Shown here: one piece after another, positions 1 to 64,000 of the stretch
Position numbering within the stretch: position 1 is the stretch's first letter
How the letters are laid out: every line of letters starts with the position of its first letter
Source of the DNA: Solirubrobacterales bacterium
GTDB taxonomy: Bacteria > Actinomycetota > Thermoleophilia > Solirubrobacterales > 70-9
Assembly: GCA_036787695.1 (NCBI GenBank)
Contig: DAIQOT010000001.1
Coordinates: 3,843-67,842, forward strand
Direction of reading: 5' to 3'
DNA: 64,000 nucleotides
Notes under the pieces: generated by a model
Seen by the model: only the letters and a program-made list of their open reading frames with translations
Database searches by the model: none
Told to the model about the DNA's origin: nothing
Position numbers and translations under genes: made by a program

Positions 1-130
1 GAGGTGGCCCTGGGCGTCTCGACAGCGGCCCGGGCAGGCTGTGGCCGCCGTCGAGACGCCAAGTCCGTGAGGGAGATTCAGGGAAGGTCAAGGGTTCGAC
101 ACGAACTCCACCCTTCCGTGCGCCCGGGAT

Positions 131-179
131 GTTGATGGGCCGAAAACTAAACACATAGTTGAGTTTTCGGCCCATCAAC
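131..179. repeat. P-unit palindrome (GTTGATGGGCCGAAAAC ... GTTTTCGGCCCATCAAC)
   Basis: 17-bp perfect inverted arms read directly. The stem extends inward (AACTAAAC/GTTGAGTT). One of five copies in the window. Confidence 0.85.
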
Positions 180-377
180 CCGGGGGTGTCATGCGATGCG
201 CACGAGAGGCGCGTGGATACCGGAGAAGCTGTGACGTTCCGCGCGTCTCTGTGACGTCTCCCCGCACCCTCGGCCGTCTCGGGCACGGCCACAGCCTGCC
301 CGGGCCGTGGCCGAGACGGCCTCGTCCTTTCAGCTTTCGGCCGGCGGCGCGGTGCGACGGTTCGGTGACACCCCGCT

Positions 378-426
378 GTTGATGGGCCGAAAACCGGACA
401 TATAGGGAGGTTTTCGGCCCGTCGAC
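378..426. repeat. P-unit palindrome, variant right arm (GTTTTCGGCCCGTCGAC)
   Basis: Same left arm as 131-179. The right arm has two substitutions. It sits directly after the ssuD-1 stop on the minus strand, so it may act as a terminator. Confidence 0.8.
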
Positions 427-1551
427 CTAGACGACCAAGGGCTCGGGGGAGGCGATCAGGCCTCGGGAGCGGAGGACCGGGATGAGGCCCTCGCCTACTC
501 GGTAGGCCTCCTCCAGGTGGGGGTAGCCGGAGAGGATGAACTCGTCGATGCCCAGGTCGTGGTACTCGGCGATGCGGTCTGCCACTTCGTCGTGACTGCC
601 GACCAGGGCGGTGCCGGCGCCGCCTCGGACCAGGCCGATGCCGGCCCAGAGGTTGGGGGAGACCTCGAGGTTGTCGGTGCGGCCGTTGTGGAGGGCGCGC
701 ATCCTTCGCTGGCCCTCGGATTCGCTCGCCGCCTGGATCGACTGGGCCTTGGCGATCTGCTCGGGGCTGAGGCCGGCGAGGAGGCGGTCGGCGACCTCCC
801 AGGCCTCGTCGGCCGTGTCGCGAGTGATGACGTGGAGGCGGATGCCGAAACCGAGCTCGCGCTCCTCGCGATCGGCCGCCTCCCTCACGGTGTCGAGCTT
901 CGCCGCGACCGCCTCCGGCGGCTCGCCCCAGGTGAGGAAGACATCAGCCCTTCGGGCCGCGACTTCGATCGCCGCCGCCGATGAGCCGCCCAGGTACACC
1001 GTCGGCCAGGCGGGCGGGTCGAGCAGCCTCGCGTCCTCGATCTCGAACCACTCGCCGGAGAAGTTGACCTCCTCCCCGCTCCAGAGCTCTCGCACCACGG
1101 CGAGGAACTCGTCGGCGCGGGCGTAGCGCGAGCCCTTGCCGATCGTGTCGCCGTAGCGGCGCTGCTCGACGGCGTCGCCTCCGACGACCACATTGAGGAG
1201 GAGTCGGTCGCCGGAGACGCGCTGGTAGGTCGCCGCCGCCTGCGCCGCCAGGGTGGGCGACTGGAGCCCGGGCCGGAAGGCGACGAGGAACTTGAAGGTG
1301 CTGGTCAGCTGGGAGAGCGCGGCGGTGACGATCCAGGCGTCGTCGCACCAGGAGCTGGTCGGGGTGAGCGCCGCCTCGAAGCCCATCGCCTCGGCGGCGC
1401 GGGCGACCTGCGACATGTAGGCGAGGTCGCCCTTGCGCTCGGTCGCGCCCGCCTGGCCGCGGCCGTCGCGGGCGCCGATCGCGCTGCCGAAGCTCGGGTT
1501 CGTCCGCGAGTCCCCATTGGTCGGCAGGAACCAATGGACGCGGACGCCCAT
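427..1551 (-). CDS. ssuD: FMNH2-dependent alkanesulfonate monooxygenase (SsuD-type LLM), paralog 1
   Basis: 374 aa. The N-terminus (HWFLPTNGDS) and the LNVVVGGD, RYARADEF and SESEGQRRM blocks look typical of SsuD. ATGA start/stop overlap with the upstream reductase gene. Confidence 0.88.
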   Translation of the reverse strand: MGVRVHWFLPTNGDSRTNPSFGSAIGARDGRGQAGATERKGDLAYMSQVARAAEAMGFEAALTPTSSWCDDAWIVTAALSQLTSTFKFLVAFRPGLQSPTLAAQAAATYQRVSGDRLLLNVVVGGDAVEQRRYGDTIGKGSRYARADEFLAVVRELWSGEEVNFSGEWFEIEDARLLDPPAWPTVYLGGSSAAAIEVAARRADVFLTWGEPPEAVAAKLDTVREAADREERELGFGIRLHVITRDTADEAWEVADRLLAGLSPEQIAKAQSIQAASESEGQRRMRALHNGRTDNLEVSPNLWAGIGLVRGGAGTALVGSHDEVADRIAEYHDLGIDEFILSGYPHLEEAYRVGEGLIPVLRSRGLIASPEPLVV

Positions 1552-2168
1552 CAGCCGGCCGCTTTGGTGCGCGGTTTGACCGCTTTGGCGCCGAGCGGGA
1601 GCGGCTCGGCGACCGCGTCCACCCCGTCGAGCGCGGCGGCCGTCGCGGCGACGCCGGTGAAGAGCTGGTCGAGCACCGTCTCGGCGCGCTCGCCGGGGAC
1701 GCCGTCGGTGAAGTCGGTGCCGTTGAGGTAGACGGCGACCGGCGCCACCACCGCGCCGAAGAAGGTGAGGACATCGCGCAGGTGCCGTTCGGCGCCGAGG
1801 AAGTGGTGGTCGGAGGCGCCCATCGCGACGATGCCGACGACCTTCGCCTGCAGCGCCGGGACCGGCGTCAGGTCGATCAGGTTCTTCAGCGACCCGCTCA
1901 GCGAGCCGCGGTAGATCGGCGTCGCGAAGATCACCGCCTTGGCGTTCTCGATCGCCGCGATCGCGTCGGCGGTGTCGTCGTCGAGGTCCGCGGGCGGGGT
2001 GCCGTTGGCGAAGCCGAGGTCGATCGCCCCGAGGTCGATCAGGTCGGCGCTCGTCCCGCGGGCGGCGGCCCGCTCGATCGCTCTGTCGATCGCCCGGTGC
2101 ATGCGCCCCGGAGGCGTGGTCGATCCGAGGATCACGCGGATATCAATGGGGTTCGTGTCAAGCGGCAA
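1551..2168 (-). CDS. NAD(P)H-dependent FMN reductase (SsuE/MsuE-like, FMN_red fold)
   Basis: IRVILGSTTPPG ... AVIFATPIYRGSLSGSLKNLIDL motif. The start is assigned to TTG 2168, which overlaps the stop of the upstream gene. The ORF-track start at 2249 would overlap that gene by 90 nt, and GTG 2135 is an alternative. Confidence 0.72.
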   Translation of the reverse strand: MPLDTNPIDIRVILGSTTPPGRMHRAIDRAIERAAARGTSADLIDLGAIDLGFANGTPPADLDDDTADAIAAIENAKAVIFATPIYRGSLSGSLKNLIDLTPVPALQAKVVGIVAMGASDHHFLGAERHLRDVLTFFGAVVAPVAVYLNGTDFTDGVPGERAETVLDQLFTGVAATAAALDGVDAVAEPLPLGAKAVKPRTKAAG

Positions 2169-3327
2169 GTTCGTCCTCCTCGATGTGGATCTCCGAATAG
2201 GCGCCGCGGTAGAAGAGCAGCGGTTTCGCTCCCGGCTCGCGGTGCTCAAGGTGGTGCGCGAGGCCGACGACGATCTCGTGGTCGCCGGCCGGGTAGATCG
2301 CCTCGACCTCGCAGGCGATCGTCGCCAGCGCGCCCGGCAGCACCGGGACGCCGAGGTCGTGCTCGTGGAACTCGACCTCGTGGGACGCGACGGCGTCGCC
2401 CTTCTTGGCGAAGCGGTCGGAATGCTCGCGCTGCTCGGCGGCGAGGATGTTGATCGCGAAGCGCCCTTCGGCGCGGACCGCGGCCAGCGTCTCCGAGCTG
2501 CGCGCCAGGCAGGCCAGCAGCAGCGGCGGATCGAGCGAGACCGAGGAGATCGCGTTGGCGGTGGTACCGACCGGGGCGCCGCCCTCCCCGCGCGCGGTGA
2601 CGACGGTCACCCCGGTGGCGAAGTGGCCCATCACGTCGCGCATCTTCCGGCCGACCTGGGCGATCTCGGCGGCGGCCTCCGGGGCCGCGGCGCGCCGGTG
2701 CTCGACCACGTCGGAGACGTTGACGATCACCAGGCCGTGGGACTCGGCGAAGCGCTCGAGATCCTGCTCGCGCGCCATGTGGCCGTCGTCGCGCATCAGC
2801 TGGCAGAGGACGGCGCCGCCGCCGAGGCCCGCGGTGCCCGCCAGGTCGACGGCCGCCTCGGTGCGACCGGCGCGCTCGAGGATGCCGCCCGGGCGGGCGC
2901 GCAACGGGAAGACGTGGCCGGGCTGGACGAGGTCGGCCGGGTCGCTCGCCGGATCGATCGCGGCGGCGATCGTGCGGGCGCGGTCGCCGGCGGAGATGCC
3001 GGTGGTGACGCCCTCCTTCGCCTCGATCGAGACCATCGCCGAGTCGCCGAGCGAGGACTGGTTGCCGCGGTTGCCGATCTGCTCGAGCCCGAGCCGGGCG
3101 CAGTGCTCGGTCGAGAGCGCCAGGCAGACGAGGCCGCGGGCCTCGGTCACCAGGAAGTTGATCGCCGCGGCGTCGGCGAACTCGGCGGCGATCAGCAGGT
3201 CGCCCTCGCCCTGGCGCTCGCGGTCGTCGCGCAGCAGGACCATGCGGCCCGCCGCCAGCTCCTCGGTGGCGACCGTGAAGGCGTCGCGCGCGACGGGGAC
3301 GTTCGGGACGAGGTCGAGCGGGTTCAT
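2158..3327 (-). CDS. Fusion protein: RibB-like (DHBP-synthase-like) domain + flavin reductase domain, paralog 1
   Basis: 389 aa from ATG 3327 (GGAGGG Shine-Dalgarno upstream). The N-terminal half carries RQGEGD, GVTTGISAGDR, PGHVFPL and TEAAVDL. The C-terminal half carries GHFATGVTVVT, SVSLDPPLLL and PLLFYRG (HpaC/Flavin_Reduct type). The upstream part of the 572-aa ORF is Arg/Pro-rich and non-coding-like. Confidence 0.85.
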   Translation of the reverse strand: MNPLDLVPNVPVARDAFTVATEELAAGRMVLLRDDRERQGEGDLLIAAEFADAAAINFLVTEARGLVCLALSTEHCARLGLEQIGNRGNQSSLGDSAMVSIEAKEGVTTGISAGDRARTIAAAIDPASDPADLVQPGHVFPLRARPGGILERAGRTEAAVDLAGTAGLGGGAVLCQLMRDDGHMAREQDLERFAESHGLVIVNVSDVVEHRRAAAPEAAAEIAQVGRKMRDVMGHFATGVTVVTARGEGGAPVGTTANAISSVSLDPPLLLACLARSSETLAAVRAEGRFAINILAAEQREHSDRFAKKGDAVASHEVEFHEHDLGVPVLPGALATIACEVEAIYPAGDHEIVVGLAHHLEHREPGAKPLLFYRGAYSEIHIEEDELAA

Positions 3328-3379
3328 CGGGCGGCCCTCCAGGGGGTCGGGGTGACGCGAAGCGGGCGCGGCGGGCCCA

Positions 3380-4840
3380 TCAGGCGGCCTGCCACTTCGT
3401 CGGCCCGGCGGCGAACGGGCGCAGCTCGGTCGGCAGCGGCATCTCTTCGGTTTCGCCGGTCCGCACGATCCGCCGGGCGATCGCGCCGGCGTGGTCGCGG
3501 ATCTCGGTGATCCCGATCGCCTCCCACTCGACCCCTTTGCGCACCGCCCCGACGGCGAAGATCCGGTCGGAGGCCAACCCCTCGGAGTCGAGCAGCGCTC
3601 CGTCCTCGGCGACGTCGAGGCCGAGGCCGAGCTCGTCGGCGCGGGCGCGGCCGGCGGCGAGCAGGCCCGCGAGGATCGGCGGCGCCTGTCGGCGGAGGTC
3701 GAAGCCCGCGCCCGTACAGTCGACGATCCGGTCGACCTCGACCATGTCGAGCTCATGGGCGCCGGGCGTGCGCAGGAAGACGCGAGCGCCGCGGCCGTGG
3801 GATTCGAGCGAGACGATCGAGGCGGCGCCGGTTTCGAGGCGCCCGGCGGCGACGAGCGCGTCGTAGCGGTCGGCAACCTCGGGTGCCATGCGGAAGCGGT
3901 GGACGTCCCAGAAGCGCTGGTACTCGGAGAGGAAGCGTTCCTTTTCCTCCAGCTTCAGCGCCTTCCACAGCTGCGGCGTCGCCGGGCGCATCGAGTCGAT
4001 CACGTCGCGCCAGTCGTCGCCCTGGCGGGAGACGCGGCCGACCTGGGCGAGGAAGGCGGCGAGCATCGGCTCGATCGTCCCGGTCTCGGTCGGGACGTGG
4101 AAGCGGCGCACGTTGGTGAGGCCGGGACGATGGCGGCGCGGCACGAGGCCGTGGCGGGAGACGGCGCGGACGCGCGGCCCCTCGCCCTCCTCGCCGAGTG
4201 TCAGCGCGACATCGACCATCGAGAGGCCGCTGCCGACGATCAGCACCGAGCGCTCGCGCCGCGCCTCGTCGAGGGCGCCCGCCGCCCACGGATCGGAGAT
4301 CCAGACGCCGGACTTCTTCAGCTCGGCCGGGACCGTGATCGGGTCGCCCGCCTGCAGCGGGCCGAGCGCGAGGACGACGCGGTCGGCCTCGATCCGCTCG
4401 CCGTCGGCCAGGTTCAGTTCGAGGACCGGATCGGCGGCGCCGGCGCGGACGGCGATCGAGGTGACGTCGCCCTGGACCCGCCGCACCCGCGCGTCGATCG
4501 CCTCGCGTTCGCCGCGGGCGAGCAGGTCACGGAGGTAGGTGGCGTAGAGGCCGCGCGGCAGGAAGGCCTCCTCGGCGACGTCTTCGCCACGCTCGGACAG
4601 CCACTCGTGGAAGTGCTCGGGATGCCCGGAGATCCCGCCCATCCGCACCGCCGGGACGTTCAGCAGGTGGAGCGGATCCTCGGTCCCGTAGGCGACGCCG
4701 GCGCCGAAGCTCCCGTCCCGGTCGATCAGGTCGATCTCGAGGGCGCCGCGTTCTCGGTGCTCGCAGAGCAGGTGGATCGCGACGAGCGCACCGGCGGCCC
4801 CGCCGCCGACGATCGCGACTCTCTGCGCCGGTTCGATCAT
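3380..4840 (-). CDS. FAD/NAD(P)-binding oxidoreductase (PF13454-like), paralog 1
   Basis: Rossmann motif VAIVGGGAAG at the N-terminus and a second dinucleotide motif LIVGSGLSMVD. Start set to ATG 4840 by analogy with the paralog at 30625-32088. GTG 4867 is the ORF-track start. Confidence 0.72.
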   Translation of the reverse strand: MIEPAQRVAIVGGGAAGALVAIHLLCEHRERGALEIDLIDRDGSFGAGVAYGTEDPLHLLNVPAVRMGGISGHPEHFHEWLSERGEDVAEEAFLPRGLYATYLRDLLARGEREAIDARVRRVQGDVTSIAVRAGAADPVLELNLADGERIEADRVVLALGPLQAGDPITVPAELKKSGVWISDPWAAGALDEARRERSVLIVGSGLSMVDVALTLGEEGEGPRVRAVSRHGLVPRRHRPGLTNVRRFHVPTETGTIEPMLAAFLAQVGRVSRQGDDWRDVIDSMRPATPQLWKALKLEEKERFLSEYQRFWDVHRFRMAPEVADRYDALVAAGRLETGAASIVSLESHGRGARVFLRTPGAHELDMVEVDRIVDCTGAGFDLRRQAPPILAGLLAAGRARADELGLGLDVAEDGALLDSEGLASDRIFAVGAVRKGVEWEAIGITEIRDHAGAIARRIVRTGETEEMPLPTELRPFAAGPTKWQAA

Positions 4841-4921
4841 TTGAGTTTCTGAATCTCCAAAGTCCACTATTACCCGATCATTCTTGCCGCAAAAGGGTGT
4901 AATTGGCGTTGAACAGTCGAG

Positions 4922-4961
4922 CCGGCCGGGACCTTCGACGCTCCGCGAAGGCCCCGGCCGG
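4922..4961 (-). terminator. GC-rich hairpin after the LLM gene at 4967-6082
   Basis: Arms CCGGCCGGGACCTTCG / CGAAGGCCCCGGCCGG match at 15 of 16 positions with an 8-nt loop. It lies 6 nt downstream of the stop codon. An AT-richer stretch follows before the next gene. Confidence 0.6.
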
Positions 4962-4966
4962 TCCGC

Positions 4967-6082
4967 TCAGGCGGCGACTTTCTCGCCGGCGCGCTCGCGG
5001 TGCGCCAGCTCCTGCCGCACGATCGGCAGCAGGTCGCGGCCGTAGTCGATCGCGTCGTCGAGCGGGTCGTAGCCGCGGATCAGGATCGTCGAGACGCCGA
5101 TGTCGACGTACTCGAGCAGCGCCTCGGCGACCGTCTCCGGCGAGCCGACCAGGGCGGTCGAGTTGCCCGGCGCGCCGGTCGCCATCGCCAGCGGGGTCCA
5201 CAGCGCCTTGCCGTGGAGCTCACCGCGCTCGGCCGCTTTCAGCTGCCGCTGCGAGCCGCCGGTCGGCGGCGCGTCCTTCAGCGCCCGCCAGCCACGGAAG
5301 TTCTGGCCCTCCTTGATCCGCGCGGTCGTCGTGTCGAGGATCCGGTGCGCGCGCTCCCAGGCGAGCTCGTCGGTGGCGCCGAGGATCGGCCGGAAGGAGA
5401 CGTGGATCCGCGGCGGCTCGGTCCGCCCGGCGGCCTCCGCCTCGGCTTTGATCCGGGCGATCTCCTCGGCGACCTGGTCGACCGGCTGGCCGAAGATCGC
5501 GTAGGTGTCGGCCTCGGCGGCGCCGACCGCGTAGGCGGTCTCCGAGGAGCCACCGAAGGAGATCGGGATCCGCGGCTTCTGGAACGGCTTCATTTCGGCC
5601 GAGTAGCCCTCGAGCTTGTAGAACTCGCCGTCGTAGTCGAACGGCTCCTCGGCGGTCCACGCCAGCTTCAGGATCTGCAGGTACTCGCGGGTGCGGGCGT
5701 AGCGCTGCTCCTTGTCGAGGTAGTCGCCGTCGCGGCGCTGCTCGACCTCGAAGCCGCCGGTGATCGTGTGCAGCGCGGTCCGCCCCTCGTTGAACTGGTC
5801 GAGGGTGGCGAAGGTGCGCGCGGCGACGGTCGGGAAGACGACGCCGGGACGGTGGGCGACGAGGTACTTCAGCCGCTCGGTGTGGGCCGAGGCGTAGGCG
5901 GCGACCTGGAGGCCGTCGGGCGAGCCCGAGCTGTAGCCGATCAGGACTTTGTCGAACCCGCCGTCCTCGTGGGCGCGGGCGAAGCGGCGCACGTACTCGC
6001 GGTCGACCAGCGGGCCGCCTTTGGAGGCGCGCGTCTCGGACTGGTCGAGCGTGGCGATCATGCCGACGAACTCAACTGACAT
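4967..6082 (-). CDS. LLM-class flavin-dependent oxidoreductase, distant SsuD relative
   Basis: 371 aa with HTITGG ... EQRRDGDYLDKEQRYARTREYL and GNSTALVGSPETVAEAL blocks typical of the SsuD-like LLM fold. The start overlaps the upstream ABC ATPase stop by 11 nt. Confidence 0.8.
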   Translation of the reverse strand: MSVEFVGMIATLDQSETRASKGGPLVDREYVRRFARAHEDGGFDKVLIGYSSGSPDGLQVAAYASAHTERLKYLVAHRPGVVFPTVAARTFATLDQFNEGRTALHTITGGFEVEQRRDGDYLDKEQRYARTREYLQILKLAWTAEEPFDYDGEFYKLEGYSAEMKPFQKPRIPISFGGSSETAYAVGAAEADTYAIFGQPVDQVAEEIARIKAEAEAAGRTEPPRIHVSFRPILGATDELAWERAHRILDTTTARIKEGQNFRGWRALKDAPPTGGSQRQLKAAERGELHGKALWTPLAMATGAPGNSTALVGSPETVAEALLEYVDIGVSTILIRGYDPLDDAIDYGRDLLPIVRQELAHRERAGEKVAA

Positions 6083-6878
6083 AGGTGAACTCCTTTATCT
6101 CGGGGACGGCCGCCGCCTCGAGCAGCAACCGCGTGTACTCGTGCTTCGGGGCGGCGAAGATCTCGGCCGTCTTGCCGACCTCGACCACGACCCCCTCGCA
6201 GAGGACCGCGATCCGGTCGGCGAAGCCGGGCATGCTGGCGAGGTCGTGCGAGATGACGACCATCGAGGTGCCGGTCTCGTCGCGCAGCTTCTGCAGCAGC
6301 GACAGGATCGCGGCGCGGCTGGAGGCGTCGAGGGCGCTGACCGGCTCGTCGCAGATCAAGAGCTTCGGCTCCGGCACGAGGGCGCGGGCGATCGCCACGC
6401 GCTGACGCTGGCCGCCGGAGATCCGCCCCGGCCGGCGGTCGAGCAGCCCGGGATCGAGACCGACCAGCTCGAGCGCCTTGGCGGCCCGGGCGCGGCGCTC
6501 GGCGCGGTCGCCGGTGCCGGCGATCGCGAGGCTCTCGACGATCGTGTCGGCGACGGTGACGGTCGGGTCGAGCGAGCGCAGCGGGTCCTGGAAGACGAGC
6601 TGCATGTTGCCTTCGCGGCGCAGCTTGCGACGGGCGCGGCCGCGCAGCTTGGCGATCTCCTGGCCGTCGAAGACGATGCTGCCGGCGCTCGGCTTGACCA
6701 GTCCCATGACCGTCCGCCCGAGCGTCGTCTTGCCCGAGCCGGTCTCGCCGACGACGGCGACGATCTCGCGCGGCTCGACGTCGAGGTCGACCCCTTTGAG
6801 GACGCCGCGGCCCGCGCCGGGGAAGGCGACCTCGAGGTCGCGGATGCTGAGCAGTGAGCTGCCCTTGTTCTCTGGCAT
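6072..6878 (-). CDS. ABC transporter ATP-binding protein (DppF/OppF-like)
   Basis: Walker [10 protein letters not shown], signature SGGQRQR, Walker B LLICDEP. ATG 6878 overlaps the upstream stop (ATGA). Confidence 0.9.
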
Positions 6879-7753
6879 CAGATTGCCTCCGCTTGCAGCG
6901 CCTGGACGCGACTTGCGACCCCCGATGCGGCGACCAGGCCTTGGGTGTGGGAATGGGTGGGGTTCGCGAGGATCTCCATCGTCGGCCCGGCCTCGACCAC
7001 GTGGCCTTTGTGGAAGACGCAGACGTCGTCGCAGATCGCGGCGATCACGTCGAGGTCGTGGGAGACGAAGAGGACGGCGAGGCCGAGCCGCTCGCGGAGC
7101 TCCCGCAGCAGCGCCAGGATCTCGCCCTGGGTTTTCACGTCGAGCGCGGTGGTCGGCTCGTCGGCGATCAGCAGGTCGGGGTCGCAGGAGATCGCCATCG
7201 CCATCATCACCCGCTGCTGCATGCCGCCGGAGAGGTGGGCCGGGATCTGGTGGTAGACCCGGTCGGGTTCGCGCAGGCCGACCATGTCGAAGAGCTCGAC
7301 CGCGCGGCGCTTGGCCTCCTTGCGGTCCTTGCCGCCCTTGACGCGGAGGAGTTCGGAGAGCTGGCGGCCGACCGACAGCGACGGGTTGAGGTAGGACGCC
7401 GGGTCCTGGAAGACGGCGCCGACGCGGGTGCTGCGGATCTTCCGCCACTGGCGCTCGTCGAAGGCGGCGAGGCCCTGGCCGTCGAACTCGATCGTGCCGC
7501 CGGCCTGGGTGCAGCCGGGCGGCAGGATGCCGAGCACGGCGCGGCAGGTCAGCGTCTTGCCGCTGCCCGATTCGCCGACCAGGCCGAGCGAGCGGCCGCG
7601 GGCGAGGCCGAAGGAGACGCCCTCGACCGTGGTCCGCGTGCCGTCGTCGGTGGGGACGGCGATCGAGAGGTCCTCGACCCGCAGCAGCGGCGCCCGCTCG
7701 GCGACGGCGCTCGCCCCGTTCCCGTTGGTGATGTGTCCGTTCGTCTCAGGCAC
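6878..7753 (-). CDS. ABC transporter ATP-binding protein (DppD/OppD-like)
   Basis: Walker A GESGSGKT, signature LSGGMQQR, Walker [16 protein letters not shown] start overlaps the permease stop. Confidence 0.9.
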
Positions 7754-8654
7754 CTTGGGCTCCCGCCAGCTCGCTGGTCAACAGAGAATCGAGATCGTGC
7801 GCGGGCGCCTCCTGGCCGGTCTCACCGTGGCCGCCGGCGTGGGCGCCGAGGCCGTCGCGGAGACCGTCGGCGACCGCGTTGCAGGCCCAGACCGTGATCG
7901 CGATCGCCAGCCCGGGCCAGATCGCCGCGCTCCAGTCCTGGTAGAGGTACTGGACGTCGGAGGCGAGCATGCCGCCCCAACTCGGCGCCGGCGCCTTCAC
8001 GCCGATGCCGAGGAAGTCGAGGCTGGAGAGGGCGAGGATCGCGTAGCCGAGCGAGGTCGCGCCGGTGACCGCGAGCGTCGGCAGCGCCTTGCTCCAGATG
8101 TGGCGACGGATGACCCAGAAGCGCGAGGCGCCGAAGAGCTGGGCCGCCTCGACGTACTGCTCGGAGGCGAAGCCGAGCGTCTCCGCCCGGGCGATGCGGA
8201 AGAAGCGCGGCGCCAGCAGCACGCCGACGGCGAGGACCACGGCGCCGGTCCCGTTGGAGAAGAGGCCGGTCGCGGCGACCGCGAGGACGATGATCGGCAG
8301 GGTCAGCAGCGAGTCGACGAAGCGCATGACGAAGAACTCCGAGGTGCGCCCGAGGAAGGCCGAGAGGATCCCCGGCACGGCCCCGATCAGGAAGCCGAGC
8401 AAGACCGTGGCGAGCGAGCCGAGAACCGTCACCCGGGTGCCGGCGATCAGCCGGCTGAGGGTGTCGCGGCCGAGGTAGTCGGTCCCCAGCAGATTGCCGG
8501 AGCTCGGGCCCTGGAAGTGGTTGGGGACGTTCTGCGCCAGCGGATCGTTCGGGGCCAGGAGGCCGCCGGTGATCGTCAGGATCAGGACGACGAAGAGGAC
8601 GAAGGCGGCGACCTTGGTCGAGGGCGAGGCGAAGACGCGACGGACGGTATTCAC
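7746..8654 (-). CDS. ABC transporter permease (DppC/OppC-like)
   Basis: Multi-TM protein with the LGTDYLGRD N-terminal motif and a BPD-transport EAA-like loop (EAAQLFGASR). GTG 8654 overlaps the upstream stop (GTGA). Confidence 0.85.
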   Translation of the reverse strand: MNTVRRVFASPSTKVAAFVLFVVLILTITGGLLAPNDPLAQNVPNHFQGPSSGNLLGTDYLGRDTLSRLIAGTRVTVLGSLATVLLGFLIGAVPGILSAFLGRTSEFFVMRFVDSLLTLPIIVLAVAATGLFSNGTGAVVLAVGVLLAPRFFRIARAETLGFASEQYVEAAQLFGASRFWVIRRHIWSKALPTLAVTGATSLGYAILALSSLDFLGIGVKAPAPSWGGMLASDVQYLYQDWSAAIWPGLAIAITVWACNAVADGLRDGLGAHAGGHGETGQEAPAHDLDSLLTSELAGAQGA

Positions 8655-9694
8655 GAGTGGGTCCTCCGGGTCGCGGGACGAAGCCAGCCGAGCAGGGCAT
8701 CGATGCCGAGGTTGCAGATCAGGACGATCGCCACCATCACCAGGAGCACACCCTGGATGACGGGGAGGTCGTGCTCCTGCGCCGCGGTCAGCGCCAGCTG
8801 GCCGAGGCCGGGCAGGGCGAAGAGCGCCTCGGTGACGACCGCGGCGCCGAGCAGCTGCGGGATCTCGAGGCCGATGATCGTGACGGTCGGCGCCAGGGCG
8901 TTGCGCAGGACGTGCCGATAGAGGATCCGGCGCGGCGAGAGGCCGCGGACCGTCGCCCCGACGACGAAGTTTTCGTCCAGCGCCGCGACCAGCGAGTTGC
9001 GCAGCAGTCGGGAGACCACCGCGGCGACGCCGACGGCGAGCGCGAAGGCGGGCAGGAGGAGGTGGCTGAGCCACGCCCAGAGGCCCGCCGACGGCGGCAC
9101 GTAACCGGTCGCCGGCAGCCACTTCGCCTTCACCGCGAAGACGATCACCAGCACCATCCCGATCCAGAAGACCGGCAGGGTGATCGCGGTCGATGAGACC
9201 GCGTTGATGGCGCGGTCGAGGAAGCCGCCGCGCCGGGTCCCGGCGACGATGCCGGCCGGGATGCCCATCAGCAGCGCCATGACCAGCGCCACGCCGGTGA
9301 CCGAGAGATCGACCGGCAACCCGGTGGCGATGCTCTTGCCGACCGGCACCCCGGTGAACCAGGAGACGCCGAAGTCACCGTGGATCGCGTTCCCGATCCA
9401 GCTGAAGTACTGGGCGAAGAAGCCGCGGTCGAGGCCCATCGCGTGGTTCAGGTGGGCGATCGCCGCCGGGGTTGCGTTTTCGCCCAGTTTCGTCGCCGCC
9501 GGGTTGGACGGCGAGAAGTAGGCGAGGGCGAAGATCAGCAGCGTGCTGAACAGCGCCACGGTCAGGGTGCTGAGCAGGATCTGGCCGATCCGGCCAGACA
9601 CCGCCGGCGCCAGCTTTCCGAGGGACCCGAGGGGACCTCGCCGTTCATAGGACGGCGAGGTCCGGGTCCCGACACTGATGCGTCCGGCCTCCAT
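8651..9694 (-). CDS. ABC transporter permease (DppB/OppB-like)
   Basis: 347 aa, multi-TM, with typical DppB-like blocks (GLDRGFFAQY, TVRGLSPRRILYRHVLRNAL). Confidence 0.85.
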   Translation of the reverse strand: MEAGRISVGTRTSPSYERRGPLGSLGKLAPAVSGRIGQILLSTLTVALFSTLLIFALAYFSPSNPAATKLGENATPAAIAHLNHAMGLDRGFFAQYFSWIGNAIHGDFGVSWFTGVPVGKSIATGLPVDLSVTGVALVMALLMGIPAGIVAGTRRGGFLDRAINAVSSTAITLPVFWIGMVLVIVFAVKAKWLPATGYVPPSAGLWAWLSHLLLPAFALAVGVAAVVSRLLRNSLVAALDENFVVGATVRGLSPRRILYRHVLRNALAPTVTIIGLEIPQLLGAAVVTEALFALPGLGQLALTAAQEHDLPVIQGVLLVMVAIVLICNLGIDALLGWLRPATRRTHS

Positions 9695-9716
9695 GTCGAT
9701 CCCTTCCGCGACTCTC

Positions 9717-11417
9717 CTATTCGGAGAGCCGCACCCCCTCGAGACGCGGGGTCTCGATCCAGGGCTTGAGGCCGGTCACCGAGGAGCTGTGCGCGAGCAG
9801 GAACGGCTGCGTGAACAGCATGATGTTGGCGCTCTGTTCGGTGGCGAGTTTGGTCGCTTCCTGCAGCGCCGCTTCGTACTGCGGGGTGCCGATTTCGAAG
9901 GTCGCGACGGCGTCCAGAGCTTTGGTCAGTTCCGGGCTGGCGTCGCGGCCGGGGTTCAGCAACCCGTCGGCGGCGTACTGGGTTTCGAGCATCTGCGAGG
10001 GAGCCTCGCGACCGACGATCCCGTTCGGGTTGAATTCGACGTTGTGTTTGACGTAGACGTCTTCGGCGGCCTGCGCCGAGGGCAGCGATTTGATCGTCGA
10101 CTTGATCCCGACTTCTTCCAGCTCGGCCTGGAGCTGTTCGCTCTCCGACTGGAAGTTGACGCCGGCGCCGGCGAACCAGGTGATCGTGATCGGGGTGCCG
10201 TCGTATTTCGTTTCACCGAGCAGCGCTTCGGCTTTTTCGGGGTTGTATTCGTAGTAGTCGGCGACTTCTTCGTTGTAGGCGCTGTAGCCGGGGGCGAAGG
10301 CCTCGTCGTCGACTTCACCGTGACCGCCGGCGAGCGTCTGCAGCAGGGTTTCGCGGTCGATCGCGTAGTTGACGGCTTCGACGAATTTGTGTTCGGTGAA
10401 CGGGCCCATCTTGTCGTTGACCTCGATCGAGGCGACGTGGAGGCTGGGGAATTCTTCGACTTCGAAGCCCGCCGATTCCGCGGTCGAGACCTGTTCCCCG
10501 CCGATGTTCGCGAGCTGCACCTGGTTACTGAGCAGCGAGGAGAGGAGCGCCTGTTCGTCGGTGAAGAATTTGAGGTCGACACCTTCGAGGTGGATGTCTT
10601 TGGCGTCCCAGTAGCCCGGGTTGCGGACCAGCGTCGCCGAGGTCGGCGCGGTGTAGTTGGTCAGTTCGAACGGCCCGGCGCCGACCGGCTGGGTGGCGAG
10701 GCCTTTCTCGTTTTCCTTGATCGCTTTCGGGCTGACCATCATCCCGACCTTGCCGCCGAGCACCAGGGGCAGGACGTAGTCCTTGGTTTTCAGCGAGAGC
10801 GTGAGCTGGGTCGGGCTGTCGACCTTGATCGACTTGATCACTTCGAGGTAAGGGATGATCAGCGAGTCGGACTCGTGCTCACCGCGTTCGAGGTTGATTT
10901 TCACCGCTTCGGCGTCGACCGGCGTGCCGTCGGTGAATTTCAGGCCTTTCTTCAGGTCGATGGTGAAGGTGAGGCCGTCTTTGGAGAAGTCCCATTTTTC
11001 GGCGAGCGCCGGTTCGGCTTCGCCTTCCGGGCTGAGCCGGGTGAGCGAGGCGTAGACGAGGCTGAGGTCGGAGACGTCGTTGCCGGCGGCGGAGACGACC
11101 GGGTCCCAGGCGGTGGGGCCGGCGGTCGACCAGCCGAGCGTGCCGCTCGGGGGGCCGCCTTCTTCTTCGGAGGTGTCGGCGGCGGTCGTCTGGCTTTCGC
11201 TGCCGCTACCGCTGCCGTTGGTGTCGGCGCTGGTGCTGCCGCCCGAGCTCGACGAGCTGGAGCTGCTGCCACCGCAACCGGCGAGGACCGCGGCGCCGAG
11301 GACGGCGGCGATCAGCATCGCCGCGACGAGGCGGAGTGGACGTCGACGCGCGGGGGGTCCCGACAGCGACGTGGAGGCTGACGGGATCTCTTGGGACTGC
11401 TTCTGGGGTTCGGCCAT
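9717..11417 (-). CDS. ABC transporter substrate-binding lipoprotein, family 5 (peptide/nickel/opine type)
   Basis: 566 aa. Signal peptide with lipobox LAGC, followed by a Ser/Gly-rich linker. Overall SBP_bac_5-like sequence. Confidence 0.88.
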   Translation of the reverse strand: MAEPQKQSQEIPSASTSLSGPPARRRPLRLVAAMLIAAVLGAAVLAGCGGSSSSSSSSGGSTSADTNGSGSGSESQTTAADTSEEEGGPPSGTLGWSTAGPTAWDPVVSAAGNDVSDLSLVYASLTRLSPEGEAEPALAEKWDFSKDGLTFTIDLKKGLKFTDGTPVDAEAVKINLERGEHESDSLIIPYLEVIKSIKVDSPTQLTLSLKTKDYVLPLVLGGKVGMMVSPKAIKENEKGLATQPVGAGPFELTNYTAPTSATLVRNPGYWDAKDIHLEGVDLKFFTDEQALLSSLLSNQVQLANIGGEQVSTAESAGFEVEEFPSLHVASIEVNDKMGPFTEHKFVEAVNYAIDRETLLQTLAGGHGEVDDEAFAPGYSAYNEEVADYYEYNPEKAEALLGETKYDGTPITITWFAGAGVNFQSESEQLQAELEEVGIKSTIKSLPSAQAAEDVYVKHNVEFNPNGIVGREAPSQMLETQYAADGLLNPGRDASPELTKALDAVATFEIGTPQYEAALQEATKLATEQSANIMLFTQPFLLAHSSSVTGLKPWIETPRLEGVRLSE

Positions 11418-11623
11418 ATGGATGAGGATATTGTCGATAAACTTAATCGGGAATTGAATCGTAGATCGGCCGCAAGGGTTTTGCTTTCAGGCCCTACCCC
11501 AAGCCCTCTCGCCTGGGGCGCCGACGGAGATCGCCGAAGCGGTCTCCTATATGTGGACCTCCCAAAGCTTGAGTTGTTGACGGTTAAACTCAACTTTCAA
11601 TAGTTCGGGCCTACGCTCGCCGG

Positions 11624-12517
11624 ATGGCGACCATCGAAGTGACCGAATTCACCGATCCCGGCTGCGTCTGGTCCTGGAGCAGCGAGCCGAAGCTCCGCCG
11701 GCTGCGCCGGCAGTACGGCGACCGCGTCGCCTGGCGACGGGTCTTCGGGATCCAGATCGACGACGTGAAGCTGAGCTTCCCCGACCGCGACCCGGTCGAC
11801 GGGGCCGAGGACTGGCGGGCCGACTGGCTCGCCGTGGCCGCCCACTCGGGCGCCCCGATCACCCCGCGGCTGGAGTGGATGCACACCTCGACCTGGCCCG
11901 CGAGCCGCGCGGCGAAGGCCGCCGAGGCCCAGGGCGACGAGGTCGCCGACGCGGTGCTGCGGCGCCTGCGCGAGGCGGTCTTCGTCGACGGCCGGCCCGC
12001 CGACAACCCCGAGCGGATCGCCCTCGCCCTCACCGGCGTCCCCGGGCTCGACCTCGACTGGCTGCTCGAGGACCTCGACTCCGACGCCGTCTCCGAGGCG
12101 ATCGCCAGGGACTTCGACGAGACCCGCGACCCGCATCCCGACGTCGTCGGCCTGAAGGAGGACGGCCCCCACCCCGGCGCCGCCAAGGCCGAAGGCCCGA
12201 TCGTCCGCTACTCCTTCCCCACCCTGATCATCACCGGCCCCGAGGGCGAGCGAGTGATGCCCGGCTGGCGCTCGATCGAGCAGTACGAGGAGGCCTTCGA
12301 GGCCGTCGCCCCGGAGCTTCGCGGCACGACCTTCACCCCCCTCGACCCCGCCGAGGCCCTCGCCATCTACCGCTCCCTGAGCCAAGAGGACCTGCGCCTC
12401 CTGACCGGCAGCTGCGAGCCGCCCGTCGGCGCGGTCGAGGTGAGCACCTCGACGAACCCGCTCTGGCTCGACCCGGTCGAGGCCGAGCGCCGCACCGCGA
12501 TCGCCGCCAGCTACTAG
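11624..12517 (+). CDS. DsbA/FrnE-like thioredoxin-fold protein with a CxxS motif
   Basis: N-terminus reads EFTDPGCVWSWSSEP, where FrnE/DsbA-type proteins carry DPxCPWC. 297 aa with a C-terminal extension. Confidence 0.65.
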   Translation: MATIEVTEFTDPGCVWSWSSEPKLRRLRRQYGDRVAWRRVFGIQIDDVKLSFPDRDPVDGAEDWRADWLAVAAHSGAPITPRLEWMHTSTWPASRAAKAAEAQGDEVADAVLRRLREAVFVDGRPADNPERIALALTGVPGLDLDWLLEDLDSDAVSEAIARDFDETRDPHPDVVGLKEDGPHPGAAKAEGPIVRYSFPTLIITGPEGERVMPGWRSIEQYEEAFEAVAPELRGTTFTPLDPAEALAIYRSLSQEDLRLLTGSCEPPVGAVEVSTSTNPLWLDPVEAERRTAIAASY

Positions 12518-12526
12518 CCCCCCTCA

Positions 12527-12577
12527 CGGCGAGTTCGCGGTAAGGGCCGCATAGCGGCCGAAAGTGCGAACTCGCCG
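12527..12577. terminator. Bidirectional hairpin between convergent genes (G-unit family)
   Basis: Outer arms CGGCGAGTTCGC / GCGAACTCGCCG (12 bp perfect) and an inner stem GGCCGC / GCGGCC. It lies between stops at 12517 (+) and 12583 (-). Confidence 0.7.
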
Positions 12578-12582
12578 AGGCG

Positions 12583-13302
12583 CTAGGCCGCGGCGGCGGC
12601 GGTCAGTTCGAGCGAGTTCGGCTCGAGGCCGAAGGCGTTCCAGAGGCCTTCGCGGCCGACCTCGGTGACCATCACGACGCGGCTCGCTTCGCGGCCCTCG
12701 AGCCAGCCGAGGCGGAAGAGCTCGTTGGTGAGGGCGGCGCCGAGGCTGCCGGCGAGGTGGTGGTCCTTCTCGCTCCAGTCGAGGCAGGCGCGGCTCAGCG
12801 GGCGCTCCTGGGCGCGCAGGGTGTCGAGGTCGATGCCGAGATCCTCGAAGGCGGTCGCGCCGAGGGCGGTGATGTCGTAGTCGCCGCCGTCCTTTTCGAG
12901 GTAGCCGCCCTCCAACATCCGCTGGGTGAGGGCGACGCCGAGGCGGCCAGCGAGGTGGTCGTAACAGAGGCGGCCGCGCTGCAGTCCCATGCTCTCCTTC
13001 GAGCCGCGCAGCGAGTTGACGGCGAGCGCCGGCGAGAGCAGGATCAGCGACTCCAGCGCGTCGGCGACGCGCTGGCTCGAGAGGCGGTAGAAGCGATGGC
13101 GGCCGTGCGGCTCGACCGTGATCAAGCCGCCTTCGGTCAGTTTGCGCAGGTGGGCGCTGGCCAGCGGGCGCGAGACGTCGGCGCGGCCGGCGAGGGCCGA
13201 GGCGGAGGTCATGCCGCCGTTCAGGAGGGTGAGCAGGATCGTCGCCCGGGTCCGGTCGGACAGGAGCGCGCCGACCGCCGCGAGGTCCGCGTCACCGGCC
13301 AT
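12583..13302 (-). CDS. ArsR-family winged-helix regulator with C-terminal duplicated CYDHLAG-type domain
   Basis: The N-terminal region (LSDRTRATILLTL ... LSAHLRKLTEGGLI) is ArsR/SmtB-like. The C-terminal part contains CYDHLAGRLG and a second HHLAGSLG repeat. Confidence 0.8.
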   Translation of the reverse strand: MAGDADLAAVGALLSDRTRATILLTLLNGGMTSASALAGRADVSRPLASAHLRKLTEGGLITVEPHGRHRFYRLSSQRVADALESLILLSPALAVNSLRGSKESMGLQRGRLCYDHLAGRLGVALTQRMLEGGYLEKDGGDYDITALGATAFEDLGIDLDTLRAQERPLSRACLDWSEKDHHLAGSLGAALTNELFRLGWLEGREASRVVMVTEVGREGLWNAFGLEPNSLELTAAAAA

Positions 13303-13379
13303 CTAGGTGCCCACTTTTAGTTTCGCCGACAAGCACTGGACCGATGGTAGCGCACTTTCTTGAGCGACTTGGTAAACAA

Positions 13380-13991
13380 TTACCCTGAGTGGGAAGCGCT
13401 GAGCGGCGGCCAGCTCGACCACTTCGAGCTGAACCAGCTCACCGAGCCGTCGTCGGGGTCGTAGGCGCGGCGCTGCCAGTTGCCGATGTCGGTGCCGTAG
13501 ATGTGGACGCCGACGCACGGCTCGTCGCCGCCGCAGGCGACCCAGTGGACGTCGTCGTCGGTCGTGCAGCAGACCGTCACGTCGCCCGGCGTCCAGTCGG
13601 ACTCGGCGACCTGGACGAGCTGCTCGCCCTCCGAGTGCGGCTTGGCGTAGGCGATCTCGTGCTCGGTGCCGCTGTAGATGCCGACGACCCCCCAGGTCTC
13701 GTGGCCGTGGATCGGCGTGCTCTGGCCGACGTTCCAGACCGCCGAGGCGATCGAGAAGCGGCCCTCGGGGTCGACGTGCAGCGGGTAGAGGACGTACTTG
13801 TCGTCGTCGGGGCGCCGGTAGTCGGCGTCGATCGCCGGGCCCTCGGCGAGCCAGCCGGTCAGCTTCCCGGCCACCTTGGCGGTGATCTCCTCCTCGGTGC
13901 CGCCCGCGTCGACGATCGTCTCGACCTCGTCGATCAGTTGCTGAAGTTTCGGATCGGCCATCGCCGGCCCTCCCTCTTGGTCGTCGGTCAT
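13380..13991 (-). CDS. Cysteine-dioxygenase-like cupin (COG5553-type thiol dioxygenase homolog)
   Basis: The WNVGQSTPIHGHETWGVVGIYSGTEHE and later VHIYG blocks match the CDO-type 3-His cupin pattern. ATG 13991 overlaps the upstream stop (ATGA). Confidence 0.62.
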   Translation of the reverse strand: MTDDQEGGPAMADPKLQQLIDEVETIVDAGGTEEEITAKVAGKLTGWLAEGPAIDADYRRPDDDKYVLYPLHVDPEGRFSIASAVWNVGQSTPIHGHETWGVVGIYSGTEHEIAYAKPHSEGEQLVQVAESDWTPGDVTVCCTTDDDVHWVACGGDEPCVGVHIYGTDIGNWQRRAYDPDDGSVSWFSSKWSSWPPLSASHSG

Positions 13992-14743
13992 ACCGTGGTC
14001 TTCCTCGCCCGCAGGCGACGCTCGTTCATCTCGCGGATCCGGCCGGCGAGGCCGGGGCGGCTCGCCAGCGAGCGGACCAGCGACCCCATCGGATCGGGCG
14101 CCGAGCCGTGGGCCCCCGCCTCTCGCTGGATCGCGGCGACCGTCTCGGGGGCGCGGCGCACCAGTTCGCGGGCGATGTCGGTGCCGACGCCGGGGCCGTC
14201 GTCGTCGAGGCGCTTCCAGATCCCGGCCCGCTCGGCCTCCTGGGAGCGGATCGCGCGGCCGGTCGCGGCGGCCTCGGCGGCGAAGGCGGAGTTGGTGCAT
14301 TCGGCCAGCCGCCGCACGCCGAGGACGGCGCCGAACTCGCTGCCGGGGAAGCGCAGGCTCGCCGCCGCGGTGGCGTAGCGGACCGTCGTCGCCATCACCA
14401 GGTCGGCGCCGGCGCCGGCGGCCGCCCCGCGGACGACCGCGACGCTGAGCAGCGGGCCGTACCAGAGCTTCTCCAGCAGCAGCTCGATCCGCACCAGGCG
14501 CAGCAGCATCGAGGCGTCGGTCTCGCCGATCAGCCCGGCCAGCCCGAGCCCGGCGCAGAACGCCCGGCCCTCGGCCTCGATCACGAGGACGCGGGTCCCG
14601 TTCTCGGTCGCCGTGTCGACGGCCTCGTGGAGCGCCTCGACCATCGTCGCGTCGAGCGCGTTGGCGCTGTCCGGCGAAGCGAGGGTGACGGTCGTCACCG
14701 GCCCGTCTTTGGCGACGACGATCGGCGGCAGCGCGTCGTTCAT
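13988..14743 (-). CDS. Crotonase-fold protein (enoyl-CoA hydratase/isomerase family)
   Basis: RVLVIEAEGRAFCAGLGL and AVVRGAAAGAGADLVMA blocks. ATGA overlap with the upstream CoA transferase. Confidence 0.78.
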   Translation of the reverse strand: MNDALPPIVVAKDGPVTTVTLASPDSANALDATMVEALHEAVDTATENGTRVLVIEAEGRAFCAGLGLAGLIGETDASMLLRLVRIELLLEKLWYGPLLSVAVVRGAAAGAGADLVMATTVRYATAAASLRFPGSEFGAVLGVRRLAECTNSAFAAEAAATGRAIRSQEAERAGIWKRLDDDGPGVGTDIARELVRRAPETVAAIQREAGAHGSAPDPMGSLVRSLASRPGLAGRIREMNERRLRARKTTV

Positions 14744-15951
14744 ACGAGCTCCTCGTCGGCCGGCACCTCGACGCCCCAGTCCGCGGTCACCTCGTCGTTG
14801 TGCTCGCCGAGGCGCGGCGGCGCCAGGTCGAGTCGCGGGCCGGCGCGGCCGTCGCGGACCGGGTAGACCGTGGTCGAGGTCGAGTGGGCGACCGGCATCG
14901 CCATCTCGCGGATCAGGCCGGAGTCGACGACGGCGGGGTCGTTGAGGATGTCGGCGAAGGTGTTCAGCGGGCTGACCGGGATGCCGCGCTCCCGCAGCAT
15001 CGCCACCCAGACTTCCGCGTCTTTCTCGGCGAGCCGCGCGTTCAGGATGCTCTCCAGCTCGACCTGGTTGGCGACCCGGTCGGTCTGGCTGACGAACCGC
15101 GGGTCGGTCGGCAGGTCGGGCAGCTCGAGCAGCTCGCAGAGCGAGACCCAGAGCTTCTCGTTGCCCGCGGCGATCGCCAGCTCCCGATCCCGGGCCTTGA
15201 ACATCTGGTACGGCGCGTTGCGGGGATGGCGCGTCCCCAGCATCTCGGGGCTCTTGCCCGAGCCCCAGTACTCGCTGGTCTGCAGCGCCGAGATCGCCAG
15301 CATGCAGTCGAGCATCGGCGTGTCGAGGTGGATCGAGCGGCCGGTCTCGCGCACGCTCGGCAGGTAGGCGATCGCGGTCAGCACCGCGTAGAGGCCGGTG
15401 GCGAAGTCGGCGATCGGGACACCGGCCTTGACCGGCTCGCCCTCCTCGGTCCCGGTGACGCTCATCATCCCGCTCATCGCCTGGGTGACGACGTCGAAGG
15501 CGCCGAGGTTGCGGTAGGGCCCGGTCTGGCCGAAGCCCGAGATCGAGGCGTAGACCAGCCCGCGGTGCCCCTCGGAGACCTGCTCGTAGGCGAGCCCGAA
15601 GCGGCCGAGCACGCCCGGCCGGTAGTTCTCGACGACGATGTCGGCGGCCTCGATCAGCCCCTTCACCTTGCGCAGGTCCTCGGGGTCCTTGAAGTCCGCC
15701 GCGACACTCCGCTTGTTGCGGTTGAGCGAGGCGAAGTTGTGGCTGAACGACTCGCCCGTCTCGTCGGTGACGATCGGCGCCCAGTTGCGCATCATGTCGC
15801 CGGTCGGCGGCTCGACCTTGACCACGTCGGCGCCGAGGTCGGCGAGCAGCATCCCCGCGAACGGCCCCGCGGCGACGTGGCCCATCTCGACCGCCCGCAC
15901 CCCTGCCAGCGGCCGCTGATCGGCGGCGTCGCGCGGGTCGGCGGTGATCAC
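14740..15951 (-). CDS. Family III CoA-transferase (CaiB/BaiF type)
   Basis: The N-terminus (PLAGVRAVEMGHVAAGPFAGMLLADLGADVVKVEPP) is a textbook CaiB/BaiF opening. GTG 15951 overlaps the upstream stop (GTGA). The rest of the 829-aa ORF is a GC-shadow extension. Confidence 0.85.
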   Translation of the reverse strand: MITADPRDAADQRPLAGVRAVEMGHVAAGPFAGMLLADLGADVVKVEPPTGDMMRNWAPIVTDETGESFSHNFASLNRNKRSVAADFKDPEDLRKVKGLIEAADIVVENYRPGVLGRFGLAYEQVSEGHRGLVYASISGFGQTGPYRNLGAFDVVTQAMSGMMSVTGTEEGEPVKAGVPIADFATGLYAVLTAIAYLPSVRETGRSIHLDTPMLDCMLAISALQTSEYWGSGKSPEMLGTRHPRNAPYQMFKARDRELAIAAGNEKLWVSLCELLELPDLPTDPRFVSQTDRVANQVELESILNARLAEKDAEVWVAMLRERGIPVSPLNTFADILNDPAVVDSGLIREMAMPVAHSTSTTVYPVRDGRAGPRLDLAPPRLGEHNDEVTADWGVEVPADEELV

Positions 15952-17297
15952 GCTCCCCCGGCCGGCGACAGGCGCTCGACGGTGTAGCGGTTCTCCGGGA
16001 TCGCGAGGCCGAGATGGCCGCGCAGGGTGTCCTCTTGGTAGGAGGAGCGGGCGAGGCCGCGCTCCCTCAGGATCGGCAGGACCTCGTCGGTGAAGCGGGT
16101 GAACTCGCTCGGCACCGTGACGTGGAGGATGAACCCGTCGGCGGCGCGGCCCTCGAACCAGCGCTCGATCTCGTCGGCGACCGTCTGCGGCGAGCCGACG
16201 AAGCCGCCGCCGCGGAACATCCGCTGCGCGTAGAGCACCGTCTCGCGCAGGGTCAGCCCCTGCTCGCGGGCGATCGTCTGCAGCCGATTCGTCATCGTGG
16301 CGCCCCCGCGGGCGGCGTACTGGGCGACGTCGGGGAACGGCGCGTCGGGGTCGTACTGGCTGAAGTCGTGCCAGCCGTAGGGACGGCCGAATTCGGCCAG
16401 CGACTTCTCGAAGCTTTTCGCCCCCTCGCGCGCCTCCCTCAGCTCGTGGGCCTCCTCGTCGGTGTCGGCGATCACCGGCAGCATCGAGGGCATGATCACC
16501 ATTTCGTCGGGGTTGCGGCCCTTGTCGGCGGCGCGTCCCTTCATCTCGGCGTAGAAGTCCTGCGCCTCCTCGAAGCTGCGGGCCATCGTGAAGATGCCCT
16601 CGCCGACGGTCGCCGCCAGGTCGCGCCCCTCCTCGGAGTCGCCGGCCTGGAAGATCACCGGGCGGCCCTGGGCGGAGCTCTCGATGTTCAGCGGGCCGAC
16701 CACCGAGAAGTGCTCGCCCTGGTGGTCGAGCGTGTGCTGGCGGCTCGGGTCGAAGAAGACGCCGGCGGCCTTGTCGCGGGGGAAGGCGTCGTCCTCGTAG
16801 GAGTCCCAGAGGCCCTGGGCGACGCGGACGTGCTCGAGCGCGCGGCCGTAGCGGGTCGGGTAGTCGAAGTGCTCCTCGCGGCCGTAGTTTTTCGACGTCC
16901 CGGGGTCGAGTGACGTGACGACGTTCCAGCCGGCGCGGCCGGCGCTGATCAGATCGACCGAGGCGAGCTGGCGGGCGACGTGGAACGGCTCGGTGTAGGA
17001 GGTCGTGATCGTCGCGACCAGGCCGATCTTCTCGGTCGCCACGGCGAGGGCGGCGAGCAGGGTCAGCGGCTCGAGCCGGTTCAGGTAGTGAGGCGGCGAA
17101 TCGGGGGTGATGAACTGGCTGTCCACCACGAAGACGAAGTCGAACAGCGCCTTTTCGGCCTGCCGGGCGCGCTCGATGTACCAGTCGATTTTGACGCTCG
17201 CGTCGCCGGGGATCTCCGGGTCGAGCCAAGTGTTCTGTTGACCAGGACCCCCCACACCAACCGGGGCGACCCCGAATTTCAATTGTCGATCAGTCAT
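15948..17297 (-). CDS. LLM flavin monooxygenase, NtaA/SnaA/DszA family
   Basis: 449 aa from ATG 17297, with LEPLTLLAALA, GRAGWNVVTS, RPVIFQAGDSEEGRD and FILHV blocks. Confidence 0.85.
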   Translation of the reverse strand: MTDRQLKFGVAPVGVGGPGQQNTWLDPEIPGDASVKIDWYIERARQAEKALFDFVFVVDSQFITPDSPPHYLNRLEPLTLLAALAVATEKIGLVATITTSYTEPFHVARQLASVDLISAGRAGWNVVTSLDPGTSKNYGREEHFDYPTRYGRALEHVRVAQGLWDSYEDDAFPRDKAAGVFFDPSRQHTLDHQGEHFSVVGPLNIESSAQGRPVIFQAGDSEEGRDLAATVGEGIFTMARSFEEAQDFYAEMKGRAADKGRNPDEMVIMPSMLPVIADTDEEAHELREAREGAKSFEKSLAEFGRPYGWHDFSQYDPDAPFPDVAQYAARGGATMTNRLQTIAREQGLTLRETVLYAQRMFRGGGFVGSPQTVADEIERWFEGRAADGFILHVTVPSEFTRFTDEVLPILRERGLARSSYQEDTLRGHLGLAIPENRYTVERLSPAGGA

Positions 17298-17498
17298 GTC
17301 AACAATTGTGCCCCCCTTCTGGTTCAACCCGTCTTGAATCAAGGTTGGCGAGGGACGGGCGGCCGTCCGAGATGGTCCTGGGCGTCTCGACAGCGGCCCG
17401 GGCAGGCTGTGGCCGCCATCGAGACGCCCAGTCCGTGAGGGAGATTCAGGGAAGGTCAAGGGTTCGCCACGAACTCCACCCTTCCGTGCGCCCGGGAT

Positions 17499-17547
17499 GT
17501 TGATGGGCCGAAAACCGGACATATAGGGAGGTTTTCGGCCCATCAAC
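17499..17547. repeat. P-unit palindrome
   Basis: GTTGATGGGCCGAAAAC, then a 15-nt loop, then GTTTTCGGCCCATCAAC. The loop differs from the copy at 131-179. Confidence 0.85.
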
Positions 17548-17745
17548 CCGGGAGTGTCATGCGACGCGCACGAGAGGCGCGTGGATACCGGAGAAGCTGT
17601 GACGTTCCGCGCGTCTCTGTGACGTCTCCCCGCACCCTCGGCCGTCTCGGGCACGGCCACAGCCTGCCCGGGCCGTGGCCGAGACGGCCTCGTCCTTTCA
17701 GCTTTCGGCCGGCGGCGCGGTGCGACGGTTCGGTGACACCCCGCT

Positions 17746-17794
17746 GTTGATGGGCCGAAAACCGGACATATAGGGAGGTTTTCGGCCCGTCGAC
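17746..17794. repeat. P-unit palindrome, variant right arm
   Basis: Identical to 378-426. It abuts the ssuD-2 stop codon. Confidence 0.8.
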
Positions 17795-18922
17795 CTAGAC
17801 GACCAAGGGCTCGGGGGAGGCGATCAGGCCTCGGGAGCGGAGGACCGGGATGAGGCCCTCGCCTACTCGGTAGGCCTCCTCCAGGTGGGGGTAGCCGGAG
17901 AGGATGAACTCGTCGATGCCCAGGTCGTGGTACTCGGCGATGCGGTCCGCGACTTCGTCGTGGGAGCCGACCAAGGCGGTGCCGGCGCCGCCGCGGACCA
18001 GGCCGATGCCGGCCCAGAGGTTCGGGGAGACCTCTAGGTGGTCGGTGCGGCCGCCGTGGAGTTCGGTCATGCGGCGCTGGCCCTCTGATTCGGAGGCTCC
18101 CTGGATCGACTGGGCTTTGGCGATCTGCTCGTCGGAGAGGCCGGCGAGCATGCGCTCGGCGACGGCCCAGGCCTCCTCGGCGGTATCGCGGGTGATGACG
18201 TGGAGGCGGATGCCGAAGCCGAGCTCACGGCCCTCCAAGTCGGCCGCCTCGCGGACCGTGTCGAGCTTCGCCGCGACCGCCGCGGGGGGCTCGCCCCAGG
18301 TGAGGAAGACGTCGGCGCGGCGGGCGGCAACTTCGACCGCGGCGGCGGAGCTACCGCCCAGGTAGACGGTCGGCCAGGCAGGCGGGTCGAGGAGGCGCGC
18401 GCCCTCGATGTCGAACCACTCGCCGGAGAAGTTGACCTCCTCCCCGGTCCACAGCTCCCTCACGATCGCGAGGAACTCGTCGGCCCGCGCGTAGCGGGAG
18501 TCCTTGCCGATCGTGTCGCCATAGCGGCGCTGCTCGACCGCGTCGCCGCCGACCACCACGTTCAGCAGCAGGCGATCCCCCGACACCCGCTGGTAGGTGG
18601 CCGCCGCCTGCGCGGCGAGGGTCGGCGACTGCAGCCCGGGACGGAAGGCGACCAGGTACTTGAAGTCGCGGGTGTGCTGGGTCAGCGCCGCGGTGATCAC
18701 CCAGGCCTCCTCGCACCAGGAGCTGGTCGGGGTGAGCGCCGCCTCGAAGCCGAGGCTCTCGGCGGCGCGGGCGACCTGCGACATGTAGGCGAGGTCACCC
18801 TTGCGGGCGTTCGTCGCCGCGTCGTCGATCCGCGCCCCGTGCGCCCCGACCGCGTTGCCGAGGCTGAGGTCGGTGTGGGAATCGCCGTTGGTCGGCAGGA
18901 ACCAGTGGAGTCGTACGGGCAT
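17795..18922 (-). CDS. ssuD: FMNH2-dependent alkanesulfonate monooxygenase (SsuD-type LLM), paralog 2
   Basis: 375 aa, collinear with 427-1551. The last 51 codons are nucleotide-identical to paralog 1. Confidence 0.88.
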   Translation of the reverse strand: MPVRLHWFLPTNGDSHTDLSLGNAVGAHGARIDDAATNARKGDLAYMSQVARAAESLGFEAALTPTSSWCEEAWVITAALTQHTRDFKYLVAFRPGLQSPTLAAQAAATYQRVSGDRLLLNVVVGGDAVEQRRYGDTIGKDSRYARADEFLAIVRELWTGEEVNFSGEWFDIEGARLLDPPAWPTVYLGGSSAAAVEVAARRADVFLTWGEPPAAVAAKLDTVREAADLEGRELGFGIRLHVITRDTAEEAWAVAERMLAGLSDEQIAKAQSIQGASESEGQRRMTELHGGRTDHLEVSPNLWAGIGLVRGGAGTALVGSHDEVADRIAEYHDLGIDEFILSGYPHLEEAYRVGEGLIPVLRSRGLIASPEPLVV

Positions 18923-18932
18923 CGCCGAAACC

Positions 18933-20312
18933 TTAGGCCGCCGCGGGCGCGCCGAGGCGCTCGCGCCGGATCCGGCCGCCGGGATGGGACTCGGGGAGCC
19001 GCGCCTCGGCGGCGCCGCTCGCCAGCTTCTCGCGCAGCGTCCCCTCGGTGTACTCGCTCTGCATCAGGCCGCGCCGCTGCAGCTCCGGCCCGGCGCCGTC
19101 GATGAAGTCGGCGAAGGTCCCGGGGGTCACGTAGTACGGCATGTTGATGCCGCCGACGCCCGCCTCGACCCACTCCTCGAGTTTGTCGGCGATCTGCTCC
19201 GGGGTGCCGACGATGCGGTTCATCGACCGGTTGGCGAGCAGGTCGCCGAAGGTCCAGGTCTTGTCCGGGGCGGTGTCGATCAGGCTTTTGACGATGCCCT
19301 GCGTGTTGTACTGCTCGAGCTCGCCGATCGGCGAGTCGAGGCCGATGTCGGCGAGGTCGACGCCCATGCCGCCGCCCATGTGCGCGGCGTACCCACGCGG
19401 GCTCTGCGTCTCGTCGTATTCGGCGGCCTTGGCCTTTGCCTCTTCCTCGGTGCCGCCGACGACGAACGACATGCCCTGGAAGAAGACGATGTCCTCGGGG
19501 TCACGGCCGACCGCGGCGGCGCGGCGGCGGATGTCGTCGATCGTCTGCCGCGCCGCGTCGGGCGTGCGGGTGATGATGAAGATCGCCTCCGCGTTGCGGG
19601 CGGCGAACTCGCGGCCCGGCTCCGAGGTGCCCGCCTGGAAGAGCACCGGGGTGCGCTGCGGCGAGGGCTCGGAGAGGTGCGGTCCGGGGACGTCGGGGAA
19701 GAACTCGCCGCTGTGGTTGATGTCGTGGATCTTCGCCGGGTCGGCGTAGATGCCGTTCTCGAGGTCACGGATCACCGCGTCGTCCTCCCAGCTCCCCTCG
19801 AGCAGCTTGTAGACGACCTGCATGTACTCCTCGGCGCGCCGGTAGCGATCCTCGTGCGTCGGCAGGCCGCCGTAGCCGAGGTTGCGCGCCGCGTCGGGCA
19901 GGTAGGAGGTGACGATGTTCCAGCCGACCCGGCCCTTGGTCAGGTGATCGAGGGTGGAGAGCCGGCGGGCGAAGTTGAACGGCTGCTCCTGCAGCACCGA
20001 CTGGGTGAAGGCGAAGCCGAGGTTCTCGGTCGCCGCCGCCATCGCCGGGATCAGCAGCGAGGGGTCGTTGACCGGCGTCTGCAGCCCCTCTTCGACCGCC
20101 GCGTCGCGGCTGCCGCCGTAGGCGGCGTAGGTGCCGACCACGTCGGCGAGGAAGAGCGCGTCGAACTTGCCGCGGTCGAGGATCTGGGCGAGCTCGATCC
20201 AGGCGTCGAGGTCGGTGTAGTCCATGCTGCGCCCCTCGGGACGCACCCACTGACCGTGGTGGATGTGGGAGACGCAGTTCATCGAGAAGGCGTTGAAGCG
20301 AAGCCGGGGCAT
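18933..20312 (-). CDS. LLM flavin monooxygenase, DszA/NtaA family
   Basis: 459 aa from ATG 20312, with NAFSMNCVSHIHHGQW, GRVGWNIVTSY and TPVLFQAGTSEPGREFAA blocks. Confidence 0.85.
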   Translation of the reverse strand: MPRLRFNAFSMNCVSHIHHGQWVRPEGRSMDYTDLDAWIELAQILDRGKFDALFLADVVGTYAAYGGSRDAAVEEGLQTPVNDPSLLIPAMAAATENLGFAFTQSVLQEQPFNFARRLSTLDHLTKGRVGWNIVTSYLPDAARNLGYGGLPTHEDRYRRAEEYMQVVYKLLEGSWEDDAVIRDLENGIYADPAKIHDINHSGEFFPDVPGPHLSEPSPQRTPVLFQAGTSEPGREFAARNAEAIFIITRTPDAARQTIDDIRRRAAAVGRDPEDIVFFQGMSFVVGGTEEEAKAKAAEYDETQSPRGYAAHMGGGMGVDLADIGLDSPIGELEQYNTQGIVKSLIDTAPDKTWTFGDLLANRSMNRIVGTPEQIADKLEEWVEAGVGGINMPYYVTPGTFADFIDGAGPELQRRGLMQSEYTEGTLREKLASGAAEARLPESHPGGRIRRERLGAPAAA

Positions 20313-20326
20313 GAGGGGTGGTCCTT

Positions 20327-21739
20327 TCAGTTGGGGACTGCGGAGAAGGCGTTGCGGTAGCGGTGGGCCGGGTGCTCGGGACCGACCCAGGGGCCGGCGT
20401 CGAAGAGGCGCTCGCGGAGCGTCTCGCCGGGCGTGTACTCGGCGCGGAAGCGGCCCCGGCGCCGCAGCTCCGGGACGACCAGCTCGACGAACTCGGTGAG
20501 CGTGTCGAAGCAGTGCCACTGGCGCAGGTTGATCGCGTCGAGGCCGTCGTCGTCGAGCCACGACTCGATCTCGTCGGCGACTTCGGCGGGGGTGCCGACC
20601 GCCCGATGGGGCAGGCGGAGGAAGCGGAAGCTCTCCTTCACGTCGCCGACCGTGCGGCCGCCGAAGTAGCGGACGACGCCGTCGGTCTCCGGCAGCTCGC
20701 CGGCGGCGACCAGGTCGGCGAGCGCGACGTCGTCGGCGTGCTCCTCCGGGTTCAGCTTCGATTCGGCGAAGGCGAGCGCGCCCTCGAGGGTGATGAAGGA
20801 GTCGTACTCCTCGGCCTTCGCCTGGGCCGCCTCGCGGGTCGGCCCGACGATCACGTCGACGAGCGCCGTCGTCTTCACCGAGCCGGGCGCGCGCCCGGCC
20901 TCGGCGGCGGCCTCGTGGATGCCGCGGATGTTCTCGGCGCAGTACTCGCGGGTCGGCCCGCCGACCAGGATCAGCTCGGCGTTCTTCGCCGCGAAGGCGG
21001 TGCCCCGCGCCGTCCCCGACGCCTGCGCCAGCACCGGCAGCCGCTGCGGGCCGGGGTCGACGTAGTTGGCGGCGTCGACGGTGAAGTGCTCGCCCGCGTG
21101 GCCGATCGGGTGGACGGCGCCCGGCTCGACGTAGACGCGGGCGTCCTTGTCGGCGACGACGGCGCCCTCGTCCCACGACCCCTCCCACAGCTTGTAGGCG
21201 ACGTCGATGTACTCGTCGGCGAGCGCGTAGTACTCGTCGGAGGTGAGCGGGCGCTCGCGGCCGTAGGCCCGCGCCGCCGCCGGGGTGTTGGAGAAGACGA
21301 TGTTCCAGCCCGCCAGGCCGCGGCTCAGGTGGTCGAGCGTGGAGAACGAGCGGACCACACGGTAAGGGTGCGTCCAGGTGGTCGGGACGGTGACGATGAT
21401 GCCGAGGTCGGTGGTGTTGGCGGCGATGATCCCGGCGACCAGCAGCGGGTCGTAGGCGGGGAAGAAGGCCCCGTCGCGCCCGGCCGGGTCGTAGGAGTCG
21501 CGGTGGTTGTTCGGCCCCGCCGCGAGGTCGGCGAAGAAGATCCCGTCGAGCTTGCCGCGCTCGCAGAGCTTCGCCGTCGTCGCCCAGAACTCGGGGGTGT
21601 TGAACTCCACCCGCCGGTCGCTCTTCTGCGCCCAGACGCCGTAATAGAACTGGTTGATCGTGACCGCGTCGAAGAGGAAGACGTGGGCCTGCTTCTTCCC
21701 TGACCCGGGCCCTGACCCGGGGGACGGCGCCGCGCTCAT
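20327..21739 (-). CDS. LLM flavin monooxygenase, DszA/NtaA family
   Basis: 470 aa from ATG 21739 (ATGA overlap with the upstream ABC ATPase), with GLAGWNIVFS, LPVLAQASGTARG and GLDAINL blocks. Confidence 0.83.
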   Translation of the reverse strand: MSAAPSPGSGPGSGKKQAHVFLFDAVTINQFYYGVWAQKSDRRVEFNTPEFWATTAKLCERGKLDGIFFADLAAGPNNHRDSYDPAGRDGAFFPAYDPLLVAGIIAANTTDLGIIVTVPTTWTHPYRVVRSFSTLDHLSRGLAGWNIVFSNTPAAARAYGRERPLTSDEYYALADEYIDVAYKLWEGSWDEGAVVADKDARVYVEPGAVHPIGHAGEHFTVDAANYVDPGPQRLPVLAQASGTARGTAFAAKNAELILVGGPTREYCAENIRGIHEAAAEAGRAPGSVKTTALVDVIVGPTREAAQAKAEEYDSFITLEGALAFAESKLNPEEHADDVALADLVAAGELPETDGVVRYFGGRTVGDVKESFRFLRLPHRAVGTPAEVADEIESWLDDDGLDAINLRQWHCFDTLTEFVELVVPELRRRGRFRAEYTPGETLRERLFDAGPWVGPEHPAHRYRNAFSAVPN

Positions 21740-23523
21740 GCGGCGAGCTCCTCGGAATACGGCGAGGCGCCGGCGGGACGCGGGCTGCCCTTGCGCGGCG
21801 GCCGTCCGAAGGGGCGCGGGCCGGTCGGCTCGGGACGCTCGAGCGCCGGCAGCGACTCGACCAGTTTCTTCGTGTACGGGTGATGCGGGCGCAGCAGCAC
21901 GTCGTCGGCGTCGCCGAACTCGACCACTTTGCCGTCGCACATCACCAGCACGCGGTCGGAGATGTGGTGGATGACGCCGAGGTCGTGGGAGATGAACAGG
22001 TAGGAGACGTTGAGCTCGTCCTGCAGGTCGGCGAGCAGGTCGAGGACCTGGGCCTGGATCGAGACGTCGAGCGCCGAGACCGGCTCGTCGCAGACGATCA
22101 CCCGCGGCTGCGGGCCGAGGGCGCGGGCGATCGCGACGCGCTGGCGCTGGCCGCCGGAGAGCTGCAGCGGCCGGCGGCCGAGGTGCTCGCGCTCCAGCCC
22201 GACCATCTCGAGCAGCTCGGCGATCCGCGCCTTGCGGGCGGCCTTGTTGTCATACCCCTCGCCGAGCGCGTCGAGCATGATCTGCTCGACCGTCCAGCGC
22301 GGGTCGAAGGAGCTGAGCGGGTCCTGGTAGATGACCGAGATGTCGGCGCGGCGCTTGCGGCGCTCGCGCTCGGGCAGGCCCGACCACTCCTCGCCGGCCA
22401 GCGTGACGCCGCCGCCGTCGACCTCGAGCAGGGCGAGCGCGAGCCGCGCCGTCGTCGTCTTGCCGGAGCCGGACTCGCCGACGATCCCCAGCGTCTCCCC
22501 CTGGTGCAGCTCGAAGGAGACGTCGTTGACGACCGTGCGGGTGACCCCGTCGGGACCGCGGAAGTGCTTGAACAGGCGCTCCGCCTTCAGCACCGGCGCG
22601 TCGGAATCCTCGTAGACGCGGGCGGTGCCGAGCGATGCCTTGCGCTCGACCGGCGAGAGCCGGGCGCCGCGCGACTCGGCGCTCGGGATCGCCTCGATCA
22701 GGCGCTGCGTGTACTCGTGCTCGGGGCGCGAGAAGAGCTGCGCCGCGGGCGCGTACTCGAGGATGTCGCCGTTGAACATCACCGCGACGGTGTCGGCGAG
22801 CTGCGAGACGACGGCGAGGTCGTGGCTGATCAGGATCAGAGCTTTGCCGCGCGCCTTCGCCGCCTGCAGCTGCTCGAGCACCTGCGCCTGGACGGTCATG
22901 TCGAGGGCGGTGGTCGGCTCGTCGGCGATGATCAGCTTCGGGTCCATCGCGATCGCCGAGGCGATCAGCGCGCGCTGGCGCAGCCCGCCGGAGAGCTCGT
23001 ACGGTCGCATGTGGGCGCGCACCTCGGGCTCGGGCACGCCGACCAGGTCGAGCAGCTCGATCACCCGCTCCTGACGCTCCTTCTTCGAGCCCCAGTCGTG
23101 CAGCTTCAGCGCCTCGTCGATCTCCTTGCCCACCGGCCGCAGCTGGTCGAGCGAGACCAACGCGTCCTGGAGGATGAAGCCGACGTCCTTGCCGCGCAGG
23201 CCGCGCCAGTCGCGGTCCTTGAACGAGAGCAGGTCGCGGCCGTCGAACTCCATCCGGTCGGCGCTGACGTGGGACTTGCCGCCGGTCAGCCCGACGAGGG
23301 TGCGAGCGCTGACGCTCTTCCCCGACCCGGACTCGCCGACGATCGCCAGGCACTCGCCCGGAGCCAACGAGAAGGAGACGCCGTGGACGATCTCGGTGAC
23401 GTCGCGCTTCTCGCCGAAGCCGACCCGCAGGTTCTCGACCCGGAGCAGGTCCCCTTGACCCCGGGCCTCGGGATCGCGCAGCCGCGGCTGCCCCGCGGTG
23501 CTCTCGTTCGTCGTGGTGCTCAT
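21736..23523 (-). CDS. ABC transporter ATP-binding protein with two fused nucleotide-binding domains (DppD-DppF fusion type)
   Basis: 595 aa from ATG 23523. Two Walker A motifs (GESGSGKSV and GESGSGKTT), two signature motifs (LSGGLRQR and LSGGQRQR) and two Walker B motifs. Confidence 0.9.
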   Translation of the reverse strand: MSTTTNESTAGQPRLRDPEARGQGDLLRVENLRVGFGEKRDVTEIVHGVSFSLAPGECLAIVGESGSGKSVSARTLVGLTGGKSHVSADRMEFDGRDLLSFKDRDWRGLRGKDVGFILQDALVSLDQLRPVGKEIDEALKLHDWGSKKERQERVIELLDLVGVPEPEVRAHMRPYELSGGLRQRALIASAIAMDPKLIIADEPTTALDMTVQAQVLEQLQAAKARGKALILISHDLAVVSQLADTVAVMFNGDILEYAPAAQLFSRPEHEYTQRLIEAIPSAESRGARLSPVERKASLGTARVYEDSDAPVLKAERLFKHFRGPDGVTRTVVNDVSFELHQGETLGIVGESGSGKTTTARLALALLEVDGGGVTLAGEEWSGLPERERRKRRADISVIYQDPLSSFDPRWTVEQIMLDALGEGYDNKAARKARIAELLEMVGLEREHLGRRPLQLSGGQRQRVAIARALGPQPRVIVCDEPVSALDVSIQAQVLDLLADLQDELNVSYLFISHDLGVIHHISDRVLVMCDGKVVEFGDADDVLLRPHHPYTKKLVESLPALERPEPTGPRPFGRPPRKGSPRPAGASPYSEELAA

Positions 23524-24416
23524 CGGTTGACCCCTCCTTCGAGGCGTTGCTGTACGTATCGGCCGAGGGTGGTGAGCGAGAGGGCGAACAGGACGATCGC
23601 CAGACCCGGCATCACCTCCAGCCACCAGGCTTGAGTGATGTAGTTGCGCCCGGCGTTCAGCAGGGCTCCCCACTCGGGCGAGGGCGGCGGGATGCCGAGG
23701 CCGAGGAAGGCGATCCCCGAGGCCCAGACGATCGCCTGGCCGACCCCGAGCGTGAACACGACCACCAGCGGCCGCATCGCGTTGGGGAAGATGTGCCGCC
23801 GCACGATCGAGCCATAGGGATGCCCGAGCGCTCGCGCGGCCTCCACGTATCCGGAATCGCGCGTGGCGAGGACCTGACCGCGCACCATCCGCGCGTAGCC
23901 AGGGGCCGTGCCGATTCCGACCGCGAAGATCTCGGTCGCCGCGCTGGGTCCGAAGACGGCGACGAAGAGCAGTGCCAGGAGCAGCACCGGGAAGGCGAAC
24001 ATCACCTCGACCCCGCGGCTGATGATCCCGTCGACCCACTTGTTGCCGAGGCCGGCGAGGGTGCCGAGGACGATCGCGATGCCGACGCTGACGCCGGTCG
24101 CGCCGAGGCCGATCAACAGCGACTGGCGGGCGCCGTAGACGATCCGCGCGTAGAGGTCGCGGCCCGACTGGTCGGTGCCCATGATGTGCGCCCACGAGGG
24201 CGCCTCCAGGGTCTGGCTGAGGTTGACCGCGTAGGGGTCCTGGCTGGTCAGCAGCGAGGGCACGATCATCGCGATCACGAAGAAGGCGACGATCACGCCG
24301 GCGACGATGACCCCGGGCCGCAGGCTGCGGACCCAGTCGGGGACGGTGACGCGGGAGCGGGCCGGAGCGGGGGCGCCGACGGGCGCGCCGGACGGGCTGA
24401 CGGGGGTGGCGCTCAT
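23520..24416 (-). CDS. ABC transporter permease (DppC/OppC-like)
   Basis: 298 aa, multi-TM, with MGTDQSGRD and EAARALG blocks. ATGA overlaps on both sides. Confidence 0.85.
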   Translation of the reverse strand: MSATPVSPSGAPVGAPAPARSRVTVPDWVRSLRPGVIVAGVIVAFFVIAMIVPSLLTSQDPYAVNLSQTLEAPSWAHIMGTDQSGRDLYARIVYGARQSLLIGLGATGVSVGIAIVLGTLAGLGNKWVDGIISRGVEVMFAFPVLLLALLFVAVFGPSAATEIFAVGIGTAPGYARMVRGQVLATRDSGYVEAARALGHPYGSIVRRHIFPNAMRPLVVVFTLGVGQAIVWASGIAFLGLGIPPPSPEWGALLNAGRNYITQAWWLEVMPGLAIVLFALSLTTLGRYVQQRLEGGVNR

Positions 24417-25408
24417 GCTCGCAACCTCGGGTCGATGATCGCGTAGGCAATGTCGACGAGGATGTTCGCGATCACGTAGATGAAGGCGACCAGCATCACC
24501 ACGCCGGAGACGAGCGGCACGTCGCGGTTGCTCGCCGCGGTGACGATCATCTGGCCGATGCCCGGGCGGGCGAAGACCGTCTCGACGATCACCGCGCCGG
24601 AGATCAGCGCGCCGAGCGCCCAGCCCGACAGCGTCACCGCCGGCAGCACCGCGTGGCGCAGCACGTGCTTCACCCGCACGGCGAAGTCACCCATCCCACG
24701 GGCCCGCGCCGAGGTGACGAAAGGCTGGTCGAGCACCTTTTCGAACTCGTCGCGGGTCACCTGGCCGATGAACCCGGCGAGCGGGATCGCCAGCGTCAGC
24801 GCCGGCAGCACCAGGCCCTCGATGCTGGTCCCTCCCTGCACCGGGAAGATCTTCAGTTCGATCGAGAAGACGACCAACAGGATCACCCCGAGCCAGTAGT
24901 AGGGCAGGCCGGCGCTGAAGATCTCCCATCCCGAGCCGAGGGTGGAGATCACCTTTTTTCGTCTCGAGGTGAGCAAGATCGTGGTTAACGCGAACACCCA
25001 GGCGAGGATCAGCGCCGTCACCGTCAGCACCAGCGTCGGGCCGACCTGTTCGCCGATGATCGTGAGCACCGGCTTGTGCTGCTGGTAGGAGTCGCCGAGG
25101 TCACCGTGGGCGAGGCCCTTGATGTATTCGAAGTACTGCGTGGTGACCGGCTCGTCGAAACCGTACTTTTCTTCGACCGGCTTCAGCTGGGCCGCGTTGT
25201 AGGTCTGCTGGGTGCCGTGTTCCTGGTTGAGGATCAGCGTCGCTTTGCTGCCGGGCAGCAGCTCCTGCACGAAGAACGTGAAGGTGGCCGCCGCCCAGAG
25301 CACGAAGATCGCGCCGAGGATCCGCCAGGCGATCCGTTTCAGCCAGGGAGCACGGCGCGGCTTGACGCCGATCGCCGTGGTCCCCGGGGTCTCCGCGAAG
25401 GTGCCCAT
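24413..25408 (-). CDS. ABC transporter permease (DppB/OppB-like)
   Basis: 331 aa, multi-TM, with FVTSARARGMGDFAVRVKHVLRHA block. Confidence 0.85.
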   Translation of the reverse strand: MGTFAETPGTTAIGVKPRRAPWLKRIAWRILGAIFVLWAAATFTFFVQELLPGSKATLILNQEHGTQQTYNAAQLKPVEEKYGFDEPVTTQYFEYIKGLAHGDLGDSYQQHKPVLTIIGEQVGPTLVLTVTALILAWVFALTTILLTSRRKKVISTLGSGWEIFSAGLPYYWLGVILLVVFSIELKIFPVQGGTSIEGLVLPALTLAIPLAGFIGQVTRDEFEKVLDQPFVTSARARGMGDFAVRVKHVLRHAVLPAVTLSGWALGALISGAVIVETVFARPGIGQMIVTAASNRDVPLVSGVVMLVAFIYVIANILVDIAYAIIDPRLRA

Positions 25409-25411
25409 GGA

Positions 25412-27187
25412 TCAGCCTTCGTTGCCGAAGTAGGCGTCCGAGAAGACGGGCTCACCCTGCGACGCCTCGAGCCAGACGTCGTGCAGGTTCTTTTCCACCG
25501 CCAGGGAGGTTTCCTGGACGTACACCCCGACCACCGCCGCCTGTTCTTTCGTGACTATCTGCTGGGCGGCGAAGTAGTTCTTTTTCTGCTCGGCCGGATC
25601 GGCGCTGCTGTTGCCTTTTTCGATCAGGCTGACCAATTTGTCGCTGTTGTAGAAGGACTGGTTGTTGCCGTTCGGTTCGGTTTTCGAGTTCCACGGCTTC
25701 CAGACGATCAGCAACACGGCCGGGCTGGGTGAGGTCCAGTAACCGATCGTCGCGTCGTATTTGTCGGGCGCCGCGTATTCGCCGCTGAACAGCTGGGTCA
25801 GCGTGGCGGGCTTCAGTTCGACGTTGAAGCCGACTTCCTTCCACTGTGACTGCAGGTCCTCGAGCACGGTCGCGCCTTCGGTGGTGATCAGCGAGCCGGC
25901 TCCGTAGACGAGTTTGATGTTCAGCTGCTTGCCGTCTTTTTCGCGGATGCCGCCGCTGCCGACCTTCCAACCGGCCTGGTCGAGGAGCTGTTCGGCTTTT
26001 TCGGGGTTGTAGGGCCAGGTTTCTTCGAGCGAGGGATCCTGCATCGGCGTCGACTGGCTGAGCGCGCCGTTGCCGTTGTAGGGGACCTTGCCTTCGAAGG
26101 CGCTTTCGACGGCGGCCTTGCGGTCGGCGCCGTAGGCGAACGCTTCGCGCACCGGGAGTTCGGCGAACGGGCCCTGGTTGGTGTTGAGGTCGAGCGTGAC
26201 CGGGCGGCCCGGGGTGATGTACTGCTGCACTTCGTAGTTTTCCTGTGCCGCGGCCCAGTCGGGAGCGGGGACGTCGTAGATCACGTTCGACTGGCCGGTG
26301 GTCAACGAGCCGTACCGGGTGGTCGGATCGGCGACGTAGCTCCAGATCAGTTTTTCGGCGTAGGCCGGGCCCTGATGAAGGGCGTTGGACGGCGCCGAGT
26401 TGTAGTTCGGGTTACGGCTGAAGGTGATGTTCTGGCCGTGGGTCCACTTGTCGATGATCCACGGGCCGCTGCCGATCGGTTCGTTGCAGATCGCTTCCGG
26501 GCCCGCGGCGTACGTCGCCGGCGCGAGGATGCCGTCGTAGCCCTGCGAGATCGAGGAGAGCAGCGGCGCGTACGGTTTGAACAGCGTCACCTGCACCGTC
26601 GTCGGGTTGATCGCTTTCGACGACTTGTAGTAGTTGTGCAGGAAGGGAGCGACGCCGTTGCCGTTGCTCGGGTCCGACCAGTATTCGAAGTTTTTGACCA
26701 CCGCTTTGGCGTCGAGCGGTTCGCCGTTGGTGAATTTGACGCCCGGCTTCAGGTGGAAGGTCCAGGTGAGGCCGTCCTTGGAGGTGTCCCAGGAGGTCGC
26801 CAGCCAGGGGACGATCTTGCCGGTTTTCGTCTGCGAGACGAGCTCGTCGGCGTACTGACGCTCGATGAACGCCTCCTGCACCCAACCACCGGTCAGGCAG
26901 GGAGTTTCCTGCTCGTGTGCGTAGTTGATCGTGCCGCCCTGTTTCGGCGTCCCGGTGTTGTCGGAGACGGTGGCGGCTTCGGCGCCGGCGACGTTGCCGG
27001 AGTTGGTACCTGACGCACCCCCCGCCGCGCCCGTCGCCGACGAACCACCGCCACAGGCGGAGAGCACGAGGGCGAGGGTGAGTGCCATGGCGGCGGCAAT
27101 GCCACTCAGGGTCGCGCGGCGGGGAGTCCGCGGGTGGGTACTGCTGGAGGAGAGGTTCTTGTCTTGTCTATTCATGTCACGGTCCAT
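25412..27187 (-). CDS. ABC transporter substrate-binding lipoprotein, family 5
   Basis: 591 aa with signal peptide and lipobox LSAC. SBP_bac_5-like throughout. Confidence 0.88.
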   Translation of the reverse strand: MDRDMNRQDKNLSSSSTHPRTPRRATLSGIAAAMALTLALVLSACGGGSSATGAAGGASGTNSGNVAGAEAATVSDNTGTPKQGGTINYAHEQETPCLTGGWVQEAFIERQYADELVSQTKTGKIVPWLATSWDTSKDGLTWTFHLKPGVKFTNGEPLDAKAVVKNFEYWSDPSNGNGVAPFLHNYYKSSKAINPTTVQVTLFKPYAPLLSSISQGYDGILAPATYAAGPEAICNEPIGSGPWIIDKWTHGQNITFSRNPNYNSAPSNALHQGPAYAEKLIWSYVADPTTRYGSLTTGQSNVIYDVPAPDWAAAQENYEVQQYITPGRPVTLDLNTNQGPFAELPVREAFAYGADRKAAVESAFEGKVPYNGNGALSQSTPMQDPSLEETWPYNPEKAEQLLDQAGWKVGSGGIREKDGKQLNIKLVYGAGSLITTEGATVLEDLQSQWKEVGFNVELKPATLTQLFSGEYAAPDKYDATIGYWTSPSPAVLLIVWKPWNSKTEPNGNNQSFYNSDKLVSLIEKGNSSADPAEQKKNYFAAQQIVTKEQAAVVGVYVQETSLAVEKNLHDVWLEASQGEPVFSDAYFGNEG

Positions 27188-27268
27188 ACTGGAGTAAGTT
27201 GACCAGGTAAGTCGTAAAAGAGGTATGGCTTTACCCGGTTGGGGAAACGGACGTTTGGAAGGTGTGCT

Positions 27269-28654
27269 CTAGGCCGCTACGGGAGCGGGCGCGGCATCGG
27301 TGAAAGCACCGCGGTACTGGGCGGCGGGGTGACGCTCGGTGAGGCGGTCGTGGCCGAAGAGCTTGTTCCGCAGCGTGCCCTCGCGGTAGCCGTCGGCGGC
27401 GAGGCCGCGCTCGCGTAGCGTCGGCATCACGTGGTCGATGAAGTCCTGGTAGCTGCCGGGGATCACCGCGTTGATCACGTTGACCCCGTCCACCCCGGCC
27501 TCGCGGTACTCGGCCAGCCGGTCGGCGATCTGCTCGGGGGTGCCGACGACGCGGGTGCGGCGGCTCATCAGGTGCATCACGTCGCGCACCGTCGGGTCGC
27601 CGCCGCCGGCCGCCTCGCGCAGCCACTGGAGGATGCCCTGGACGCCTTCGGTCGAGACCGCGTCGAGCGAGTCGTCGGGGTCGAGGCCGCCGAGGTCGAC
27701 GCCGATCGCTCCGCCCATGTGGGCGACCATCCCGTCGACGTCGATCTTCTCTTCGAGCTCGCGCTCGTTGCGCAGCGCCTCCTCCTCGGTCGAGCCGACA
27801 ACGAACGAGAGGCCCTGGAAGAACTTGATTTCGTCGCGCGTCCGCCCGTGCTTCTCGAGCAGGTCCCGCGTCTCGGTGATCTGCCTCCGCGCGTCGTCAG
27901 TTGAGGGGCTCTGGATGAACTGCGCCTCGGCGTGGCGGGCGCAGAAATCGCGGCCGACCGGCGAGGAGCCGGCCTGGAAGAGCAGCGGCGTGCGCTGCGG
28001 CGACGGCGTCACCAGGAACGGGCCCTCGCACTTGAAGTGCTCGCCGACGTGGTTGATCGGGTGGATCTTCGAGGGGTCGGCGTGGAAGCCCGACTCGCGG
28101 TCGGCGAGCAGCGCGTCCTCGTCCCACGATCCCTCCCACAGCTTGTAGAGGACTTCGAGGTACTCGTCGGCGATCGCGTAGCGGGTGTCGTGGGCGGGCA
28201 TCCCCTCCCAGCCGAGGTTGCGCCAGCCGTTCGGGTTCGCCCCGGTGACGATGTTCCAGGCGATCCGCCCGCGCGTCGCGTGGTCGAGCGTCGCCATCTG
28301 GCGGGCGAACTGGAAGGGCGGCGACTGGGCGAAGCCGAGGGTGACCGCGAGGCCGAGGTTCTTCGTCGCCGCGGCGAGCGCCGAGATGATCACCATCGGG
28401 TCGTTGGAGGGGATCTGCAGGCCGAGCTCCTCGTGGAACTCGGGGCCGCCGCGGAAGTCCGGGTAGAGGCCGATCACGTCGGCGAAGAAGGCCGCGTCGA
28501 AGCCGCCCGCCTCGAGTCGCTGGGCGAGGTCGATCCACATCTCGAGCTCGTTGAAGCGCAGCTGGTTGCCCTCGGGGTCGCGCCAGAGCCCGTGGATGAT
28601 GTGGGACGGCGTGTTCATCACGAAGGCGCAGAAGTTCAGTGGCTGGTCGTTCAT
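27269..28654 (-). CDS. LLM flavin monooxygenase, DszA/NtaA family
   Basis: 461 aa with NFCAFVMNTPSHIIHGLW, GRIAWNIVTG and TPLLFQAGSSPVGRDF blocks. Confidence 0.85.
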   Translation of the reverse strand: MNDQPLNFCAFVMNTPSHIIHGLWRDPEGNQLRFNELEMWIDLAQRLEAGGFDAAFFADVIGLYPDFRGGPEFHEELGLQIPSNDPMVIISALAAATKNLGLAVTLGFAQSPPFQFARQMATLDHATRGRIAWNIVTGANPNGWRNLGWEGMPAHDTRYAIADEYLEVLYKLWEGSWDEDALLADRESGFHADPSKIHPINHVGEHFKCEGPFLVTPSPQRTPLLFQAGSSPVGRDFCARHAEAQFIQSPSTDDARRQITETRDLLEKHGRTRDEIKFFQGLSFVVGSTEEEALRNERELEEKIDVDGMVAHMGGAIGVDLGGLDPDDSLDAVSTEGVQGILQWLREAAGGGDPTVRDVMHLMSRRTRVVGTPEQIADRLAEYREAGVDGVNVINAVIPGSYQDFIDHVMPTLRERGLAADGYREGTLRNKLFGHDRLTERHPAAQYRGAFTDAAPAPVAA

Positions 28655-28723
28655 GGGGGTGCTCCTATGGGGTGGGGAGAGTCGGACTAGCCGGGTGAAG
28701 CTGGTGAAGCGGGACGGCTTGGG

Positions 28724-29401
28724 TCAGGCGGCGAGGACTGTCGCGGCGCGCTGCGCGGCCTCGGTGCGGTTGCGGACGCCGAGCTTGCGATAGAGCGCGG
28801 TGGCGCTCTTCTTGACGCTGTCGGGGCCGAGGTGGAGGCGCTCGGCGATCTCGCGGTTGGTCTTGCCGGTGCCGAGCAGGAGCAGGATCTCGCGCTCGCG
28901 GTCGGAGAGGTCGAGGCCGCCGGCGGGGGCGGTGACCGGCAGGTCGAGCGGCTCGCCGGAGAGCACCGCGGCGCGGACCGAGTCGATCACTTCCTCGCCG
29001 GAGACGCCGGCGGGGAGGAAGCCGATCGCGCCGAGGCTGGCGGGCGTCGCCCCGGGTGTGGTGCGGCAGCGCGAGGTGAGCAGGATCTGCACGCCCGGGT
29101 GGGCCTCGCGGATCGCCGCCGTGATCGAGCCGGCGAAGGGGCCGATCTGGGAGATGTCAAGGATCGCCACGTCGGGCCGGTGGCGTCGGGTCAGCGTCAC
29201 CGATTCGGTGCTGTCGGCGGCGAGCAGGCAGCGTTCGATCCACGGCTGCTCGTCGAGGAGGGCGGCGAGGCCGATCCGGCTGGGCGCATGGGCGTCGATC
29301 ACGATCGCCCGGACCGAGGCGTCGGGGAGCGCGTCGGCGTCATCGAGCGGGGGCACGGCGGCGAGCGGTGGGGTCGGCAGATCGAGTTCGGCGGTCGGCA
29401 T
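28724..29401 (-). CDS. LuxR/NarL-type response-regulator-like protein with atypical receiver domain
   Basis: The C-terminal HTH (LSDREREILLLLGTGKTNREIAERLHLGPDSVKKSATALYRKLGV) is LuxR-type. The N-terminal receiver-like domain reads IVIDAH and DVAILDIS. Start taken as ATG 29401. TTG 29413 is the ORF-track start. Confidence 0.75.
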   Translation of the reverse strand: MPTAELDLPTPPLAAVPPLDDADALPDASVRAIVIDAHAPSRIGLAALLDEQPWIERCLLAADSTESVTLTRRHRPDVAILDISQIGPFAGSITAAIREAHPGVQILLTSRCRTTPGATPASLGAIGFLPAGVSGEEVIDSVRAAVLSGEPLDLPVTAPAGGLDLSDREREILLLLGTGKTNREIAERLHLGPDSVKKSATALYRKLGVRNRTEAAQRAATVLAA

Positions 29402-29402
29402 C

Positions 29403-30572
29403 TCAAGCGGCAAGATCGTCCTCCTCGATCTGGATCTGGCTGTAGGAGCCGCGGTAGAAGAGCAGCGGCTTGGCGCCCGGCTCGCGGTGCTCGAGGTGCT
29501 GGGCGAAGCCGACGACGATCTCGTGGTCGCCCGCCGGGTAGATCGACTGGACGTCGCAGGCGATCGTCGCCAGCGCCCCCGGGATCGTCGGCACGCCGAG
29601 GTCGTGGTCGTTGAACTCGACCTCGTGGGAGCGGACGGCGTCGCCCTTCTTGGCGAAGCGGTCGGAGTGGTGGCGCTGCTCGTCGGCGAGGATGTTGATC
29701 GCGAGACGGCCCGTCTCGCGGATCGCCGCCAGGGTCTCGGAGTTGCGCGCCAGGCAGGCGAGCAGCAGCGGCGGGTCGAGCGACACCGAGGAGATCGCGT
29801 TGGCCGTCGTGCCGACCGGCTTGCCGTCGCCGTCGCGCGCGGTGATCACCGAGACGCCGGTGGCGAAGTGGCCCATCACGTCGCGCATCAGCCGGCCGGT
29901 CTTGGCGATCTCGGCGGCGGCCGCGGGAGCCGCGGCGCGGACGTGCCGGGCGACGTCGGAGACGTCGAGGATCGCGAGGCCGTGGCGGGTGGCGAAGACC
30001 TCGAGGTCCTCCCCGGTCGCCATGTGGCCGTCCTCCCTCATCACCTGGCAGAGGACGCCGGCGCCGCGGAGACCGGCGACGCCGGTCAGCTCGACCGCCG
30101 CCTCGGTGCGGCCGGCGCGCTCGAGGATCCCGCCGGGACGCGCCCGCAGGGGGAAGATGTGTCCGGGCACGACGAGGTCGGCGGGGCCGCTCGCCGGGTC
30201 GGCGGCGACGGCGATCGTGCGGGCGCGGTCGCCGGCCGAGATGCCGGTGGTGACGCCCTCCTTCGCCTCGATCGAGACCATCGCCGAGTCGCCGAGGCTC
30301 GACTGGTTGCCGCGGTTGCCGATCTGCTCGAGGCCGAGTTCGACACAGCGCTCGGTCGAGAGCGCGACGCAGACGAGGCCGCGCGCCTCGGTGACCATGA
30401 AGTTGACCGCGTCGGCGTCGGCGAACTCGGCGGCGATGAGGAGGTCCCCCTCCCCCTGGCGCTCTGAGTCGTCGCGCAGCAGGACCATGCGGCCCGCGGC
30501 GAGCTCGTCGGTGGCGAGGGTGAAGGCGTCGGGCGCGGCGGGGATGTCGGGAACGAGGTCGAGCGGGTTCAT
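29403..30572 (-). CDS. Fusion protein: RibB-like domain + flavin reductase domain, paralog 2
   Basis: Same 1170-nt length as 2158-3327 when started at ATG 30572 (GGAGAA Shine-Dalgarno upstream). Same motif set (RQGEGD, PGHIFPL, AGRTEAAVEL, GHFATGVSVIT). Confidence 0.85.
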   Translation of the reverse strand: MNPLDLVPDIPAAPDAFTLATDELAAGRMVLLRDDSERQGEGDLLIAAEFADADAVNFMVTEARGLVCVALSTERCVELGLEQIGNRGNQSSLGDSAMVSIEAKEGVTTGISAGDRARTIAVAADPASGPADLVVPGHIFPLRARPGGILERAGRTEAAVELTGVAGLRGAGVLCQVMREDGHMATGEDLEVFATRHGLAILDVSDVARHVRAAAPAAAAEIAKTGRLMRDVMGHFATGVSVITARDGDGKPVGTTANAISSVSLDPPLLLACLARNSETLAAIRETGRLAINILADEQRHHSDRFAKKGDAVRSHEVEFNDHDLGVPTIPGALATIACDVQSIYPAGDHEIVVGFAQHLEHREPGAKPLLFYRGSYSQIQIEEDDLAA

Positions 30573-30624
30573 CGGGGGGTTCTCCATCGGTGGGTGGTGG
30601 GGCGAAGTCGGTGCGGGGCGGAGA

Positions 30625-32088
30625 TCACGCGGCCTCCCACTCGGTGGGAGAGCCGACCGAGTGCAGGCGGGTCGGCAGCGGGATCTCCTCGGTTTCGCCG
30701 GTGCGGACGATCTTGCGGGCGACGGCGCCGGAGTGGTCGCGGATCTCGGTGATCCCGATCGCCTCCCACTCGACGCCGCGGCGGAGGCTGCCGATCGCGA
30801 AGAGGCGTTCGGAGGGGTTGCCCTCGCGGTCGAGCAGCGCGCCGTGGTCGTCGACGTCGACGCCGAGGCCGAGGTCGTCGGGACGGGCGCGCCCCGCGCT
30901 GAGCAGCCCGGCGAGGACCGGCGGCGCCTGCCGGCGCAGGTCGTAGCCGGCGCCGGCGCAGTTGAGCACCCGGTCGACTTCGACCGACTCCAGCTCGTGG
31001 GCTCCGGGCTTGCGGAGGAAGACGCGGGCGCGGGAGCCGTGCGGCTCGACCGAGACGATCGAGGCGGCCCCGGTCTCCAGTCGCCCGCCGGCGACGAGCG
31101 CCTCGTAGCGGTCGGAAACCTCGGGCGCCATGCGGAAGCGGTGGACGTCCCAGAGACGCTGGTACTCGGTGAGGAACCGTTCCTTTTCGGTCAGCGACAA
31201 CGCCTTCCAGAGCGCCGGCGTCGCCGGCCGCATCGAGTCGATCACGTCGCGCCAGTCGTCGCCCTGCTGGGCGACGCGGCAGATCTGGGCGAAGATCGCG
31301 CCGACCATCGGCTCGACCGTCCCGGTCTCGGTCGGGATGTGGAAGCGGCGCAGGTTGGTCAGGTCGGTGCGGTGGCGGCGCGGGATCAGGCCGTGGCGGG
31401 AGACCGCGCGGATCCGCGGGCCGTCGGGCGCCTCGCCGAGCGAGAGCGCGACGTCGACCATCGAGAGACCGGTGCCGACGATCAGCACCGAGCGCGAGCG
31501 GCGCGCGTCCTCGAGCGCCCCCGCCTCCCAGGGATCGGCGATCCAGGTGCCCGCGGCCTTCAACTCCGGCGGCACCTCGATCGGGTCGCCGGCGATCAGC
31601 GGGCCGAGCGCCAGGATCACGCGGTCGGCCTCGATCCGCTCGCCGTCGGCGAGGGACAGCTCGAGCGGCGCCGACGCGTTGCCGAAGTGCTCGGCGATCG
31701 CCGTCACCTCGCCGGCGTGGCGGCGCAGGCGGGCGCTCGACGCCTCGCGCTCGGCGGTGGCCAGCAGGTCGCGTATGTAGGTGGCGTAGAGGCCGCGCGG
31801 CAGGAACGCTTCCTCGGCGACCGGTTCGCCGCGCCCGGCGAGCCACTCGTGGAAATGCTCCGGGTGCCCATGGATCGCCCCCATCCGCACGGCGGGGACG
31901 TTCAGCAGGTGGAGCGGGTCCTGGGTGCCGTAGGCGACGCCGCCGCCGAAGCTGCCGGTGCGGTCGATCAGGTCGATCTCCAGCGCCCCGCGTTCGCGGT
32001 GCTCGCGCAGCAGGTGGACGGCGGCGAGCGTCCCGGCGGCCCCGCCGCCGACGATCGCGATGCGCTGGGTGGCCTCGGCCGCGCTCAC
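30625..32088 (-). CDS. FAD/NAD(P)-binding oxidoreductase (PF13454-like), paralog 2
   Basis: 487 aa with IAIVGGGAAG and LIVGTGLSMVD. Collinear with 3380-4840. GTGA overlap with the upstream ssuD-like gene. Confidence 0.72.
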   Translation of the reverse strand: MSAAEATQRIAIVGGGAAGTLAAVHLLREHRERGALEIDLIDRTGSFGGGVAYGTQDPLHLLNVPAVRMGAIHGHPEHFHEWLAGRGEPVAEEAFLPRGLYATYIRDLLATAEREASSARLRRHAGEVTAIAEHFGNASAPLELSLADGERIEADRVILALGPLIAGDPIEVPPELKAAGTWIADPWEAGALEDARRSRSVLIVGTGLSMVDVALSLGEAPDGPRIRAVSRHGLIPRRHRTDLTNLRRFHIPTETGTVEPMVGAIFAQICRVAQQGDDWRDVIDSMRPATPALWKALSLTEKERFLTEYQRLWDVHRFRMAPEVSDRYEALVAGGRLETGAASIVSVEPHGSRARVFLRKPGAHELESVEVDRVLNCAGAGYDLRRQAPPVLAGLLSAGRARPDDLGLGVDVDDHGALLDREGNPSERLFAIGSLRRGVEWEAIGITEIRDHSGAVARKIVRTGETEEIPLPTRLHSVGSPTEWEAA

Positions 32089-33254
32089 CGCTGGGCCCCC
32101 ACGGCGAAGGGGACCGCGGTGCCCTGGCGGCCGCCGGAGGTGGCGGCCCCGGTCGCGTCAGGCGGTGACCAGAGCCCGCGGCGCTCGAGCAGCGGCAGGA
32201 CGCCCTCGCCGAACCAGTAGAGCTCCTCCAGGTGCGGGTAGCCGGAGAGGACGAACTCCTCGATCCCGGCGTCGGCGTACTCCTCGATCCGCCCGGCGAC
32301 CTCGGCGTGCGAGCCGACCAGCGCGGTGCCGGCCCCGCCGCGTCCGAGGCCGACCCCGGCCCAGAGGTTGGGGTAGACCTCGAGGCCGTCGCGCGAGCCG
32401 CCGTGGAGCTCGGTCATGCGGCGCTGGCCCTCCGACTCCGACCGGCGGAGCTTCGCCTGGACCTGGGCGATCGTCTCCGCGGGGACCGAGTCGAGCAGGC
32501 GCTCGGCCTCCGCCCAGGCGGCGGCGTCGGTGTCGCGGGAGATCGTGTGGAGGCGGATGCCGAAGCGCACCTCGCGGCCACGCTCCGCCGCCGCCTCCCT
32601 GACCCGCCCGATCTTCTCGGCGACCGCGGCGGGCGGCTCGCCCCAGGTGAGGTAGACGTCGACGTGCTCGGCGGCGACCTCGATCCCGGCGGGCGAGGAG
32701 CCGCCGAAGTAGATCTCCGGGCGCGGGTCGGGGAGGCGGTGGATGGTGGCGCCCTCGACCCGCAGGTGCTCGCCGGCGAAGTCGACGCTCTCGCCGTCCC
32801 AGAGGCGGGAGACGATCTCGAGGAACTCGCCGGTCCGGACGTAGCGCTCCTCCTTGCCGAGGAAGTCGCCGAAGGCGCGCTGTTCGGCCGCGTCGCCGCC
32901 GGTCACCACGTTGAGGAGCAGGCGCCCGTTGGAGTGCCACTGGAAGGTCGCGGCCATCTGCGCGGCGAGCGTCGGGCTGACCAGGCCGGGACGGAAGGCG
33001 ACCAGGAACTTGAGCCGCTCGGAGGTCTCCGCGAGCATCGCGGTGACCACCCAGGCGTCGTCGCACCAGCCGCCGGTCGGGGTGAGCGCCGCCTCGAAGC
33101 CGAGGTCCTCGGCGGCGGTGGCGACGCGGGTCAGGTAGGCGACCGAGGCCTCGCGCAGGCCTCCGGCGGTCCCCGCAGGGGGCGCCTCGCCGGTCTCGAT
33201 CAGGCCGCGGCCGTCGCCCTGGGTGGGCAGGAACCAGTGGAACTTCAGGGGCAT
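32085..33254 (-). CDS. SsuD-type LLM monooxygenase, paralog 3
   Basis: MPLKFHWFLPTQGD at ATG 33254, preceded by a GAGGAG Shine-Dalgarno. NVVTGGD and SESEGQRRM blocks are present. ATG 33275 is the ORF-track start. Confidence 0.85.
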   Translation of the reverse strand: MPLKFHWFLPTQGDGRGLIETGEAPPAGTAGGLREASVAYLTRVATAAEDLGFEAALTPTGGWCDDAWVVTAMLAETSERLKFLVAFRPGLVSPTLAAQMAATFQWHSNGRLLLNVVTGGDAAEQRAFGDFLGKEERYVRTGEFLEIVSRLWDGESVDFAGEHLRVEGATIHRLPDPRPEIYFGGSSPAGIEVAAEHVDVYLTWGEPPAAVAEKIGRVREAAAERGREVRFGIRLHTISRDTDAAAWAEAERLLDSVPAETIAQVQAKLRRSESEGQRRMTELHGGSRDGLEVYPNLWAGVGLGRGGAGTALVGSHAEVAGRIEEYADAGIEEFVLSGYPHLEELYWFGEGVLPLLERRGLWSPPDATGAATSGGRQGTAVPFAVGAQR

Positions 33255-33281
33255 GGAACTCCTCGCGTCAGTCATCAGAGG

Positions 33282-34688
33282 TCAGGCCGCCCGAGCCCCG
33301 GCGGCGAGCGCCTCGGCCTCGCCGAGTCGGCGGTAGGAGGCGCCGGGGTGGCTCTCGGGGAGGCGCGGACCGGCGCCGAAGAGCTTCTCCCGCAGCGTCC
33401 CCGGCCCGTACTCGGTGGGCGCGACGCCGCGGCGCTGCAGCTCCGGGATCAGGTGCTCGACCAGGTCGACGAAGGTGCCGGGCGTGATCGCGTAGGCGAG
33501 GTTGAAGCCGTCGACGTCGGAGTAGTCGATCCACTCCTGCATGTGGTCGGCGACTTCGGCGGCGGAGCCGACGGTGCGCGGGCCGAGGCCGCCGATGCCG
33601 CCCCAGCGGGCGATGTCGCGGACCTTCCACTCGCCGCCCTCGGGGTCGGCCTGCTGGAAGGCGGCGACGGCGGAGTGGATCGCGTTCGACTCGACCTCGC
33701 CGATCGGGTCGTCGAGGCTGTACCGGGAGAGGTCGACGCCCATCCAGCCGGAGAAGAGGGTGAGCGCGGCCTCGTCGTCGGCGTAGCGCTCGAGGTCGTC
33801 GTGCTTGGCCCAGGCCTTCTCTTTCGTCTCGTCGACGATCGCCGTCAGCAGGGTGTAGATGCGGGCGTCGTAGGGGTCGCGGCCGACCTCGACCATGCGC
33901 CGGCGGATGTCGCCGACGACCTCTTTGAGGATCTCCTTGGTCGGCGCCGCGGTGAAGATCGCCTCGGCGTGCTCGGCGGCGAACTGACGGCCGCGGCTGG
34001 AGGCGCCGGCCTGGTAGATCACCGGGCTGCGCTGCGGCGAGGGCTCCGACAGGTGGATGCCGGGGACCTTGAAGAACTCGCCGTCGTGGCCGATCCCGTG
34101 GACCTTGCTCGGGTCGGTGAAGATGCCGGCGGCGCGGTCGCGGATCACCGCGTCGTCCTCCCAACTCCCCTCCCAGAGCTTGTAACAGACCTCGAGGTAC
34201 TCGTCGGCGACGTCGTAGCGGTTGTCGTGGTTGAGCTGGTCGGCCTCGCCCATGTTCTCGGCGCCGCTCTTCAGGTAGGAGGTGACGACGTTCCAGCCGA
34301 CGCGGCCGTCGGTGAGGTGGTCGAGCGTCGACATCCGGCGGGCGAAGGGATAGGGGTGCTCGAAGGAGATCGAGGCGGTGAGGCCGAAGCCGAGGCCCTC
34401 GGTGACCGCGGCCATCGCCGAGACCAGCATCGCCGGGTCGTTGACCGGGACCTGGGTGGCGTGACGGACCGTCGCGTCGCGGTTGCCGCCGTAGACGTCG
34501 TAGATGCCGAGTACGTCGGCGATGAAGAGCCCGTCGAAGCGTCCCCGCTCCAGGAGCTGCGCCAGGTCGGTCCAGTAGGAGAGCTTCTTGTAGTCCCAGG
34601 CGTGGTCGTCCGGATGCCGCCAGAGGCCCGGCGACTGGTGGGCGACGCAGTTCATGTCGAAGGCGTTTAGGCGGATCGGTCTGGGCAT
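33282..34688 (-). CDS. LLM flavin monooxygenase, DszA/NtaA family
   Basis: 468 aa with NAFDMNCVAHQSPGLW, GRVGWNVVTSY and SPVIYQAGASSRGRQFAA blocks. First gene of the long minus-strand array. Confidence 0.85.
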   Translation of the reverse strand: MPRPIRLNAFDMNCVAHQSPGLWRHPDDHAWDYKKLSYWTDLAQLLERGRFDGLFIADVLGIYDVYGGNRDATVRHATQVPVNDPAMLVSAMAAVTEGLGFGLTASISFEHPYPFARRMSTLDHLTDGRVGWNVVTSYLKSGAENMGEADQLNHDNRYDVADEYLEVCYKLWEGSWEDDAVIRDRAAGIFTDPSKVHGIGHDGEFFKVPGIHLSEPSPQRSPVIYQAGASSRGRQFAAEHAEAIFTAAPTKEILKEVVGDIRRRMVEVGRDPYDARIYTLLTAIVDETKEKAWAKHDDLERYADDEAALTLFSGWMGVDLSRYSLDDPIGEVESNAIHSAVAAFQQADPEGGEWKVRDIARWGGIGGLGPRTVGSAAEVADHMQEWIDYSDVDGFNLAYAITPGTFVDLVEHLIPELQRRGVAPTEYGPGTLREKLFGAGPRLPESHPGASYRRLGEAEALAAGARAA

Positions 34689-34705
34689 CTTCGTCTATTC
34701 TCTAG

Positions 34706-34728
34706 TAAGTCGATCAACAAAGGACTTA
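34706..34728. promoter_or_regulatory. Interrupted dyad TAAGTC-N11-GACTTA in the lysR / LLM divergent intergenic region
   Basis: Perfect 6-bp inverted arms with an 11-nt spacer, read directly. It lies 18 nt upstream of ATG 34688, so it may lie in the 5' UTR rather than at a classical LysR site. Confidence 0.35.
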
Positions 34729-34822
34729 ATGCGAACGCGGATGATGCACCGGCCGTTCCATGCCTGTCAAATCGGACTTTCGGGTAGCCCTATAGTCTTT
34801 CCTTACCTAGTCGGTCAACTTT

Positions 34823-34839
34823 GGTGAAATAACTTCACC
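34823..34839. promoter_or_regulatory. Palindrome GGTGAA-ATAAC-TTCACC upstream of lysR
   Basis: Perfect 6-bp arms, 30 nt upstream of ATG 34869. Possible autoregulatory site. Confidence 0.25.
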
Positions 34840-34868
34840 AAGCCACGTCCCCTCCAGTCAGGGATCCC

Positions 34869-35783
34869 ATGCGAATCCAGCAGCTCGAATACGCCGTCGC
34901 CGTCGCCCGCTTCGGCTCCTTCCGCCGCGCCGCCGAGGCGCTCCATCTCTCCCAGCCCGCGCTGAGCGAGAACGTGCGGCGGCTGGAGCGGGAGCTCGGG
35001 GTCGAGATCCTCGACCGGCGGCGCTCCGGGGCGACCGTGGGCGAGCACGGGCGCGAGCTCCTCCCCCACATGCTCGCCGTGATCGAGGCCGCCGACACGC
35101 TGAAGCGGGCCGCCGACGAGAGCCGCCAGCTGAGCCGCACGGTGCGGGTCGGGACGGTGACCGCGGCGACGGTGCCGCTGCTCGCGCCGACGATCCACGC
35201 CTTCCGCGACTCCCACCCGACGACCCTGGTCGAGATCCTCACCGCCCAGCAGACGGGCATCCACCGGGCGCTGCTCGAGGGCTCGATGGACCTCGGCCTC
35301 GTCAACTACCTCGACGGCGACGACATGCCGCCCGAGTTCGAGTCGACCGAGCTCCTCCGCGGCCACCCCGTGGTCTGCCTCCGCCCCGACGACGACCTCG
35401 CCTCCTCGAAGACGATCCGCAGCGCCGACCTCTGGGGCCAGCCACTCATCGCGATGCGCGCCGGCTACGTCATGCACCGCTACGTCATGCGCCTGCTCGA
35501 CGGCCGCGAGCCGACCTTCTCCTACTCCGCCGACGGCGCCGAGATGGGCAAGCTGATGGTCGCCGCCGGCCTCGGCATCGCCGTCCTCCCCGACTACTCC
35601 GTCGTCGGCGACCCCCTCGAGCGCAGCGGCGAGATCACCTACCGCCCCCTCTCCGACGACCTGACCAACGTCCTGCTGGTGCTGCAGCGCCGCCGCTCCG
35701 CCCCGGCCAACAACGCGATCAGCGACCTGCACGATCTGTTTGTGGCCGAAGCCGGACGAGCGAGCGAGGTCGCCGCGGCCTGA
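34869..35783 (+). CDS. LysR-family transcriptional regulator
   Basis: The N-terminal HTH (MRIQQLEYAVAVARFGSFRRAAEALHLSQPALSENVRRLE) is canonical LysR. It is divergent from the sulfur cluster. Confidence 0.9.
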   Translation: MRIQQLEYAVAVARFGSFRRAAEALHLSQPALSENVRRLERELGVEILDRRRSGATVGEHGRELLPHMLAVIEAADTLKRAADESRQLSRTVRVGTVTAATVPLLAPTIHAFRDSHPTTLVEILTAQQTGIHRALLEGSMDLGLVNYLDGDDMPPEFESTELLRGHPVVCLRPDDDLASSKTIRSADLWGQPLIAMRAGYVMHRYVMRLLDGREPTFSYSADGAEMGKLMVAAGLGIAVLPDYSVVGDPLERSGEITYRPLSDDLTNVLLVLQRRRSAPANNAISDLHDLFVAEAGRASEVAAA

Positions 35784-35791
35784 CTCCTCAC

Positions 35792-35842
35792 GGCGTGCCC
35801 ATCCCCACCTAGGGCCGACGGTTAGGTGGGGACGGGCACGCC
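35792..35842 (+). terminator. Long hairpin after lysR
   Basis: Arms GGCGTGCCCATCCCCACCTA / TAGGTGGGGACGGGCACGCC match at 19 of 20 positions. Starts 9 nt after the stop. Confidence 0.65.
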
Positions 35843-35953
35843 TTACTGGGCCGGGCGGCCCGGCCGCTGCGGACTGGTGATGGCCGGACGCCGGAACTCG
35901 CCCGCGGTGCGGCGTGTCGTCCAACCCGCCGGCTCGCCCAATATCTTCGCGGG

Positions 35954-37147
35954 GTGACGCGCCTCACTCTCGTCGACCTTTTCGCCGGCTGCGGCGGAAT
36001 GACGCGGGGGTTCGAGGACTCGGGCGCCTTTCGGTCCGTGTTCGCCGTCGAGTTCGATCGGGACGCGGCGGCCACGTACGGGGCGAACTTTGGGGACCAC
36101 GTGGCGTGCGGGCCGATCGAGGACGTGGCCGCCTTCCCCGCCGCCGACGTGGTGATCGGCGGGCCACCATGCCAGGGCTTCTCGCCGCTGAACCGGGAGG
36201 CGGTCGGCTTCGAGCGCCGGGGACTGTGGCGCGAGTACCTGCGCGCGCTCGAGGCGATCGAGCCGAGGGCATTCGTGATGGAGAACGTCCCCGAGCTGCT
36301 GCGGTCCGCCGAGTTCGCCGAGTTCCAGAAGCGCGCCGAAGCTCTTGGCTTCGAGGTCGAGAGCGCGATCCTCAACGCCGCCGACTTCGGCGTCCCCCAA
36401 CGCCGCCGCCGAGCGATCGTCATCGGCGTCCGCGAAGGCTCCATCCCCTGGCCCGCCCCGACCCACGCCGACCCCTCGCCCAACCTTCGTCCTTTGGTCG
36501 CCCACAGGGCTACAAAAGGAAGAGGGTTGCCCGCGAACCCGTCGTCGTTTGTCACCCAGAGGGTTACTAAGGACTACAGGTTGCCGCCGGCGCCGGAGGG
36601 GGCCGAGCCTTGGGTCACGTTTCGGGAGGCGGTCGAGGGATTGGCGCTCCAGCCGGACGGGCGGCGGTGGCACCGGGCGAGGAATCCGCGGCCGGAGAGC
36701 GTGCGGCGCTACAAGGCGGTGCCGCGGGACGGGGGCGATCGGTTCGCGATGCAGAGGAACCTCGACCGGGCCGGGCTCGGTGACCTGGTGCCGCGGTGCT
36801 GGCGCAACAAGCCGACCGGGACCACGGATGTCTTCGGCCGCCTCTGGTGGGACCGTCCCGCGATCACGATCCGGACCGAGTTCTTCAAGCCCGAGAAAGG
36901 GCGCTACCTCCACCCCTCCGCCCACCGCCCGATCACCGTCCGCGAGGCCGCCCGCCTGATGTCCTTCAGCGACAACTTCGTCCTCCCCGAGGACCAATCG
37001 ATGTCGAGCATCGCCCGCCAGGTCGGCAACGCCGTCCCGCCCCTCCTCGCCCGCCGCATCGCCGAGGCCTTGGCCGCCGGGCTCGCTGAAGTGACCAAAC
37101 CGGAGCGGATTGAAGCCAGCGAGCGCCCGCTGGGCGCCGTCGCCTAG
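35954..37147 (+). CDS. dcm: DNA (cytosine-5)-methyltransferase
   Basis: Motif I DLFAGCGG, motif IV GGPPCQGFS, ENVPELL, QRRRR, and C-terminal RQVGNAVPP. GTG start. Confidence 0.9.
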   Translation: MTRLTLVDLFAGCGGMTRGFEDSGAFRSVFAVEFDRDAAATYGANFGDHVACGPIEDVAAFPAADVVIGGPPCQGFSPLNREAVGFERRGLWREYLRALEAIEPRAFVMENVPELLRSAEFAEFQKRAEALGFEVESAILNAADFGVPQRRRRAIVIGVREGSIPWPAPTHADPSPNLRPLVAHRATKGRGLPANPSSFVTQRVTKDYRLPPAPEGAEPWVTFREAVEGLALQPDGRRWHRARNPRPESVRRYKAVPRDGGDRFAMQRNLDRAGLGDLVPRCWRNKPTGTTDVFGRLWWDRPAITIRTEFFKPEKGRYLHPSAHRPITVREAARLMSFSDNFVLPEDQSMSSIARQVGNAVPPLLARRIAEALAAGLAEVTKPERIEASERPLGAVA

Positions 37148-37647
37148 ACCCGCGGATCGAGGACGACGATCGGGATAACCCGCGGGTGGGCACGCTCGCG
37201 GTAGGACTCGTAGCCGGGATAGACGGCAACGAACTCCGCCCAGAGCCGCTCCCGCTCCTCATCGTCGGCAAGGCGAGCGCGCACCGGGAGGACCTCGGCG
37301 CCGACCTGCATCGTCGTCTCGGGATTCGCCATCAGGTTGTGGAACCAGGCCGGGTGGGTCGGCTGGCCCGCCTTCGAGGCGACCACCGCGATCACCTCCC
37401 CATCCCGGCGGTACATCAGCGGCGAGGTTCGGACGATGCCGGTCTTGGCCCCTTTGTGGTCGACCAGCGCGATCTCAGCTCCCGGGAAGCCAGGCACCTT
37501 GCGGCCGAGCCGCCCACCGCTACGCCGGTAGAGGGCGACGTGGACCTTGGTCGAACGCCGGCCGAGGTAGACGCCGCGATCGTTCATCGCATCGGCGACG
37601 GCGAGGTTGAGGCGAGCGTTCAGGGACGGCATGGCCACAATCCTCAC
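37144..37647 (-). CDS. Deazaflavin (F420)-dependent nitroreductase family protein (DDN/PF04075-like)
   Basis: LVDHKGAKTGIVRTSPLMY and AGQPTHPAWFHNLMANP blocks. GTG 37647 overlaps the vsr stop. ATG 37632 is an alternative start. Confidence 0.72.
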   Translation of the reverse strand: MRIVAMPSLNARLNLAVADAMNDRGVYLGRRSTKVHVALYRRSGGRLGRKVPGFPGAEIALVDHKGAKTGIVRTSPLMYRRDGEVIAVVASKAGQPTHPAWFHNLMANPETTMQVGAEVLPVRARLADDEERERLWAEFVAVYPGYESYRERAHPRVIPIVVLDPRV

Positions 37648-38072
37648 GATTCCCGCACCGCGGCCTCGACCCGGTCGGCCGCGGGCTCGATCTCCTCGTG
37701 CTCCCAGATCCGGACCACGGTCCAGCCCTCCGCCGCCAAGGCCTCGTTGACCGCGGCGTCACGCTCTTGGTTCCGTCCCAGCTTGTCCTGCCAGAAGGCT
37801 TCGTTGGAGCGGGGCATCGTGCCGTGCTCGGGACAGGAGTGCCAGAAGCAGCCGTCGACGTAGACGGCGACCTTGGCGGGGCCGAAGACGAGGTCGGCGC
37901 GGCTCGGGATCCCTTTGAGGGGGCGGCGGTCGACTCGGTAGCGGAGGCCGCGGCGGTGGAGCTCGGAGCGCAGTTCGAGCTCCGGCGCCGTGTCCCGTCG
38001 ACGGACGCGGGACATCCTTTCGCTGACGCCGACGGAGGAGGGCGTCATCGGCGGGCGGGCTTTGGCGGCCAC
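37644..38072 (-). CDS. vsr: Very-short-patch repair endonuclease
   Basis: The SRVRRRDTAPELELRSELHRRGLRYRV ... VYVDGCFWHSCPEHG ... FWQDKLGRNQERD pattern is characteristic of Vsr. Confidence 0.85.
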   Translation of the reverse strand: MAAKARPPMTPSSVGVSERMSRVRRRDTAPELELRSELHRRGLRYRVDRRPLKGIPSRADLVFGPAKVAVYVDGCFWHSCPEHGTMPRSNEAFWQDKLGRNQERDAAVNEALAAEGWTVVRIWEHEEIEPAADRVEAAVRES

Positions 38073-38143
38073 GCCCTGACTCTAGTGGCGCGCCTCGGTC
38101 GCCCGGGAGGACCCGCCGCGGCCGACATCCCGGATGGACGTCA

Positions 38144-38182
38144 CCTGAGCCGGGCCCGCGTTCGCCGCGAGCCCGGCTCAGG
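38144..38182 (-). terminator. Hairpin after the collagen-like lipoprotein gene
   Basis: Perfect 12-bp arms CCTGAGCCGGGC / GCCCGGCTCAGG with a 15-nt loop. Confidence 0.6.
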
Positions 38183-38197
38183 ACGGTGAGGCCTAGC

Positions 38198-38749
38198 TCA
38201 GGGGACGACGATGTTGAAGGTCAGGTCCGTCAGCCCGCCGCCGACGGCTTCCGTGACGACCTCGTAGTTGGCGTTGCCGCCGCACTGATTCGGCACGACC
38301 TGGTAGATGATCCCGGGCTGCCCCAGGGTCAGGGCGAGCGGCGTGCCCTGTTTCGGCGCCGGAACGCAGGTGACGCCCGGCTGCGGATTGCTCGGTTCCC
38401 CGGTGAACCCGACGTTCTGTTTGAACGTCATGCTGTTGGCGCCGTTCGGGCCGATCACGCCGTAGGCGGCGGCGGTGCCGGGGGCGCCGGCGGCACCGGG
38501 CGCTCCCGCGGGGCCCGCCGGGCCGGTCGCGCCCTTCGGTCCTGGCTTGCCGGCGCCGGCGTTCTTCTTCGCCACCTTGGCGGCGATCTTGCCGACTTCC
38601 TTCTTCTGCGGCCCGGTCAGCTTGCCGGCGGCGAAGGCGCCGCCGGTGCAGGCGAGCACCAAGGCGAAGACGGCGAGGATCAGGCCGGCCTTCCCGAACG
38701 GTTCGCGACGGCCGCGCGAGGCGCGCGGGCGTGACAGACGAGATTTCAC
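38198..38749 (-). CDS. Small collagen-like lipoprotein (8 Gly-X-Y triplets plus about 90-aa C-terminal globular domain)
   Basis: GTG 38749 with an AAAGGA Shine-Dalgarno. Signal peptide with lipobox VLAC. Triplet run GKPGPKGATGPAGPAGAPGAAGAPG. Confidence 0.62.
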   Translation of the reverse strand: MKSRLSRPRASRGRREPFGKAGLILAVFALVLACTGGAFAAGKLTGPQKKEVGKIAAKVAKKNAGAGKPGPKGATGPAGPAGAPGAAGAPGTAAAYGVIGPNGANSMTFKQNVGFTGEPSNPQPGVTCVPAPKQGTPLALTLGQPGIIYQVVPNQCGGNANYEVVTEAVGGGLTDLTFNIVVP

Positions 38750-38953
38750 GTGTGGATTCCTTTCGGTTCTAACCCGGAAGGAGTCCGGGCCACTCGGACG
38801 AGTGGCGGCACCTCTGCAGGCCCGCACGGCCGGGCAGTATGCGGCCCCCTCGGGGGCAACCGTTAGGACCTCTGAGCATGATTCTGGGACGAGAGCGCAC
38901 ACTTGCGCGTCAGTCTCAGCAGGCCGCCCCGGGCGGCGTAAAAGTGGTGCGGC

Positions 38954-40144
38954 TCAGCCTTCGGGGAAGGCGATGACCTGGTTGTTCAGCGGCAGCTCAT
39001 CGTGCCGCGCGCCGAGTTCGTCGCGGGTGATTTTCGCCGTTTCGCCCGCTTCGATCCCGGAGAGGTTGGTCAGCTCCCCTTCGACGGTGAAGTTCGTGAA
39101 GCGGTAGGGCATCCCGTTCGAGGCGAGCGGATGGGGGCTGTCCATGACGTGGAAGTGGAGGTGCGGGGCGTTCGAGTTGCCGCTGTTGCCGAGCAGGCCG
39201 AGGGTCTGGCCGACCTTCACCTTCTGGCCCACCTTGACCCGGACCGTCCCCGGCTGCAGGTGCGCGTAGAAGGCAAAGTGGCCGCCGCCGAAGGAGACGA
39301 CGACGTGGTTGCCCCCGGCGCGTTCGGCGGTGATCGCGGGCGGGAAGGCGCCGGCCGGCGTGTTGGGGATGTTGTCGACGACGCCGACGACGGTGCCCGC
39401 GGTCGCCGAGTGGACTTCGTCGCCGAAGTAGGGGTAGCTCGAGAGCTGGTCGAGCGGGCCCTCGAAGAGCCGCCCGAGCGGGTCGATCTGGACGAAGTCG
39501 ATGGCGAAGCGCTCGGCCACGTGGGGCGCGCCGTTGACCGGCAGCACGGTCCCGCGGTGGGCGGTGAATTCCGAGCAGCAGCCGTTGGCGACTACCCAGC
39601 CGGGGCCGCGCAGCGGCGGGGCGAGCACGACCGCCTGGCGGCGGGTCACCTTGGTCGGGGCGATTTCGTAGTTGGTCGCGACGGCGGCCTGCTTGGGATC
39701 CATCGAGAGCGAGATCCGGTGGGTCAGCTCGGCGGGCACCTTCGCCTTGCGCGGCAGGCTGACGTCCATCAGCACGTAGGCGCCCTGCCCCGGTTTCAGC
39801 TTGATCGAGTGCGGCGTCTGCCCGTAGGGCGCCATCACCGCTTCGAGCGCCTTGCCGGAGAGCTTCTCCGCGACCCTGCCGTCGGCGAGCGCTTCGAGCT
39901 TGTGGATCGTGACGACCGACTGGGTGCGGTTGATCAGCTGCAGCTCGTAGGCGAGTTCGTTGCGGCCGTTGGAGGCGAGGACCGGTTCCGGCGAGGCGAT
40001 CGGGTTGCCGACGACCGGGGTCAGCTGTTCCGGTTCGTGCGGGACGGCCGCGGCGGGCGCCGCGAAGACGATCGCGAGGAGCGCGGTGAGCAGGAGGAGG
40101 GGGGCGACCGCTCGGGTGCCGAGCGCTGATCGGGGGCGAAGCAT
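38954..40144 (-). CDS. Secreted M23-family metallopeptidase
   Basis: Signal peptide. LGNSGNSNAPHLHFHV (HxH) and the upstream HxxxD region are typical of LytM/M23. Confidence 0.8.
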   Translation of the reverse strand: MLRPRSALGTRAVAPLLLLTALLAIVFAAPAAAVPHEPEQLTPVVGNPIASPEPVLASNGRNELAYELQLINRTQSVVTIHKLEALADGRVAEKLSGKALEAVMAPYGQTPHSIKLKPGQGAYVLMDVSLPRKAKVPAELTHRISLSMDPKQAAVATNYEIAPTKVTRRQAVVLAPPLRGPGWVVANGCCSEFTAHRGTVLPVNGAPHVAERFAIDFVQIDPLGRLFEGPLDQLSSYPYFGDEVHSATAGTVVGVVDNIPNTPAGAFPPAITAERAGGNHVVVSFGGGHFAFYAHLQPGTVRVKVGQKVKVGQTLGLLGNSGNSNAPHLHFHVMDSPHPLASNGMPYRFTNFTVEGELTNLSGIEAGETAKITRDELGARHDELPLNNQVIAFPEG

Positions 40145-40207
40145 CGGCCTCGAACCCTAGGGATCCCTACCGGACAAGAAAACCGATCTGGACGAAAGGT
40201 CGGCCGC

Positions 40208-40252
40208 GGCGTTCGCACTTTCCCGTAGTGGTCACGGGGAAGTGCGAACGCC
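40208..40252 (-). terminator. Hairpin after the giant surface-protein gene (G-unit family)
   Basis: Arms GGCGTTCGCACTTTCCCG / CGGGGAAGTGCGAACGCC match at 17 of 18 positions. Confidence 0.65.
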
Positions 40253-40260
40253 CGCCGGGG

Positions 40261-43200
40261 CTAGCGGGAGACGACGACGATCGCCGTCTGGGTCAGCGTG
40301 TGGCCGCCGACCGAGAGCTCGACCTTCACCTTGTGGCGGCCGAGTGAGGTGCTCTTGCCGACCTTCAGGTCAAGCGTCAGCCTGCGGGTCTCGTGCGCCT
40401 TCAGCGTCGAGATCTTCACCGTCGAGCTACCGTTGCCGGAGAGCGAATCCGCCTTCAGCTTGGCGCCCGAGAGCGCCCCGACGGTGTCGTTCCTCAGCTT
40501 GAACTGGAGGTGCGCGGTGCCACCGCGGCGAGCGTCCGCGTCCCCGCCGGAGGTGGTGAAGCTGACGACGCCGTTCTTGCCGGCCGGGCCGGTCGCGCCG
40601 CGCGGACCTGCGGGACCCGTGTCGCCCTTCGCTCCGGTATCGCCCTTGTCACCCTTCGGACCGACCGGGCCGGTGTCGCCCTTTTCACCCTTGTCGCCCT
40701 TGGCGCCGGCGGCTCCGGTGGGACCCGTGGGACCGGGAGCCCCGGTTGCGCCAGTGGCACCCGCAGCGCCCGGGTCACCCGGGTCACCCTTCGAGCCGGG
40801 ATCGCCCGGGGCACCGGGGTTGCCCTGGGGGCCAGTGGGACCGGTGTCGCCGGTGTCGCCCTTTTCACCTTGCGGGAGGCCGGTGCTGGTCCCGGTCAGC
40901 GCGAGGGTGAGCGGGCTATCGACCGCGTTCGAGGCGATCACCAGCTGCGCGTTCGAGGTCGCGTTTTCGCGCGAGGGCGAGAAACGGACCAGGACTTCGC
41001 AGCTCTGCCCCGGGCTGAGGACGACGCCGCTGCAGTGGTCGGCAGCGAGGATGAAGTCACCCGCCGATTCGCGGTTGGCCTCTTCGATCCCGACGTTGAG
41101 GACCTGCGCCTGGCCGATCCCGGTGTTGGTGACTTTCACCCACTGGCCGGGGCCGACCGTGCCGACCGCCTGGCTCGGGAAGACCGGCGCCGCCGCGCTC
41201 AGCTCCGGGTCGGCGGCAATCACGCCGGGCGAGCCGATTTCGCCGGCCGCGTTTTTGAAGGCGCCGTCGGTGCCGGCGGCGCTTTTGGTCGTCAGCGCCG
41301 TGTCAGCTTCGCCGCCGGCGGGGGTGCCGTGGGCGTTGTCGAAGCTGACCCCGGAGGTGGCGGCGCCGAAGGTGACTCCGGTGACCTTCGTCCCGTCGGA
41401 CTCGAACAGGTTCACCGCGTCGCCGCCGGAGCTGAGCCCGACGCCGGAGCCGTGGTAGGTCCCGACCTTCAGGCCGGGGACGGAGGCGGTGCCGAACCAG
41501 GCCGTCTCGAAGACGCCCACCTTTGCGGCCCCTTCTTCGGTTTCGATGAACAGCACCGATTCACCGGGTTCGATCGTCGAGACGCCTTCGAGCGCGACTG
41601 CGGTGGCGAACGCGTTCGAGCTGTCGTCCATCTTCCAGCCGCTGACGTCGACCGCGGTCGAGCCGGCGTTGGTGAGCTCGAACCAGTCGGTTTCGTAGCC
41701 GTCGCCCGGCGTGCTGCCGGTCGGGTCGACCTCGGTGATCGTCACTTCCGGCAGCGTCGGGGGCGGCGGGGTCGAGTTGACGATCGTCCCCGGCGAGCCG
41801 GTTTCGCCTTTCGCGTTGGTGAAGGCGCCGTTGGTGCCCGCGACGCTCGGGGTCGAGATCGTCGGGCTCGTCGCTTCGGCGCTGCCGAGGCCGGCCGCGT
41901 TGTCGAGCGTCGCCGCGCTCGTCGTGGCGCCGAAGCTGACGCCGGTGATCTTCGTTTCGTCGGCGGCGAAGATGTTCACGCCGTCACCGCTGGAGCTGAG
42001 GCCGACGCTGGAGCCGTGGTAGGTCCCGACCTGCAGGCCGGCGACCGGGGTCGCGCCGAACCAGGCGGTCTCGAAGAGCCCCACTTTGGCGGCTTCTTCG
42101 GCTTCGATGAACACCACCGATTCGCCGGGTTCGACCGTCGGGATCCCTTCCAGCGCGACTGCGGTGGCGAACGCGTCGGAGCTGTCGTCCATCTTCCAGC
42201 TGGTGAGGTCGACCGGTTCGGTGCCCATGTTGGTGAGCTCGAACCAGTCGGTTTCGTAGCCGTCGCCCGGCGTGCTGCCGGTCGGGTCGACCTCGGTGAT
42301 CTTGATGTCGGGGAGCGCCGGCGGGACGGGAGTCGACGTCGCGCCCGGCGAGCCGATCTGGTCGTGGGCGACGAAGGCCCCGTTGACGCCGTCCACGCTG
42401 AGCGCGGTGATCGCGACCGGCGCCTGGTAGTTACCGAGGCCCGCGGCGTTTTCGAAGCTCGCCGCGGCGGTCAGGACGCTGCCCGTTTTGGTGCCTTCGT
42501 TGGCGCCGAAGCTGACGCCGGTGATGCGGTCGCCTTCGGAGTCGAAGACGTTGACCGCGTCGCCGCTCCCGCTGAGGCCGACGCCGCTGCCGTTGTACGT
42601 GCCGACCTGGAGGCCGCCCGGGACACTCGAGCCGAACCAGGAGGCCTCGAATTTGGCGACGACTTCGGCTTCCTGCTGCGTGGTCAGGCCGACGGCCGTT
42701 TCCACGAAGAGGACCGATTCGCCGGGGGCGATGCTGCCCGCGCCGTTGAGCGCGACGGCGGTGGCGAACGCGTTCGAGCTGTCGTCCATTTTCAGGCCGG
42801 TGGCGCTGACGGGAACCGGGGACTCGTTGGTTAGCTCAAACCAGTCGGCGCTGTATTCGGGCCAGTTGCTGCCCCAGGGGGCGACCTCGGTGACGGCCAG
42901 CGGGCTCTTGACCGGAGCGGTTCCCGGCGAGCCGACTTCGGTGCCGCCGTCGGGGCTGAAGGCTTCGTTCGTGCCGACGGTGCTCAGGGTGGAGATCACC
43001 GGGTCGACGGTGGCGCCGACGCCGACCGCGGTGGTGTTGTCGAAGGTGCCGAAAGGCGCCACCGAGGGCGAGGCGTTGAATTCGACGCCGGAGACTTTGG
43101 CTCCGGTCGAGTCGTAGATGTTGACCTGGTCATTGCCCGAGTTCAGGCCGACTTCGGGCAGCCAGCCGATCTGGAAGCCGGCGGGCTCGCCGCCCGGGAA

Positions 43201-44844
43201 CCAGTCGGCGATGAATTTGGCGACGTTCGCTTCGCCGACGTTGGCGTGGCCTTCTTCGTCACCGTTGACGAACACCGCCGAGCGTCCCGGCGCCAGGCTG
43301 CTAACGCCTTCCAGCGGCACCGCCGACGCGAAGGACGCGTGGCTGTCGTTCATTTTCCAGCCGGTCAGGTCGACTTTGGTCGTGCCGACGTTGGTCAGCT
43401 CGAACCAGTCGGCTTCGACCCGGCTTTTGCCACTGCCCCAGGGGGCGACTTCGGTGATCGCGACCTGCGCGGTCGAGGTTCCGCCGGAGTTAGGCGTGAC
43501 GGTCAGCTTGTAGGGCTGGCTGGTTTTTTCGGAGATGGCGCCGAAGGCCGGGTCCTCGACCGTGACCGACACTTCGTATTCGGCCTGGGTCGCCGCGTTC
43601 AGCACCGTCCCGGACTTCAGGTAGAGACCGTTGTGGTCGACTTCGAAGTGGGTCGCGTCGGGGCCGGTCACGGTGAGGTTGTTTTCGCCGTAGCCATCGG
43701 GGTCGACGACCGTGACCGTCGCGACCTTGACCCGCGCGCCGGTGGTCGATTCGGGCAGCGCGTTCGTCTCGTTGCCGAGGGTCACTTCGGTCGGCGGCGT
43801 GCCGGCGTTCCCCTGCGGTTCGTAGACCCACATCTGCGGGTGCGCCTGGCTGCCGCCGCCGTCCTCGTCGACGATGTAGATGAAGCCGTTCTGGTCCATC
43901 GTCACGCCCTCGTTGGTCATGTCGGGGACGGAGATCGTGTCGGACGGTTCGGCGAGCTCGGCGAGGCGGCTGTTGACGTGGCCGCTGCGGCTGATGTTCA
44001 CGACTTCGCCCGATTCCTGGCTGATGACCAGGAGGTTTTCTTCTTCGGCGGCGGAGATGCCGGGGACGTTGGCCAGCGCGTAGACGTCGGAGAAGTCGAG
44101 GGTGCCGACGTCGACGGCCGGGAAGAGTTCGCCTTCGCCCGGTCCGGTGCCTTCGGCTTCGAAGTTCGTCGCCGTGGGCGGGGTCGCATCCCAGTCGATG
44201 TCGGTGGAGTAGATGCGCTCCGGGCCCGATTCTTTGATCGCGATCATGTGACCCGGGTTGAGCGGATCGTCGGTGACCCCCTCGATGCCGATGTTGTCGT
44301 TGGGCTTGCCGATCGTCACCGTTTTCGAGCCGGACCGATGCAGTTCACCGCCCGGGACGTAGGTGAAGAGGTCGAGTTTCGATTCGCGCTCCTCGGTGAT
44401 CACGAGTTCCGGTTCGCTGTTCGCGCCCGGGGTGGCGATGTAAGCGATGCCCTCGGTGTCGTAGAAGGTCTCGTTGGAGGGACGGCCCACTTCCGGGGCG
44501 AGCGTCATCGAGCTGAGCAGCTTGCCTTCTTTGTCGACTTCGACGACCGAGGTACCGCCGTCACCGACGACGTAGAGGTGTTCGTTGGCCGGGTCGTAGG
44601 TGACGCCGGAGGCCTCTTCGGCGAGCAGGCTGTTCGGGGGCGCAACGGTGCCGGGAGGAAGCGGCAGTTCGTAGCGGTGGATCCGCTTGTACTGAGCCAG
44701 GTTGACCGTGTTCACCGCCGCCGAGGCGGAGGAGATCGCCACCGCGAGAAGTGCGACGATCGCCAGCGCGAAGGCGATCGTGAGGCCGCGCAGCCGGCGA
44801 GGGCGCGCGGGGCGGGTGGGCGAGGCGGCGACGGGCTCGGTCAT
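40261..44844 (-). CDS. Giant secreted multidomain protein: propeller-like (SdiA-regulated/YjiK-like) + cadherin-like + 4 lamin-tail-like (LTD) repeats + choice-of-anchor-D-like + collagen triple-helix + C-terminal Ig-like domain
   Basis: 1527 aa from ATG 44844 (GGGAG Shine-Dalgarno). N-terminal signal/TM segment. Four DWFELTN ... GWKMDD units. 33 Gly-X-Y triplets. Domain names are assigned by motif memory only. Confidence 0.8.
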   Translation of the reverse strand: MTEPVAASPTRPARPRRLRGLTIAFALAIVALLAVAISSASAAVNTVNLAQYKRIHRYELPLPPGTVAPPNSLLAEEASGVTYDPANEHLYVVGDGGTSVVEVDKEGKLLSSMTLAPEVGRPSNETFYDTEGIAYIATPGANSEPELVITEERESKLDLFTYVPGGELHRSGSKTVTIGKPNDNIGIEGVTDDPLNPGHMIAIKESGPERIYSTDIDWDATPPTATNFEAEGTGPGEGELFPAVDVGTLDFSDVYALANVPGISAAEEENLLVISQESGEVVNISRSGHVNSRLAELAEPSDTISVPDMTNEGVTMDQNGFIYIVDEDGGGSQAHPQMWVYEPQGNAGTPPTEVTLGNETNALPESTTGARVKVATVTVVDPDGYGENNLTVTGPDATHFEVDHNGLYLKSGTVLNAATQAEYEVSVTVEDPAFGAISEKTSQPYKLTVTPNSGGTSTAQVAITEVAPWGSGKSRVEADWFELTNVGTTKVDLTGWKMNDSHASFASAVPLEGVSSLAPGRSAVFVNGDEEGHANVGEANVAKFIADWFPGGEPAGFQIGWLPEVGLNSGNDQVNIYDSTGAKVSGVEFNASPSVAPFGTFDNTTAVGVGATVDPVISTLSTVGTNEAFSPDGGTEVGSPGTAPVKSPLAVTEVAPWGSNWPEYSADWFELTNESPVPVSATGLKMDDSSNAFATAVALNGAGSIAPGESVLFVETAVGLTTQQEAEVVAKFEASWFGSSVPGGLQVGTYNGSGVGLSGSGDAVNVFDSEGDRITGVSFGANEGTKTGSVLTAAASFENAAGLGNYQAPVAITALSVDGVNGAFVAHDQIGSPGATSTPVPPALPDIKITEVDPTGSTPGDGYETDWFELTNMGTEPVDLTSWKMDDSSDAFATAVALEGIPTVEPGESVVFIEAEEAAKVGLFETAWFGATPVAGLQVGTYHGSSVGLSSSGDGVNIFAADETKITGVSFGATTSAATLDNAAGLGSAEATSPTISTPSVAGTNGAFTNAKGETGSPGTIVNSTPPPPTLPEVTITEVDPTGSTPGDGYETDWFELTNAGSTAVDVSGWKMDDSSNAFATAVALEGVSTIEPGESVLFIETEEGAAKVGVFETAWFGTASVPGLKVGTYHGSGVGLSSGGDAVNLFESDGTKVTGVTFGAATSGVSFDNAHGTPAGGEADTALTTKSAAGTDGAFKNAAGEIGSPGVIAADPELSAAAPVFPSQAVGTVGPGQWVKVTNTGIGQAQVLNVGIEEANRESAGDFILAADHCSGVVLSPGQSCEVLVRFSPSRENATSNAQLVIASNAVDSPLTLALTGTSTGLPQGEKGDTGDTGPTGPQGNPGAPGDPGSKGDPGDPGAAGATGATGAPGPTGPTGAAGAKGDKGEKGDTGPVGPKGDKGDTGAKGDTGPAGPRGATGPAGKNGVVSFTTSGGDADARRGGTAHLQFKLRNDTVGALSGAKLKADSLSGNGSSTVKISTLKAHETRRLTLDLKVGKSTSLGRHKVKVELSVGGHTLTQTAIVVVSR
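40570..40869 (-). repeat. Collagen-like Gly-X-Y region (33 triplets) inside the giant CDS
   Basis: GEKGDTGDTGPTGPQG ... GPAGKNG counted directly from the translation. Confidence 0.9.
41215..42336 (-). repeat. Intragenic tandem duplication, two 561-nt (187-aa) LTD-containing units
   Basis: The 72-nt tract 41669-41740 is identical to 42230-42301, giving a 561-nt period. Flanking sequence is similar but diverged. Outer unit boundaries are approximate. Confidence 0.75.
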
Positions 44845-45003
44845 CAAGGCTCCCTGTTCGAGGTGATCCCACCGATCAGATACCGGCGGCAGCGCGGGGA
44901 AGCCTGTCGTCAGTTTTCAACCGACTTGTGAACGGATTGAGTCCGTGATGTAAAGAACTTGTGACCCTTTAATTCGGGTCTCAGCGACTACCCGAAGAAG
45001 GGC

Positions 45004-46248
45004 TCAGCCGTTACCCGATTCTGCGGGCTGGGTGCCGAGATTGACGCTGATCTCGGTCGATTTCGAGTCGCGCTCGATCTCGAGCTTGACCGTGTCGCCG
45101 GGCTGCTCGGCGGCGATCGCGGCGATCAGGTCTTCGGTGCCGGCGATCTTCTCGCCGTCGAGTTCGGTGATCACGTCGCCCTCCTCGAGGCCCGCTTCCG
45201 CGGCGGGCGATCCCTGGACGACTTCGGCGACGGTGGCGCCGTCGACGCCTTCGGTGGTGGTCGCGGTGGCGACGCCGAGGTAGGCGTGCTGCACCGTTTC
45301 GCCGGCCTCCAGTTGTTGGAGCTCGGCGCTGACCAGGGAGGACGGGACGGCGAAGCCGACGCCGGAGCTCTGGTCGGCGGAGCCATCGGTCGCGATCTGA
45401 TCGACGACGCCGATCACCTTGCCTTCGGAGTCGATCAGCGGGCCGCCCGAGTTGCCGGGATTGATCGCCGCGTCGGTCTGGACCGCGTGGGCGACGGAGA
45501 AGCCGTTCGGCGCCTGGATCGTGCGGTCGAGGCCGGAGACGATGCCGGTGGAGAAGCTCCAGGCGTATTCGAAGGGTGCGCCGATCGCCGCGACCGAGGC
45601 GCCGACGTTGAGGTCGGCGGAGTCGGCGATTTCGAGCGGGTGCAGTGCGATGCCGCTCGGGTCGATCTTGATCACCGCGAGGTCTGAGGCGTCGTCGATG
45701 CCGAGCACTTCCGCCTTGTGGGTCGAGCCGTCCTGGAGGATCACCTCGACCGAGGAGGCTTCGTCGACGACGTGGGCGGCGGTGACGATGTCGCCACCTT
45801 CGTCGACCTCGAAGCCCGAGCCGGTCGCCATCGATTCGGCGCTCGATTCGCCTTCCGGCGACGTCCCGAACCCTTCCGGGGTGCCTTCCCCTTCCTGCCC
45901 GAAGCCTTCCTCGCCGCCGCCGCCCGAGCCCGATTCGCCGAAGGGGCTCGCGCCCGCTTCGGCTTCCTCGGAGCTCGAGCCCGAGATCGTGGACTTGATC
46001 TCGACCACGCCGGGAGAAGTTTCGGCGTAGAGCGATTCGGCGTCGTCGGCGGTGCTGGTCGTGTCGGCGACCGCGCGGGTGGTCGCGGCCGCCTGCTGGA
46101 CGGTGGTCACCTTGGTGGTGCCGCCGCCGAGCGCGCCGATGGCGAGGAGGACGACGACCACGACGAGGGCCCCGGCCAGCCAGGCGGCGACGATCGTCCC
46201 CGCCCTCCGTAGGCCCCGTCGCTGTCGTCTGTCCTTCGATGCGTTCAC
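45004..46248 (-). CDS. HtrA/DegP-type trypsin-like serine protease with PDZ domain
   Basis: TM anchor, catalytic blocks TAAHVV, DLAVIKI and GNSGGPLID, and a C-terminal PDZ-like GDVITELDG. GTG start. Confidence 0.85.
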   Translation of the reverse strand: MNASKDRRQRRGLRRAGTIVAAWLAGALVVVVVLLAIGALGGGTTKVTTVQQAAATTRAVADTTSTADDAESLYAETSPGVVEIKSTISGSSSEEAEAGASPFGESGSGGGGEEGFGQEGEGTPEGFGTSPEGESSAESMATGSGFEVDEGGDIVTAAHVVDEASSVEVILQDGSTHKAEVLGIDDASDLAVIKIDPSGIALHPLEIADSADLNVGASVAAIGAPFEYAWSFSTGIVSGLDRTIQAPNGFSVAHAVQTDAAINPGNSGGPLIDSEGKVIGVVDQIATDGSADQSSGVGFAVPSSLVSAELQQLEAGETVQHAYLGVATATTTEGVDGATVAEVVQGSPAAEAGLEEGDVITELDGEKIAGTEDLIAAIAAEQPGDTVKLEIERDSKSTEISVNLGTQPAESGNG

Positions 46249-46309
46249 TGCAACGAAGGTAGGCCCGTCTTCTAAGCGCGACCTTCCGGAAGGCTGAGCG
46301 TTACCTGAG

Positions 46310-46357
46310 TGCCCTTCGCTATTTCCCCGTCATATAACGGGGTAACAGCGAAGGGCA
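46310..46357 (-). terminator. Hairpin after pabAB-like gene (G-unit family)
   Basis: Arms TGCCCTTCGCTATTTCCCCGT / ACGGGGTAACAGCGAAGGGCA match at 19 of 21 positions with loop CATATA. Ends 3 nt before the stop codon. Confidence 0.65.
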
Positions 46358-46360
46358 GGG

Positions 46361-48624
46361 CTATTCGCTGAGTGCATCGAGGACCGGGCGGGCCTTCAGC
46401 AGCATCTCGCGCCACTCGTCCTCGGGGTCGGAGCGCACCGTGATCGCGCCGCCGCTGCCGACCGTCGCGACGCCGTCGCGCACCACCGCGGTCCGGATCA
46501 CGATGCTCAGGTCCACCCCGCCGCCGAGCCCCAGGTATCCCAGCGCCCCCGAGTAAATGCCGCGCGGCTCCGGCTCGAGCCGGTCGAGGATCTCCATCGA
46601 CCGCAGCTTCGGCGCGCCTGTCATCGAGCCGCCCGGGAAGCACGCTTCGACGCAGCCGAGCAGGTCGCTGTCCTCGCGCAGCCTGCCCCGGATCGTCGAG
46701 ACGAGCTGATGCACGTGCGGGTGCGTCTCCAGGCCGATCAGCTCGTCGACCACCACCGAGCCCACCTCGCAGGTCCGGCTCAGGTCGTTGCGCAGGAGGT
46801 CGACGATCATCAGGTTCTCCGCCCGGTCCTTGACGCTGGTCCGCAGCTCCTCCCGCAGCCGCTCGTCCTCAGCCAGCGTCGCCCCCCGCGCCCGCGTCCC
46901 CTTCACCGGCCGCGCCTCGACCTCCCCGCCCGGGGAGATTCGCAGGAAGCGCTCCGGCGATGAGCTGAGGACGGCCAGGTCGCCGAAGCGGAGGAAGGCC
47001 CCGTAGGGCGCCGGGTTGAGGCCGCGCTGACGGGCGAAGATCGCGAGCGGATCGGCAGCGCCGACCGGCAACCGGAGGCGGTTGGTGAGGCAGAGCTCGT
47101 AGGACTCGCCGTCGTGCAGGGCGCACTGGGCCGCGGCGATCGCGTCGAGGTACGCCGGGTGGTCGAGAGCGAGGTCGACCGGCACGACGTCGTCGGCGTG
47201 ACCGGCGTCGACCGGGGCCGAGTTCGCGAGGGTGGGATCGATCCGGCGAGCGGTCTCAGGCGGGTCGGCCGCGCCCCCGGCGTCGAGCGTCGGGTCGGCG
47301 GCGTCCTCGGCGTCGGGCGTCGGGTCGGCGGTGTCCCTGGCGTCGGGCGGCCGCGACTCGGGCGGCGGCGGGACCTGTTCGAGGCGCAGGCTCAGCGCAT
47401 CGACCTCGGCGGCGACCTCGGCCCTTGGCACCCGCGGCGGGACGACGCCGATGACGAAGGTCTCCCCCGCACCCGGGTCGAAGGCGACCATCCGCGTCGC
47501 TGCCATGAAGCAGGCGTCCGGCTCCCGGGCCTCGAACCGGTTCGGGCTGCCGAGGCCTCGCTTCAGCCCGTAGCCGAAGTACCCCACGTAGCCGCCGCAG
47601 AAGTCGAACGGCAGATCGCATTCGATATGGCGCTCGCGCAGCCGATCCCGCAGGAGGTCGAAGATCGACCCGTCGACCGAGGTCGTCGACCCGTCCTCGA
47701 CCATCACCCGCACACGATCCTCGCCGGGCTGTTGGGTCAGCAGCTCGGACCCCGGCCCGGTCGAGGTCCCGATGAAGGTCCTCCCCGCCCCGGTCGCGTC
47801 ATCGAGCCAGAAGGCGTTCGCCTCGCCGGCGAAGAGCGCCTCGAACGCGGCCTCGGGATCGCGGACGCTCGGTAACCGGCGTACGACCAGGCCCCAGATC
47901 GGTTCGGCACCGGCCGACAGCCGCGGAGCCGCAGCGCCGCCGCGGTTCGGCGACGGATCGGCGCCCGCGGGCGGTCCGGGTGCTTGGTTCGGAGCCGGCG
48001 GGCCGATTCGGCTCGGGCGGCGGCGCGCGTTCGCGGGGCTCGCGCCATCCCCGCCGCGGCGACGAAGTTCCGCACCAGAGCCGCGCCGCTCGGGGTGCCG
48101 ATCGACTCGGGGTGGAACTGCACTCCCCAGATCGGCGGGGTGCGGTGGGCGAGCGCCATCACGGTGCCGTCGCCCGCCCGGGCCGTCACCTCGAGGCAGT
48201 CGGGCAGCGGCTCGGAGACGACCAACGAGTGGTAGCGGACCGCCTCGAAGCGGCGCGGCACGCCGGCGAACATCGGCGCCCCCTCGTGGACGATCTCGGT
48301 CGCCTCGCCGTGGACGGGAGCGGGAGCCCCCTCGACCGCGCCGCCGAACGCCGTCGCGATCCCCTGGTGGCCGAGGCAGACGCCGAGGACCGGCAGGTCG
48401 AACTCGCGGATCGCCCGCGCGCACCCGCCGAAGTCCGCGGCCCGCTCCGGCCGCCCCGGGCCCGGCGAGATGACGAGGGCGCCGAACTCGCCGCGGCGCA
48501 GGGCGTCGAAGGGGATCTCGTCGTTGTGGCAGACGGTCGGCAGCTCGCCGAGCTCCGCCGCCAACAGGTGCCGCAGGTTGAAGGTGAAGGAGTCGTAGTT
48601 GTCGACGAGCAGGACGGGGCTCAC
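46361..48624 (-). pseudogene. pabAB: Glutamine amidotransferase + chorismate-utilising component I (PabA-PabB fusion type) with the two domains in different reading frames
   Basis: The GATase domain (VLLVDNYDSFTFNL, GVCLGHQ, FHPES) runs from GTG 48624 in one frame to about 48050, and that frame then continues Arg-rich to a stop at 47737. The component I domain (SSSPERF, RPVKGT, DRAENLMIVDL, FPGGSMTGAPK) is in another frame, open from 48424 to 46361. This is either a frameshift, a sequence error, or two overlapping genes. Confidence 0.6.
47261..47350 (-). repeat. 3 x 30-nt in-frame tandem repeat inside the PabB-like domain linker
   Basis: Units at 47261-47290, 47291-47320 and 47321-47350 (CGGGTCGGC..GGCGTCG.GCG.). 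They encode an Asp/Ala/Pro/Thr-rich stretch (DTADPTPDAEDAADPTLDAGGAADP). Confidence 0.8.
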
Positions 48625-48634
48625 CGCGCCGCCC

Positions 48635-49813
48635 TCAGCAACTCTCCAACACCATCGCGAGGCCCTGGCCGACGCCGATACAGAGGGTGGCGAGGCCGTA
48701 GCGGCCACCGCGGGCGCGCAGCTCAGTGACGGCGCGGCCGACGACGCGGGCGCCGGAGGCGCCGAGCGGGTGGCCGATCGCGATCGCGCCGCCGCTCATG
48801 TTCACCTTCGCCGGGTCGAGGTCGGGCCAGCCCTTGAGGCAGGCGAGCGACTGCGAGGCGAAGGCCTCGTTCAGCTCGACGGCGTCGATGTCCTTCCAGG
48901 TCAGGCCGGCCTTCGCCAGCGCCTTATTGGCCGCCTCGACCGGCGCGATCCCGAAGACGTCGGGATCGACCCCGTGGACGCCGCGGGAGACGACGCGGGC
49001 GAGCGGCGCGCTGCCGATTGCGTCGGCCGCGGCCTCGGAGCCGAGCAGCAGCATCGAGGCACCGTCGTTCAGCGGCGAGGAGTTGCCGGCGGTGACCGTG
49101 CCCCCCTCGACGAAGGCGGGCTTCAGCTTGCCGAGCTTCTCCAGGGAGGTGTCGGCGCGGATCCCCTCGTCGCGCTCGAGGTCGACATCGGGGACGGGGA
49201 CGACCTCGGGGAAGCGGCCCTCGTTCCAGGCGGCGTCGGCGAGAGTGTGACTGCGAAGGGCGAATTCATCCTGGGACTCGCGCGAGATCTCGTAGATGTC
49301 GGCCAGCTTCTCCGCCGATTCGCCGAGGCTGATCGTCCACTCGCCCGGCATCTTCGGGTTGACCATGCGCCAGCCGAGCGTCGTCGACCAGAGCTCCTGA
49401 TGGCCGGCGGGGAAGGCGCGCTCGGGCTTCAGCATCACCCAGGGCGCGCGGCTCATCGACTCGACCCCGCCCGCGACGATCACCTCGGCGTCGCCGGTCT
49501 CGATCGCCCGCGCCGCCTGGATCCCGGCCTCGAGCGAGGAGCCGCAGAGTCGGTTGACGGTGGCGCCGGGGACCGAGGTCGGCAGCCCCGCGAGCAGCAC
49601 CGCCATGCGAGCGACGTCGCGGTTGTCCTCGCCGGCGCCGTTGGCGTTGCCGAGGATGACGTCCTCGATCAGGGACGGGTCGAGCCCGGGAGCCCGGTCC
49701 AGCAGGGCGCGGAGCGCGCCCGCGGCGAGGTCATCGGGCCGGGTCTTGGCGAGCGCCCCGCCGTAGCGGCCGAAGGGCGTGCGAACCGCTCCATATATGT
49801 AGGCGGCACTCAT
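48635..49813 (-). CDS. Acetyl-CoA C-acyltransferase (thiolase)
   Basis: 392 aa from ATG 49813 (GGAGG Shine-Dalgarno), with NRLCGSSLEA, NEAFASQ and GGAIAIGHPLGASGAR ... CIGVGQG blocks. Confidence 0.9.
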   Translation of the reverse strand: MSAAYIYGAVRTPFGRYGGALAKTRPDDLAAGALRALLDRAPGLDPSLIEDVILGNANGAGEDNRDVARMAVLLAGLPTSVPGATVNRLCGSSLEAGIQAARAIETGDAEVIVAGGVESMSRAPWVMLKPERAFPAGHQELWSTTLGWRMVNPKMPGEWTISLGESAEKLADIYEISRESQDEFALRSHTLADAAWNEGRFPEVVPVPDVDLERDEGIRADTSLEKLGKLKPAFVEGGTVTAGNSSPLNDGASMLLLGSEAAADAIGSAPLARVVSRGVHGVDPDVFGIAPVEAANKALAKAGLTWKDIDAVELNEAFASQSLACLKGWPDLDPAKVNMSGGAIAIGHPLGASGARVVGRAVTELRARGGRYGLATLCIGVGQGLAMVLESC

Positions 49814-49842
49814 CTCTCCGCCTCCGTACGTGCCGCCGCCAT

Positions 49843-49887
49843 CGCGTTCGCAGTTAACCACGACATGCGTGGCTAAGTGCGAACGCG
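49843..49887 (-). terminator. Hairpin after the peroxidase gene, 30 nt upstream of the thiolase start (G-unit family)
   Basis: Arms CGCGTTCGCAGTTAACCACG / CGTGGCTAAGTGCGAACGCG match at 18 of 20 positions with a 5-nt loop. Confidence 0.6.
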
Positions 49888-49932
49888 ACCGCTCGGCGAG
49901 GGCGGGACGCGACGGCGCGCCGCCGGAGTCCC

Positions 49933-51327
49933 TCAGCTGAGCGCGAACCTCACCACGTCGGCGAGCTCGAATTTCCCGGCTTTCGACCCCAGGCTCGGTT
50001 TGAATTTCGGGTTCTGGTTGACGAAGGAGTGGTTGTCCTCCTTCAGCAGGCCGAGCATCACGTCGGCGACGATTTCGCCGCCAACCGGCCCGAGGTGCCC
50101 GCCGCCCCCGAGTCCCGACTCTTTGAGGATGTAGAACCAGAGCGGCGTCGGCTCGGGCGCCCCGAGGTTTTTCCCGGTGCGCGGTTTCAGCCCCATCAGC
50201 TCGGCGACGTCCTGTCCCGACGGCAGCCCCAGCGCCTCGCCCCGTTTGAGGTTGCGGAAGGCGAGCGAGGATTCGCCATTCGGGAAGCCCGGCAGGTCGA
50301 ACAGCCCCGGCGAGAGGTGCGCGTCGATCTTCCGCGACAGCTGCGGTTTGGCCGCTTTGCCCGGGGCGCCGTCGAGGAAGTGGGACCAGTCGATCGTCCA
50401 CGCGCCCGGCAGCGGCCGGAACCCGCGGAGGTCGGCGAGTTCGTCGACTTTTTCCCCCGGGATGAAGATCGGGCGATCGGTGACGGTGTTGTTGAGGTCG
50501 TATTTCGGCCGGATCATGCTGTGACCGAAGCGATACGCGGCGACCGAGAACTCGACCGGCATGAACAGCTCTTTTTTCGGTTCGAACCAACGCGTGTCGA
50601 TCGCGACACCGTCTTTGGTCTGTTTGACGCGTTTTTTGAGCGGGTCCGGCCCGACCACGCGTGGCAGGAAGTCGTTCAGGATCAGCCACTGGTAGTGCCA
50701 GCGGACGAGCCGTTGGGCGACTTCGAAGCGCCGCTCCTCCGCCACCGATTTGTCGGCCGAGACTTTGTCGACGACCTTGTTGTGGAAGCGCAGCCAGGTC
50801 AGCTGCAACTGGCCGACGATGATGTTCTCGTCGTTGCGCGGGTCGCCGATCAGCGCGACGCCGTCACTGTTGCGTTGCAGGTCGGGTTCGCCTTTGACGT
50901 TTTTCGGGTCGATCACGAGACGCTGCCGTCCCGGCTGGACGTAGAGGAACGGCTCGTCTTCGGGCCCCGAGCCGTAGACCGAGTCGAGGTCGAAGCGCGG
51001 CGAGCGGAAGTCGACCAGCGCGTCCGGGTCGTTTTTGCGCTGCAGGCTGGAGACCGGGTCGAAGGTGAGGTCGTGGTCGATGAACTGGCCGAAGTACGTG
51101 TAGCCGGACGGGATTTTCGGGTTGTCGAGTTTGCCGCCGCTGCCTTTCGGCTCGCGCATGCTCTCGGCGAGCTCGCGCAGTTTTTTCGCGGGCAGATCCG
51201 GCGCGGGATCGAGCCGGCGGAAGAGGCGCCCGAAACGCCCCTCGTTGAGACTGGACCGCGGCACCCGTTTGAGGCCACGGAGTTTGTTTTTGCCGTGACC
51301 GAGCGAGACCAACTGCTTCGGAGCCAT
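49933..51327 (-). CDS. Animal-type heme peroxidase family protein (peroxidase-cyclooxygenase superfamily)
   Basis: 464 aa from ATG 51327 (AGGAGG Shine-Dalgarno). Distal-His motif YFGQFIDHDLT and proximal-His motif AAYRFGHSMI. No obvious signal peptide. Confidence 0.8.
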   Translation of the reverse strand: MAPKQLVSLGHGKNKLRGLKRVPRSSLNEGRFGRLFRRLDPAPDLPAKKLRELAESMREPKGSGGKLDNPKIPSGYTYFGQFIDHDLTFDPVSSLQRKNDPDALVDFRSPRFDLDSVYGSGPEDEPFLYVQPGRQRLVIDPKNVKGEPDLQRNSDGVALIGDPRNDENIIVGQLQLTWLRFHNKVVDKVSADKSVAEERRFEVAQRLVRWHYQWLILNDFLPRVVGPDPLKKRVKQTKDGVAIDTRWFEPKKELFMPVEFSVAAYRFGHSMIRPKYDLNNTVTDRPIFIPGEKVDELADLRGFRPLPGAWTIDWSHFLDGAPGKAAKPQLSRKIDAHLSPGLFDLPGFPNGESSLAFRNLKRGEALGLPSGQDVAELMGLKPRTGKNLGAPEPTPLWFYILKESGLGGGGHLGPVGGEIVADVMLGLLKEDNHSFVNQNPKFKPSLGSKAGKFELADVVRFALS

Positions 51328-51485
51328 GCGATGCCTCCTGATCTTTGTTTTGAGAGCTCCCCCTTCTCTGGTCAGAGATCCTGAACGGGTCAGACGGGCG
51401 CTGTCAACTTTTCGGTATCGGCCGAGTCCCCAGCTTCCGATATTCGTCCACGCGGGCAGGGCGAGGCCCGCGCGAGGAGGCGCGG

Positions 51486-52238
51486 CTACTTGACGATCAG
51501 GACGATCGCGACGATCACGCCGACGGTGACGACGGTCCAGCGGAGCGCCTCGTCGGGGACGCGGCGGCCGTAGCGGGCGCCGACCTGGGCGCCGGTGATC
51601 GAGCCGACCGCGACCAGCGCGGCGGCGTCCCAGGCGACGTGGGCGACGATGATGAAGAGGACCGCGGCGACGCCGTTGGCGATCCCGACCATCACGTTCT
51701 TCAGCCCGTTCAGCCGCTGCAGGTCGTCGGGGATGAGGAAGCGGAGCGCGGCCAGCAGGATCACTCCCTGGGCCGCGCCGAAGTAGCCGCCGTAGACGCC
51801 GACCGCGTAGCCGATCCCGAGCAGGGCGATCTTGCGGTGGTGGCTCATCGCGCCGTGGCTGAGTTTCGGTTTCGGCCGCAGGATCATCAGCGCGCAGGCG
51901 AGCAGGATCAGCAGCGGCACGACCGTTTCGAAGACGCCTTCGGGGAGGGTCAGCAGCAGGATGCCGCCGGTGAGGGCGCCGAGCCCCGTCCCGATCCCGC
52001 CGAGGATCGCGCGCTGGCGCTGCCCTTTGAGCTCCTCGCGGTATCCCCAGGCGGCGCTGATGTTGCCGAAGACGAGGCCGACCGAGTTGGAGACGTTCGC
52101 CGTCACCGAGCTGAAGCCGACGGCCAGCAGCACCGGGAAGGTGACCAGCGATCCGGAGCCGACGATCGCGTTGATGCCGCCGGCGGTGAAGCCCGCGGCG
52201 AGGACCGCGAGCGCTTGCAGAAGATTCACCCGCCCCAT
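51486..52238 (-). CDS. TauE/SafE-family anion (sulfite) exporter-like membrane protein
   Basis: 250 aa, multi-TM, with the N-terminal AGFTAGGINAIVGSGSLVTFPVL motif typical of DUF81/TauE. Confidence 0.78.
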   Translation of the reverse strand: MGRVNLLQALAVLAAGFTAGGINAIVGSGSLVTFPVLLAVGFSSVTANVSNSVGLVFGNISAAWGYREELKGQRQRAILGGIGTGLGALTGGILLLTLPEGVFETVVPLLILLACALMILRPKPKLSHGAMSHHRKIALLGIGYAVGVYGGYFGAAQGVILLAALRFLIPDDLQRLNGLKNVMVGIANGVAAVLFIIVAHVAWDAAALVAVGSITGAQVGARYGRRVPDEALRWTVVTVGVIVAIVLIVK

Positions 52239-52395
52239 TCTTCCCTGCTTGCGGCGGCGGGAGCGTGACCGCGATCACCCGGCGCCGGTATACAAGCGCG
52301 CCCCCAGCGCGCCGCGAGGTCCACCCGTGGGCGGCGCCTCGAGTTCAACCCGCGGGCCGATGAAGGAGGGCGCGCGCCGACCTAACGTGCCGGCC

Positions 52396-52887
52396 ATGGG
52401 AAGCGAATCGGTCCTGATCGGCCTTGCCGTCCTCGTCTGGCTGCTCTGGCGCCAGCTGCAGGTCCGCGAGCTGCGCCACGACCGCGGCTACCTGCTGCCG
52501 CTGATCATCTGCGCGATCGGGGTCGTGCAGATCGTCGACTACGACCGCGACCACCCGCTCGCCGGGGCGGGCATCGCACTGCTGGCGCTCAGCATCGTCG
52601 TCGCGGCGGCCTTCGCGGTCTGGCGGGCGACCACCGTCCGGGTCTGGCTCCACGACGGCCGCCTGCTCCGCCAGGGGACCGCGGTCACGATCGTCCTCTG
52701 GCTGGTCGCGATCGCGATCCACCTCGGCGGCGACCACCTGATCGCCCCCCACGATGCCGACCGCCTCGGCAGCGTCTCGCTCCTCCTCTACCTCGGGGTG
52801 AGCCTCGCCGTCCAACGGTTCGCCCTCGGCGAGCGCGCCCGCCGCCTCCTCACCGCCGGCGCCTGGCCGGAAGACACACCCGCGTGA
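52396..52887 (+). CDS. Small integral membrane protein, function unknown
   Basis: 163 aa from ATG 52396, about four predicted TM segments. I recognised no motif. Confidence 0.5.
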   Translation: MGSESVLIGLAVLVWLLWRQLQVRELRHDRGYLLPLIICAIGVVQIVDYDRDHPLAGAGIALLALSIVVAAAFAVWRATTVRVWLHDGRLLRQGTAVTIVLWLVAIAIHLGGDHLIAPHDADRLGSVSLLLYLGVSLAVQRFALGERARRLLTAGAWPEDTPA

Positions 52888-52963
52888 CCACCCCATGTTG
52901 ATGGGCCGAAAACTCAAGACATAGTTGAGTTTTCGGCCCATCAACCGGAGCCTGTGTCACGCG
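52881..52963. repeat. Isolated P-unit palindrome with extended outer arms
   Basis: Core at 52897-52945 has a 21-bp perfect stem (GTTGATGGGCCGAAAACTCAA / TTGAGTTTTCGGCCCATCAAC) and a 7-nt loop. Outer arms are CGCGTGAC / GTCACGCG. It overlaps the stop codon at 52885-52887. Confidence 0.85.
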
Positions 52964-52994
52964 CAACCGGTCGGTTGCGTAGGCTGAGAGAACG

Positions 52995-53990
52995 ATGCGC
53001 GTGCTGGTCCTCGGCGGAACTCGGTTCATCGGCCTCGCGTTGGTCGAGGATCTGCTCGGCGCCGGGCACACGGTCGGGGTCGTCCACCGCGGCGAGCACG
53101 AGCCGCCCGACCTCGCTCCCGAGGTCGAGCACATCCACACCGCGCGCCGCGACCTCCCCGCCCACCGCGACACGATCGCCCGCTTCGGCCCCGACGCCGT
53201 CGTCGACCTCGCCGCGATGACCGCCGCCGATGCCGAGGCGGCGCTCGCCGCGCTCGACCCGGCGGTGACGCTCGTCGCCGTCTCGACGATCGAGTCCTAC
53301 CGCGTCTTCGACTCGATCTACGCCGGGACCGTCACCGACGCGGTGCCGCTGGCCGAGGACGCGCCGCTGCGCGAAGGTCCCTACCCGGCCCCCGAGCAGG
53401 CCGTCTCCCAGGGCTGGGACTACGACGCCGGCAGCTACGACAAGCTCGCGGTCGAGCGCCTCTACCTCGAGCGCGGCGCGACGATCTGCCGGCTGCCGCT
53501 CGTCTACGGCCCGCGCGACTACAAGCGCCGCGAGGACTTCGTGCTCGCCCGGGTGCGCGCCGGCCGCGAGCGGATCCCGTTCGGCCCCGGCACCTTCCTC
53601 ACCTCGCGCGGCTACGCGCCGGAGCTCGCCCGTGGCCTGCGCCTCGCCGCCGAGCGCGGGCCGGGCGGCGTCTTCAACCTCGCCGAGAGCGCGTCGCCGA
53701 CGGTCGGCCTCTGGCTGCGGGAGATCCTCGTCGCGGCGGGCGCGAGCGCCGAGCTCGTCCGCGTCCCCGAAGACCTGCTGCCGCCGGACATGGGACTGAC
53801 CGGCGAGATCCCGCAGCCCTGGCTGGTCGACGCGGGCAAGGCGGCGCGGGAGCTCGGCTGGGTCCACGCCGACTGGCGCGAGTGCACCCGGCGCTCGGTG
53901 CGCTGGCACCTCGAGCACCCGCCGCCGGCGAGCGAGACGACCGTCGACTTCTCCGCCGACGACGCCGCGCTCGCCGCGGCCGGGCGCTAG
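52995..53990 (+). CDS. NAD-dependent epimerase/dehydratase family protein
   Basis: N-terminal Rossmann motif VLVLGGTRFIGLALVEDLL. 331 aa. Confidence 0.8.
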   Translation: MRVLVLGGTRFIGLALVEDLLGAGHTVGVVHRGEHEPPDLAPEVEHIHTARRDLPAHRDTIARFGPDAVVDLAAMTAADAEAALAALDPAVTLVAVSTIESYRVFDSIYAGTVTDAVPLAEDAPLREGPYPAPEQAVSQGWDYDAGSYDKLAVERLYLERGATICRLPLVYGPRDYKRREDFVLARVRAGRERIPFGPGTFLTSRGYAPELARGLRLAAERGPGGVFNLAESASPTVGLWLREILVAAGASAELVRVPEDLLPPDMGLTGEIPQPWLVDAGKAARELGWVHADWRECTRRSVRWHLEHPPPASETTVDFSADDAALAAAGR

Positions 53991-54868
53991 CCCAGCTCGT
54001 CCAGGCGCGTCACGGTTTCGGCACACACCTTGGCCGCCCAACCCGCCGGGTCGTCGCCGACTTTGTTGTTGGAGACCCAGACCTTCTGGATCCCGAGCTT
54101 CGCCATCGCCTCCATGTCGGTGAGGAACTGGTCGGGCTCCTCGGCCGGGTTGACGGTGCTGTAGATGATCGTCTTCTCGATCTCGTCGTAGTCGCGGCCC
54201 TCGGTCTCGCAGTGCCCCTTCAGCACCTCGAGTTTGTGGGCGACCACGTCGACCTCGCCGCCGAACAGGTTGCAGGCGTCGCCGTATTTCGCCACCAGGC
54301 GCAGCGTCTTTTTCTCACCCGAGCCGCCGATCATCAGCGTCGGCCGCGGCTGCGACACCGGCGCCGGCACGCACAGCGTTTCAGCGAGCTTGTAGTGCTT
54401 GCCCTCGTAGGGGCCGTTGTCGTCGCTCCACATCTGGAAGCAGACCTGGATCGCCTCCTCGAGCAGCTCGAAGCGCTCGCCCATCGGCGGGTACGGAACG
54501 CCGAGCCCGTCGTGCTCCTCCTCGAACCAGGCGGCGCCGATGCCGAGCTGGGCGCGCCCCTCGGAGAGGACGTCGAGCGTGGTGACGATCTTCGCCAGCA
54601 GCCCGGGGTGCCGATAGGTGACCCCGGTGACCAGCAGGCCGAGGCGCATCCGCTCGGTCTGCGCGGCGACGTAGCCGAGGGCGGTGTAGCCCTCCAGCAT
54701 CGGTTCGGTGTGCGCGCCGATCGGCGGGATCTGGAACCAGTGGTCCATCAGCGTGAACTGGTCGGCGCCACCCTCCTCGGCGGCGCGAGCGGTCGCGGCG
54801 AGCACCGGCGCGATGTTCTCCGGGCCGCCCGGATAGGTGAAAGAGGGGTTGTGAATCGCGAGCTTCAA
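53987..54868 (-). CDS. LLM-class F420-dependent oxidoreductase
   Basis: 293 aa. LGLLVTGVTYRHPGLLAKIVTTLDVLSEGRAQLGIGAAW and PRPTLMIGGSGEKKTLRLVAKYGDACN resemble the F420-dependent LLM subgroup. TTG start with an AAAGG Shine-Dalgarno. Confidence 0.75.
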   Translation of the reverse strand: MKLAIHNPSFTYPGGPENIAPVLAATARAAEEGGADQFTLMDHWFQIPPIGAHTEPMLEGYTALGYVAAQTERMRLGLLVTGVTYRHPGLLAKIVTTLDVLSEGRAQLGIGAAWFEEEHDGLGVPYPPMGERFELLEEAIQVCFQMWSDDNGPYEGKHYKLAETLCVPAPVSQPRPTLMIGGSGEKKTLRLVAKYGDACNLFGGEVDVVAHKLEVLKGHCETEGRDYDEIEKTIIYSTVNPAEEPDQFLTDMEAMAKLGIQKVWVSNNKVGDDPAGWAAKVCAETVTRLDELG

Positions 54869-55000
54869 AAAAAGGCCTTTCGTTCAGACTGGGTCGCTTC
54901 CCGGGGAGACTAGGGAGGCGAGTTCGTCGGCTCGGCGGGCGGGGAGGGAGTCGGCGGAGCGCCTCGACCAATCGGGGATCGCTGCGTAGACTGCCGCGCG

Positions 55001-56035
55001 ATGTCGACCCGCCTCCGCTCGCTCCTCGTCGCGCTCCCGGTCCTCGCCTTGCTAACGCTCCCCGGCGCGGCGCTCGGGGCGAAGACGCGGACGAAAGTCG
55101 AACCCGCCCGGACGACCGGCTTCGTCAAAGTCCGCGGCACCAACGGCTGGGCGATCCAGATCACCGGCAGCACCACCAGCGCGGGTTCCGACCGCCGCAC
55201 CCTTAGCGTCTACGCGAACGGGCCTCACCACGAGGAGGTCACCTACCAGCGCTTCCCGGGTCGCCTCACCACGGACGGGACGATCGAGGCGAGGCTGCCC
55301 GGCGTCGGCCACATCGACCTCCGCTACGAACCGGCCGAGCACCACCGGATCGGCTACAGCAACTCGCCGGGCTGCACCAGCGCGCCGTTCACGATCGGCA
55401 GCAACGGCGTCTTCCGCGGCACGATCGAGCTCCACGTCACCGGCGGTCTCACCACGGTCGACGCGCACAGCGCCCATGGCGAACTCTGGCCCTCCCCGAA
55501 GGTGACCTGCCACGCGTCGGCCCACTCGAAGGCTCGGATCGAACGTGAAATCGAAACCACCGGGTCGGGGTACGAATCTCTCTTCGCGACCCGCAAGCTG
55601 GACGGCGGCACGCTCCGCTTCGACGTGACGAGCTTCCAGTTCCTGTCTCCGGCCCCTCCGACGCGGTTGGTCGAATTCTCGGTCACCTACGAGCGCCGAC
55701 TCCACGGTATGCGGCTCACCGCTGGAACCCGGGTCGAGGGGGAAAACCTCGAAGGCTTCGACCTCTCCCCCTCGACCGGGACGCCGAGCGAAGCTACCGT
55801 CGAACCGCCGGCCCCGTTCTTGGGAAGCGCCGCCTTCACGCTCGCATCGCCGACCGTCGCCAACTGGACGGGCGACCTGCGCGTCCCGATCCCGACCCTC
55901 GGCACCGTCACGCTGACCGGGCCGCACTTCAAACCGTCGCTCTGCGGCAGCGGCGGCTGCACCGACACCACGCCGGGAAGCCACGTCACGATCTCCACCG
56001 GCGGCTCCTTCGGCGGCAACTTCTTCGCCGGATAA
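55001..56035 (+). CDS. Secreted protein of unknown function
   Basis: 344 aa with a clear signal peptide (LLVALPVLALLTLPGAALGA). I recognised no domain. Confidence 0.55.
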   Translation: MSTRLRSLLVALPVLALLTLPGAALGAKTRTKVEPARTTGFVKVRGTNGWAIQITGSTTSAGSDRRTLSVYANGPHHEEVTYQRFPGRLTTDGTIEARLPGVGHIDLRYEPAEHHRIGYSNSPGCTSAPFTIGSNGVFRGTIELHVTGGLTTVDAHSAHGELWPSPKVTCHASAHSKARIEREIETTGSGYESLFATRKLDGGTLRFDVTSFQFLSPAPPTRLVEFSVTYERRLHGMRLTAGTRVEGENLEGFDLSPSTGTPSEATVEPPAPFLGSAAFTLASPTVANWTGDLRVPIPTLGTVTLTGPHFKPSLCGSGGCTDTTPGSHVTISTGGSFGGNFFAG

Positions 56036-56137
56036 ACCTGCAGAGCGCTCAACCCGGCTCAAGTTTCCGCACCCATCGGCCGATCTCCGGGTTGAAGAGA
56101 ACGCACGACGGGTCGCCCCTATGGCGGCCCGGTTGCC

Positions 56138-56169
56138 GGGGCCGGCCGTCCGCGACGACGGCCGGCCCC
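56138..56169. terminator. Bidirectional hairpin between convergent genes
   Basis: Perfect 13-bp arms GGGGCCGGCCGTC / GACGGCCGGCCCC with a 6-nt loop. Confidence 0.7.
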
Positions 56170-56195
56170 TCTCATGTCCGATGCGCGGCCTGTGG

Positions 56196-56591
56196 TCAGG
56201 CGTCGATGAGGCGGCCGGCCCAGTCGCCGACCTGATCGACGATCGCGACCACGGCTTCGCGGTCCAGCGGCTCGGCGTCGAGAAGCTCCTCGTAGCGCAA
56301 CCCTCGGGCGTAGACGGTGAGTTCGTCAATCCAGTCGGCCCCAGGCGGCGCTTCGATCCCGGCCGCAGCGAGGTTTTCGAGCAGCACGCCGAGGTCGTGC
56401 TCTTTCTTGAGAGGCAGACCACGCGCGGCCATGACGGCCTTCAGCCGCTTCTCGATCGCCTGCTGCGCGTGGAAACCGACGGACTCGTCGTCGATATCGG
56501 GATTGGAAGCGAGCAGCTTCATCGCCTTATCGTCCCCGTCAGCCTTTCTTGCCAGAACGCGGGCGCGATCGCGGTCGTCAGGCCTCGACAA
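56196..56591 (-). CDS. HEPN-domain protein (toxin-like partner of MNT)
   Basis: 131 aa. The FHAQQAIEKRLKAVM ... EHDLGVLL pattern resembles PF05168 HEPN. It overlaps the upstream MNT gene by 14 nt. TTG start. Confidence 0.65.
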   Translation of the reverse strand: MSRPDDRDRARVLARKADGDDKAMKLLASNPDIDDESVGFHAQQAIEKRLKAVMAARGLPLKKEHDLGVLLENLAAAGIEAPPGADWIDELTVYARGLRYEELLDAEPLDREAVVAIVDQVGDWAGRLIDA

Positions 56592-56949
56592 GTACTCGCC
56601 CTTCCGTGAGGGCGTCGTTCAGTAGCGACCCCTTGAAATGTCCCCATTCATCGACGTGCTCGCGGCTAACGACGATGACGTCCAACCCGACACCGAAACC
56701 ACGGAGCGCGCGGCGAAGTCGCGCCGACTCCGCTCGTGGCCTATCGACCTCTCTCGGCTCGATCACCAGAAGGTCGACGTCAGAGTCCGGTCGCTCCTCG
56801 CCGCGGGCGCGGGAGCCGAAAAGGATCACCTCCGCGCCTGGCGCGGCGACGGCGAGTCGGCGGCCGAACTCCTCGATCAACTCCTGACTGTCCGGCGACC
56901 TCGGCGATTCCATGGACGGAGGGTTTCGCGCCCGGCCCTTATAGGCCAT
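56578..56949 (-). CDS. Minimal nucleotidyltransferase (MNT) domain protein
   Basis: ILFGSRARGEERPDSDVDLLV is the classic GSxxRGx...DxD NTase motif. ATG 56913 is an alternative start. Confidence 0.72.
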   Translation of the reverse strand: MAYKGRARNPPSMESPRSPDSQELIEEFGRRLAVAAPGAEVILFGSRARGEERPDSDVDLLVIEPREVDRPRAESARLRRALRGFGVGLDVIVVSREHVDEWGHFKGSLLNDALTEGRVLVEA

Positions 56950-56961
56950 AGCCTAAAGTCC

Positions 56962-57237
56962 ATGTCCGTACGAGCGATCCCGGACCAGGGGCAGTTAGGC
57001 CGGGCGATCAGAGAGTTGCGCCACGAGCGGGAGATGACGGGCGAACAGCTCGCCTTCGCTGCGCAGGTAGACCTCGCCCATCTCAACCGAGCCGAAAACC
57101 ACGGCCGCAACCTCACCTGGGCAACCTTCGTCGGCGTCGCCAGAGCGCTCGGCGTTTCCGCGTCAGAACTGGTCATGCGTGCAGAAGAGGTCGCGGCGCG
57201 TGATCGAGCGGAGTCCAGCGCGGGGACTGATGGCTAA
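56962..57237 (+). CDS. XRE-family helix-turn-helix protein
   Basis: 91 aa. LGRAIRELRHEREMTGEQLAFAAQVDLAHLNRAENHGRN is a Cro/C1-type HTH. It is divergent from the MNT gene with a gap of only 12 nt. Confidence 0.7.
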   Translation: MSVRAIPDQGQLGRAIRELRHEREMTGEQLAFAAQVDLAHLNRAENHGRNLTWATFVGVARALGVSASELVMRAEEVAARDRAESSAGTDG

Positions 57238-58427
57238 AAGCTCGGCGTGAGGACCGGCGGGGGGCGGAAGCGCTCGGCCAGCCAGATGGCGGGGAGGGAC
57301 AGGGCGGCCATCGCGAGGAAGGCGGCGGTCGGGTGGTGGACCAAGGCTTGGACGACCAGGGCGACGACGAGGCCACCTAGGTTGCCGGCGAGCCAGACGA
57401 TCGCGCCGGCGGTGGCGGCTTGGGTGGGGCCGGAGAGGCGCTCGGCGGCGGTGAGGATTATGGGGAGGGCTGGGAGGAGGACGAAGCCCATCGCGGCGAG
57501 GATGATGGCTCGGGCGGCGGTCGGGGTGGCGAGGCCGAGGAGGGTCGGGCCGAGGATCGCGGTGATGGCCGCTGCTCGCATGAAGGCGCGCTCGGCGCCG
57601 CGGCGGTCGACCAGGGGCGGGAGGATCGCGCAGCCGACCATGCCGAAGACGAGCATCCCGACGAGGAGGGCGCCCGCGGCGCCTTCGGAGACGCCGGCCG
57701 GTTCGAGCAGGGTCTGCAGCCAGGTGGTGAGGGCGACGAAGACGCCGAAGCCGACGAAGACGAGCCCGGCCATGTTGCGCATCTGTGGCTTCGCCCAGAG
57801 GGCGCGGACGGCGCGGCCCTCGACCGCGGCGCGCTCTTCGCCCGGGCCCTCGTTCGGGGCGGGCGCTCGCAGCTCCCAGACGAGGATCGCCGCGGCGGCG
57901 AGGGCGAGGATCGCCTCGACGATGAGCAGGCGCTCGATGTGCCCGCCGCCGCCGAGGGTCGGCCCGAGTAAGAGCGCGATCAGCATCCCGGCGAAGCCGG
58001 CGCCGGCGCCGGCCGCGATCCCGGCGGGGCGGTCTTCGGCCGGCAGGTAGTCGGCGGCGAGCTTGCCGACCGCGTTGAGGATCAGCGGCTGGGCGACCGC
58101 CACCGCGACCTGGCCGGCCATCGCCCAGGCGAAGGTCTGGCCGCCGAGCCGCAGGACGCCGCCGAGCGCGACCAGCCCCGCGCCGCTCGCCAGCGCCGGG
58201 CGGAAGCCGGCGTCGAGCAGCCGCCCGGCGGGGAGCGCCAGCACCACGTAGAGGAGCGGGAAGATCTCGGCGAGCCAGCCGATCGCGTCGGTGGAGACGC
58301 CGTAGTGGTGCGCCGCCGAGGTGTCGATCGGCGCGAAGGTGAGCCAGAGGATCTGCGTCGCCGCGGCGACCAGCGAGTAGGCGATGACGACGCGCCTGCC
58401 GCGCCCCGGGGATCCCATGCCGCGCAC
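57234..58427 (-). CDS. MFS transporter
   Basis: 397 aa with about 12 hydrophobic segments. The start codon is uncertain. Confidence 0.75.
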   Translation of the reverse strand: MRGMGSPGRGRRVVIAYSLVAAATQILWLTFAPIDTSAAHHYGVSTDAIGWLAEIFPLLYVVLALPAGRLLDAGFRPALASGAGLVALGGVLRLGGQTFAWAMAGQVAVAVAQPLILNAVGKLAADYLPAEDRPAGIAAGAGAGFAGMLIALLLGPTLGGGGHIERLLIVEAILALAAAAILVWELRAPAPNEGPGEERAAVEGRAVRALWAKPQMRNMAGLVFVGFGVFVALTTWLQTLLEPAGVSEGAAGALLVGMLVFGMVGCAILPPLVDRRGAERAFMRAAAITAILGPTLLGLATPTAARAIILAAMGFVLLPALPIILTAAERLSGPTQAATAGAIVWLAGNLGGLVVALVVQALVHHPTAAFLAMAALSLPAIWLAERFRPPPVLTPSF

Positions 58428-58562
58428 CCTAGGCGGCCCCCGCTCCCGTCGCGCGCCGGAGCCGTCCGGACCCGGCCCTCGGGGCCTCCTTGGTGGCCGG
58501 TGACCCGGCGGCGACGCGATCGGCTAAGGTCCGCGCCGCCCTCGTATTAGGGCGCCCTAACT

Positions 58563-59756
58563 ATGCCTTCGTCCCGTCGCCTCTTCACCAAGATCCACCG
58601 CTGGATCACCTTCGCCCTCGGCCTCGTGCTGCTGGCGGTCGTCGTCTCCGGCGTGCTCCTCGTCTTCCAGCCGGAGATCGAGCAGGTCACCCACCCCTCG
58701 CTCTACGACACCGCGTCGGGCCCGGCGAAGCTGAGCCCGGGGCAGGCGCTCGCCGTCGTCAAACGCGAGCTGCCCGAACTCGCATGGACCGGCGCCGAAA
58801 TCTACGACCAGCGCGGCGCCTGGGAGGTGCACTCGCCGAGCGGCACGGTCGCCCGCGTCGACAACACCGACGGCCGGCTACTGGGGACGATCGACCGCGA
58901 GCACGGCTTCATGGCCTTCATGGAAAACCTGCACGAGTGCGGCTTCACCTGCGAAGAAGAGTCGGGATACATCGGCTTCCTCAACAAGCCCGCACAGATC
59001 TGGAGCTTCGATCTGACGTTGGGCAACGAAGGCACCTGGGGAACCGTGATCCTCGCCGTCTCGGCGCTGGTGCTGCTGGTTCTCGTCATCACCGGCATCT
59101 GGATCTGGTGGCCGCGCAAGGGCGGCTTCCGTCGCTCGCTGCGGCTGCGGCGCGGCGCCGGCCGTTACAAGTTCCACTACGACCTTCACAAGATCGTCGG
59201 CATCGTCGCCCTTCCCGCGCTGCTGATGTGGGCGCTGACCGGGATCAACTTCGAGCTCCCGAAGCAGACCGAAGGCGCCTACTACGCGGTCACCCCCGGC
59301 TCGCCGGCGCCCGAATCGATCTACGAATTCGAATCGAGGCCGGGGACCGGGCCGGGCATCTCGATGAAGCGGGCGGCCATCGACGCCGAAGCGGTCCTGC
59401 CCGGCGGCACGGGCCACTCGACCCTCGACTCGATCAACAGCCCCGACCCCGGCGAAGGCGGCTCCTACTACGAAGTCTGGTTCTCCCACGGGATCGACAC
59501 CTACCGCTACAGCCAGTACCCGGGGAACTTCGGCGTCTACGTCGACCGCTACAGCGGCGAGGCGCGCCAGTTCTTCCCCAACCCGGGCAACGCGACGGCC
59601 ACCAACGAATTCATGCAGAACTGGGCCGGCGCCCTCCACATGGGGATGCTCGTCGGCTGGCTGCCGCGCACGCTCTGGTTCGTCTTCGGCGTGGCGCCGG
59701 TGCTGCTGGCGCTGACCGGGATCGTCACCTGGCTGATCCGCCGCCGTCTAGGCTGA
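58563..59756 (+). CDS. PepSY-associated TM helix protein (PiuB-like)
   Basis: The N-terminus (FTKIHRWITFALGLVLLAVVVSGVLLVF) and later HYDLHKIVGIV and ALHMG motifs are typical of this family. Confidence 0.72.
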   Translation: MPSSRRLFTKIHRWITFALGLVLLAVVVSGVLLVFQPEIEQVTHPSLYDTASGPAKLSPGQALAVVKRELPELAWTGAEIYDQRGAWEVHSPSGTVARVDNTDGRLLGTIDREHGFMAFMENLHECGFTCEEESGYIGFLNKPAQIWSFDLTLGNEGTWGTVILAVSALVLLVLVITGIWIWWPRKGGFRRSLRLRRGAGRYKFHYDLHKIVGIVALPALLMWALTGINFELPKQTEGAYYAVTPGSPAPESIYEFESRPGTGPGISMKRAAIDAEAVLPGGTGHSTLDSINSPDPGEGGSYYEVWFSHGIDTYRYSQYPGNFGVYVDRYSGEARQFFPNPGNATATNEFMQNWAGALHMGMLVGWLPRTLWFVFGVAPVLLALTGIVTWLIRRRLG

Positions 59757-59761
59757 GCCGC

Positions 59762-60538
59762 ATGCCCGAGCTGCCCGAACACGTCGAGCGCAACCGCTCC
59801 GCCTGGGACGGCTGGGCGAGCGAGTACGTCGACGAGGGGCGGCGCAACTGGGAGAGCGAGGAACCGATCTGGGGCCTCTTCGCGGTCCCCGAGTCGGAAG
59901 TCGGGCTGCTGCCGAAGGAGCTCGAGGGGCGCGACGCGATCGAGCTCGGCTGCGGCACCGGGTACGTCTCCGCATGGCTCGCGCGGCGCGGGGCGCGTCC
60001 GGTCGGCATCGACAACTCCGCCAAGCAGCTGGAGACGGCGCGCGGCTTCCAAGAGGAGTTCGGGATCGAGTTCCCACTCCTCCACGGCGACGCCGAGCAC
60101 GTGCCCTACTCCGACGCCTCCTTCGACATCGCGATCTCCGAGTACGGGGCGAGCATCTGGTGCGACCCGTACGCCTGGATCCCCGAGGCCGCGCGGCTGC
60201 TGCGGCCCGGCGGCGAGCTGGTCTTCCTCGTCAACTCGACGCTCGCGGTCCTCTGCGGCCACGACGACGTCAACGTGCCCGCCGGCGATCGGCTCCTGCG
60301 CCCGCTCTTCGGCATGCACCGGGTCGAATGGGAGGGCGACCCGTCGGTCGAATTCCACCTGCCGCCGGGGAAGATGATCGAGCTGCTGCGCGACTGCGGC
60401 CTCGAGGTCGAGGAGCTGATCGAAGTCCGCCCGGCGGCCGACGCCACGACCCGCTTCAAACACATCGCCCTCGACTGGGCGCGCGACTACCCGTGCGAGG
60501 AAGTGTGGCGGGCGCGCAAGCGCGGAGCGGACCGATGA
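59762..60538 (+). CDS. Class I SAM-dependent methyltransferase
   Basis: Motif I AIELGCGTGYVS and post-I VGIDNS. 258 aa. Confidence 0.8.
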   Translation: MPELPEHVERNRSAWDGWASEYVDEGRRNWESEEPIWGLFAVPESEVGLLPKELEGRDAIELGCGTGYVSAWLARRGARPVGIDNSAKQLETARGFQEEFGIEFPLLHGDAEHVPYSDASFDIAISEYGASIWCDPYAWIPEAARLLRPGGELVFLVNSTLAVLCGHDDVNVPAGDRLLRPLFGMHRVEWEGDPSVEFHLPPGKMIELLRDCGLEVEELIEVRPAADATTRFKHIALDWARDYPCEEVWRARKRGADR

Positions 60539-60963
60539 GCACGGGACTCACTCCGGAGCTTCGCGAGCTGGTCGAAGCGGCGCCGCTGGTCCACCTCGCG
60601 ACCGTCGATCCCGACGGCGCGCCGCAGGTGAGCGTGATCTGGATCGGCCTCGACGGCGACCAGCTGGTGAGCGGGCACATGTCGCGCTACCGCAAGATCC
60701 GCAACGTCGAACGTGACCCGCGCGTCGTCCTCTCCTTCACCGCCCCGCGCGACACCAGCGCCTTCCTCAATCCCTACGCGGTGATCCACGCCCGCGCCAC
60801 GGTCGAACCCAGCGATGGGGCATGGGACCTGCTCGATCGGTTGACCAAGCTCTACATGTCCCCGGATGACGAGTTCCCCGCGCCCCGCGGGCCTGGCCTG
60901 ATCCTCCGCTACGAGATCGAGCGCGTCGGTGGCGTCGGCCCGTGGGCGCCGTCGCGCCGCTAG
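60535..60963 (+). CDS. PPOX-class (pyridoxamine-5'-phosphate-oxidase-like) probable F420-dependent enzyme
   Basis: 142 aa with LVHLATVDPDGAPQVSVIW ... RKIRNVERDPRV pattern. ATGA overlap with the methyltransferase. Confidence 0.7.
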   Translation: MSTGLTPELRELVEAAPLVHLATVDPDGAPQVSVIWIGLDGDQLVSGHMSRYRKIRNVERDPRVVLSFTAPRDTSAFLNPYAVIHARATVEPSDGAWDLLDRLTKLYMSPDDEFPAPRGPGLILRYEIERVGGVGPWAPSRR

Positions 60964-61664
60964 TCGAGCGCGCGCAGGCCGGCGAGCAGGACGCTCGCGG
61001 CGCGGGTGAGGCGGCCCTCGAGGTCGAGCAGGAAGTGGCCGAGCCGCGGCTCTTCTTCATATAGGCGGGCGAGGGGCTCCGGCGGGGTGGCGATCTGGTA
61101 CATCGAGCCGGCCAGGAGCGCGACGTAGGAGACGGCCTCGCGGCGCTCTTCGTCGTCGAGTTCCGGCAGCGGGCCGGCGAGCGCTTCGGCCACCGCGGCG
61201 ACCGCGCCGGTCGAGGTCTGCTTGTAGGCGCGGACCGCCTCGATCGAGGCGTGGCGCTCGAGGTTCAGCGCCGCGTGCGGTAGCAGGTCGCAGAGCAACG
61301 GGCGGGAGACGAAGCTGCGCGCCAGCGTCGCCGCGACCGCCTCGGCGTCGCCCGGCGCGATCCCACCGAACGCCGCCGTCACCTCCGCTTCCCAGTCGCG
61401 CCATTCGCGGGCGGTGAGCTCGAGGAAGATCTGCTCGCGGGTCTCGAAGTAACGCAGCAGCGCCGACTTGTGGATGCCGACAGCGCGGGCGATGTCGGAG
61501 AGGGAGACGGCGCGGACGCCGTCGCGGCGGGCCAGATCGGCGGCCGCGGAGAGGATTTCCTCGCGCCGCTGCTCCTTCTGCTCGGGACGCCGGGCGCGCT
61601 GGAAGGAATCGGTCGCGGCCATCGCTTCGCTGTTCGCCCTCGCCTGTCGGCTCGTCTTCGCCAT
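60960..61664 (-). CDS. TetR-family transcriptional regulator
   Basis: N-terminal HTH REEILSAAADLARRDGVRAVSLSDIARAVGIHKSALLRYF. Confidence 0.85.
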   Translation of the reverse strand: MAKTSRQARANSEAMAATDSFQRARRPEQKEQRREEILSAAADLARRDGVRAVSLSDIARAVGIHKSALLRYFETREQIFLELTAREWRDWEAEVTAAFGGIAPGDAEAVAATLARSFVSRPLLCDLLPHAALNLERHASIEAVRAYKQTSTGAVAAVAEALAGPLPELDDEERREAVSYVALLAGSMYQIATPPEPLARLYEEEPRLGHFLLDLEGRLTRAASVLLAGLRALD

Positions 61665-61678
61665 GCCCCTAGTGTAGC

Positions 61679-61721
61679 TAACGCAACGGTGGTATCTTAT
61701 TTACACAACGCCGTTTCGTTA
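61679..61721. promoter_or_regulatory. Candidate TetR operator in the tetR / SDR divergent region
   Basis: Inverted arms TAACGCAACGG / CCGTTTCGTTA match at 10 of 11 positions, separated by 21 nt, in a locally AT-rich stretch. Confidence 0.35.
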
Positions 61722-61739
61722 AAGATCAAAGGAGCCAAG

Positions 61740-62654
61740 ATGCCCGCCGATTCCCCCACCCCCACCGCCGCCGCGCCCGATCGGGCACGGCCCATGGTGT
61801 TCTTCCTCACCGGCTCGAGCCGCGGCCTCGGCCGCGCGATCGCCGAGGCCGTCCTCGACGCCGGCCACCAGCTCGTCGCCACCGCCCGCCGGCCCGAGCA
61901 GCTCGACGACCTCGTCGCCGCGCACCCCGACCAGGTCCTCGCCCTCGCCCTCGACGTCACCGACCCCGCCGCGGCGGAGGCCGCCATCGCCGCCGGGCGC
62001 GAGCGCTTCGGCCGCATCGACGTCGTCGTCAACAACGCCGGGTACGCGAACCTCGCCGCGGTCGAGGACATCGATCCCGACGACTTCCGCGCCCAGGTCG
62101 ACACCAACCTCTTCGGCGTCGTCAACGTGACCAAGGCGGCGCTGCCGGTGCTGCGCGAGCAGGGCGGCGGCCACGTCATCCAGGTCTCCTCGGTCGGCGG
62201 CCGCCTCGCCACCGCCGGGCTGTCGGCCTACCAGTCGGCGAAGTGGGCGGTCGGCGGCTTCTCCAGCGTCCTCGCCAAAGAGGTCGGGCCGCTCGGCATC
62301 AAGGTGACGGTGCTCGAGCCGGGCGGGATGCAGACCGACTGGGCCGGATCGTCGATGAGCGTGCCGCCGATCTCCGAGCCCTACGAGCCGACCGTCGGCG
62401 CGATGGCGGCGATGCACAACGGCGACGGCATCATGCTCGGCGACCCGGCGAAGGTCGCCCAGGTCGTCCTCGAGGTCGCCGCGATGGACGAGCCGCCGCT
62501 CCGCCTCATCCTCGGCAGCGAGGCTTACGCCTACGCGACCGCCGCGGCCCGCGCCCAGGCCGAGTCCGACGAGCGTTGGCACGACCTCACGGTCTCGACC
62601 GACCGCGACGACGCCACCGCCGCCGACCGCGACCCCCTCGGGACCGCTGCATAG
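61740..62654 (+). CDS. Short-chain dehydrogenase/reductase (SDR)
   Basis: TGSSRGLG cofactor motif, NNAG, and catalytic YQSAK. AAAGGAG Shine-Dalgarno before ATG 61740. Confidence 0.85.
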   Translation: MPADSPTPTAAAPDRARPMVFFLTGSSRGLGRAIAEAVLDAGHQLVATARRPEQLDDLVAAHPDQVLALALDVTDPAAAEAAIAAGRERFGRIDVVVNNAGYANLAAVEDIDPDDFRAQVDTNLFGVVNVTKAALPVLREQGGGHVIQVSSVGGRLATAGLSAYQSAKWAVGGFSSVLAKEVGPLGIKVTVLEPGGMQTDWAGSSMSVPPISEPYEPTVGAMAAMHNGDGIMLGDPAKVAQVVLEVAAMDEPPLRLILGSEAYAYATAAARAQAESDERWHDLTVSTDRDDATAADRDPLGTAA

Positions 62655-62668
62655 CCGTCACGAAACAT

Positions 62669-62711
62669 GCGCGTCGACTTCTGGTCCCTGAGGGACCGAA
62701 AGTCGACGCGT
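62669..62711. terminator. Bidirectional hairpin between convergent SDR and ALDH genes
   Basis: Arms GCGCGTCGACTTCTGGTCCCT / AGGGACCGAAAGTCGACGCGT are largely complementary. A second hairpin lies at 62731-62769. Confidence 0.6.
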
Positions 62712-62785
62712 ACACCGGTCAGAAAGACGTGAGGAGAATCCTGGGTATCCAGCACCCGGGATTCGCCTCGCGTCTCGGCGCTCCG

Positions 62786-64000
62786 CTACGGGGCGGCGCG
62801 GATCAGTTTCTTGTTGACGAACTCGTCGGCGCCGAAGTTGCCGAGCTCGCGGCCGAAGCCGGAGCGCTTGAAGCCGCCGAAGGGCAGCTCGGCACTGTCG
62901 GCGCCGACCAGGTTGATGTAGACCATGCCCGCTTCGATCTGGTTGGCGACGCGGTCGGCCTGCTCCTTGTCGTTCGTCATCAGGTAGGAGCCGAGGCCGA
63001 ACGAGGTGTCGTTGGCGAGCGCCACAGCCTCCTCCTCCGAGCCGACCTTGTAGACCTGCGCGACCGGGCCGAAGAACTCTTCCTGGGAGGCCTCGCTGCC
63101 TTTCTCGATGCCGGCGAGGATCGTCGGTTCGAAGAAGTTACCGTCGCGCTTGCCGCCGGTCACCACTTCGGCGCCGCCGGCGATCGCCCGTTTCACCTGG
63201 TCCTCGAGCCGGTCGGCGGCGGCCTTCGAGGAGAGCGGGCCGACGGCCGTGTCCTCGGAGGTCGGGTCGCCCGGCTTCGCCCCGTCGACCTGCTCCTTGA
63301 ACGCGGCGAGGAAGTCGTCGTAGTACTCGTCCTTGACGATGAACCGCTTCGCCGCGTTGCACGACTGGCCGGTGTTGTCGAGGCGCGCTTCGGCGGCCTG
63401 CTCGGCGACGGTGCCGATGTCGTCGGTGCCGAGGACGATGAACGGGTCCGACCCGCCCAGCTCGAGCACGACCTTCTTCAGGTTGCGGCCGGCGATCTCG
63501 GCGACCGCCGCGCCCGCCCGCTCGGAGCCGGTCACCGACACCCCGTGCACGTGCGGGTCACCGATCACCCACTCGATCTGGTCGTTGGTCGCGTAGATGT
63601 TGGTGTAGACGCCCGCGGGCGCGCCGGCGTCGTCGTAGATCTTCTGGATCGCCTCGGCCGATTCCGGGCACTGCGGCGCGTGCTTCAGCAGGATCGGGTT
63701 GCCGATGACGATGTTCGGGCCGGCGAAACGGGCCACCTGGTAGTAGGGGAAGTTCCACGGCATGATCCCGAGCAGCGTCCCGAAGGCGCTCCGGCGGACG
63801 ATCGCGGTGCCGTCGCCGCCGAAGTGCTTGACCTGCTCGTCGGCCATCAGTTCCTCGGCATTGTCGGCGTAGAAACCGTAGATTTCGGCGGCGAAGTCGA
63901 CCTCCATCAGGGCCTGCTCGACCGGCTTGCCCATCTCGCGGACGATGATCGAGGCGAGCTCCTCGCGGCGCTCGGAGTGCAGGTCGGCGACCTTGCGGAT
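62786..64000 (-). CDS. NAD(P)-dependent aldehyde / succinate-semialdehyde dehydrogenase (5' end outside window)
   Basis: LELGGSDP, catalytic-Cys block GQSCNAAKRF, and FPYYQV. The reading frame stays open to the window edge (…IRKVADLHSERREELASIIVREMGKP). Confidence 0.85.
   Translation of the reverse strand: MRKVADLHSERREELASIIVREMGKPVEQALMEVDFAAEIYGFYADNAEELMADEQVKHFGGDGTAIVRRSAFGTLLGIMPWNFPYYQVARFAGPNIVIGNPILLKHAPQCPESAEAIQKIYDDAGAPAGVYTNIYATNDQIEWVIGDPHVHGVSVTGSERAGAAVAEIAGRNLKKVVLELGGSDPFIVLGTDDIGTVAEQAAEARLDNTGQSCNAAKRFIVKDEYYDDFLAAFKEQVDGAKPGDPTSEDTAVGPLSSKAAADRLEDQVKRAIAGGAEVVTGGKRDGNFFEPTILAGIEKGSEASQEEFFGPVAQVYKVGSEEEAVALANDTSFGLGSYLMTNDKEQADRVANQIEAGMVYINLVGADSAELPFGGFKRSGFGRELGNFGADEFVNKKLIRAAP

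Follow-up and report, generated by a model that had tools for sequence, protein, structure and literature searches.

A flavin reductase carrying a degenerate RibB-like domain among the monooxygenases of a Solirubrobacterales locus

The window analyzed here (the whole 64,000-nucleotide stretch from a Solirubrobacterales bacterium) encodes two proteins, q1 and q2, in which a domain related to RibB, the 3,4-dihydroxy-2-butanone-4-phosphate (DHBP) synthase, is joined to a flavin reductase. The original prediction held that three catalytic residues of the RibB-like part had been replaced and that the domain was maintained in a non-canonical function. What does such a domain do on a flavin reductase, and how did it come to be there?

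Architecture and genomic setting of the fusion

The first fusion gene, its domains and its neighbors are as follows.

427–1551, minus strand: SsuD-like luciferase-like monooxygenase (Pfam)
1551–2168, minus strand: MsuE/SsuE-like NADPH-dependent FMN reductase (PF03358), the next gene downstream of q1, whose end it overlaps
2158–3327, minus strand: fusion gene q1, 389 aa (ATG at 3327, stop at 2158–2160, from the translation)
2188–2631, minus strand: Flavin_Reduct domain of q1, apparently intact (residues 233–380, Pfam)
2701–3270, minus strand: RibB-like DHBP_synthase domain of q1 with a degenerate active site (residues 20–209, Pfam)
3380–4840, minus strand: uncharacterised FAD/NAD(P)-binding protein (PF13454, NAD_binding_9; Pfam), directly upstream of q1
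4967–6082, minus strand: luciferase-like monooxygenase, upstream of the NAD_binding_9 gene
6072–11417, minus strand: peptide/nickel-type ABC transporter (two ATPases, two permeases and an SBP_bac_5 binding protein)

Profile searches agree with the predicted fusion, and both domains are matched over nearly their full length: PF00926 (DHBP_synthase) covers q1 residues 20–209 (E 6e-67, profile positions 3–190 of 191) and PF01613 (Flavin_Reduct) covers residues 233–380 (E 4e-40, profile positions 1–152 of 153). Pfam gives just these two families for q1, and the C-terminal GTP cyclohydrolase II domain (PF00925) is absent. The NCBIfam RibBA models accordingly match through the RibB half alone, far under their cut-offs. 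TIGR00506, the NCBIfam equivalog-domain model for ribB, gives q1 191.1 bits (cut-off 177.45). Because this score lies above threshold, databases name q1-type proteins DHBP synthase; the score explains the name, and catalysis is not what it tests.

Pfam, PDB matches and Foldseek searches with an AlphaFold2 model all describe q1 as a RibB-derived N-domain followed by an NtaB/HpaC-type flavin reductase C-domain. When superposed on RibB crystal structures, the modeled N-domain has the RibB fold (rmsd 1.6–1.9 Å, target TM-score 0.86–0.91). The model of the whole protein (pLDDT 81, pTM 0.56) does not give a confident inter-domain geometry and no regulatory interface is visible in it; at this pTM the domain arrangement carries no weight as evidence. 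The best PDB sequence match of q1 is 6MNZ (E 3e-58), the RibBX protein of A. baumannii. Like RibBX and the M. tuberculosis RibBA protein RibA2 (4I14), q1 is a two-domain protein with RibB at its N-terminus, but its partner is a PF01613 flavin reductase and not GTP cyclohydrolase II. In RibBX the C-terminal partner is the degenerate domain, whereas in q1 it is the RibB domain that is degenerate and the partner that looks active. A literature search returned nothing relevant on RibB–flavin reductase fusions or on RibB pseudoenzymes. The sole paper mentioning both Pfam numbers deals with the fungal SORBUS cluster, where they belong to separate genes.

The C-domain carries the core motifs S-V-S-L-x-P-P and G-D-H, which we take to be flavin/NADH-binding, and none of S264, L265, P267, G348, D349 and H350 varies among 94 aligned relatives. 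It is 40% identical to component B of nitrilotriacetate (NTA) monooxygenase (3NFW; E 2e-31), which Foldseek also retrieves. Genes for NtaA/DmoA-family and SsuD-like monooxygenases flank q1, q2 and homologous loci, and the C-domain, judging from sequence, most likely acts as an NtaB/HpaC-type reductase for the NtaA/SsuD-type monooxygenases next to it. With NtaB/HpaC-class reductases (3NFW, 4XHY, 2ECR) it shares a full-length PF01613 domain and a place among NtaA/DmoA-family monooxygenases; known members are single-domain proteins of ~150–200 residues, whereas q1 adds a 220-residue RibB-derived N-terminal extension.

The second copy lies 27 kb from the first and is 82% identical to it.

27269–29413, minus strand: NtaA/DmoA-family monooxygenase (27269–28654) and LuxR/GerE-type regulator (28724–29413), downstream of q2
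29403–30587, minus strand: paralogue q2, same architecture, 394 aa
30625–32088, minus strand: paralogous NAD_binding_9 protein, directly upstream of q2
32085–34688, minus strand: SsuD-like monooxygenase (32085–33275) and NtaA/DmoA-family FMN-dependent monooxygenase (33282–34688), upstream of the q2 module
34869–35783, plus strand: LysR-type regulator, divergent from the q2 cluster

Much of this arrangement recurs in relatives. The NAD_binding_9 gene adjoins the fusion in homologous loci L001, L003–L007 and L084, with a partial copy at a contig edge in L002, and the PF03358 reductase follows the fusion in L001–L004, L006, L007 and L084. The module of monooxygenase, NAD_binding_9 protein, fusion and FMN reductase is conserved down to 55% identity. 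L001 also has the same ABC transporter gene order, the regulator and monooxygenase downstream of q2 are repeated in L003, and LysR genes stand beside L072, L084 and L085 as well. The NAD_binding_9 protein at 3380–4840 matched no NCBIfam family, and a PDB search with it found no meaningful relative. Among the monooxygenases, the 427–1551 product scores 439–445 bits against the NCBIfam alkanesulfonate monooxygenase models, under their cut-offs, and the pair at 32085–34688 includes a match to TIGR03860 (557.6 bits, cut-off 279.7). With at least nine luciferase-like monooxygenase genes in the window, the proposed setting among FMNH2-dependent monooxygenases stands, and the q1/q2 region looks like an organosulfur-scavenging locus. 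The window holds no RibB homologue besides q1 and q2, no GTP cyclohydrolase II or ribH partner was found near either, and an Rfam scan of the window gave zero hits, FMN riboswitch included.

Active-site residues and their conservation

Three codons of q1, and their counterparts in q2, are central to the question of catalysis. Of the RibB residues at these positions, Glu174 is presumably catalytic.

3211–3213, minus strand: q1 Gln39 (codon CAG), at metal ligand Glu38 (E. coli) or Glu39 (V. cholerae)
2863–2865, minus strand: q1 Arg155 (codon CGC), at metal ligand His153 (E. coli) or His154 (V. cholerae)
2800–2802, minus strand: q1 Gln176 (codon CAG), at E. coli Glu174
30456–30458, minus strand: q2 Gln44
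30108–30110, minus strand: q2 Arg160
30045–30047, minus strand: q2 Gln181

In V. cholerae RibB, Glu39 and His154 are described as the residues that coordinate the metal (PMC9305975). Gapless phmmer alignments to solved RibB chains pair this Glu39 with q1 Gln39 and His154 with Arg155, and they pair the Glu of the RibB LCE motif with Gln176. A MAFFT alignment of the excised domains with E. coli RibB gives E38Q, H153R and E174Q in both q1 and q2. The Gln/Arg/Gln triad first read by eye is confirmed in both copies, and alignment to solved RibB did not restore Glu/His/Glu.

Much else of the active site is retained. Both proteins keep D33, D34, R37, E40, D42, C67, T106, T107, H136, R150, T154 and E155 (E. 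coli numbering, used from here on), among them the Cys and the PGH(V/I)FPL His noted as retained in the original prediction, and all three substrate phosphate-binding residues, Arg37, Arg150 and Thr154. The N-domain therefore resembles RibB in identity (~43%), in fold, and in Arg37/Arg150/Thr154, Cys67, His136, Asp42 and Glu40, but it differs in lacking Glu38, His153 and Glu174, in its remodelled lid loop, in its fusion to a reductase and in its location outside a rib operon. Since both Mg2+ protein ligands are lost and Glu174 has then become Gln, we infer from residue identity that the N-domain of q1-type proteins has very probably ceased to be a DHBP synthase. The literature search found no mutagenesis data on RibB Glu174 or His153.

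A survey of relatives shows which of these changes are fixed. Arg153 and Gln174 occur in all 120 of the closest relatives of q1, and a wider set of 161 sequences was defined by these two residues. Position 38 varies freely within the 161 (Arg in 66, Gln in 37, Gly in 23, Ala in 22, others in the rest), and Gln38 as a maintained replacement was rejected on this ground. Glu38 and Glu174 are both present in 100% of 127 canonical RibB sequences. Canonical RibB has ~60 positions with conservation of 90% or more, and most of them are still conserved in the 161-sequence set. The exceptions are E38, N39G, H153R, E174Q and all four of the lid-loop positions in this group; M58L, V147I and D159E are conservative switches. 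The phosphate site is largely kept (R37 97%, R150 99%), with R37, E40, D42, C67, T107, H136, R150 and E155 at 95–100%, and the new residues Gly39, Asp93 and Met96 are nearly fixed. T154 is partly relaxed (kept in 83%, Ile/Val in 17%), as is R184 (Thr in 34%).

Within the window's own clade, dN/dS is 0.19–0.57 for the N-domain and 0.17–0.84 for the C-domain, values that compare the two domains and have no absolute meaning because extreme GC3 compresses dS. The dN values of the two domains are similar, and the RibB-like part evolves no faster than the reductase. No frameshifts or truncations were seen in ~190 fusion sequences, and the degenerate active site persists in relatives down to ~66% identity. 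The original view of a domain maintained and not decaying is upheld by these data.

From a ribBA paralogue to a probably disabled fusion

The family is found in Solirubrobacterales metagenome genomes, and a ribBA paralogue is evidently the source of the fusion. In unfused loci, an intact ribBA paralogue lies directly upstream of a homologous reductase gene within luciferase-like monooxygenase operons; L026, L032 and L072, from related Solirubrobacteraceae, have such a paralogue with the reductase and monooxygenases. ribH stands directly downstream of ribBA in 57 of 80 ribBA loci, and no ribH match was found in the fusion loci. Some fusions keep Glu/His/Glu and occupy the same operon types as the degenerate ones. 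The states are graded, from separate intact genes through Glu/His/Glu fusions and Gly/Arg/Glu fusions to x/Arg/Gln, the type of the window. In neighbor-joining trees, several internal nodes of which are weakly supported, the Gly/Arg/Glu and x/Arg/Gln sequences form a clade with 100% bootstrap, and x/Arg/Gln is nested within it. Two further lineages look, from their sequences, to have degenerated independently. M. tuberculosis ribA1 (Rv1940) is a non-essential paralogue; it probably adjoins Rv1939, a putative flavin reductase, and this pairing carries no weight in the argument.

This history alters one argument of the original prediction, in which the presence of all three replacements in both diverged paralogues counted as evidence for a maintained function. 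q1 and q2 owe Arg153 and Gln174 to the common ancestor of a large clade, so the replacements are not independent evidence, and position 38 is hypervariable.

Possible roles of the RibB-derived domain

The explanation that we tentatively prefer, whose chance of being right as a whole we put a little short of even, is that q1 and q2 are two-domain NAD(P)H:flavin reductases in which a dead RibB-derived domain serves as a non-catalytic ligand-binding or structural module. The C-domain would supply reduced FMN to the surrounding NtaA/DmoA- and SsuD-type monooxygenases. A ribBA paralogue would have lost its GTP-cyclohydrolase part, and its RibB part would have fused to the reductase, with Glu/His/Glu kept in early-branching fusions. 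In the lineage of the window both protein ligands of Mg2+ would then have been lost, Glu38 becoming free to vary and His153 changing to Arg, before Glu174 became Gln. The N-domain has stayed under purifying selection that kept the phosphate site and most pocket residues while the lid loop was remodelled; because these residues are kept, the domain is read as a module that is now non-catalytic. It may still bind a ligand resembling a pentulose or pentitol phosphate, with Arg153 in place of the metal, and it may organise or regulate the reductase. Another FMN reductase (PF03358) is encoded in the same operon, so the need for the fused one is not obvious.

The regulatory step is drawn by analogy with effector-controlled two-domain reductases. 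In the C1 reductase of p-hydroxyphenylacetate (HPA) 3-hydroxylase from A. baumannii (5ZC2), an appended effector-binding domain gates NADH oxidation by an HpaC-type reductase (PMC11618861). C1 likewise combines an HpaC-type domain with a domain of another family, but its extra domain is C-terminal, NadR/MarR-like and binds the monooxygenase substrate, whereas that of q1 is N-terminal and RibB-derived.

A narrower account, possible but in our estimation doubtful, makes the dead domain a pure scaffold that binds nothing and whose dimer interface sets the oligomeric state of the reductase or docks it to partner proteins, for example the monooxygenases or the NAD_binding_9 protein. RibB is a homodimer (PMC9305975), and so are HpaC-type reductases, according to work on BorF. 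The free drift of position 38 points the same way, and the partly relaxed T154 and R184 are as compatible with a scaffold as with a ligand binder; the apparent loss of catalytic residues in more than one lineage suggests that catalysis is dispensable and the domain is not. A scaffold does not readily explain why pocket residues with no obvious structural role are 95–100% conserved in the 161 sequences, or why Gly39, Asp93 and Met96 are nearly fixed, a pattern of a pocket remodelled and not abandoned.

A more specific form of ligand binding, somewhat less likely again, is that the pocket has become a metal-free receptor for ribulose 5-phosphate or for the ribityl-5'-phosphate tail of FMN/FMNH2, which resembles it chemically. 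Arg153 would replace the cation, the two carboxylates would be neutralised, and occupancy would gate or channel the production of reduced flavin. If true, a two-component monooxygenase system would be under the control of a metabolite-sensing pseudoenzyme, found beside evolutionary intermediates that are still active.

New catalysis, the "new chemistry" raised in the original prediction, is improbable. The remodelled pocket would convert a sugar phosphate or a flavin-related compound by a different reaction that needs no metal, Arg153 being the electrostatic catalyst. This is in keeping with the conserved pocket, with new active-site residues that are fixed or nearly so and with purifying selection equal to that on the enzyme domain. 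Nothing in this analysis supports it. Both presumed catalytic carboxylates (38 and 174) are gone, no fixed pocket position except the lid Asp93 offers a new acid or base, position 38 is unconstrained, and the locus shows no pathway gap that the activity would fill.

More improbable still is a DHBP synthase that still works, with Arg153 in the role of Mg2+, and that raises the flavin supply of the monooxygenases along the lines of the RibR comparison in the original prediction. The TIGR00506 score agrees with it, intact ribBA paralogues and Glu/His/Glu fusions fill the same operon slot in relatives, and Gln occurs at position 153 in some canonical RibBA of Thermoleophilia. Against this, a Mg2+-dependent enzyme has lost both of its protein metal ligands, position 38 varies among Arg, Gln, Gly and Ala, Gln has replaced Glu174 throughout the close relatives, all four conserved lid-loop positions have changed, and the locus offers neither GTP cyclohydrolase II nor ribH; an ordinary RibB was rejected on these residue tests. 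A neutral relic on its way to deletion, which the lost catalytic residues and the free position 38 might suggest, is scarcely credible and was rejected on the conservation and dN data given above.

The locus had also been likened to the sulfur-regulated ytmI operon of B. subtilis, whose RibR combines a riboflavin kinase with an RNA-binding domain and acts on the FMN riboswitch. In both cases a protein derived from the riboflavin pathway is encoded in a sulfur-scavenging operon alongside FMNH2-dependent monooxygenases, but RibR has no homology to RibB or PF01613, and the window has no Rfam match to an FMN riboswitch. As an account of origin the flavin-supply analogy fares well, given intact ribBA upstream of the reductase and fusions with Glu/His/Glu; it probably fails for q1 and q2 today because both metal ligands are absent.

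The public name DHBP synthase is almost certainly wrong for q1-type proteins, so riboflavin genes would be over-counted in pathway reconstructions of Thermoleophilia genomes. The family forms an exceptionally full natural series, with apparently independent parallel losses, in which the change of an enzyme domain into a pseudoenzyme after fusion can conveniently be studied. In Actinomycetota, intact ribBA paralogues and Glu/His/Glu fusions within monooxygenase operons suggest that flavin supply is specifically tied to sulfur scavenging. Should the dead domain be a sensor of a pentose phosphate or a flavin, wasteful NAD(P)H oxidation in two-component flavin monooxygenase systems would be under a new form of control.

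Domains and active site of the fusion protein and its paralogue

The fusion gene q1 encodes a RibB-derived N-domain and a flavin reductase C-domain, the two-domain architecture of the original prediction, and an HMM scan recovers both families. Coordinates are those of the window.

2158–3327, minus: q1 ORF (ATG at 3327, stop at 2158–2160), translating to 389 aa
q1 residues 20–209: DHBP_synthase, PF00926 (Pfam, E 6e-67, nearly the entire profile)
q1 residues 233–380: Flavin_Reduct, PF01613 (Pfam, E 4e-40, profile positions 1–152 of 153)
3211–3213, 2863–2865 and 2800–2802, minus: q1 codons of Gln39, Arg155 and Gln176
29403–30587, minus: q2, 394 aa, 82% identical to q1 and its sole paralogue in the window (tblastn)
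3380–4840 and 30625–32088, minus: uncharacterised FAD/NAD(P)-binding protein (PF13454, NAD_binding_9, ~486 aa), directly upstream of q1 and q2, respectively
1551–2168, minus: MsuE/SsuE-like FMN reductase (PF03358), after q1 and followed by an SsuD-like monooxygenase

In an AlphaFold2 model of the q1 product (mean pLDDT 81, lid loop 84–96 disordered), the predicted N-domain fits RibB crystal structures with an rmsd of 1.6–1.9 Å, and the modelled C-domain finds its counterpart in NTA monooxygenase component B (3nfw, 40% identity). When q1 is aligned by phmmer, without gaps, to RibB chains of known structure, Gln39 falls at V. cholerae Glu39, Arg155 at His154, and Gln176 at the Glu of the LCE motif. 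MAFFT alignment with E. coli RibB reads E38Q, H153R, and E174Q in q1 and q2 alike, so that both methods return the predicted Gln/Arg/Gln. Residues D33, D34, R37, E40, D42, C67, T106, T107, H136, R150, T154, and E155 are retained in both copies, among them the Cys (C67) and His (H136) originally read as retained. Because the catalytic metal of V. cholerae RibB is reported to be coordinated by Glu39 and His154 (PMC9305975), the observation of substituted catalytic residues is confirmed. Many Thermoleophilia housekeeping RibBA (e.g. loci L008, L009, L012, and L013) carry Gln at the His153 metal-ligand site, as do 35 of 150 RibB representatives; His is thus not strictly required there.

The q1 product scores above the TIGR00506 cut-off (191.1 vs 177.45), hence the database name DHBP synthase. 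By every sequence test applied it belongs to the PF01613 reductase class, and catalytic-residue tests place it outside the DHBP synthase enzyme family.

Gene neighbourhood and distribution

Both copies belong to long runs of minus-strand genes, many of them encoding luciferase-like monooxygenases. At least nine such genes fall in 427–34688 (about 34 kb) along with two SBP_bac_5-type ABC transporters; the proposed setting among FMNH2-consuming monooxygenases is borne out. Against NCBIfam, two flanking monooxygenases score above threshold for the NtaA/DmoA FMN-dependent family, and others fall near alkanesulfonate monooxygenase (SsuD) models but under threshold. Peptide/nickel-type ABC transporters and a divergent LysR regulator are also present at the q1 and q2 loci, and a LuxR-type regulator comes after q2. 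Going by family names only, the locus resembles a scavenging cluster of the organosulfur or sulfur-starvation kind. An Rfam scan of the 64-kb window gave zero matches, and thus no FMN riboswitch. The MsuE-like gene is a third reductase gene beside the two fusion copies. The NAD_binding_9 gene directly precedes the fusion in both window copies and at homologous loci L001–L007 (partial at a contig edge in L002) and L084; its product matched no NCBIfam family, and no meaningful PDB relative was found.

Elsewhere, the window holds a Dcm-type C5 cytosine methylase (35954–37147, plus) near a Vsr mismatch endonuclease (37644–38072, minus), with an F420H2-dependent quinone reductase-like gene (37144–37647) between them. 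Further along are a 1528-aa protein (40261–44847, minus) with an SdiA-regulated domain, four lamin-tail domains, and collagen triple-helix repeats, and a 443-aa protein (49933–51264, minus) matching the animal haem peroxidase family (PF03098, E 1.5e-22).

PF00926/PF01613 fusions form only about ten clusters among 1.84 billion 50%-identity representatives, three of them in reverse domain order. Every one of the 120 nearest database relatives (identity 78% or higher) has both domains. When one genome per GTDB species was scanned, 7 of the 80 best loci carry the fusion, all seven in Solirubrobacterales or unclassified Actinomycetes genomes. The module of monooxygenase, NAD_binding_9, fusion, FMN_red and, often, LuxR is kept down to 55% identity. 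One reverse-order fusion (L082/L083 2077–3750, GCA_000308415.1) has Glu/His/Glu intact and precedes a stand-alone GTP cyclohydrolase II, so the pairing also arose independently with the domain order inverted. Another (P0124, L081 8001–9179) has Gln/His/Gln and adjoins KAS III, ACP, ketosynthase, and condensation-domain genes, possibly a natural-product cluster.

Active-site states across the family

All 120 close relatives have Arg153 and Gln174, and at position 38 they have R, Q, A, H, M, S, K, or E; contrary to the original proposal, Gln38 is therefore not a maintained replacement. A second homologue search, seeded with the distant fusion P0122, yielded further states at positions 38/153/174: Glu/His/Glu, Ala/His/Glu or Asp/His/Glu, Gly/Arg/Glu, x/Arg/Gln (the window's type; n = 161, stand-alone relatives included), Glu/Gln/Thr, and x/Arg/Glu.

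Intact Glu/His/Glu fusions share operon types with the window's copies. The operon of P0279 comprises three monooxygenase genes, NAD_binding_9, fusion, and FMN_red; that of P0280 reads LysR, fusion, monooxygenase, acyl-CoA-dehydrogenase-like gene, monooxygenase, and FMN_red. A complete Solirubrobacteraceae chromosome (L072) matches the P0280 order gene for gene through the second monooxygenase, with an intact bifunctional ribBA (PF00926 + PF00925, Glu/His/Glu) ahead of an unfused PF01613 reductase that shares 55% identity with the q1 C-domain. Among the 80 loci scanned, lumazine synthase (ribH) lies directly downstream in 57 ribBA loci, the housekeeping arrangement, and no ribH match occurs at the fusion loci or at L026, L032, and L072. 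These last three, from three Solirubrobacteraceae species, have an intact ribBA paralogue (e.g. L072 7848–9727) with an HpaC-type reductase and monooxygenases directly after it in place of ribH, which suggests a dedicated flavin-supply gene within a monooxygenase operon.

A bootstrapped neighbour-joining tree was built from concatenated RibB and reductase parts and rooted on unfused loci; it is distance-based, with some weak nodes. Its early branches are Glu/His/Glu fusions. Gly/Arg/Glu and x/Arg/Gln form one clade (100% support), x/Arg/Gln is nested inside Gly/Arg/Glu (72–85%), and the Glu/Gln/Thr and x/Arg/Glu groups appear as separate degenerate lineages. In the simplest reading of these states and the tree, a ribBA paralogue would have been recruited beside a flavin reductase gene, the GTP cyclohydrolase part lost and the genes fused; both metal ligands would then have been lost, Glu174 afterwards, with drift at position 38 ever since. 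The B. subtilis ytmI/ribR analogy drawn originally accounts well for this origin, given that such operons in relatives carry intact ribBA paralogues or Glu/His/Glu fusions, but probably does not describe the present role of q1 and q2. The Penicillium roqueforti SORBUS sorbic-acid resistance cluster, where separate PF01613 and PF00926 genes adjoin UbiX/UbiD-type padA and cdcA (PMC9200314), is another co-recruitment of both families to a flavin-demanding pathway.

Maintenance and proposed role of the N-domain

The 161 x/Arg/Gln sequences were set against 127 canonical RibB/RibBA representatives. In the canonical set some 60 positions reach 90% conservation or more, and the x/Arg/Gln clade still conserves most of them. 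The changes there are E38 (free), N39G, H153R, and E174Q; four in the lid loop (M83I, T93D, F95A/S, and T96M); the conservative switches M58L, V147I, and D159E; and partial relaxation of T154 and R184. Gly39, Asp93, Met96, Arg153, and Gln174 are newly fixed or nearly so. Pairwise dN and dN/dS are equal between halves (dN/dS 0.19–0.57 for the N-domain and 0.17–0.84 for the reductase domain in the window's clade, absolute values being inflated by extreme GC3 bias), and none of ~190 fusions has a truncated or frameshifted N-domain. The N-domain is thus not decaying, and these conservation data oppose its being a neutral relic. The original claim of a maintained function stands on conservation and dN, but not on its own argument, the same three replacements in two paralogues, because both paralogues inherited Arg153 and Gln174 from an ancient common ancestor and position 38 tolerates many residues, Gln among them.

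The C-domain is apparently an intact NtaB/HpaC-class reductase. Since it is encoded with monooxygenase families that such reductases serve, the straightforward inference is that it supplies FMNH2 to the neighbouring monooxygenases. Missing from the N-domain are both protein ligands of the Mg2+ that RibB chemistry requires (PMC9305975) and the carboxylate at position 174, 100% conserved in canonical enzymes; the domain is very probably no longer a DHBP synthase. Since its phosphate site and most residues of its pocket are conserved, with Arg where the metal sat, we favour for it a non-catalytic role in ligand binding, regulation, or structure. A model for such a role would be the C1 reductase of HPA hydroxylase, which is controlled by an effector (PMC11618861). 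Competing readings would make the N-domain a pure scaffold, the site of a new metal-independent chemistry, a residual DHBP synthase or, contrary to the conservation data, a neutral relic.

Our literature search found no paper on a RibB–flavin reductase fusion or a RibB pseudoenzyme. In RibBX, the degenerate half is reportedly the partner domain. RibBX/RibBA (6MNZ, 4I14) are the nearest two-domain precedent, with a partner domain that is not the same as that of q1. The q1 type can be classed as a short-chain flavin reductase of two domains, one of them recycled from another enzyme, and the graded evolutionary series adds to the interest of the fusion family.

Follow-up and report, generated by a model that had tools for sequence, protein, structure and literature searches.

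Which enzyme might release the sulfur in an operon that resembles a known route for mercapto-carboxylic acids and is devoid of the corresponding desulfinase? This question is raised by four genes of a soil actinobacterium of the Solirubrobacterales. The earlier note on this DNA had likened them to the route of Variovorax paradoxus TBEA6 and Advenella mimigardefordensis DPN7, correctly cited there, which comprises Mdo, Act or SucCD, and AcdA/AcdDPN7 (PMC6370202). In addition, it had noted that an acyl-CoA-dehydrogenase (ACAD)-like desulfinase is lacking. This was confirmed: tblastn with a single ACAD query (E ≤ 1e-4) found no homolog in the window, i.e. the whole 64-kb stretch of DNA analysed, and a single-query search detected no ACAD-like gene in the stored flanks of related actinobacterial loci (up to 10 kb per side). 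The CoA-transferase (CoAT), crotonase-fold protein (ECH) and cupin encoded here, the last similar to 3-mercaptopropionate dioxygenases (3MDOs), probably desulfurate mercapto-acids along a so far undescribed variant of the Mdo/Act/Acd pathway.

Genetic organization of the locus

As claimed before, four overlapping genes (13380-17297) are arranged on the minus strand in the order luciferase-like monooxygenase (LLM), CoA-transferase, crotonase, cupin (Table 1). All of them have a coding-type GC3 of 0.95-1.0, and the three 4-nt overlaps can be read in the sequence (GTGA at 15951-15948, ATGA at 14743-14740 and ATGA at 13991-13988). A second possible start of the cupin gene, an ATG in frame at 13961, has a strong Shine-Dalgarno site (GGAGGG) in front of it. 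A start at 13991 is plausible, because the ECH and cupin genes of relatives overlap by the same 4 nt.

Table 1. Genes and leader region of the operon and its surroundings
Feature	Length	Position	Strand	Basis
DsbA-like thioredoxin-fold protein, convergent neighbour		11624..12517	+	Pfam Thioredoxin_5 60 bits, DSBA 34 bits
ArsR/SmtB-type HTH regulator	239 aa	12583..13302	-	NF033788 59 bits (cutoff 55)
3-His cupin, thiol dioxygenase homolog	203 aa	13380..13991	-	PDB 3MDO matches
Atypical crotonase-fold protein	251 aa	13988..14743	-	ECH_1
Family III (CaiB/BaiF/Frc) CoA-transferase, GTG start overlapping LLM stop	403 aa	14740..15951	-	Pfam CoA_transf_3
NtaA/DmoA-family FMNH2-dependent LLM	449 aa	15948..17297	-	TIGR03860
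Leader/intergenic region upstream of LLM	497 nt	17298..17794	-	Highly structured repeated element
SsuD-like LLM, immediately upstream	375 aa	17795..18922	-	TIGR03565 441 bits (cutoff 518 not reached)

The leader presumably holds the promoter. It has an RNA fold z-score of -8.3, contains two exact copies of a 43-nt hairpin as well as 50-nt long-range inverted arms and is 95% identical to positions 1-300 of the window. Neither a sigma-70 consensus nor an Rfam match was found in it. The SsuD-like LLM gene upstream belongs to an island that makes up the window and encodes at least nine LLMs, flavin reductases and peptide-type ABC transporters. Downstream, the ArsR/SmtB-type gene follows the operon on the same strand after 78 nt and keeps this position at the three closest loci (L001-L003); possibly, it is a fifth operon gene or encodes the operon's regulator. 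The DsbA-like neighbour is conserved at L001 and L002.

A conserved triad of CoA-transferase, crotonase and cupin

Conservation in other genomes was borne out for three of the four genes: CoA-transferase, crotonase and cupin genes are adjacent at 42 of 73 informative actinobacterial loci. Since the order CoAT-ECH-cupin recurs in this way, the arrangement is not due to chance. Crotonases of the same family, 40% identical and with an unchanged GAGADL/FPG signature, are encoded in Variovorax, Cupriavidus and Bordetella. Their genes lie between or beside those for a CoA-transferase and a 3MDO-like cupin of the classical Gln-type. As the triad occurs in both Actinobacteria and beta-proteobacteria, two dioxygenase subfamilies that are 31-34% identical share the same two partners. 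Judged by gene content and order, the triad is the conserved core, and its recognition is a new result of this analysis.

The components are also found apart, and the crotonase is not bound to the cupin. CoAT-ECH pairs without cupin are located beside flavin reductase, LLM and YeiH-type transporter genes, some distant pairs in non-sulfur contexts (L087), and about 28 related cupins in other neighbourhoods, e.g. with LysR plus RibD_C or with rhodanese. The distant pairs, together with the low Pfam score of the cupin (see below), would agree with mere co-location of genes for a generic acyl-CoA side pathway and a cupin of other function. We consider this extremely improbable: the triad is kept across phyla and there includes true Gln-type MDO homologs, neighbourhoods with LLM, flavin-reductase, rhodanese and YeiH genes are met repeatedly, and the cupin retains the active-site residues described in the following.

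The cupin resembles 3MDOs and represents a separate subfamily

With 19.2 bits, the cupin stays under the gathering score of Pfam CDO_I (23). Its best matches among solved structures are the 3MDOs of Pseudomonas aeruginosa (3uss/4tlf, E 6e-25) and Azotobacter vinelandii (6xb9, E 1.5e-23), both 'Gln-type' thiol dioxygenases. H95, H97 and H149 align with their Fe ligands, so that the 3-His iron site is present. H163 and Y165 correspond to the last two residues of the SHY motif, and R174 aligns with Arg168, which binds the substrate carboxylate in Av3MDO (PMC8050391). In contrast to these 3MDOs, the cupin has G161 in place of Ser155 and an additional motif, VCCTTDDD, located before the third His, invariant in its own family and specific to it. 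The distinction between Gln-type and Arg-type signatures suggested earlier could be checked and gave neither: L68 occupies the position of Gln62, and most relatives have Met there. By alignment, the cupin is 3MDO-like and belongs to a distinct subfamily.

CoA-transferase and crotonase are related to known enzymes, the latter with an altered active site

The identities proposed for these two proteins were upheld by 373.8 bits against CoA_transf_3 and 84 bits against ECH_1. The nearest curated models of the CoA-transferase are dicarboxylate transferases (succinate-glutarate, oxalate, mesaconate), all under their equivalog cutoffs. Asp153 aligns with a conserved Asp column of 4ed9, SUGCT, YfdE and Frc, which we take to be the catalytic Asp. 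3-Sulfinopropionate (3SP) is a succinate analogue.

In the crotonase, the two catalytic Glu are replaced by Asp114 (GAGADL) and Gly134 (FPG). The first exchange had been noticed before and proved invariant across the family; the second had been overlooked. The C-terminal motif LVRS..PGL..R is conserved, too. Both the sequence search (E 3e-29) and Foldseek with the AF2 model (pLDDT 82; TM 0.82-0.86) yielded 3isa as best match, a structural-genomics entry for a putative enoyl-CoA hydratase/isomerase of Bordetella parapertussis with no assigned function. It belongs to the same subfamily, carries GAGVDL and MPG at the catalytic positions followed by a shortened loop, and is 45% identical to the crotonase from a CoAT-cupin-ECH operon of Bordetella sp. 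Compared with E. coli PaaF, CaiD, ScpB and PaaG, the crotonase has no equivalent of Glu164 and retains a single acid, at the position of Glu144. This is the pattern of the decarboxylase ScpB, unlike that of the hydratases PaaF and CaiD. ScpB Tyr140, presumably a functionally important residue, maps to a loop deleted in the crotonase.

The one-acid pattern and the decarboxylase-type VirD among the Foldseek neighbours beyond 3isa would suit a 2-mercapto acid (thioglycolate, thiolactate) as substrate. The crotonase would then act like a methylmalonyl-CoA decarboxylase and expel SO2 from a 2-sulfino-acyl-CoA via the thioester enolate, in direct analogy to decarboxylation. However, the Tyr140 loop is missing, 2-mercapto acids are scarce in nature, and the partner cupins are 3MDO-like, with an Arg168 geometry described for a three-carbon thiol-carboxylate chelate (PMC8050391). 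Moreover, sulfinosuccinate, an alpha-sulfinate, was reported to decompose on its own without an enzyme (PMC5373536). This makes such a substrate very unlikely.

The LLM is the variable component

The LLM scores 481 bits against TIGR03860 (NtaA/DmoA; cutoff 279.7), and its best PDB matches are 3sdo (1e-126) and Bacillus subtilis YtnJ/MoxC, i.e. CmoJ (1e-119). CmoJ, its nearest characterised relative, is a C-S monooxygenase that cleaves the C-S bond of S-alkylcysteine sulfoxides (PMC10863075). By this kinship, the LLM is probably a feeder C-S monooxygenase.

The earlier note had instead suggested that the NtaA/DszA-type LLM might carry out or replace the desulfination step. In such a model, the LLM would take the sulfur off the sulfinate or the corresponding CoA ester, and CoA-transferase and crotonase would process only the carbon skeleton (e.g. 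acryloyl-, 3-hydroxypropionyl- or propionyl-CoA). Superfamily members such as SsuD, MsuD, SfnG, DszA and CmoJ do release sulfite or cleave C-S bonds (PMC10863075), the LLM leads the operon in the window, and some LLM gene lies within 7 kb at 36 of the 42 triad loci. Yet family and position vary between lineages: an NtaA-type LLM was found at 6 and SsuD/SfnG-like LLMs at 33 of the 42 loci, and the gene is sometimes located downstream of the cupin gene. No LLM is encoded in the four beta-proteobacterial operons examined or at six actinobacterial triad loci. In addition, a housekeeping carbon role is unlikely for the crotonase, since ordinary hydration of an enoyl-CoA depends on two Glu residues that are missing from it. 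Since it is not conserved, the LLM is not favoured as a replacement of the desulfinase, and we regard its desulfinating role as quite improbable. The Asp/Gly crotonase seems to be the better candidate for the missing step, because it is the invariant partner of CoA-transferase and dioxygenase.

A proposed pathway for sulfur release

The operon might serve sulfur scavenging: a mercapto-carboxylic acid of the 3-mercaptopropionate (3MP) type would be converted into assimilable sulfite via a CoA-bound sulfinate, from which the crotonase releases the sulfur. This is the most likely of the readings considered and is put forward tentatively. The genomic setting is in line with it: the window is rich in genes for LLMs, flavin reductases and ABC transporters, and downstream of the V. 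paradoxus operon lies a gene for a putative sulfate exporter of the YeiH family. The NtaA/CmoJ-like LLM, using FMNH2 from the flavin reductases encoded nearby, might first cleave a thioether or sulfoxide to a thiol or sulfenate, a step that would depend on the lineage. By homology, the cupin would dioxygenate the thiol to a sulfinate, e.g. 3SP, and the family III CoA-transferase would form the sulfino-acyl-CoA, as does Act of Variovorax. The atypical crotonase could then release the sulfur, either by proton-assisted desulfination to propionyl-CoA and sulfite or by beta-elimination to acryloyl-CoA and a sulfur oxyanion. The acyl-CoA product could then pass its CoA on to another molecule of substrate.

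Against this pathway, the sulfinate of 3SP-CoA occupies the position beta to the thioester, so that classical crotonase enolate chemistry would not directly expel SO2. Beta-elimination from it would yield sulfoxylate, not sulfite. In favour of it, CoA activation would be sensible for a stable beta-sulfinate, because alpha-sulfinates such as sulfinosuccinate decompose spontaneously. Further observations speak against the proposed pathway. The crotonase is devoid of the residue to which C-alpha proton transfer is usually assigned. The cupin departs from 3MDOs at Gln62 and Ser155, has a sub-threshold CDO_I score and possesses some 28 relatives elsewhere.

Accessory genes would also suit another order of the reactions. 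At the 33 loci with SsuD/SfnG-like LLMs, one or two of their genes are located directly upstream of the triad. Extended Aeromicrobium operons (L067, L074) carry a gene for crotonyl-CoA carboxylase/reductase, which fits an enoyl-CoA intermediate and does not indicate the leaving group. TctC binding proteins are encoded within beta-proteobacterial operons. Such genes would accord with prior activation of S-substituted 3-thiopropionates (3,3'-thiodipropionate, S-(2-carboxyethyl) adducts) by the CoA-transferase, retro-Michael cleavage by the crotonase to acryloyl-CoA and a mercapto-acid, thiol oxidation by the cupin and final desulfonation by SsuD/NtaA-type LLMs; TctC proteins would fit di-/tricarboxylate thioethers. 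V. paradoxus TBEA6 needs two enoyl-CoA hydratases for thiodipropionate and not for 3SP, and its Ech-20 binds TDP-CoA (PMC6370202). On the other hand, elimination requires a C-alpha base, apparently missing in the crotonase, the beta-proteobacterial operons examined provide no LLM for the last step, CoAT-ECH pairs occur without cupin, and natural thioethers yielding a carboxylated thiol are scarcer than 3MP. We therefore judge this order of events to be rather unlikely.

Comparison with known systems

B. subtilis CmoJ, a member of the same NtaA/DszA-type LLM family, salvages sulfur from thioethers (PMC10863075). In contrast to the CmoJ operon, acetyltransferase, deacetylase and CmoO are missing here, and the LLM is slightly more similar to 3sdo. 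In E. coli, CaiB/CaiD (carnitine) and ScpC/ScpB (succinate to propionate) likewise pair a CoA-transferase with a crotonase-fold enzyme, and the product CoA ester re-primes the substrate, the cycle proposed here. In ScpB, as in the crotonase, only the first of the two catalytic positions carries an acid. However, both Glu residues are present in CaiD, the crotonase has lost the Tyr140 loop of ScpB, ScpC does not belong to the family III transferases and the E. coli substrates lack sulfur. With the Variovorax/Advenella route, the operon shares a CDO/MDO-family cupin adjoining a family III CoA-transferase and the sequence thiol, sulfinate, sulfino-acyl-CoA, sulfite (PMC6370202). In contrast to that route, the genes are joined in a single operon with translational coupling, LLMs and flavin reductases point to sulfur scavenging instead of carbon catabolism, and the cupin of the Actinobacteria forms a subfamily of its own, with Leu or Met at the position of Gln62 and Gly at that of Ser155. 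The third partner, invariably present, is an Asp/Gly crotonase and not an ACAD-fold desulfinase.

The operon and its surroundings

An earlier note had described four genes at 13380-17297 as a CoA-dependent organosulfur module. Coordinates and family matches agree with this description (see table), and the three 4-nt start/stop overlaps that the note had claimed are present in the sequence. For the crotonase and cupin genes, relatives show the identical 4-nt overlap. Position 13961 is a possible alternative start of the cupin gene and has a strong Shine-Dalgarno site. An ArsR-type regulator gene is located 78 nt downstream of the operon and is kept with it in the three closest loci. A riboswitch was not found in an Rfam scan of 11-19 kb, whose sole match was a chance, snoRNA-like one, and a scan for sigma-70 promoters and terminators yielded nothing exceeding shuffled sequence.

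The window has a G+C content of ~70%, and its GC3 frame plot places nearly all genes from about 300 to 34,700 on the minus strand. The island around the operon is dense in flavin-dependent genes of the sulfur-scavenging type: It comprises at least nine luciferase-like flavin monooxygenases (LLMs), one SsuE-like FMN reductase, two DHBP-synthase/flavin-reductase fusions, two NAD_binding_9 oxidoreductases and two ABC transporters of the peptide/nickel type, each equipped with an SBP_bac_5 binding protein. The nearest public locus (L001) belongs to a Solirubrobacterales MAG, and its cupin is 97% identical at the protein level. Operon DNA was found in about 20 soil metagenome runs, and metatranscriptomes contain traces of it (5-6% of words).

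Features of the window and of related loci in other genomes (L numbers)
Feature	Position	Strand	Remarks
LLM	15948-17297		NtaA/DmoA family, 481.3 bits, above the TIGR03860 curated cutoff (279.7)
Family III CoA-transferase	14740-15951		374 bits
Crotonase	13988-14743		ECH_1, 84 bits
Cupin	13380-13991		Pfam CDO_I, 19.2 bits, under the cutoff (23)
Invariant cupin segment VTVCCTTDDDVH	13530-13590		Residues 138-149
Structured non-coding stretch	17298-17794		497 nt
43-nt hairpin GGGCCGAAAACC..GGTTTTCGGCCC	378-420, 17499-17541, 17746-17788	minus	Three copies
Duplicated block 1	1-1551, 17369-18922		SsuD-like LLM and downstream non-coding region
Duplicated block 2	2158-6082, 29403-33275		DHBP-synthase/flavin-reductase fusion, NAD_binding_9 oxidoreductase, LLM
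RibB-like/flavin reductase fusions	about 2158-3355, 29403-30587	minus	
Extended operons	L067 2967-11947, L074 2916-11911		Asp/Gly crotonase, IclR, CoA-transferase-like gene, second crotonase, another CoA-transferase, crotonyl-CoA carboxylase/reductase, cupin, AhpD-like protein, permease
Split triad (Prauserella flavalba)	L028 4275-10537		Three genes between crotonase and cupin
Lyase_1-family gene	L090 9284-10633, L091 9194-10552		End of the Cupriavidus and Bordetella operons

Repeated elements of the island

The non-coding stretch between the operon and the upstream SsuD-like LLM is structured and repeated. It has a strong predicted structure (z -8.3) with 50-nt long-range inverted arms, and is 95% identical to window positions 1-300, which is above the identity of the neighbouring paralogous coding sequence (83-91%). 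Each copy of the perfect hairpin element lies in a non-coding stretch (1-430 or 17298-17794) downstream of an SsuD-like LLM. Either a MITE/REP-like element or a conserved leader is conceivable for the repeated stretch. The island also contains two segmental duplications, the second of which is present in two copies at 74-91% DNA identity. The fusion of a RibB-like 3,4-dihydroxy-2-butanone-4-phosphate synthase with a flavin reductase domain is an unusual pairing for a monooxygenase island. A stand-alone DHBP_synthase gene follows a CoA-transferase-crotonase pair in L085 and L086.

The cupin resembles 3-mercaptopropionate dioxygenases

The cupin fell short of the CDO_I gathering score, although its phmmer matches to the solved 3-mercaptopropionate dioxygenases (3MDOs) are strong, with E values of 6e-25 (P. 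aeruginosa, Pa) and 1.5e-23 (A. vinelandii, Av). Mammalian CDO was matched only at E > 0.006. Residue invariance was judged on an alignment with the 3MDOs and on a 22-sequence family alignment. In line with the thiol-dioxygenase-like cupin of the earlier note, the 3-His iron site is present and invariant: H95, H97 and H149 correspond to H89, H91 and H142 of Pa3MDO. The Ser-His-Tyr motif is incomplete, with H163 and Y165 invariant and an invariant Gly161 in the Ser position. This motif speeds the thiol dioxygenase reaction, yet activity is possible without it (PMC8050391). Classified by Gln-type or Arg-type signature, as had been suggested, the cupin fits neither: The position of rat CDO Arg60 and Pa3MDO Gln62 is Leu68 in the window cupin and Met in most relatives (YV[LM]YPL), while the 3MDO Arg168 equivalent, R174, is present and invariant. 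In Av3MDO, the substrate carboxylate is bound by Arg168, with no significant contact from the eponymous Gln (PMC8050391). An invariant segment, VCCTTDDD, is peculiar to the family of the window cupin.

Judged by alignment, the cupin represents a third sequence type among thiol dioxygenase homologs, because conserved iron ligands and R174 are combined with Leu68/Met, with Gly for Ser and with VCCTTDDD. Its substrate is most probably a thiol that also bears a carboxylate.

The VTVCCTTDDDVH segment comprises two neighbouring Cys and an acidic run directly ahead of the third iron-ligand His. It is limited to the actinobacterial cupin family and not found in the 3MDOs.

The crotonase lacks the canonical catalytic glutamates

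The crotonase fold with an oxyanion hole is supported by the ECH_1 match, an AF2 model with a pLDDT of 82 and Foldseek probabilities of 1.0 to many crotonases. The canonical Glu pair of enoyl-CoA hydratases (rat Glu144 and Glu164) is absent. Asp114 occupies the Glu144 position, as the earlier note had read it, and Gly134 the Glu164 position, followed by a three-residue deletion in the loop. When aligned jointly with E. coli enzymes, the window family shows Asp/Gly at these two positions, against Glu/Glu in PaaF and CaiD, Glu/Val in the decarboxylase ScpB and neither Glu in the isomerase PaaG. A C-terminal motif, LVRS..PG[LF]..R, is conserved in and specific to this family. The best structural relative of the crotonase is 3isa from Bordetella parapertussis, a protein of unknown function (E 3e-29, TM 0.82-0.86). 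The family reaches into the beta-proteobacteria, and its Variovorax member has over 1,500 database matches at E<=1e-20.

The CoA-transferase covers the CoA_transf_3 profile at full length (positions 1-366; 373.8 bits). Its Asp153 falls in an Asp column that is conserved in 4ed9, SUGCT, YfdE and Frc and that we take to hold the catalytic Asp. It scores highest against dicarboxylate-specific family III enzymes and missed every NCBIfam equivalog cutoff. The LLM is nearest to 3sdo and to B. subtilis YtnJ/MoxC, alias CmoJ (E 1e-119), which cleaves the C-S bond in N-acetyl-S-alkylcysteine sulfoxides (PMC10863075).

Conservation in Actinobacteria and beta-proteobacteria

A cupin-family scan with one genome per species yielded 80 loci, 73 of them with sufficient upstream sequence. 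To catch divergent CoA-transferase and crotonase genes, e.g. in Nonomuraea insulae, the tblastn limits were loosened. The arrangement is conserved elsewhere: CoA-transferase, Asp/Gly crotonase and cupin genes (the triad) adjoin in the same order on one strand in 42 of the 73 loci, among others in Nocardioides, Nocardia, Marmoricola, Pimelobacter, Agreia, Pseudonocardia and Dietzia. An NtaA-type LLM precedes the triad in the three Solirubrobacterales-like loci only; in Marmoricola and some Nocardioides, it follows the cupin. In most loci, one or two SsuD/SfnG-like LLMs occur instead, together with two flavin reductases, an ABC transporter and a protein resembling alpha/beta-hydrolases. An LLM is missing within 7 kb in six of the triad loci. 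With one ACAD (acyl-CoA dehydrogenase) query, tblastn (E<=1e-4) found no ACAD-type desulfinase in the window or in L001-L083, which for the window upholds the earlier statement that such a gene is missing. Nor do the recurrent neighbours of the actinobacterial loci include an ACAD-sized cluster.

Aeromicrobium-type extended operons contain extra CoA-transferases, a second crotonase and a crotonyl-CoA carboxylase/reductase (Ccr). In L067 and L074, the latter matches TIGR01751 with 503 bits, and the second crotonase retains the Glu164 equivalent only. In L067, the CoA-transferase-like gene is accompanied by a further full-length CoA-transferase. The genes inserted in the split triad of P. flavalba resemble, by eye, two family I CoA-transferase subunits and an acyl-CoA synthetase. 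About 28 cupin-family members with 47-55% identity (L050-L080; Nonomuraea, Actinomadura, Lentzea and others) occur without CoA-transferase or crotonase. They sit after a RibD_C (dihydrofolate-reductase-like) gene with a divergent LysR gene. In L058, the cupin is preceded by a 530-aa multi-rhodanese protein and two NtaA-type LLMs.

All four beta-proteobacterial operons examined (Variovorax sp. KK3, V. paradoxus, Cupriavidus pauculus and Bordetella sp.) consist of a divergent IclR gene followed by CoA-transferase, cupin, crotonase and an AhpD-like CxxC protein, after which TctC, an enzyme of the Lyase_1 family or a putative sulfate exporter of the YeiH type sometimes appears. Their cupins are classical Gln-type enzymes (YQQYLLH, SISIH.YG) with 31-34% identity to the window cupin. 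That two dioxygenase subfamilies have the same two partners is the strongest argument that the three enzymes share one substrate skeleton. A module role other than sulfur is a rival explanation; homology and this cross-phylum synteny support the organosulfur reading. CoA-transferase-crotonase pairs without a cupin also exist and have flavin reductases, an LLM and a transporter of the YeiH type as neighbours.

With the model of the coenzyme M enzyme XcbD (3-sulfopropionylcysteine synthase), the Lyase_1-family gene that ends the Cupriavidus and Bordetella operons reaches 478 bits, less than the cutoff of 600 and similar to its score for adenylosuccinate lyase. It may encode a C-S lyase or synthase whose target is a thioether of the succino or sulfopropionyl type.

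A candidate route for mercapto-acid desulfurisation

In the known route, 3-mercaptopropionate is converted by Mdo to 3-sulfinopropionate (3SP), by Act or SucCD to 3SP-CoA and by the ACAD-like AcdA to propionyl-CoA and sulfite (PMC6370202). For the module, we infer that the Asp/Gly crotonase would perform the sulfur-releasing step and that the LLM would be a lineage-specific feeder, which cleaves the C-S bond of a thioether or sulfoxide to yield the thiol. This assignment is made because the LLM is of changing family and position and some lineages dispense with it, whereas the crotonase is invariant. It is consistent with the loss of the residue for C-alpha proton transfer and the retention of one acid near C-beta, and with AcdDPN7, which also lacks the catalytic base of acyl-CoA dehydrogenases. 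The proposal of the earlier note that the LLM may carry out or stand in for desulfination is not favoured, since LLM family and position vary and neither six of the triad loci (within 7 kb) nor the four beta-proteobacterial operons have one. An LLM acting as sulfinate-to-sulfonate oxidase within the core pathway was rejected because it is missing in the latter operons.

The crotonase would yield either propionyl-CoA and sulfite or acryloyl-CoA together with a reduced oxyanion of sulfur; the Ccr gene of some operons hints at an enoyl-CoA. If the crotonase works by beta-elimination, sulfoxylate would be released, which is not an established metabolite. A rival explanation reverses the order: CoA-transferase and crotonase would act first as a thioether-CoA lyase system and set the thiol free, which agrees with the Ech-20 hypothesis in TBEA6. 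Another is an alpha-sulfino variant with a decarboxylase-like reaction. As sulfinosuccinate reportedly breaks down spontaneously (PMC5373536), mercaptosuccinate was down-weighted as a substrate, and a CoA-dependent step is more plausible for a stable beta-sulfinate, e.g. 3SP.

The module is undescribed in the literature searched, which covered crotonase-type desulfinases, sulfoxylate and monooxygenases, newer 3-sulfinopropionate work and the CdoB context. With more doubt than confidence, we propose that the Asp/Gly crotonases, 3isa included, are an unrecognised sulfino-acyl-CoA desulfinase or C-S lyase, non-homologous to but isofunctional with the ACAD-type 3SP-CoA desulfinase, and that, together with CoA-transferase and thiol dioxygenase, they make up a widespread route of three enzymes by which soil Actinobacteria and beta-proteobacteria would desulfurise mercapto-acids.

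3-Mercaptopropionate is among the commonest low-molecular-weight thiols in sediments and soils, where it arises from DMSP and methionine breakdown. To our knowledge, its aerobic fate has been worked out only in a few beta-proteobacteria that were of interest for polythioester production. A conserved three-gene module without the known desulfinase, shared by many soil Actinobacteria with Variovorax, Cupriavidus and Bordetella, would, if confirmed, point to a second, probably commoner, solution. It would also provide a function for an orphan crotonase subfamily with an existing crystal structure (3isa), set apart a third sequence type among bacterial thiol dioxygenases and widen the crotonase repertoire by a reaction that cleaves C-S bonds. 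Compared with the Mdo-Act-Acd route, the window module has candidate enzymes for the first two functions and, in the single-query tblastn search, no ACAD-like enzyme for the third. We rate it as a variant of this known pathway, with the orphan crotonase subfamily as its interesting part.

Follow-up and report, generated by a model that had tools for sequence, protein, structure and literature searches.

The closest described systems are msuEDC, ssuEADCBF and sfnFG of Pseudomonas, E. coli and Acinetobacter. Their operons encode SsuD/MsuD-like luciferase-like monooxygenases (LLMs), an MsuE/SsuE-like FMN reductase and LLMs of the NtaA/DszA/SfnG type, together with a LysR regulator and an ABC importer, and these systems oxidise sulfur stepwise before cleaving the C–S bond to give sulfite. 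All these elements recur in the DNA described here, where the chemistry is read from the genes. The precedent for the pathway is provided by msuEDC, SfnG and MsuC (PMC13352529). Methanesulfinate can, however, become methanesulfonate with no enzyme devoted to the step, and mutants of MsuC are nearly free of phenotype (PMC13352529). Given this oxidation and the weak phenotype, a sulfinate oxygenase is not strictly required.

Other described proteins resemble parts of the gene pair considered below. Reductases of the HpaC/DszD/NtaB/StyB kind carry PF01613 with the motifs SxxPP, for flavin, and GDH, for NAD(P)H. Their partners are flavin monooxygenases, in two-component systems of classes C, D or E, and in some lineages they are fused to the oxygenase; StyA2B is a natural oxygenase–reductase fusion. 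LLMs of the NtaA/DszA type classically work with PF01613 reductases. Riboflavin genes are also linked to LLM operons, as in lux-rib and as ribR in the ytmI sulfur operon of B. subtilis. The class B enzyme FMO1 converts hypotaurine to taurine, which is a precedent for S-oxygenation of a sulfinate, and the N-oxygenases FzmM, CreE and PcxL belong to natural-product nitrogen chemistry.

The window, a stretch of 64,000 nt from a soil actinobacterium (Solirubrobacterales-like), contains two copies of one gene pair within sulfur-scavenging operons. The pair is previously undescribed and the family of its oxygenase-like member uncharacterised. We call the pair at 29403-32088 locus A and the pair at 2158-4840 locus B (loci 2 and 1, respectively, of a preliminary description of this DNA). 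The features are as follows.

427..1551, minus strand: SsuD-like LLM of locus B (NCBIfam alkanesulfonate monooxygenase, 445 bits, cutoff 510)
1551..2168, minus strand: FMN_red, MsuE/SsuE-like NAD(P)H:FMN reductase of locus B (Pfam PF03358)
2158..3327, minus strand: RibB*-FlaRed_B, fusion paralog, 389 aa (82% identity to copy A)
3328..3379, minus strand: spacer of copy B, 52 nt, the same length as in copy A
3380..4840, minus strand: FPMO_B, paralog of FPMO_A, 486 aa (PF13454 match, 77% identity to FPMO_A)
4967..6082, minus strand: divergent SsuD/SfnG-like LLM, directly upstream of FPMO_B
6072..11417, minus strand: Dpp/Opp-type ABC importer of locus B (two ATPases, two permeases, family-5 solute-binding protein)
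15948..28654, minus strand: remaining genes of locus A (NtaA-family LLM, Dpp/Opp-type ABC importer, four more LLMs, three of them NtaA-type and one SsuD-like)
28724..29413, minus strand: GerE/LuxR-type regulator of locus A, response-regulator-like
29403..30572, minus strand: RibB*-FlaRed_A, fusion, 389 aa (Pfam PF00926 and PF01613)
30573..30624, minus strand: spacer of copy A, 52 nt, with GGAG ahead of the ATG of the fusion gene
30625..32088, minus strand: FPMO_A, FAD/NAD(P)H flavoprotein, 487 aa (Pfam PF13454, class B monooxygenase-like fold)
32085..33275, minus strand: SsuD-like LLM of locus A (NCBIfam, 472 bits, cutoff 510)
33282..34688, minus strand: NtaA/DmoA(DszA)-family LLM, first in operon A (TIGR03860, 558 bits)
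34869..35783, plus strand: LysR-type regulator, divergent from operon A

The preliminary description had reported two collinear pairs, 30625-32088/29403-30572 and 3380-4840/2158-3327, with fusion genes of equal length, homologous spacers and differing surroundings, and each of these points is borne out. Four minus-strand open reading frames occupy the positions; the two pairs are 83.6% identical at the DNA level over 2675 nt in a single collinear block (E = 0). This homology extends to the two ends of the pair and no further. The fusion genes, each of 1170 nt (389 aa and a stop), align without gaps, and the two spacers, both of exactly 52 nt, agree at 33 positions. Outside the pair the loci diverge: in locus B it is followed by FMN_red and an SsuD-like LLM, and in locus A it comes after two LLMs, one NtaA/DmoA(DszA) and one SsuD-like, and before the GerE/LuxR-type regulator. 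The SsuD-like proteins 427..1551 and 32085..33275 are 58% identical.

Of 11 LLM genes in the window, nine are SsuD-like or NtaA/DmoA-type and lie within the two loci. In contrast to the msu, ssu and sfn proteins, the SsuD-like LLMs fall under the NCBIfam equivalog cutoffs, scoring 439–472 bits on two alkanesulfonate-monooxygenase models with cutoffs of 510–518, so that their assignment is at family level; FMN_red likewise scores 90 bits on the MsuE model, under its cutoff of 212. Both loci have importers of the Dpp/Opp type (SBP_bac_5) and lack SsuABC (NMT1-type) sulfonate transporters, which among the related loci occur only in the distant L082 and L091. No MsuC, SfnB or DszC of the ACAD type is encoded in the window. 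To the repertoire of the known systems it adds a class B-like FAD/NAD(P)H flavoprotein and a RibB*-HpaC reductase fusion, both of them undescribed there. The Cys plus Met content of the operon proteins, taken as a proxy for induction by sulfate or cysteine starvation, is 1.74% compared with 2.16%, a difference that is not significant (p = 0.14). The divergent LysR-type regulator keeps its position in L001-L003, L005-L006 and L087.

Our preferred reading, to which we give about an even chance, is that the pair couples an S-oxygenating step to FMNH2 supply and forms the conserved core of a Solirubrobacterales-like extension of two-component, FMNH2-dependent organosulfur scavenging of the ssu/msu/dsz kind. 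It draws on homology, motifs, gene order, co-occurrence and domain fusions; from these we infer the substrate, S- rather than N-oxygenation, the flow of electrons and flavin and the present role of RibB*. FPMO, a single-component protein predicted to bind FAD and NAD(P)H, would oxygenate the sulfur of a small, probably anionic organosulfur intermediate, converting a sulfinate to a sulfonate (the job of MsuC in Pseudomonas), a thioether to a sulfoxide or sulfone, or both. Desulfonation of the product at the adjacent SsuD-like LLM would then yield sulfite. The fusion protein, as a putative NAD(P)H:flavin reductase of the HpaC/DszD type, would keep the operon's many LLMs supplied with reduced flavin and may also partner FPMO directly. 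The RibB* domain, on this reading, descends from a ribBA gene once located within the operon, probably for more flavin; it has lost its Mg-binding catalytic residues in this lineage while still under selection, and today it might help the protein to dimerise, or bind either a pentulose phosphate or FMN through its ribityl phosphate.

Outside the window, a PF13454 protein directly adjoins RibB*-FlaRed in 11 loci (L001-L007, L087, L089, L090 and L093), which span 42–79% identity. The order LLM, FPMO, RibB*-FlaRed is found in L001-L006, L087 and L090; L089 has FPMO and then the fusion, with the contig end just upstream, and L007 retains the pair despite rearrangement. In L093 the domains are unfused, the order being LLM, LLM, FPMO, a canonical RibBA and a separate FlaRed. 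This adjacency, together with FlaRed-FPMO fusions elsewhere, agrees with the earlier suggestion that the pair is kept as a unit. An LLM adjoins the pair in each locus for which the upstream gene can be read. It is mostly SsuD-like, as the preliminary description had it, but NtaA-type in L004 and L087. The co-occurrence that a wider survey of neighbourhoods was proposed to test is conserved, but with departures: in the L085/L086 clade the fusion stands beside an LLM and an ACAD without FPMO, and in another clade it is paired with an FMO-like (PF00743) protein instead. Pairing with FPMO is not obligatory for the fusion protein. ACAD-type oxygenases occur together with the pair in L001, L004, L006, L089 and L090; therefore, the pair and MsuC-like genes do not show a complementary distribution.

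It could be argued that there is no specific partnership at all, the fusion being a general flavin reductase for LLMs and FPMO an independent member of the regulon, with adjacency a matter of inheritance within one lineage. We consider this unlikely. It is true that the close ortholog loci all come from one order and are therefore phylogenetically non-independent, that FPMO is absent from L085/L086, and that one reductase can serve many sulfur monooxygenases (PMC13352529). However, the duplication comprises exactly the two genes, the pair outlasts the rearrangement in L007, and the PF01613 domain has been fused to the FPMO family in independent lineages. Moreover, in the clade without PF13454 the neighbour of the fusion is another class B flavoprotein, the FMO-like one, and no LLM lies nearby.

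The fused relatives of FPMO are distant (33–43% identity). Two of them, P0261 and P0252, are FlaRed-FPMO fusions, and their neighbours include a gene for a persulfide dioxygenase (PDO)–rhodanese protein, an Rrf2 regulator, a sulfonate-type ABC transporter, FMN_red and an arylsulfotransferase. Others are fused to a cysteine dioxygenase (CDO) of the true type 1 kind, and in about 27 loci, cyanobacterial and other, FPMO is fused to an ETHE1-type PDO, with or without rhodanese. These arrangements recall SQR-PDO-rhodanese and CDO/FMO1 chemistry, although the copies in the window are fused to neither PDO nor CDO. The products of the fusion and neighbour partners are sulfinate (CDO) and sulfite (PDO and the SsuD-like LLM). 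For about half of the distant family members, the gene neighbourhood is uninformative. HpaC-type reductases otherwise serve oxygenases of classes C, D or E, whereas the oxygenase here resembles class B and carries an NAD(P)H domain itself. An enzyme of class B that has an NADPH site does not obviously need a reductase, and on this account the recurrent FlaRed-FPMO fusion is unexplained.

A broader proposal, which we regard as rather unlikely, is that the FPMO subfamily consists of unrecognised bacterial S-oxygenases of sulfinate or sulfite (or of low-valent sulfur), which would complete routes from thiol through sulfinate to sulfonate or sulfate and would be unable to do without an HpaC-type flavin reductase as partner; that reductase, in Solirubrobacterales, would have taken up a catalytically dead RibB domain as a module for binding FMN or a pentulose phosphate. 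If this were true, the subfamily would be the bacterial counterpart of hypotaurine oxidation by FMO1 and a non-orthologous replacement of MsuC, and its members would, according to lineage, be connected with CDO, persulfide dioxygenase or SsuD. The pair gives a testable lead on the role of a very large orphan flavoprotein family.

Pfam NAD_binding_9 (PF13454) matches FPMO_A and FPMO_B at 128 and 118 bits, with a gathering cutoff of 21.8. Their subfamily (COG4529, “YdhS-like”) exceeds 8000 clusters at 50% identity, and we found no characterised member within it. With the AF2 model of FPMO_A, of moderate quality (pLDDT 70.7), the top Foldseek match is FzmM (8cp2, E = 3e-20, TM-score 0.62–0.68), followed by the N-hydroxylases SidA, PvdA and DesB; a profile of the FPMO family also finds FzmM in the PDB (E = 3.5e-24), as a partial match in two stretches. 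Residues G14, G16 and G19 of the N-terminal FAD motif, GGGAAG, are invariant, as is G205-x-G207 of the second dinucleotide motif, GTGLSMVD, which aligns with GLGLNFFD of the NADPH-dependent FzmM. N63, invariant in an alignment of 52 sequences, is aligned to the catalytic Asn62 of FzmM, and Y53 to Trp51, the aromatic position expected to stack on the nicotinamide. Between the two domains of the model, in a region of low confidence, lies a helical insert (aa 258-333) with invariant R280, R287, R317 and R319, resembling the Arg-rich, sulfate-binding substrate domain of FzmM.

FPMO accordingly has much in common with FzmM, CreE and PcxL: PF13454, two dinucleotide-binding domains, an Asn above the flavin, the type of NADPH motif and a helical Arg-rich domain, which in FPMO is predicted. 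The genomic context, sulfur scavenging, is a difference from all three. Judged by its sequence and model, FPMO looks like an oxygenase of class B monooxygenase architecture. To this extent the earlier suggestion of an S-oxygenating flavoprotein holds up, but the characterised relatives (FzmM, CreE, PcxL, SidA and PvdA) oxygenate nitrogen, every one, and not sulfur. Orthology of FPMO_A to the aspartate N-hydroxylase FzmM or to CreE was considered separately and rejected: phmmer gives no match to the PDB, the profile match is partial, the protein has 487 aa compared with about 600 aa, and the Asp-binding Arg13 of FzmM, the one residue compared out of a cluster that also includes Arg276, Arg416, Arg577 and Asn413, is replaced by Ala (in GGGAAG).

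It is distinctly unlikely, in our judgement, that FPMO is an N-hydroxylase or N-oxygenase acting on an amino-sulfonate or -sulfinate (taurine, hypotaurine, cysteate or cysteine sulfinate) or on an unrelated amine, with an indirect link to C–S cleavage. Persulfide dioxygenase and rhodanese partners make no sense for amines, no CreD/FzmL-like nitro- or nitrite-handling lyase is seen in the loci, and the similarity to FzmM, as described above, is remote. Nevertheless, FzmM is the nearest solved and characterised homolog, and ornithine, lysine and putrescine N-hydroxylases come after it. PcxL, of the same subgroup, acts on 2-aminoethylphosphonate, the phosphonate analogue of taurine, and the CDO-fused relatives would make cysteine sulfinate, an aspartate isostere. 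That FPMO is instead an NAD(P)H-linked oxidoreductase of sulfide, persulfide or disulfide, in place of SQR or CoADR beside PDO and rhodanese, is highly improbable: the FPMO-PDO-rhodanese fusions do resemble the SQR-PDO-rhodanese trio, the profile bears a weak resemblance to FSP1, AIF, ferredoxin reductases and CoA-disulfide reductase, and C377 is nearly invariant, but this residue sits in the generic “ATG”-type linker motif, class B monooxygenases come first both by fold and by profile, with folds of the dihydrolipoamide-dehydrogenase type ranking lower (TM about 0.45), the class B catalytic Asn is invariant, and FPMO has neither a CxxxxC pair nor a redox Cys at the N-terminus.

We return to the preferred reading and to its second protein. 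RibB*-FlaRed_A is composed of a degenerate DHBP-synthase-like domain, residues 1-215, and an HpaC-type flavin reductase domain, residues 229-389, with Pfam scores of 220 bits for PF00926 (DHBP_synthase) and 134 bits for PF01613 (Flavin_Reduct), in keeping, together with NAD_binding_9, with the original description of a FAD/NAD(P)-binding protein and a RibB-like/flavin-reductase fusion. All of 33 fusions keep the reductase motifs SLDPP and AGDHEI unchanged, and by domain and motifs the second gene product is an HpaC-type NAD(P)H:flavin reductase, unlike the others in that its fusion partner is a degenerate RibB domain. Compared with RibBA, the GTP-cyclohydrolase II half is gone and the PF01613 reductase stands in its stead. 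At the catalytic positions, the RibB* domain has RQGEGD, GRTEA and LCQ, compared with the canonical RENEGD, GHTEA and (I/L)CE. Among 120 homologs, the Glu39 position (V. cholerae numbering) is R, Q, A, M, H or K, varying even within a clade; the His154 position is Arg in 116; and the Glu175 position (E. coli Glu174), which has a catalytic role in DHBP synthase, is Gln in every one. The loss of these residues is stepwise from clade to clade, and RibB*-FlaRed_B has the same substitutions as copy A.

Glu39 and His154 are the metal ligands of DHBP synthase, and mutating either destroys activity in the V. cholerae and M. jannaschii enzymes (PMC5228156). Since both are replaced, the RibB* domain would no longer be a DHBP synthase, and the cautious wording “RibB-like” of the preliminary description was apt for the same reason. 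It is thus very unlikely that the domain is an active DHBP synthase that boosts riboflavin and FMN for a flavin-hungry operon, like ribB in lux-rib, even though the Pfam and TIGR00506 scores exceed their cutoffs (184 bits for the latter, cutoff 177), the pocket motifs SIEA, TTGISAxDRA and PGHxFPL are invariant, and a canonical RibBA occupies the same position in the relative L093. The fold, the pocket motifs and the link to LLMs and a flavin reductase are nonetheless shared with RibB/RibBA and with riboflavin genes set in flavin-dependent operons, such as lux-rib and ribR. Constraint on the two domains is similar, with dN/dS of 0.42 for RibB* and 0.37 for the reductase.

The genes of both loci are tightly packed. 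The SsuD-like LLM 32085..33275 and FPMO_A share 4 nt, the stop codon of the first overlapping the start of the second, and FMN_red in locus B and the GerE/LuxR-type regulator in locus A each have a TTG start and an 11-nt overlap with the end of the fusion gene. In both spacers, GGAG lies about 8 nt upstream of the ATG. A longer reading frame from 30587 is available to RibB*-FlaRed_A, the start common to both copies being 30572. A promoter-like site is predicted at 34741-34770, on the minus strand, ahead of operon A. Upstream of FPMO_B, in 4841-4966, there is about 100 nt of low-GC DNA.

The gene pair that the preliminary description reported as occurring twice, collinearly, in the window was confirmed, and the repetition lies far above chance. 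All of the genes concerned are minus-strand ORFs; each copy joins a flavoprotein, assigned by Pfam to NAD_binding_9 (PF13454), to a fusion protein in which a DHBP-synthase-like domain (RibB*) is followed by a flavin reductase. The main features of the two loci and of the DNA around them are these, LLM standing for luciferase-like monooxygenase:

51486-52238, minus strand: TauE/SafE-family sulfite exporter gene, ~16 kb from operon A
34741-34770: promoter-like site of operon A, opposite the divergent LysR gene
30625-32088, minus strand: flavoprotein gene, copy A
29403-30572, minus strand: fusion gene, copy A
29403-29413: overlap of the copy A fusion 3′ end with the start of the next gene
15948-21940: four tandem LLM genes (three NtaA/DmoA-type, one SsuD-like), downstream of the locus A importer
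4841-4966: AT-rich stretch of ~100 nt (…TTCAACGCCAATTACACCCTTTTGCGGCAAGAATGATCGGGTAATAGTGG…), directly 5′ of flavoprotein copy B, in a genome of 70% GC
3380-4840, minus strand: flavoprotein gene, copy B
2158-3327, minus strand: fusion gene, copy B
2158-2168: overlap of the copy B fusion 3′ end with the start of the next gene

The fusion genes had been described as equal in length, and both encode 389 aa, with 82% identity and zero gaps; the flavoproteins of loci A and B have 487 and 486 aa, respectively, and are 77% identical. At the DNA level, the pairs align as a single block of 2675 nt with 83.6% identity, and the similarity ends where the pair ends. The spacers are equal and homologous, as had been noted: each has 52 nt, 33 of the 52 positions are in common, and GGAG stands just 5′ of the ATG. 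When the window copies are compared with each other, dN/dS comes to 0.42 in RibB*, 0.37 in the reductase domain, and 0.44 in the flavoprotein. Both copies are about equidistant from those in other genomes, neither standing out as their ortholog.

The surroundings of the pair do differ: the fusion is followed in locus B by an FMN reductase (FMN_red) gene and in locus A by the gene for a GerE-type regulator. The fusion 3′ end overlaps the start of this next gene by 11 nt in both copies. The C-terminus of the fusion, IEED[D/E]LAA*, is conserved, its codons being GAGGAGGA plus the TTG start of the next gene in both copies, and the unrelated downstream proteins share an LPL beginning. Since the ortholog loci read fusion, FMN_red, GerE, it seems that FMN_red was deleted precisely from locus A.

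The window has a G+C content of 70%, and both copies of the pair lie inside long gene runs on the minus strand. In locus A, the promoter-like site is followed by an NtaA/DmoA(DszA)-family LLM, an SsuD-like LLM (overlapping the flavoprotein gene by 4 nt), the flavoprotein, the fusion, GerE, an NtaA-type LLM, an importer, and the four tandem LLMs, the run reaching ~15950. Locus B reads importer, divergent SsuD/SfnG-like LLM, AT-rich DNA, flavoprotein, fusion, MsuE/SsuE-like FMN reductase, and SsuD-like LLM. Both importers are Dpp/Opp-type ABC systems, not of the SsuABC type, and the SsuD-like and MsuE-like proteins score below the NCBIfam equivalog cutoffs. The AT-rich stretch is likely an internal promoter or operator, which would make the copy B flavoprotein, fusion, FMN_red, and SsuD-like gene a separate four-gene unit. 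A promoter scan gave the site upstream of operon A as the sole plausible promoter, a terminator scan gave hits no more often than chance, and the operon proteins showed no significant bias toward a sulfur-poor amino-acid composition.

Of the 11 LLM genes in the window, one (53987-54868) lies beyond both loci; several ORFs of the tandem group have long N-terminal extensions, which leaves the true starts uncertain. ACAD-type oxygenases of the MsuC, SfnB, or DszC kind are absent from the window. The TauE/SafE exporter fits a sulfite-producing neighbourhood, and the setting as a whole is a flavin-dependent organosulfur-scavenging island. The window also encodes an F420H2-dependent quinone reductase (PF04075; 37144-37647, minus strand), and the host therefore probably uses coenzyme F420. 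This bears on the reading of LLM-family genes; the window LLMs match FMN-dependent subfamilies.

Does the pair occur together elsewhere? On the flavoprotein side, species-representative genomes were scanned with 12 sequences, and the neighbourhoods were probed by tblastn. Five related loci with close orthologs (L001-L003, L005, and L006; 57-79% identity) all contain the SsuD-like LLM, the flavoprotein, and the fusion; L001-L003 and L005 continue with FMN_red and then GerE, and L006 with FMN_red and no GerE match by tblastn. Missing from L004 are the SsuD-like gene, FMN_red, and GerE; in their place, NtaA-type LLMs stand upstream. In L007 (42% identity), the SsuD-like gene and flavoprotein are kept, and the fusion lies upstream and is divergently transcribed. 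Because these loci are phylogenetically related, counts of close orthologs overstate their independence. Another MAG carries two copies, L001 and L004, on a single contig; therefore, the two-copy state is not unique to the window genome. ACAD-type oxygenases accompany the pair in several ortholog loci.

The fusion architecture appears to be confined to Solirubrobacterales-like genomes. In L087, L089, and L090, a PF13454 gene lies immediately upstream of the fusion, with a 4-nt overlap. In the clade of L083/L084 and L088, the fusion is found with an FMO-like (PF00743) class B flavoprotein that adjoins it or lies 2.4 kb off (8001-10710 in L083/L084; 2924-7892 in L088), that is, the partner is exchanged for another class B enzyme. 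In L083/L084, rpoBC and rpsL-rpsG flank the fusion, and there is no LLM nearby; L088, a short contig, carries no LLM, and the rpo/rps context is out of view. L085/L086 read LysR, fusion, LLM, ACAD, LLM, with no class B-type flavoprotein. The co-occurrence of the pair across genomes is strong, then, but not absolute, and in most loci sampled the fusion partner is a class B-type flavoprotein. The earlier idea that the pair is kept as a functional cassette finds support.

As for the identity of the flavoprotein, a plain sequence search of the PDB gave no match, and the aspartate N-hydroxylase FzmM was reached only by family profile and fold search. An AlphaFold model made with 38 homologs reached moderate quality (pLDDT 70.7, pTM 0.71); with this predicted structure, Foldseek ranks FzmM at the top (E 3e-20, TM 0.62-0.68), followed by the N-hydroxylases DesB, SidA, PvdA, and KtzI, with dihydrolipoamide-dehydrogenase-type folds lower. 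FzmM is also the best match of a profile of 52 diverse family members (E 3.5e-24). In the alignment of this 52-member profile, the invariant N63 (HLLNVPA) falls on FzmM Asn62, which sits above the flavin C4a and is a critical residue in class B monooxygenases. Y53 aligns with Trp51, the residue that holds the nicotinamide in the strictly NADPH-dependent FzmM, and GTGLSMVD aligns with GLGLNFFD, the second dinucleotide motif. A helical segment predicted between the two Rossmann domains, as in FzmM, carries the invariant R280, R287, H316, R317, and R319; the corresponding Arg cluster of FzmM binds the acidic substrate, and sulfate specifically. Given the fold rank, the profile match, the alignment of N63, Y53, and GTGLSMVD, and the predicted Arg-bearing helical segment, we file the flavoprotein, from sequence and modelled structure, as a putative class B-type FAD/NAD(P)H monooxygenase that is not an FzmM ortholog. 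Given the fold ranking and the motifs, an SQR-like or disulfide-reductase identity was set aside as unlikely. The family comprises 8134 clusters at 50% identity with E < 1e-3, and 2687 with E < 1e-30; a literature search on PF13454, YdhS, COG4529, and bacterial sulfinate flavoprotein oxygenases found no relevant paper.

The fusion's C-terminal domain is a standard PF01613 flavin reductase (HpaC, DszD, NtaB, StyB-type) with SxxPP and GDH motifs. The N-terminal domain matches DHBP synthase strongly, with its catalytic residues replaced: the window fusion reads RQGEGD, GRTEA, and LCQ, as against the canonical RENEGD, GHTEA, and (I/L)CE. In the V. cholerae enzyme, Glu39 binds both metal ions and His154 one, and mutation of either abolishes activity (PMC5228156). 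Among 120 close homologs, R, Q, A, M, H, or K occupies the Glu39 position, Arg stands in place of His154 in 116, and Gln in place of Glu175 in all; given these replacements, an active RibB was rejected as very unlikely. Across 33 fusions from several clades, the catalytic residues are lost stepwise:

P0426 clade: ERDREGD, GHTEA, CE (near-canonical)
P0443 clade: DRGGEGD, GRTEA, CE
Window clade: RQGEGD, GRTEA, LCQ
L007 clade: HSKTDGD, GHVEA, CQ

The pocket motifs SIEA, TTGISAxDRA, and PGHxFPL are invariant in all 33. The RibB* domain has been retained under selection, though almost certainly not as a DHBP synthase.

The origin of the fusion is shown by L093, whose flavoprotein is 59% identical to that of the window. 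This locus reads MetNIQ-type importer, NtaA-type LLM, SsuD-like LLM, flavoprotein, canonical bifunctional RibBA (ERENEGD, GHTEA, ICE, and a GTP cyclohydrolase II domain), and, as a gene of its own, a flavin reductase; the RibB half and the reductase are 55% and 57% identical, respectively, to the matching halves of the window fusion. By this gene order and these half-by-half identities, the fusion arose when the RibA half was lost and RibB became joined to the reductase. Literature on RibB-flavin-reductase fusions yielded nothing relevant. In L013 (4620-8300, a Coleofasciculaceae cyanobacterium), a canonical ribBA comes after an ACAD, a PF13454 flavoprotein, and FMN_red, ~0.8 kb downstream of the flavoprotein gene; this is possibly a coincidence or another tie of riboflavin synthesis to the flavoprotein module, and as a canonical ribBA in a single cyanobacterium it was not counted as a second RibB association.

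The wider flavoprotein family brings in sulfur enzymes, among them cysteine dioxygenase (CDO) and persulfide dioxygenase (PDO). Two close-lying lineages have the flavoprotein covalently joined to an HpaC-type reductase: P0261 and P0252, which are among the closest 50%-identity representatives (~40% identity), are Flavin_Reduct-PF13454 fusions. P0261 neighbours a sulfonate-type (NMT1) ABC transporter, a PDO-rhodanese gene, and an Rrf2 regulator; P0252, from the same MAG as L007, follows FMN_red, with an arylsulfotransferase, a GST, an NMT1-type transporter, and an LLM nearby. Such fusion suggests a closer partnership, which is mechanistically puzzling given the flavoprotein's own NAD(P)H site. 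In P0326, P0338, L008, L009, L012, and L022, the flavoprotein has an N-terminal extension of ~155 aa, CDO-like wherever matched (that of L008 gave no match), and in further loci a CDO gene adjoins it; the associated CDO is true type 1, having the His residues that bind iron as well as the Cys and the Tyr of YSPP. In ~27 of 80 loci, mainly cyanobacterial, the flavoprotein is fused or adjacent to an MBL domain, which in the one locus tested, L027, matches ETHE1-type persulfide dioxygenases (E 1e-65 to 1e-71); a rhodanese domain is added to the fusion in at least two loci (L054 and L055). In all, 41 of the 81 loci L001-L081 tie the family to makers of sulfinate (CDO) or sulfite (PDO, SsuD-like LLM). 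The remaining members have mixed neighbours: an unbiased Pfam census of the genes up- and downstream of 75 distant loci turned up no recurrent family apart from those already probed, the commonest accounting for at most 3 of 96 ORFs. Context therefore says nothing about the stand-alone members (Sphingomonas, myxobacteria, and others). L074 has a 928-aa ORF (9935-12721) in which the flavoprotein carries a ~460-aa C-terminal extension that matches neither MBL nor rhodanese probes and may be a further fusion partner.

We propose that the flavoprotein, with NAD(P)H and O2, oxygenates sulfur in a small anionic organosulfur compound. One reaction, R-SO2- to R-SO3-, would be the simplest to fit the three partner contexts (SsuD, CDO, and PDO): sulfinate to sulfonate ahead of cleavage by SsuD-type enzymes, oxidation of cysteine sulfinate or of the hypotaurine type after CDO, and possibly of sulfite after PDO. 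In the window, an NtaA/DszA-type LLM would convert a sulfone to a sulfinate, the flavoprotein the sulfinate to a sulfonate, and the SsuD-like LLM the sulfonate to sulfite. This route would parallel SfnG-MsuC-MsuD/SsuD, with the flavoprotein in the MsuC role, and locus B reads like an msuE-msuD unit in which the flavoprotein replaces msuC. The reductase domain of the fusion would provide FMNH2 to the LLMs, and RibB* might, speculatively, be a dimerisation scaffold or a binder of pentulose phosphate or of the FMN ribityl-phosphate tail.

Oxygenation of a thioether or sulfoxide by the flavoprotein would be equally allowed. Moreover, sulfinate oxidation is possible without a dedicated enzyme (PMC13352529), and the nearest characterised relatives, of the FzmM type, oxygenate nitrogen, a counterpoint to sulfur oxygenation. 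The earlier guess of an S-oxygenating flavoprotein is plausible, but unproven. To the general mechanism we give about an even chance; that the flavoprotein is specifically a sulfinate oxygenase we regard as rather unlikely.

The system varies the known two-component organosulfur-scavenging operons by two added components, both undescribed and recurrent: a flavoprotein of class B type, whose very large family has no assigned function, and a flavin reductase with a RibB domain. Solirubrobacterales and similar Actinomycetota are abundant in soil, where organosulfur is the main sulfur pool. To our knowledge, the scavenging enzymology described so far (ssu, tau, msu, sfn, dsz) comes nearly all from Proteobacteria, Bacillus, and Rhodococcus. 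The CDO, PDO, rhodanese, and flavin-reductase fusions make a sulfur role of the flavoprotein directly testable; if it were an S-oxygenase, thousands of orphan genes would gain a function, and the poorly defined sulfinate-to-sulfonate step would be filled. RibB*, in turn, is a clean case of an enzyme domain kept without its catalytic residues, the loss being traceable stepwise from an operon-embedded ribBA.

Two other features of the window may be recorded. Beside the LysR gene lie a Dcm-type C-5 cytosine DNA methylase (35954-37147, plus strand) and a Vsr very-short-patch repair endonuclease (37644-38072, minus strand), and this neighbourhood of LysR, methylase, and Vsr is also conserved in L001. 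Unconnected with the pair, a gene at 40261-44847 (minus strand) encodes a 1528-aa protein that is probably secreted or surface-located; its N-terminal domain is SdiA-regulated-like, and it also has four lamin-tail (LTD) domains along with collagen triple-helix repeats.
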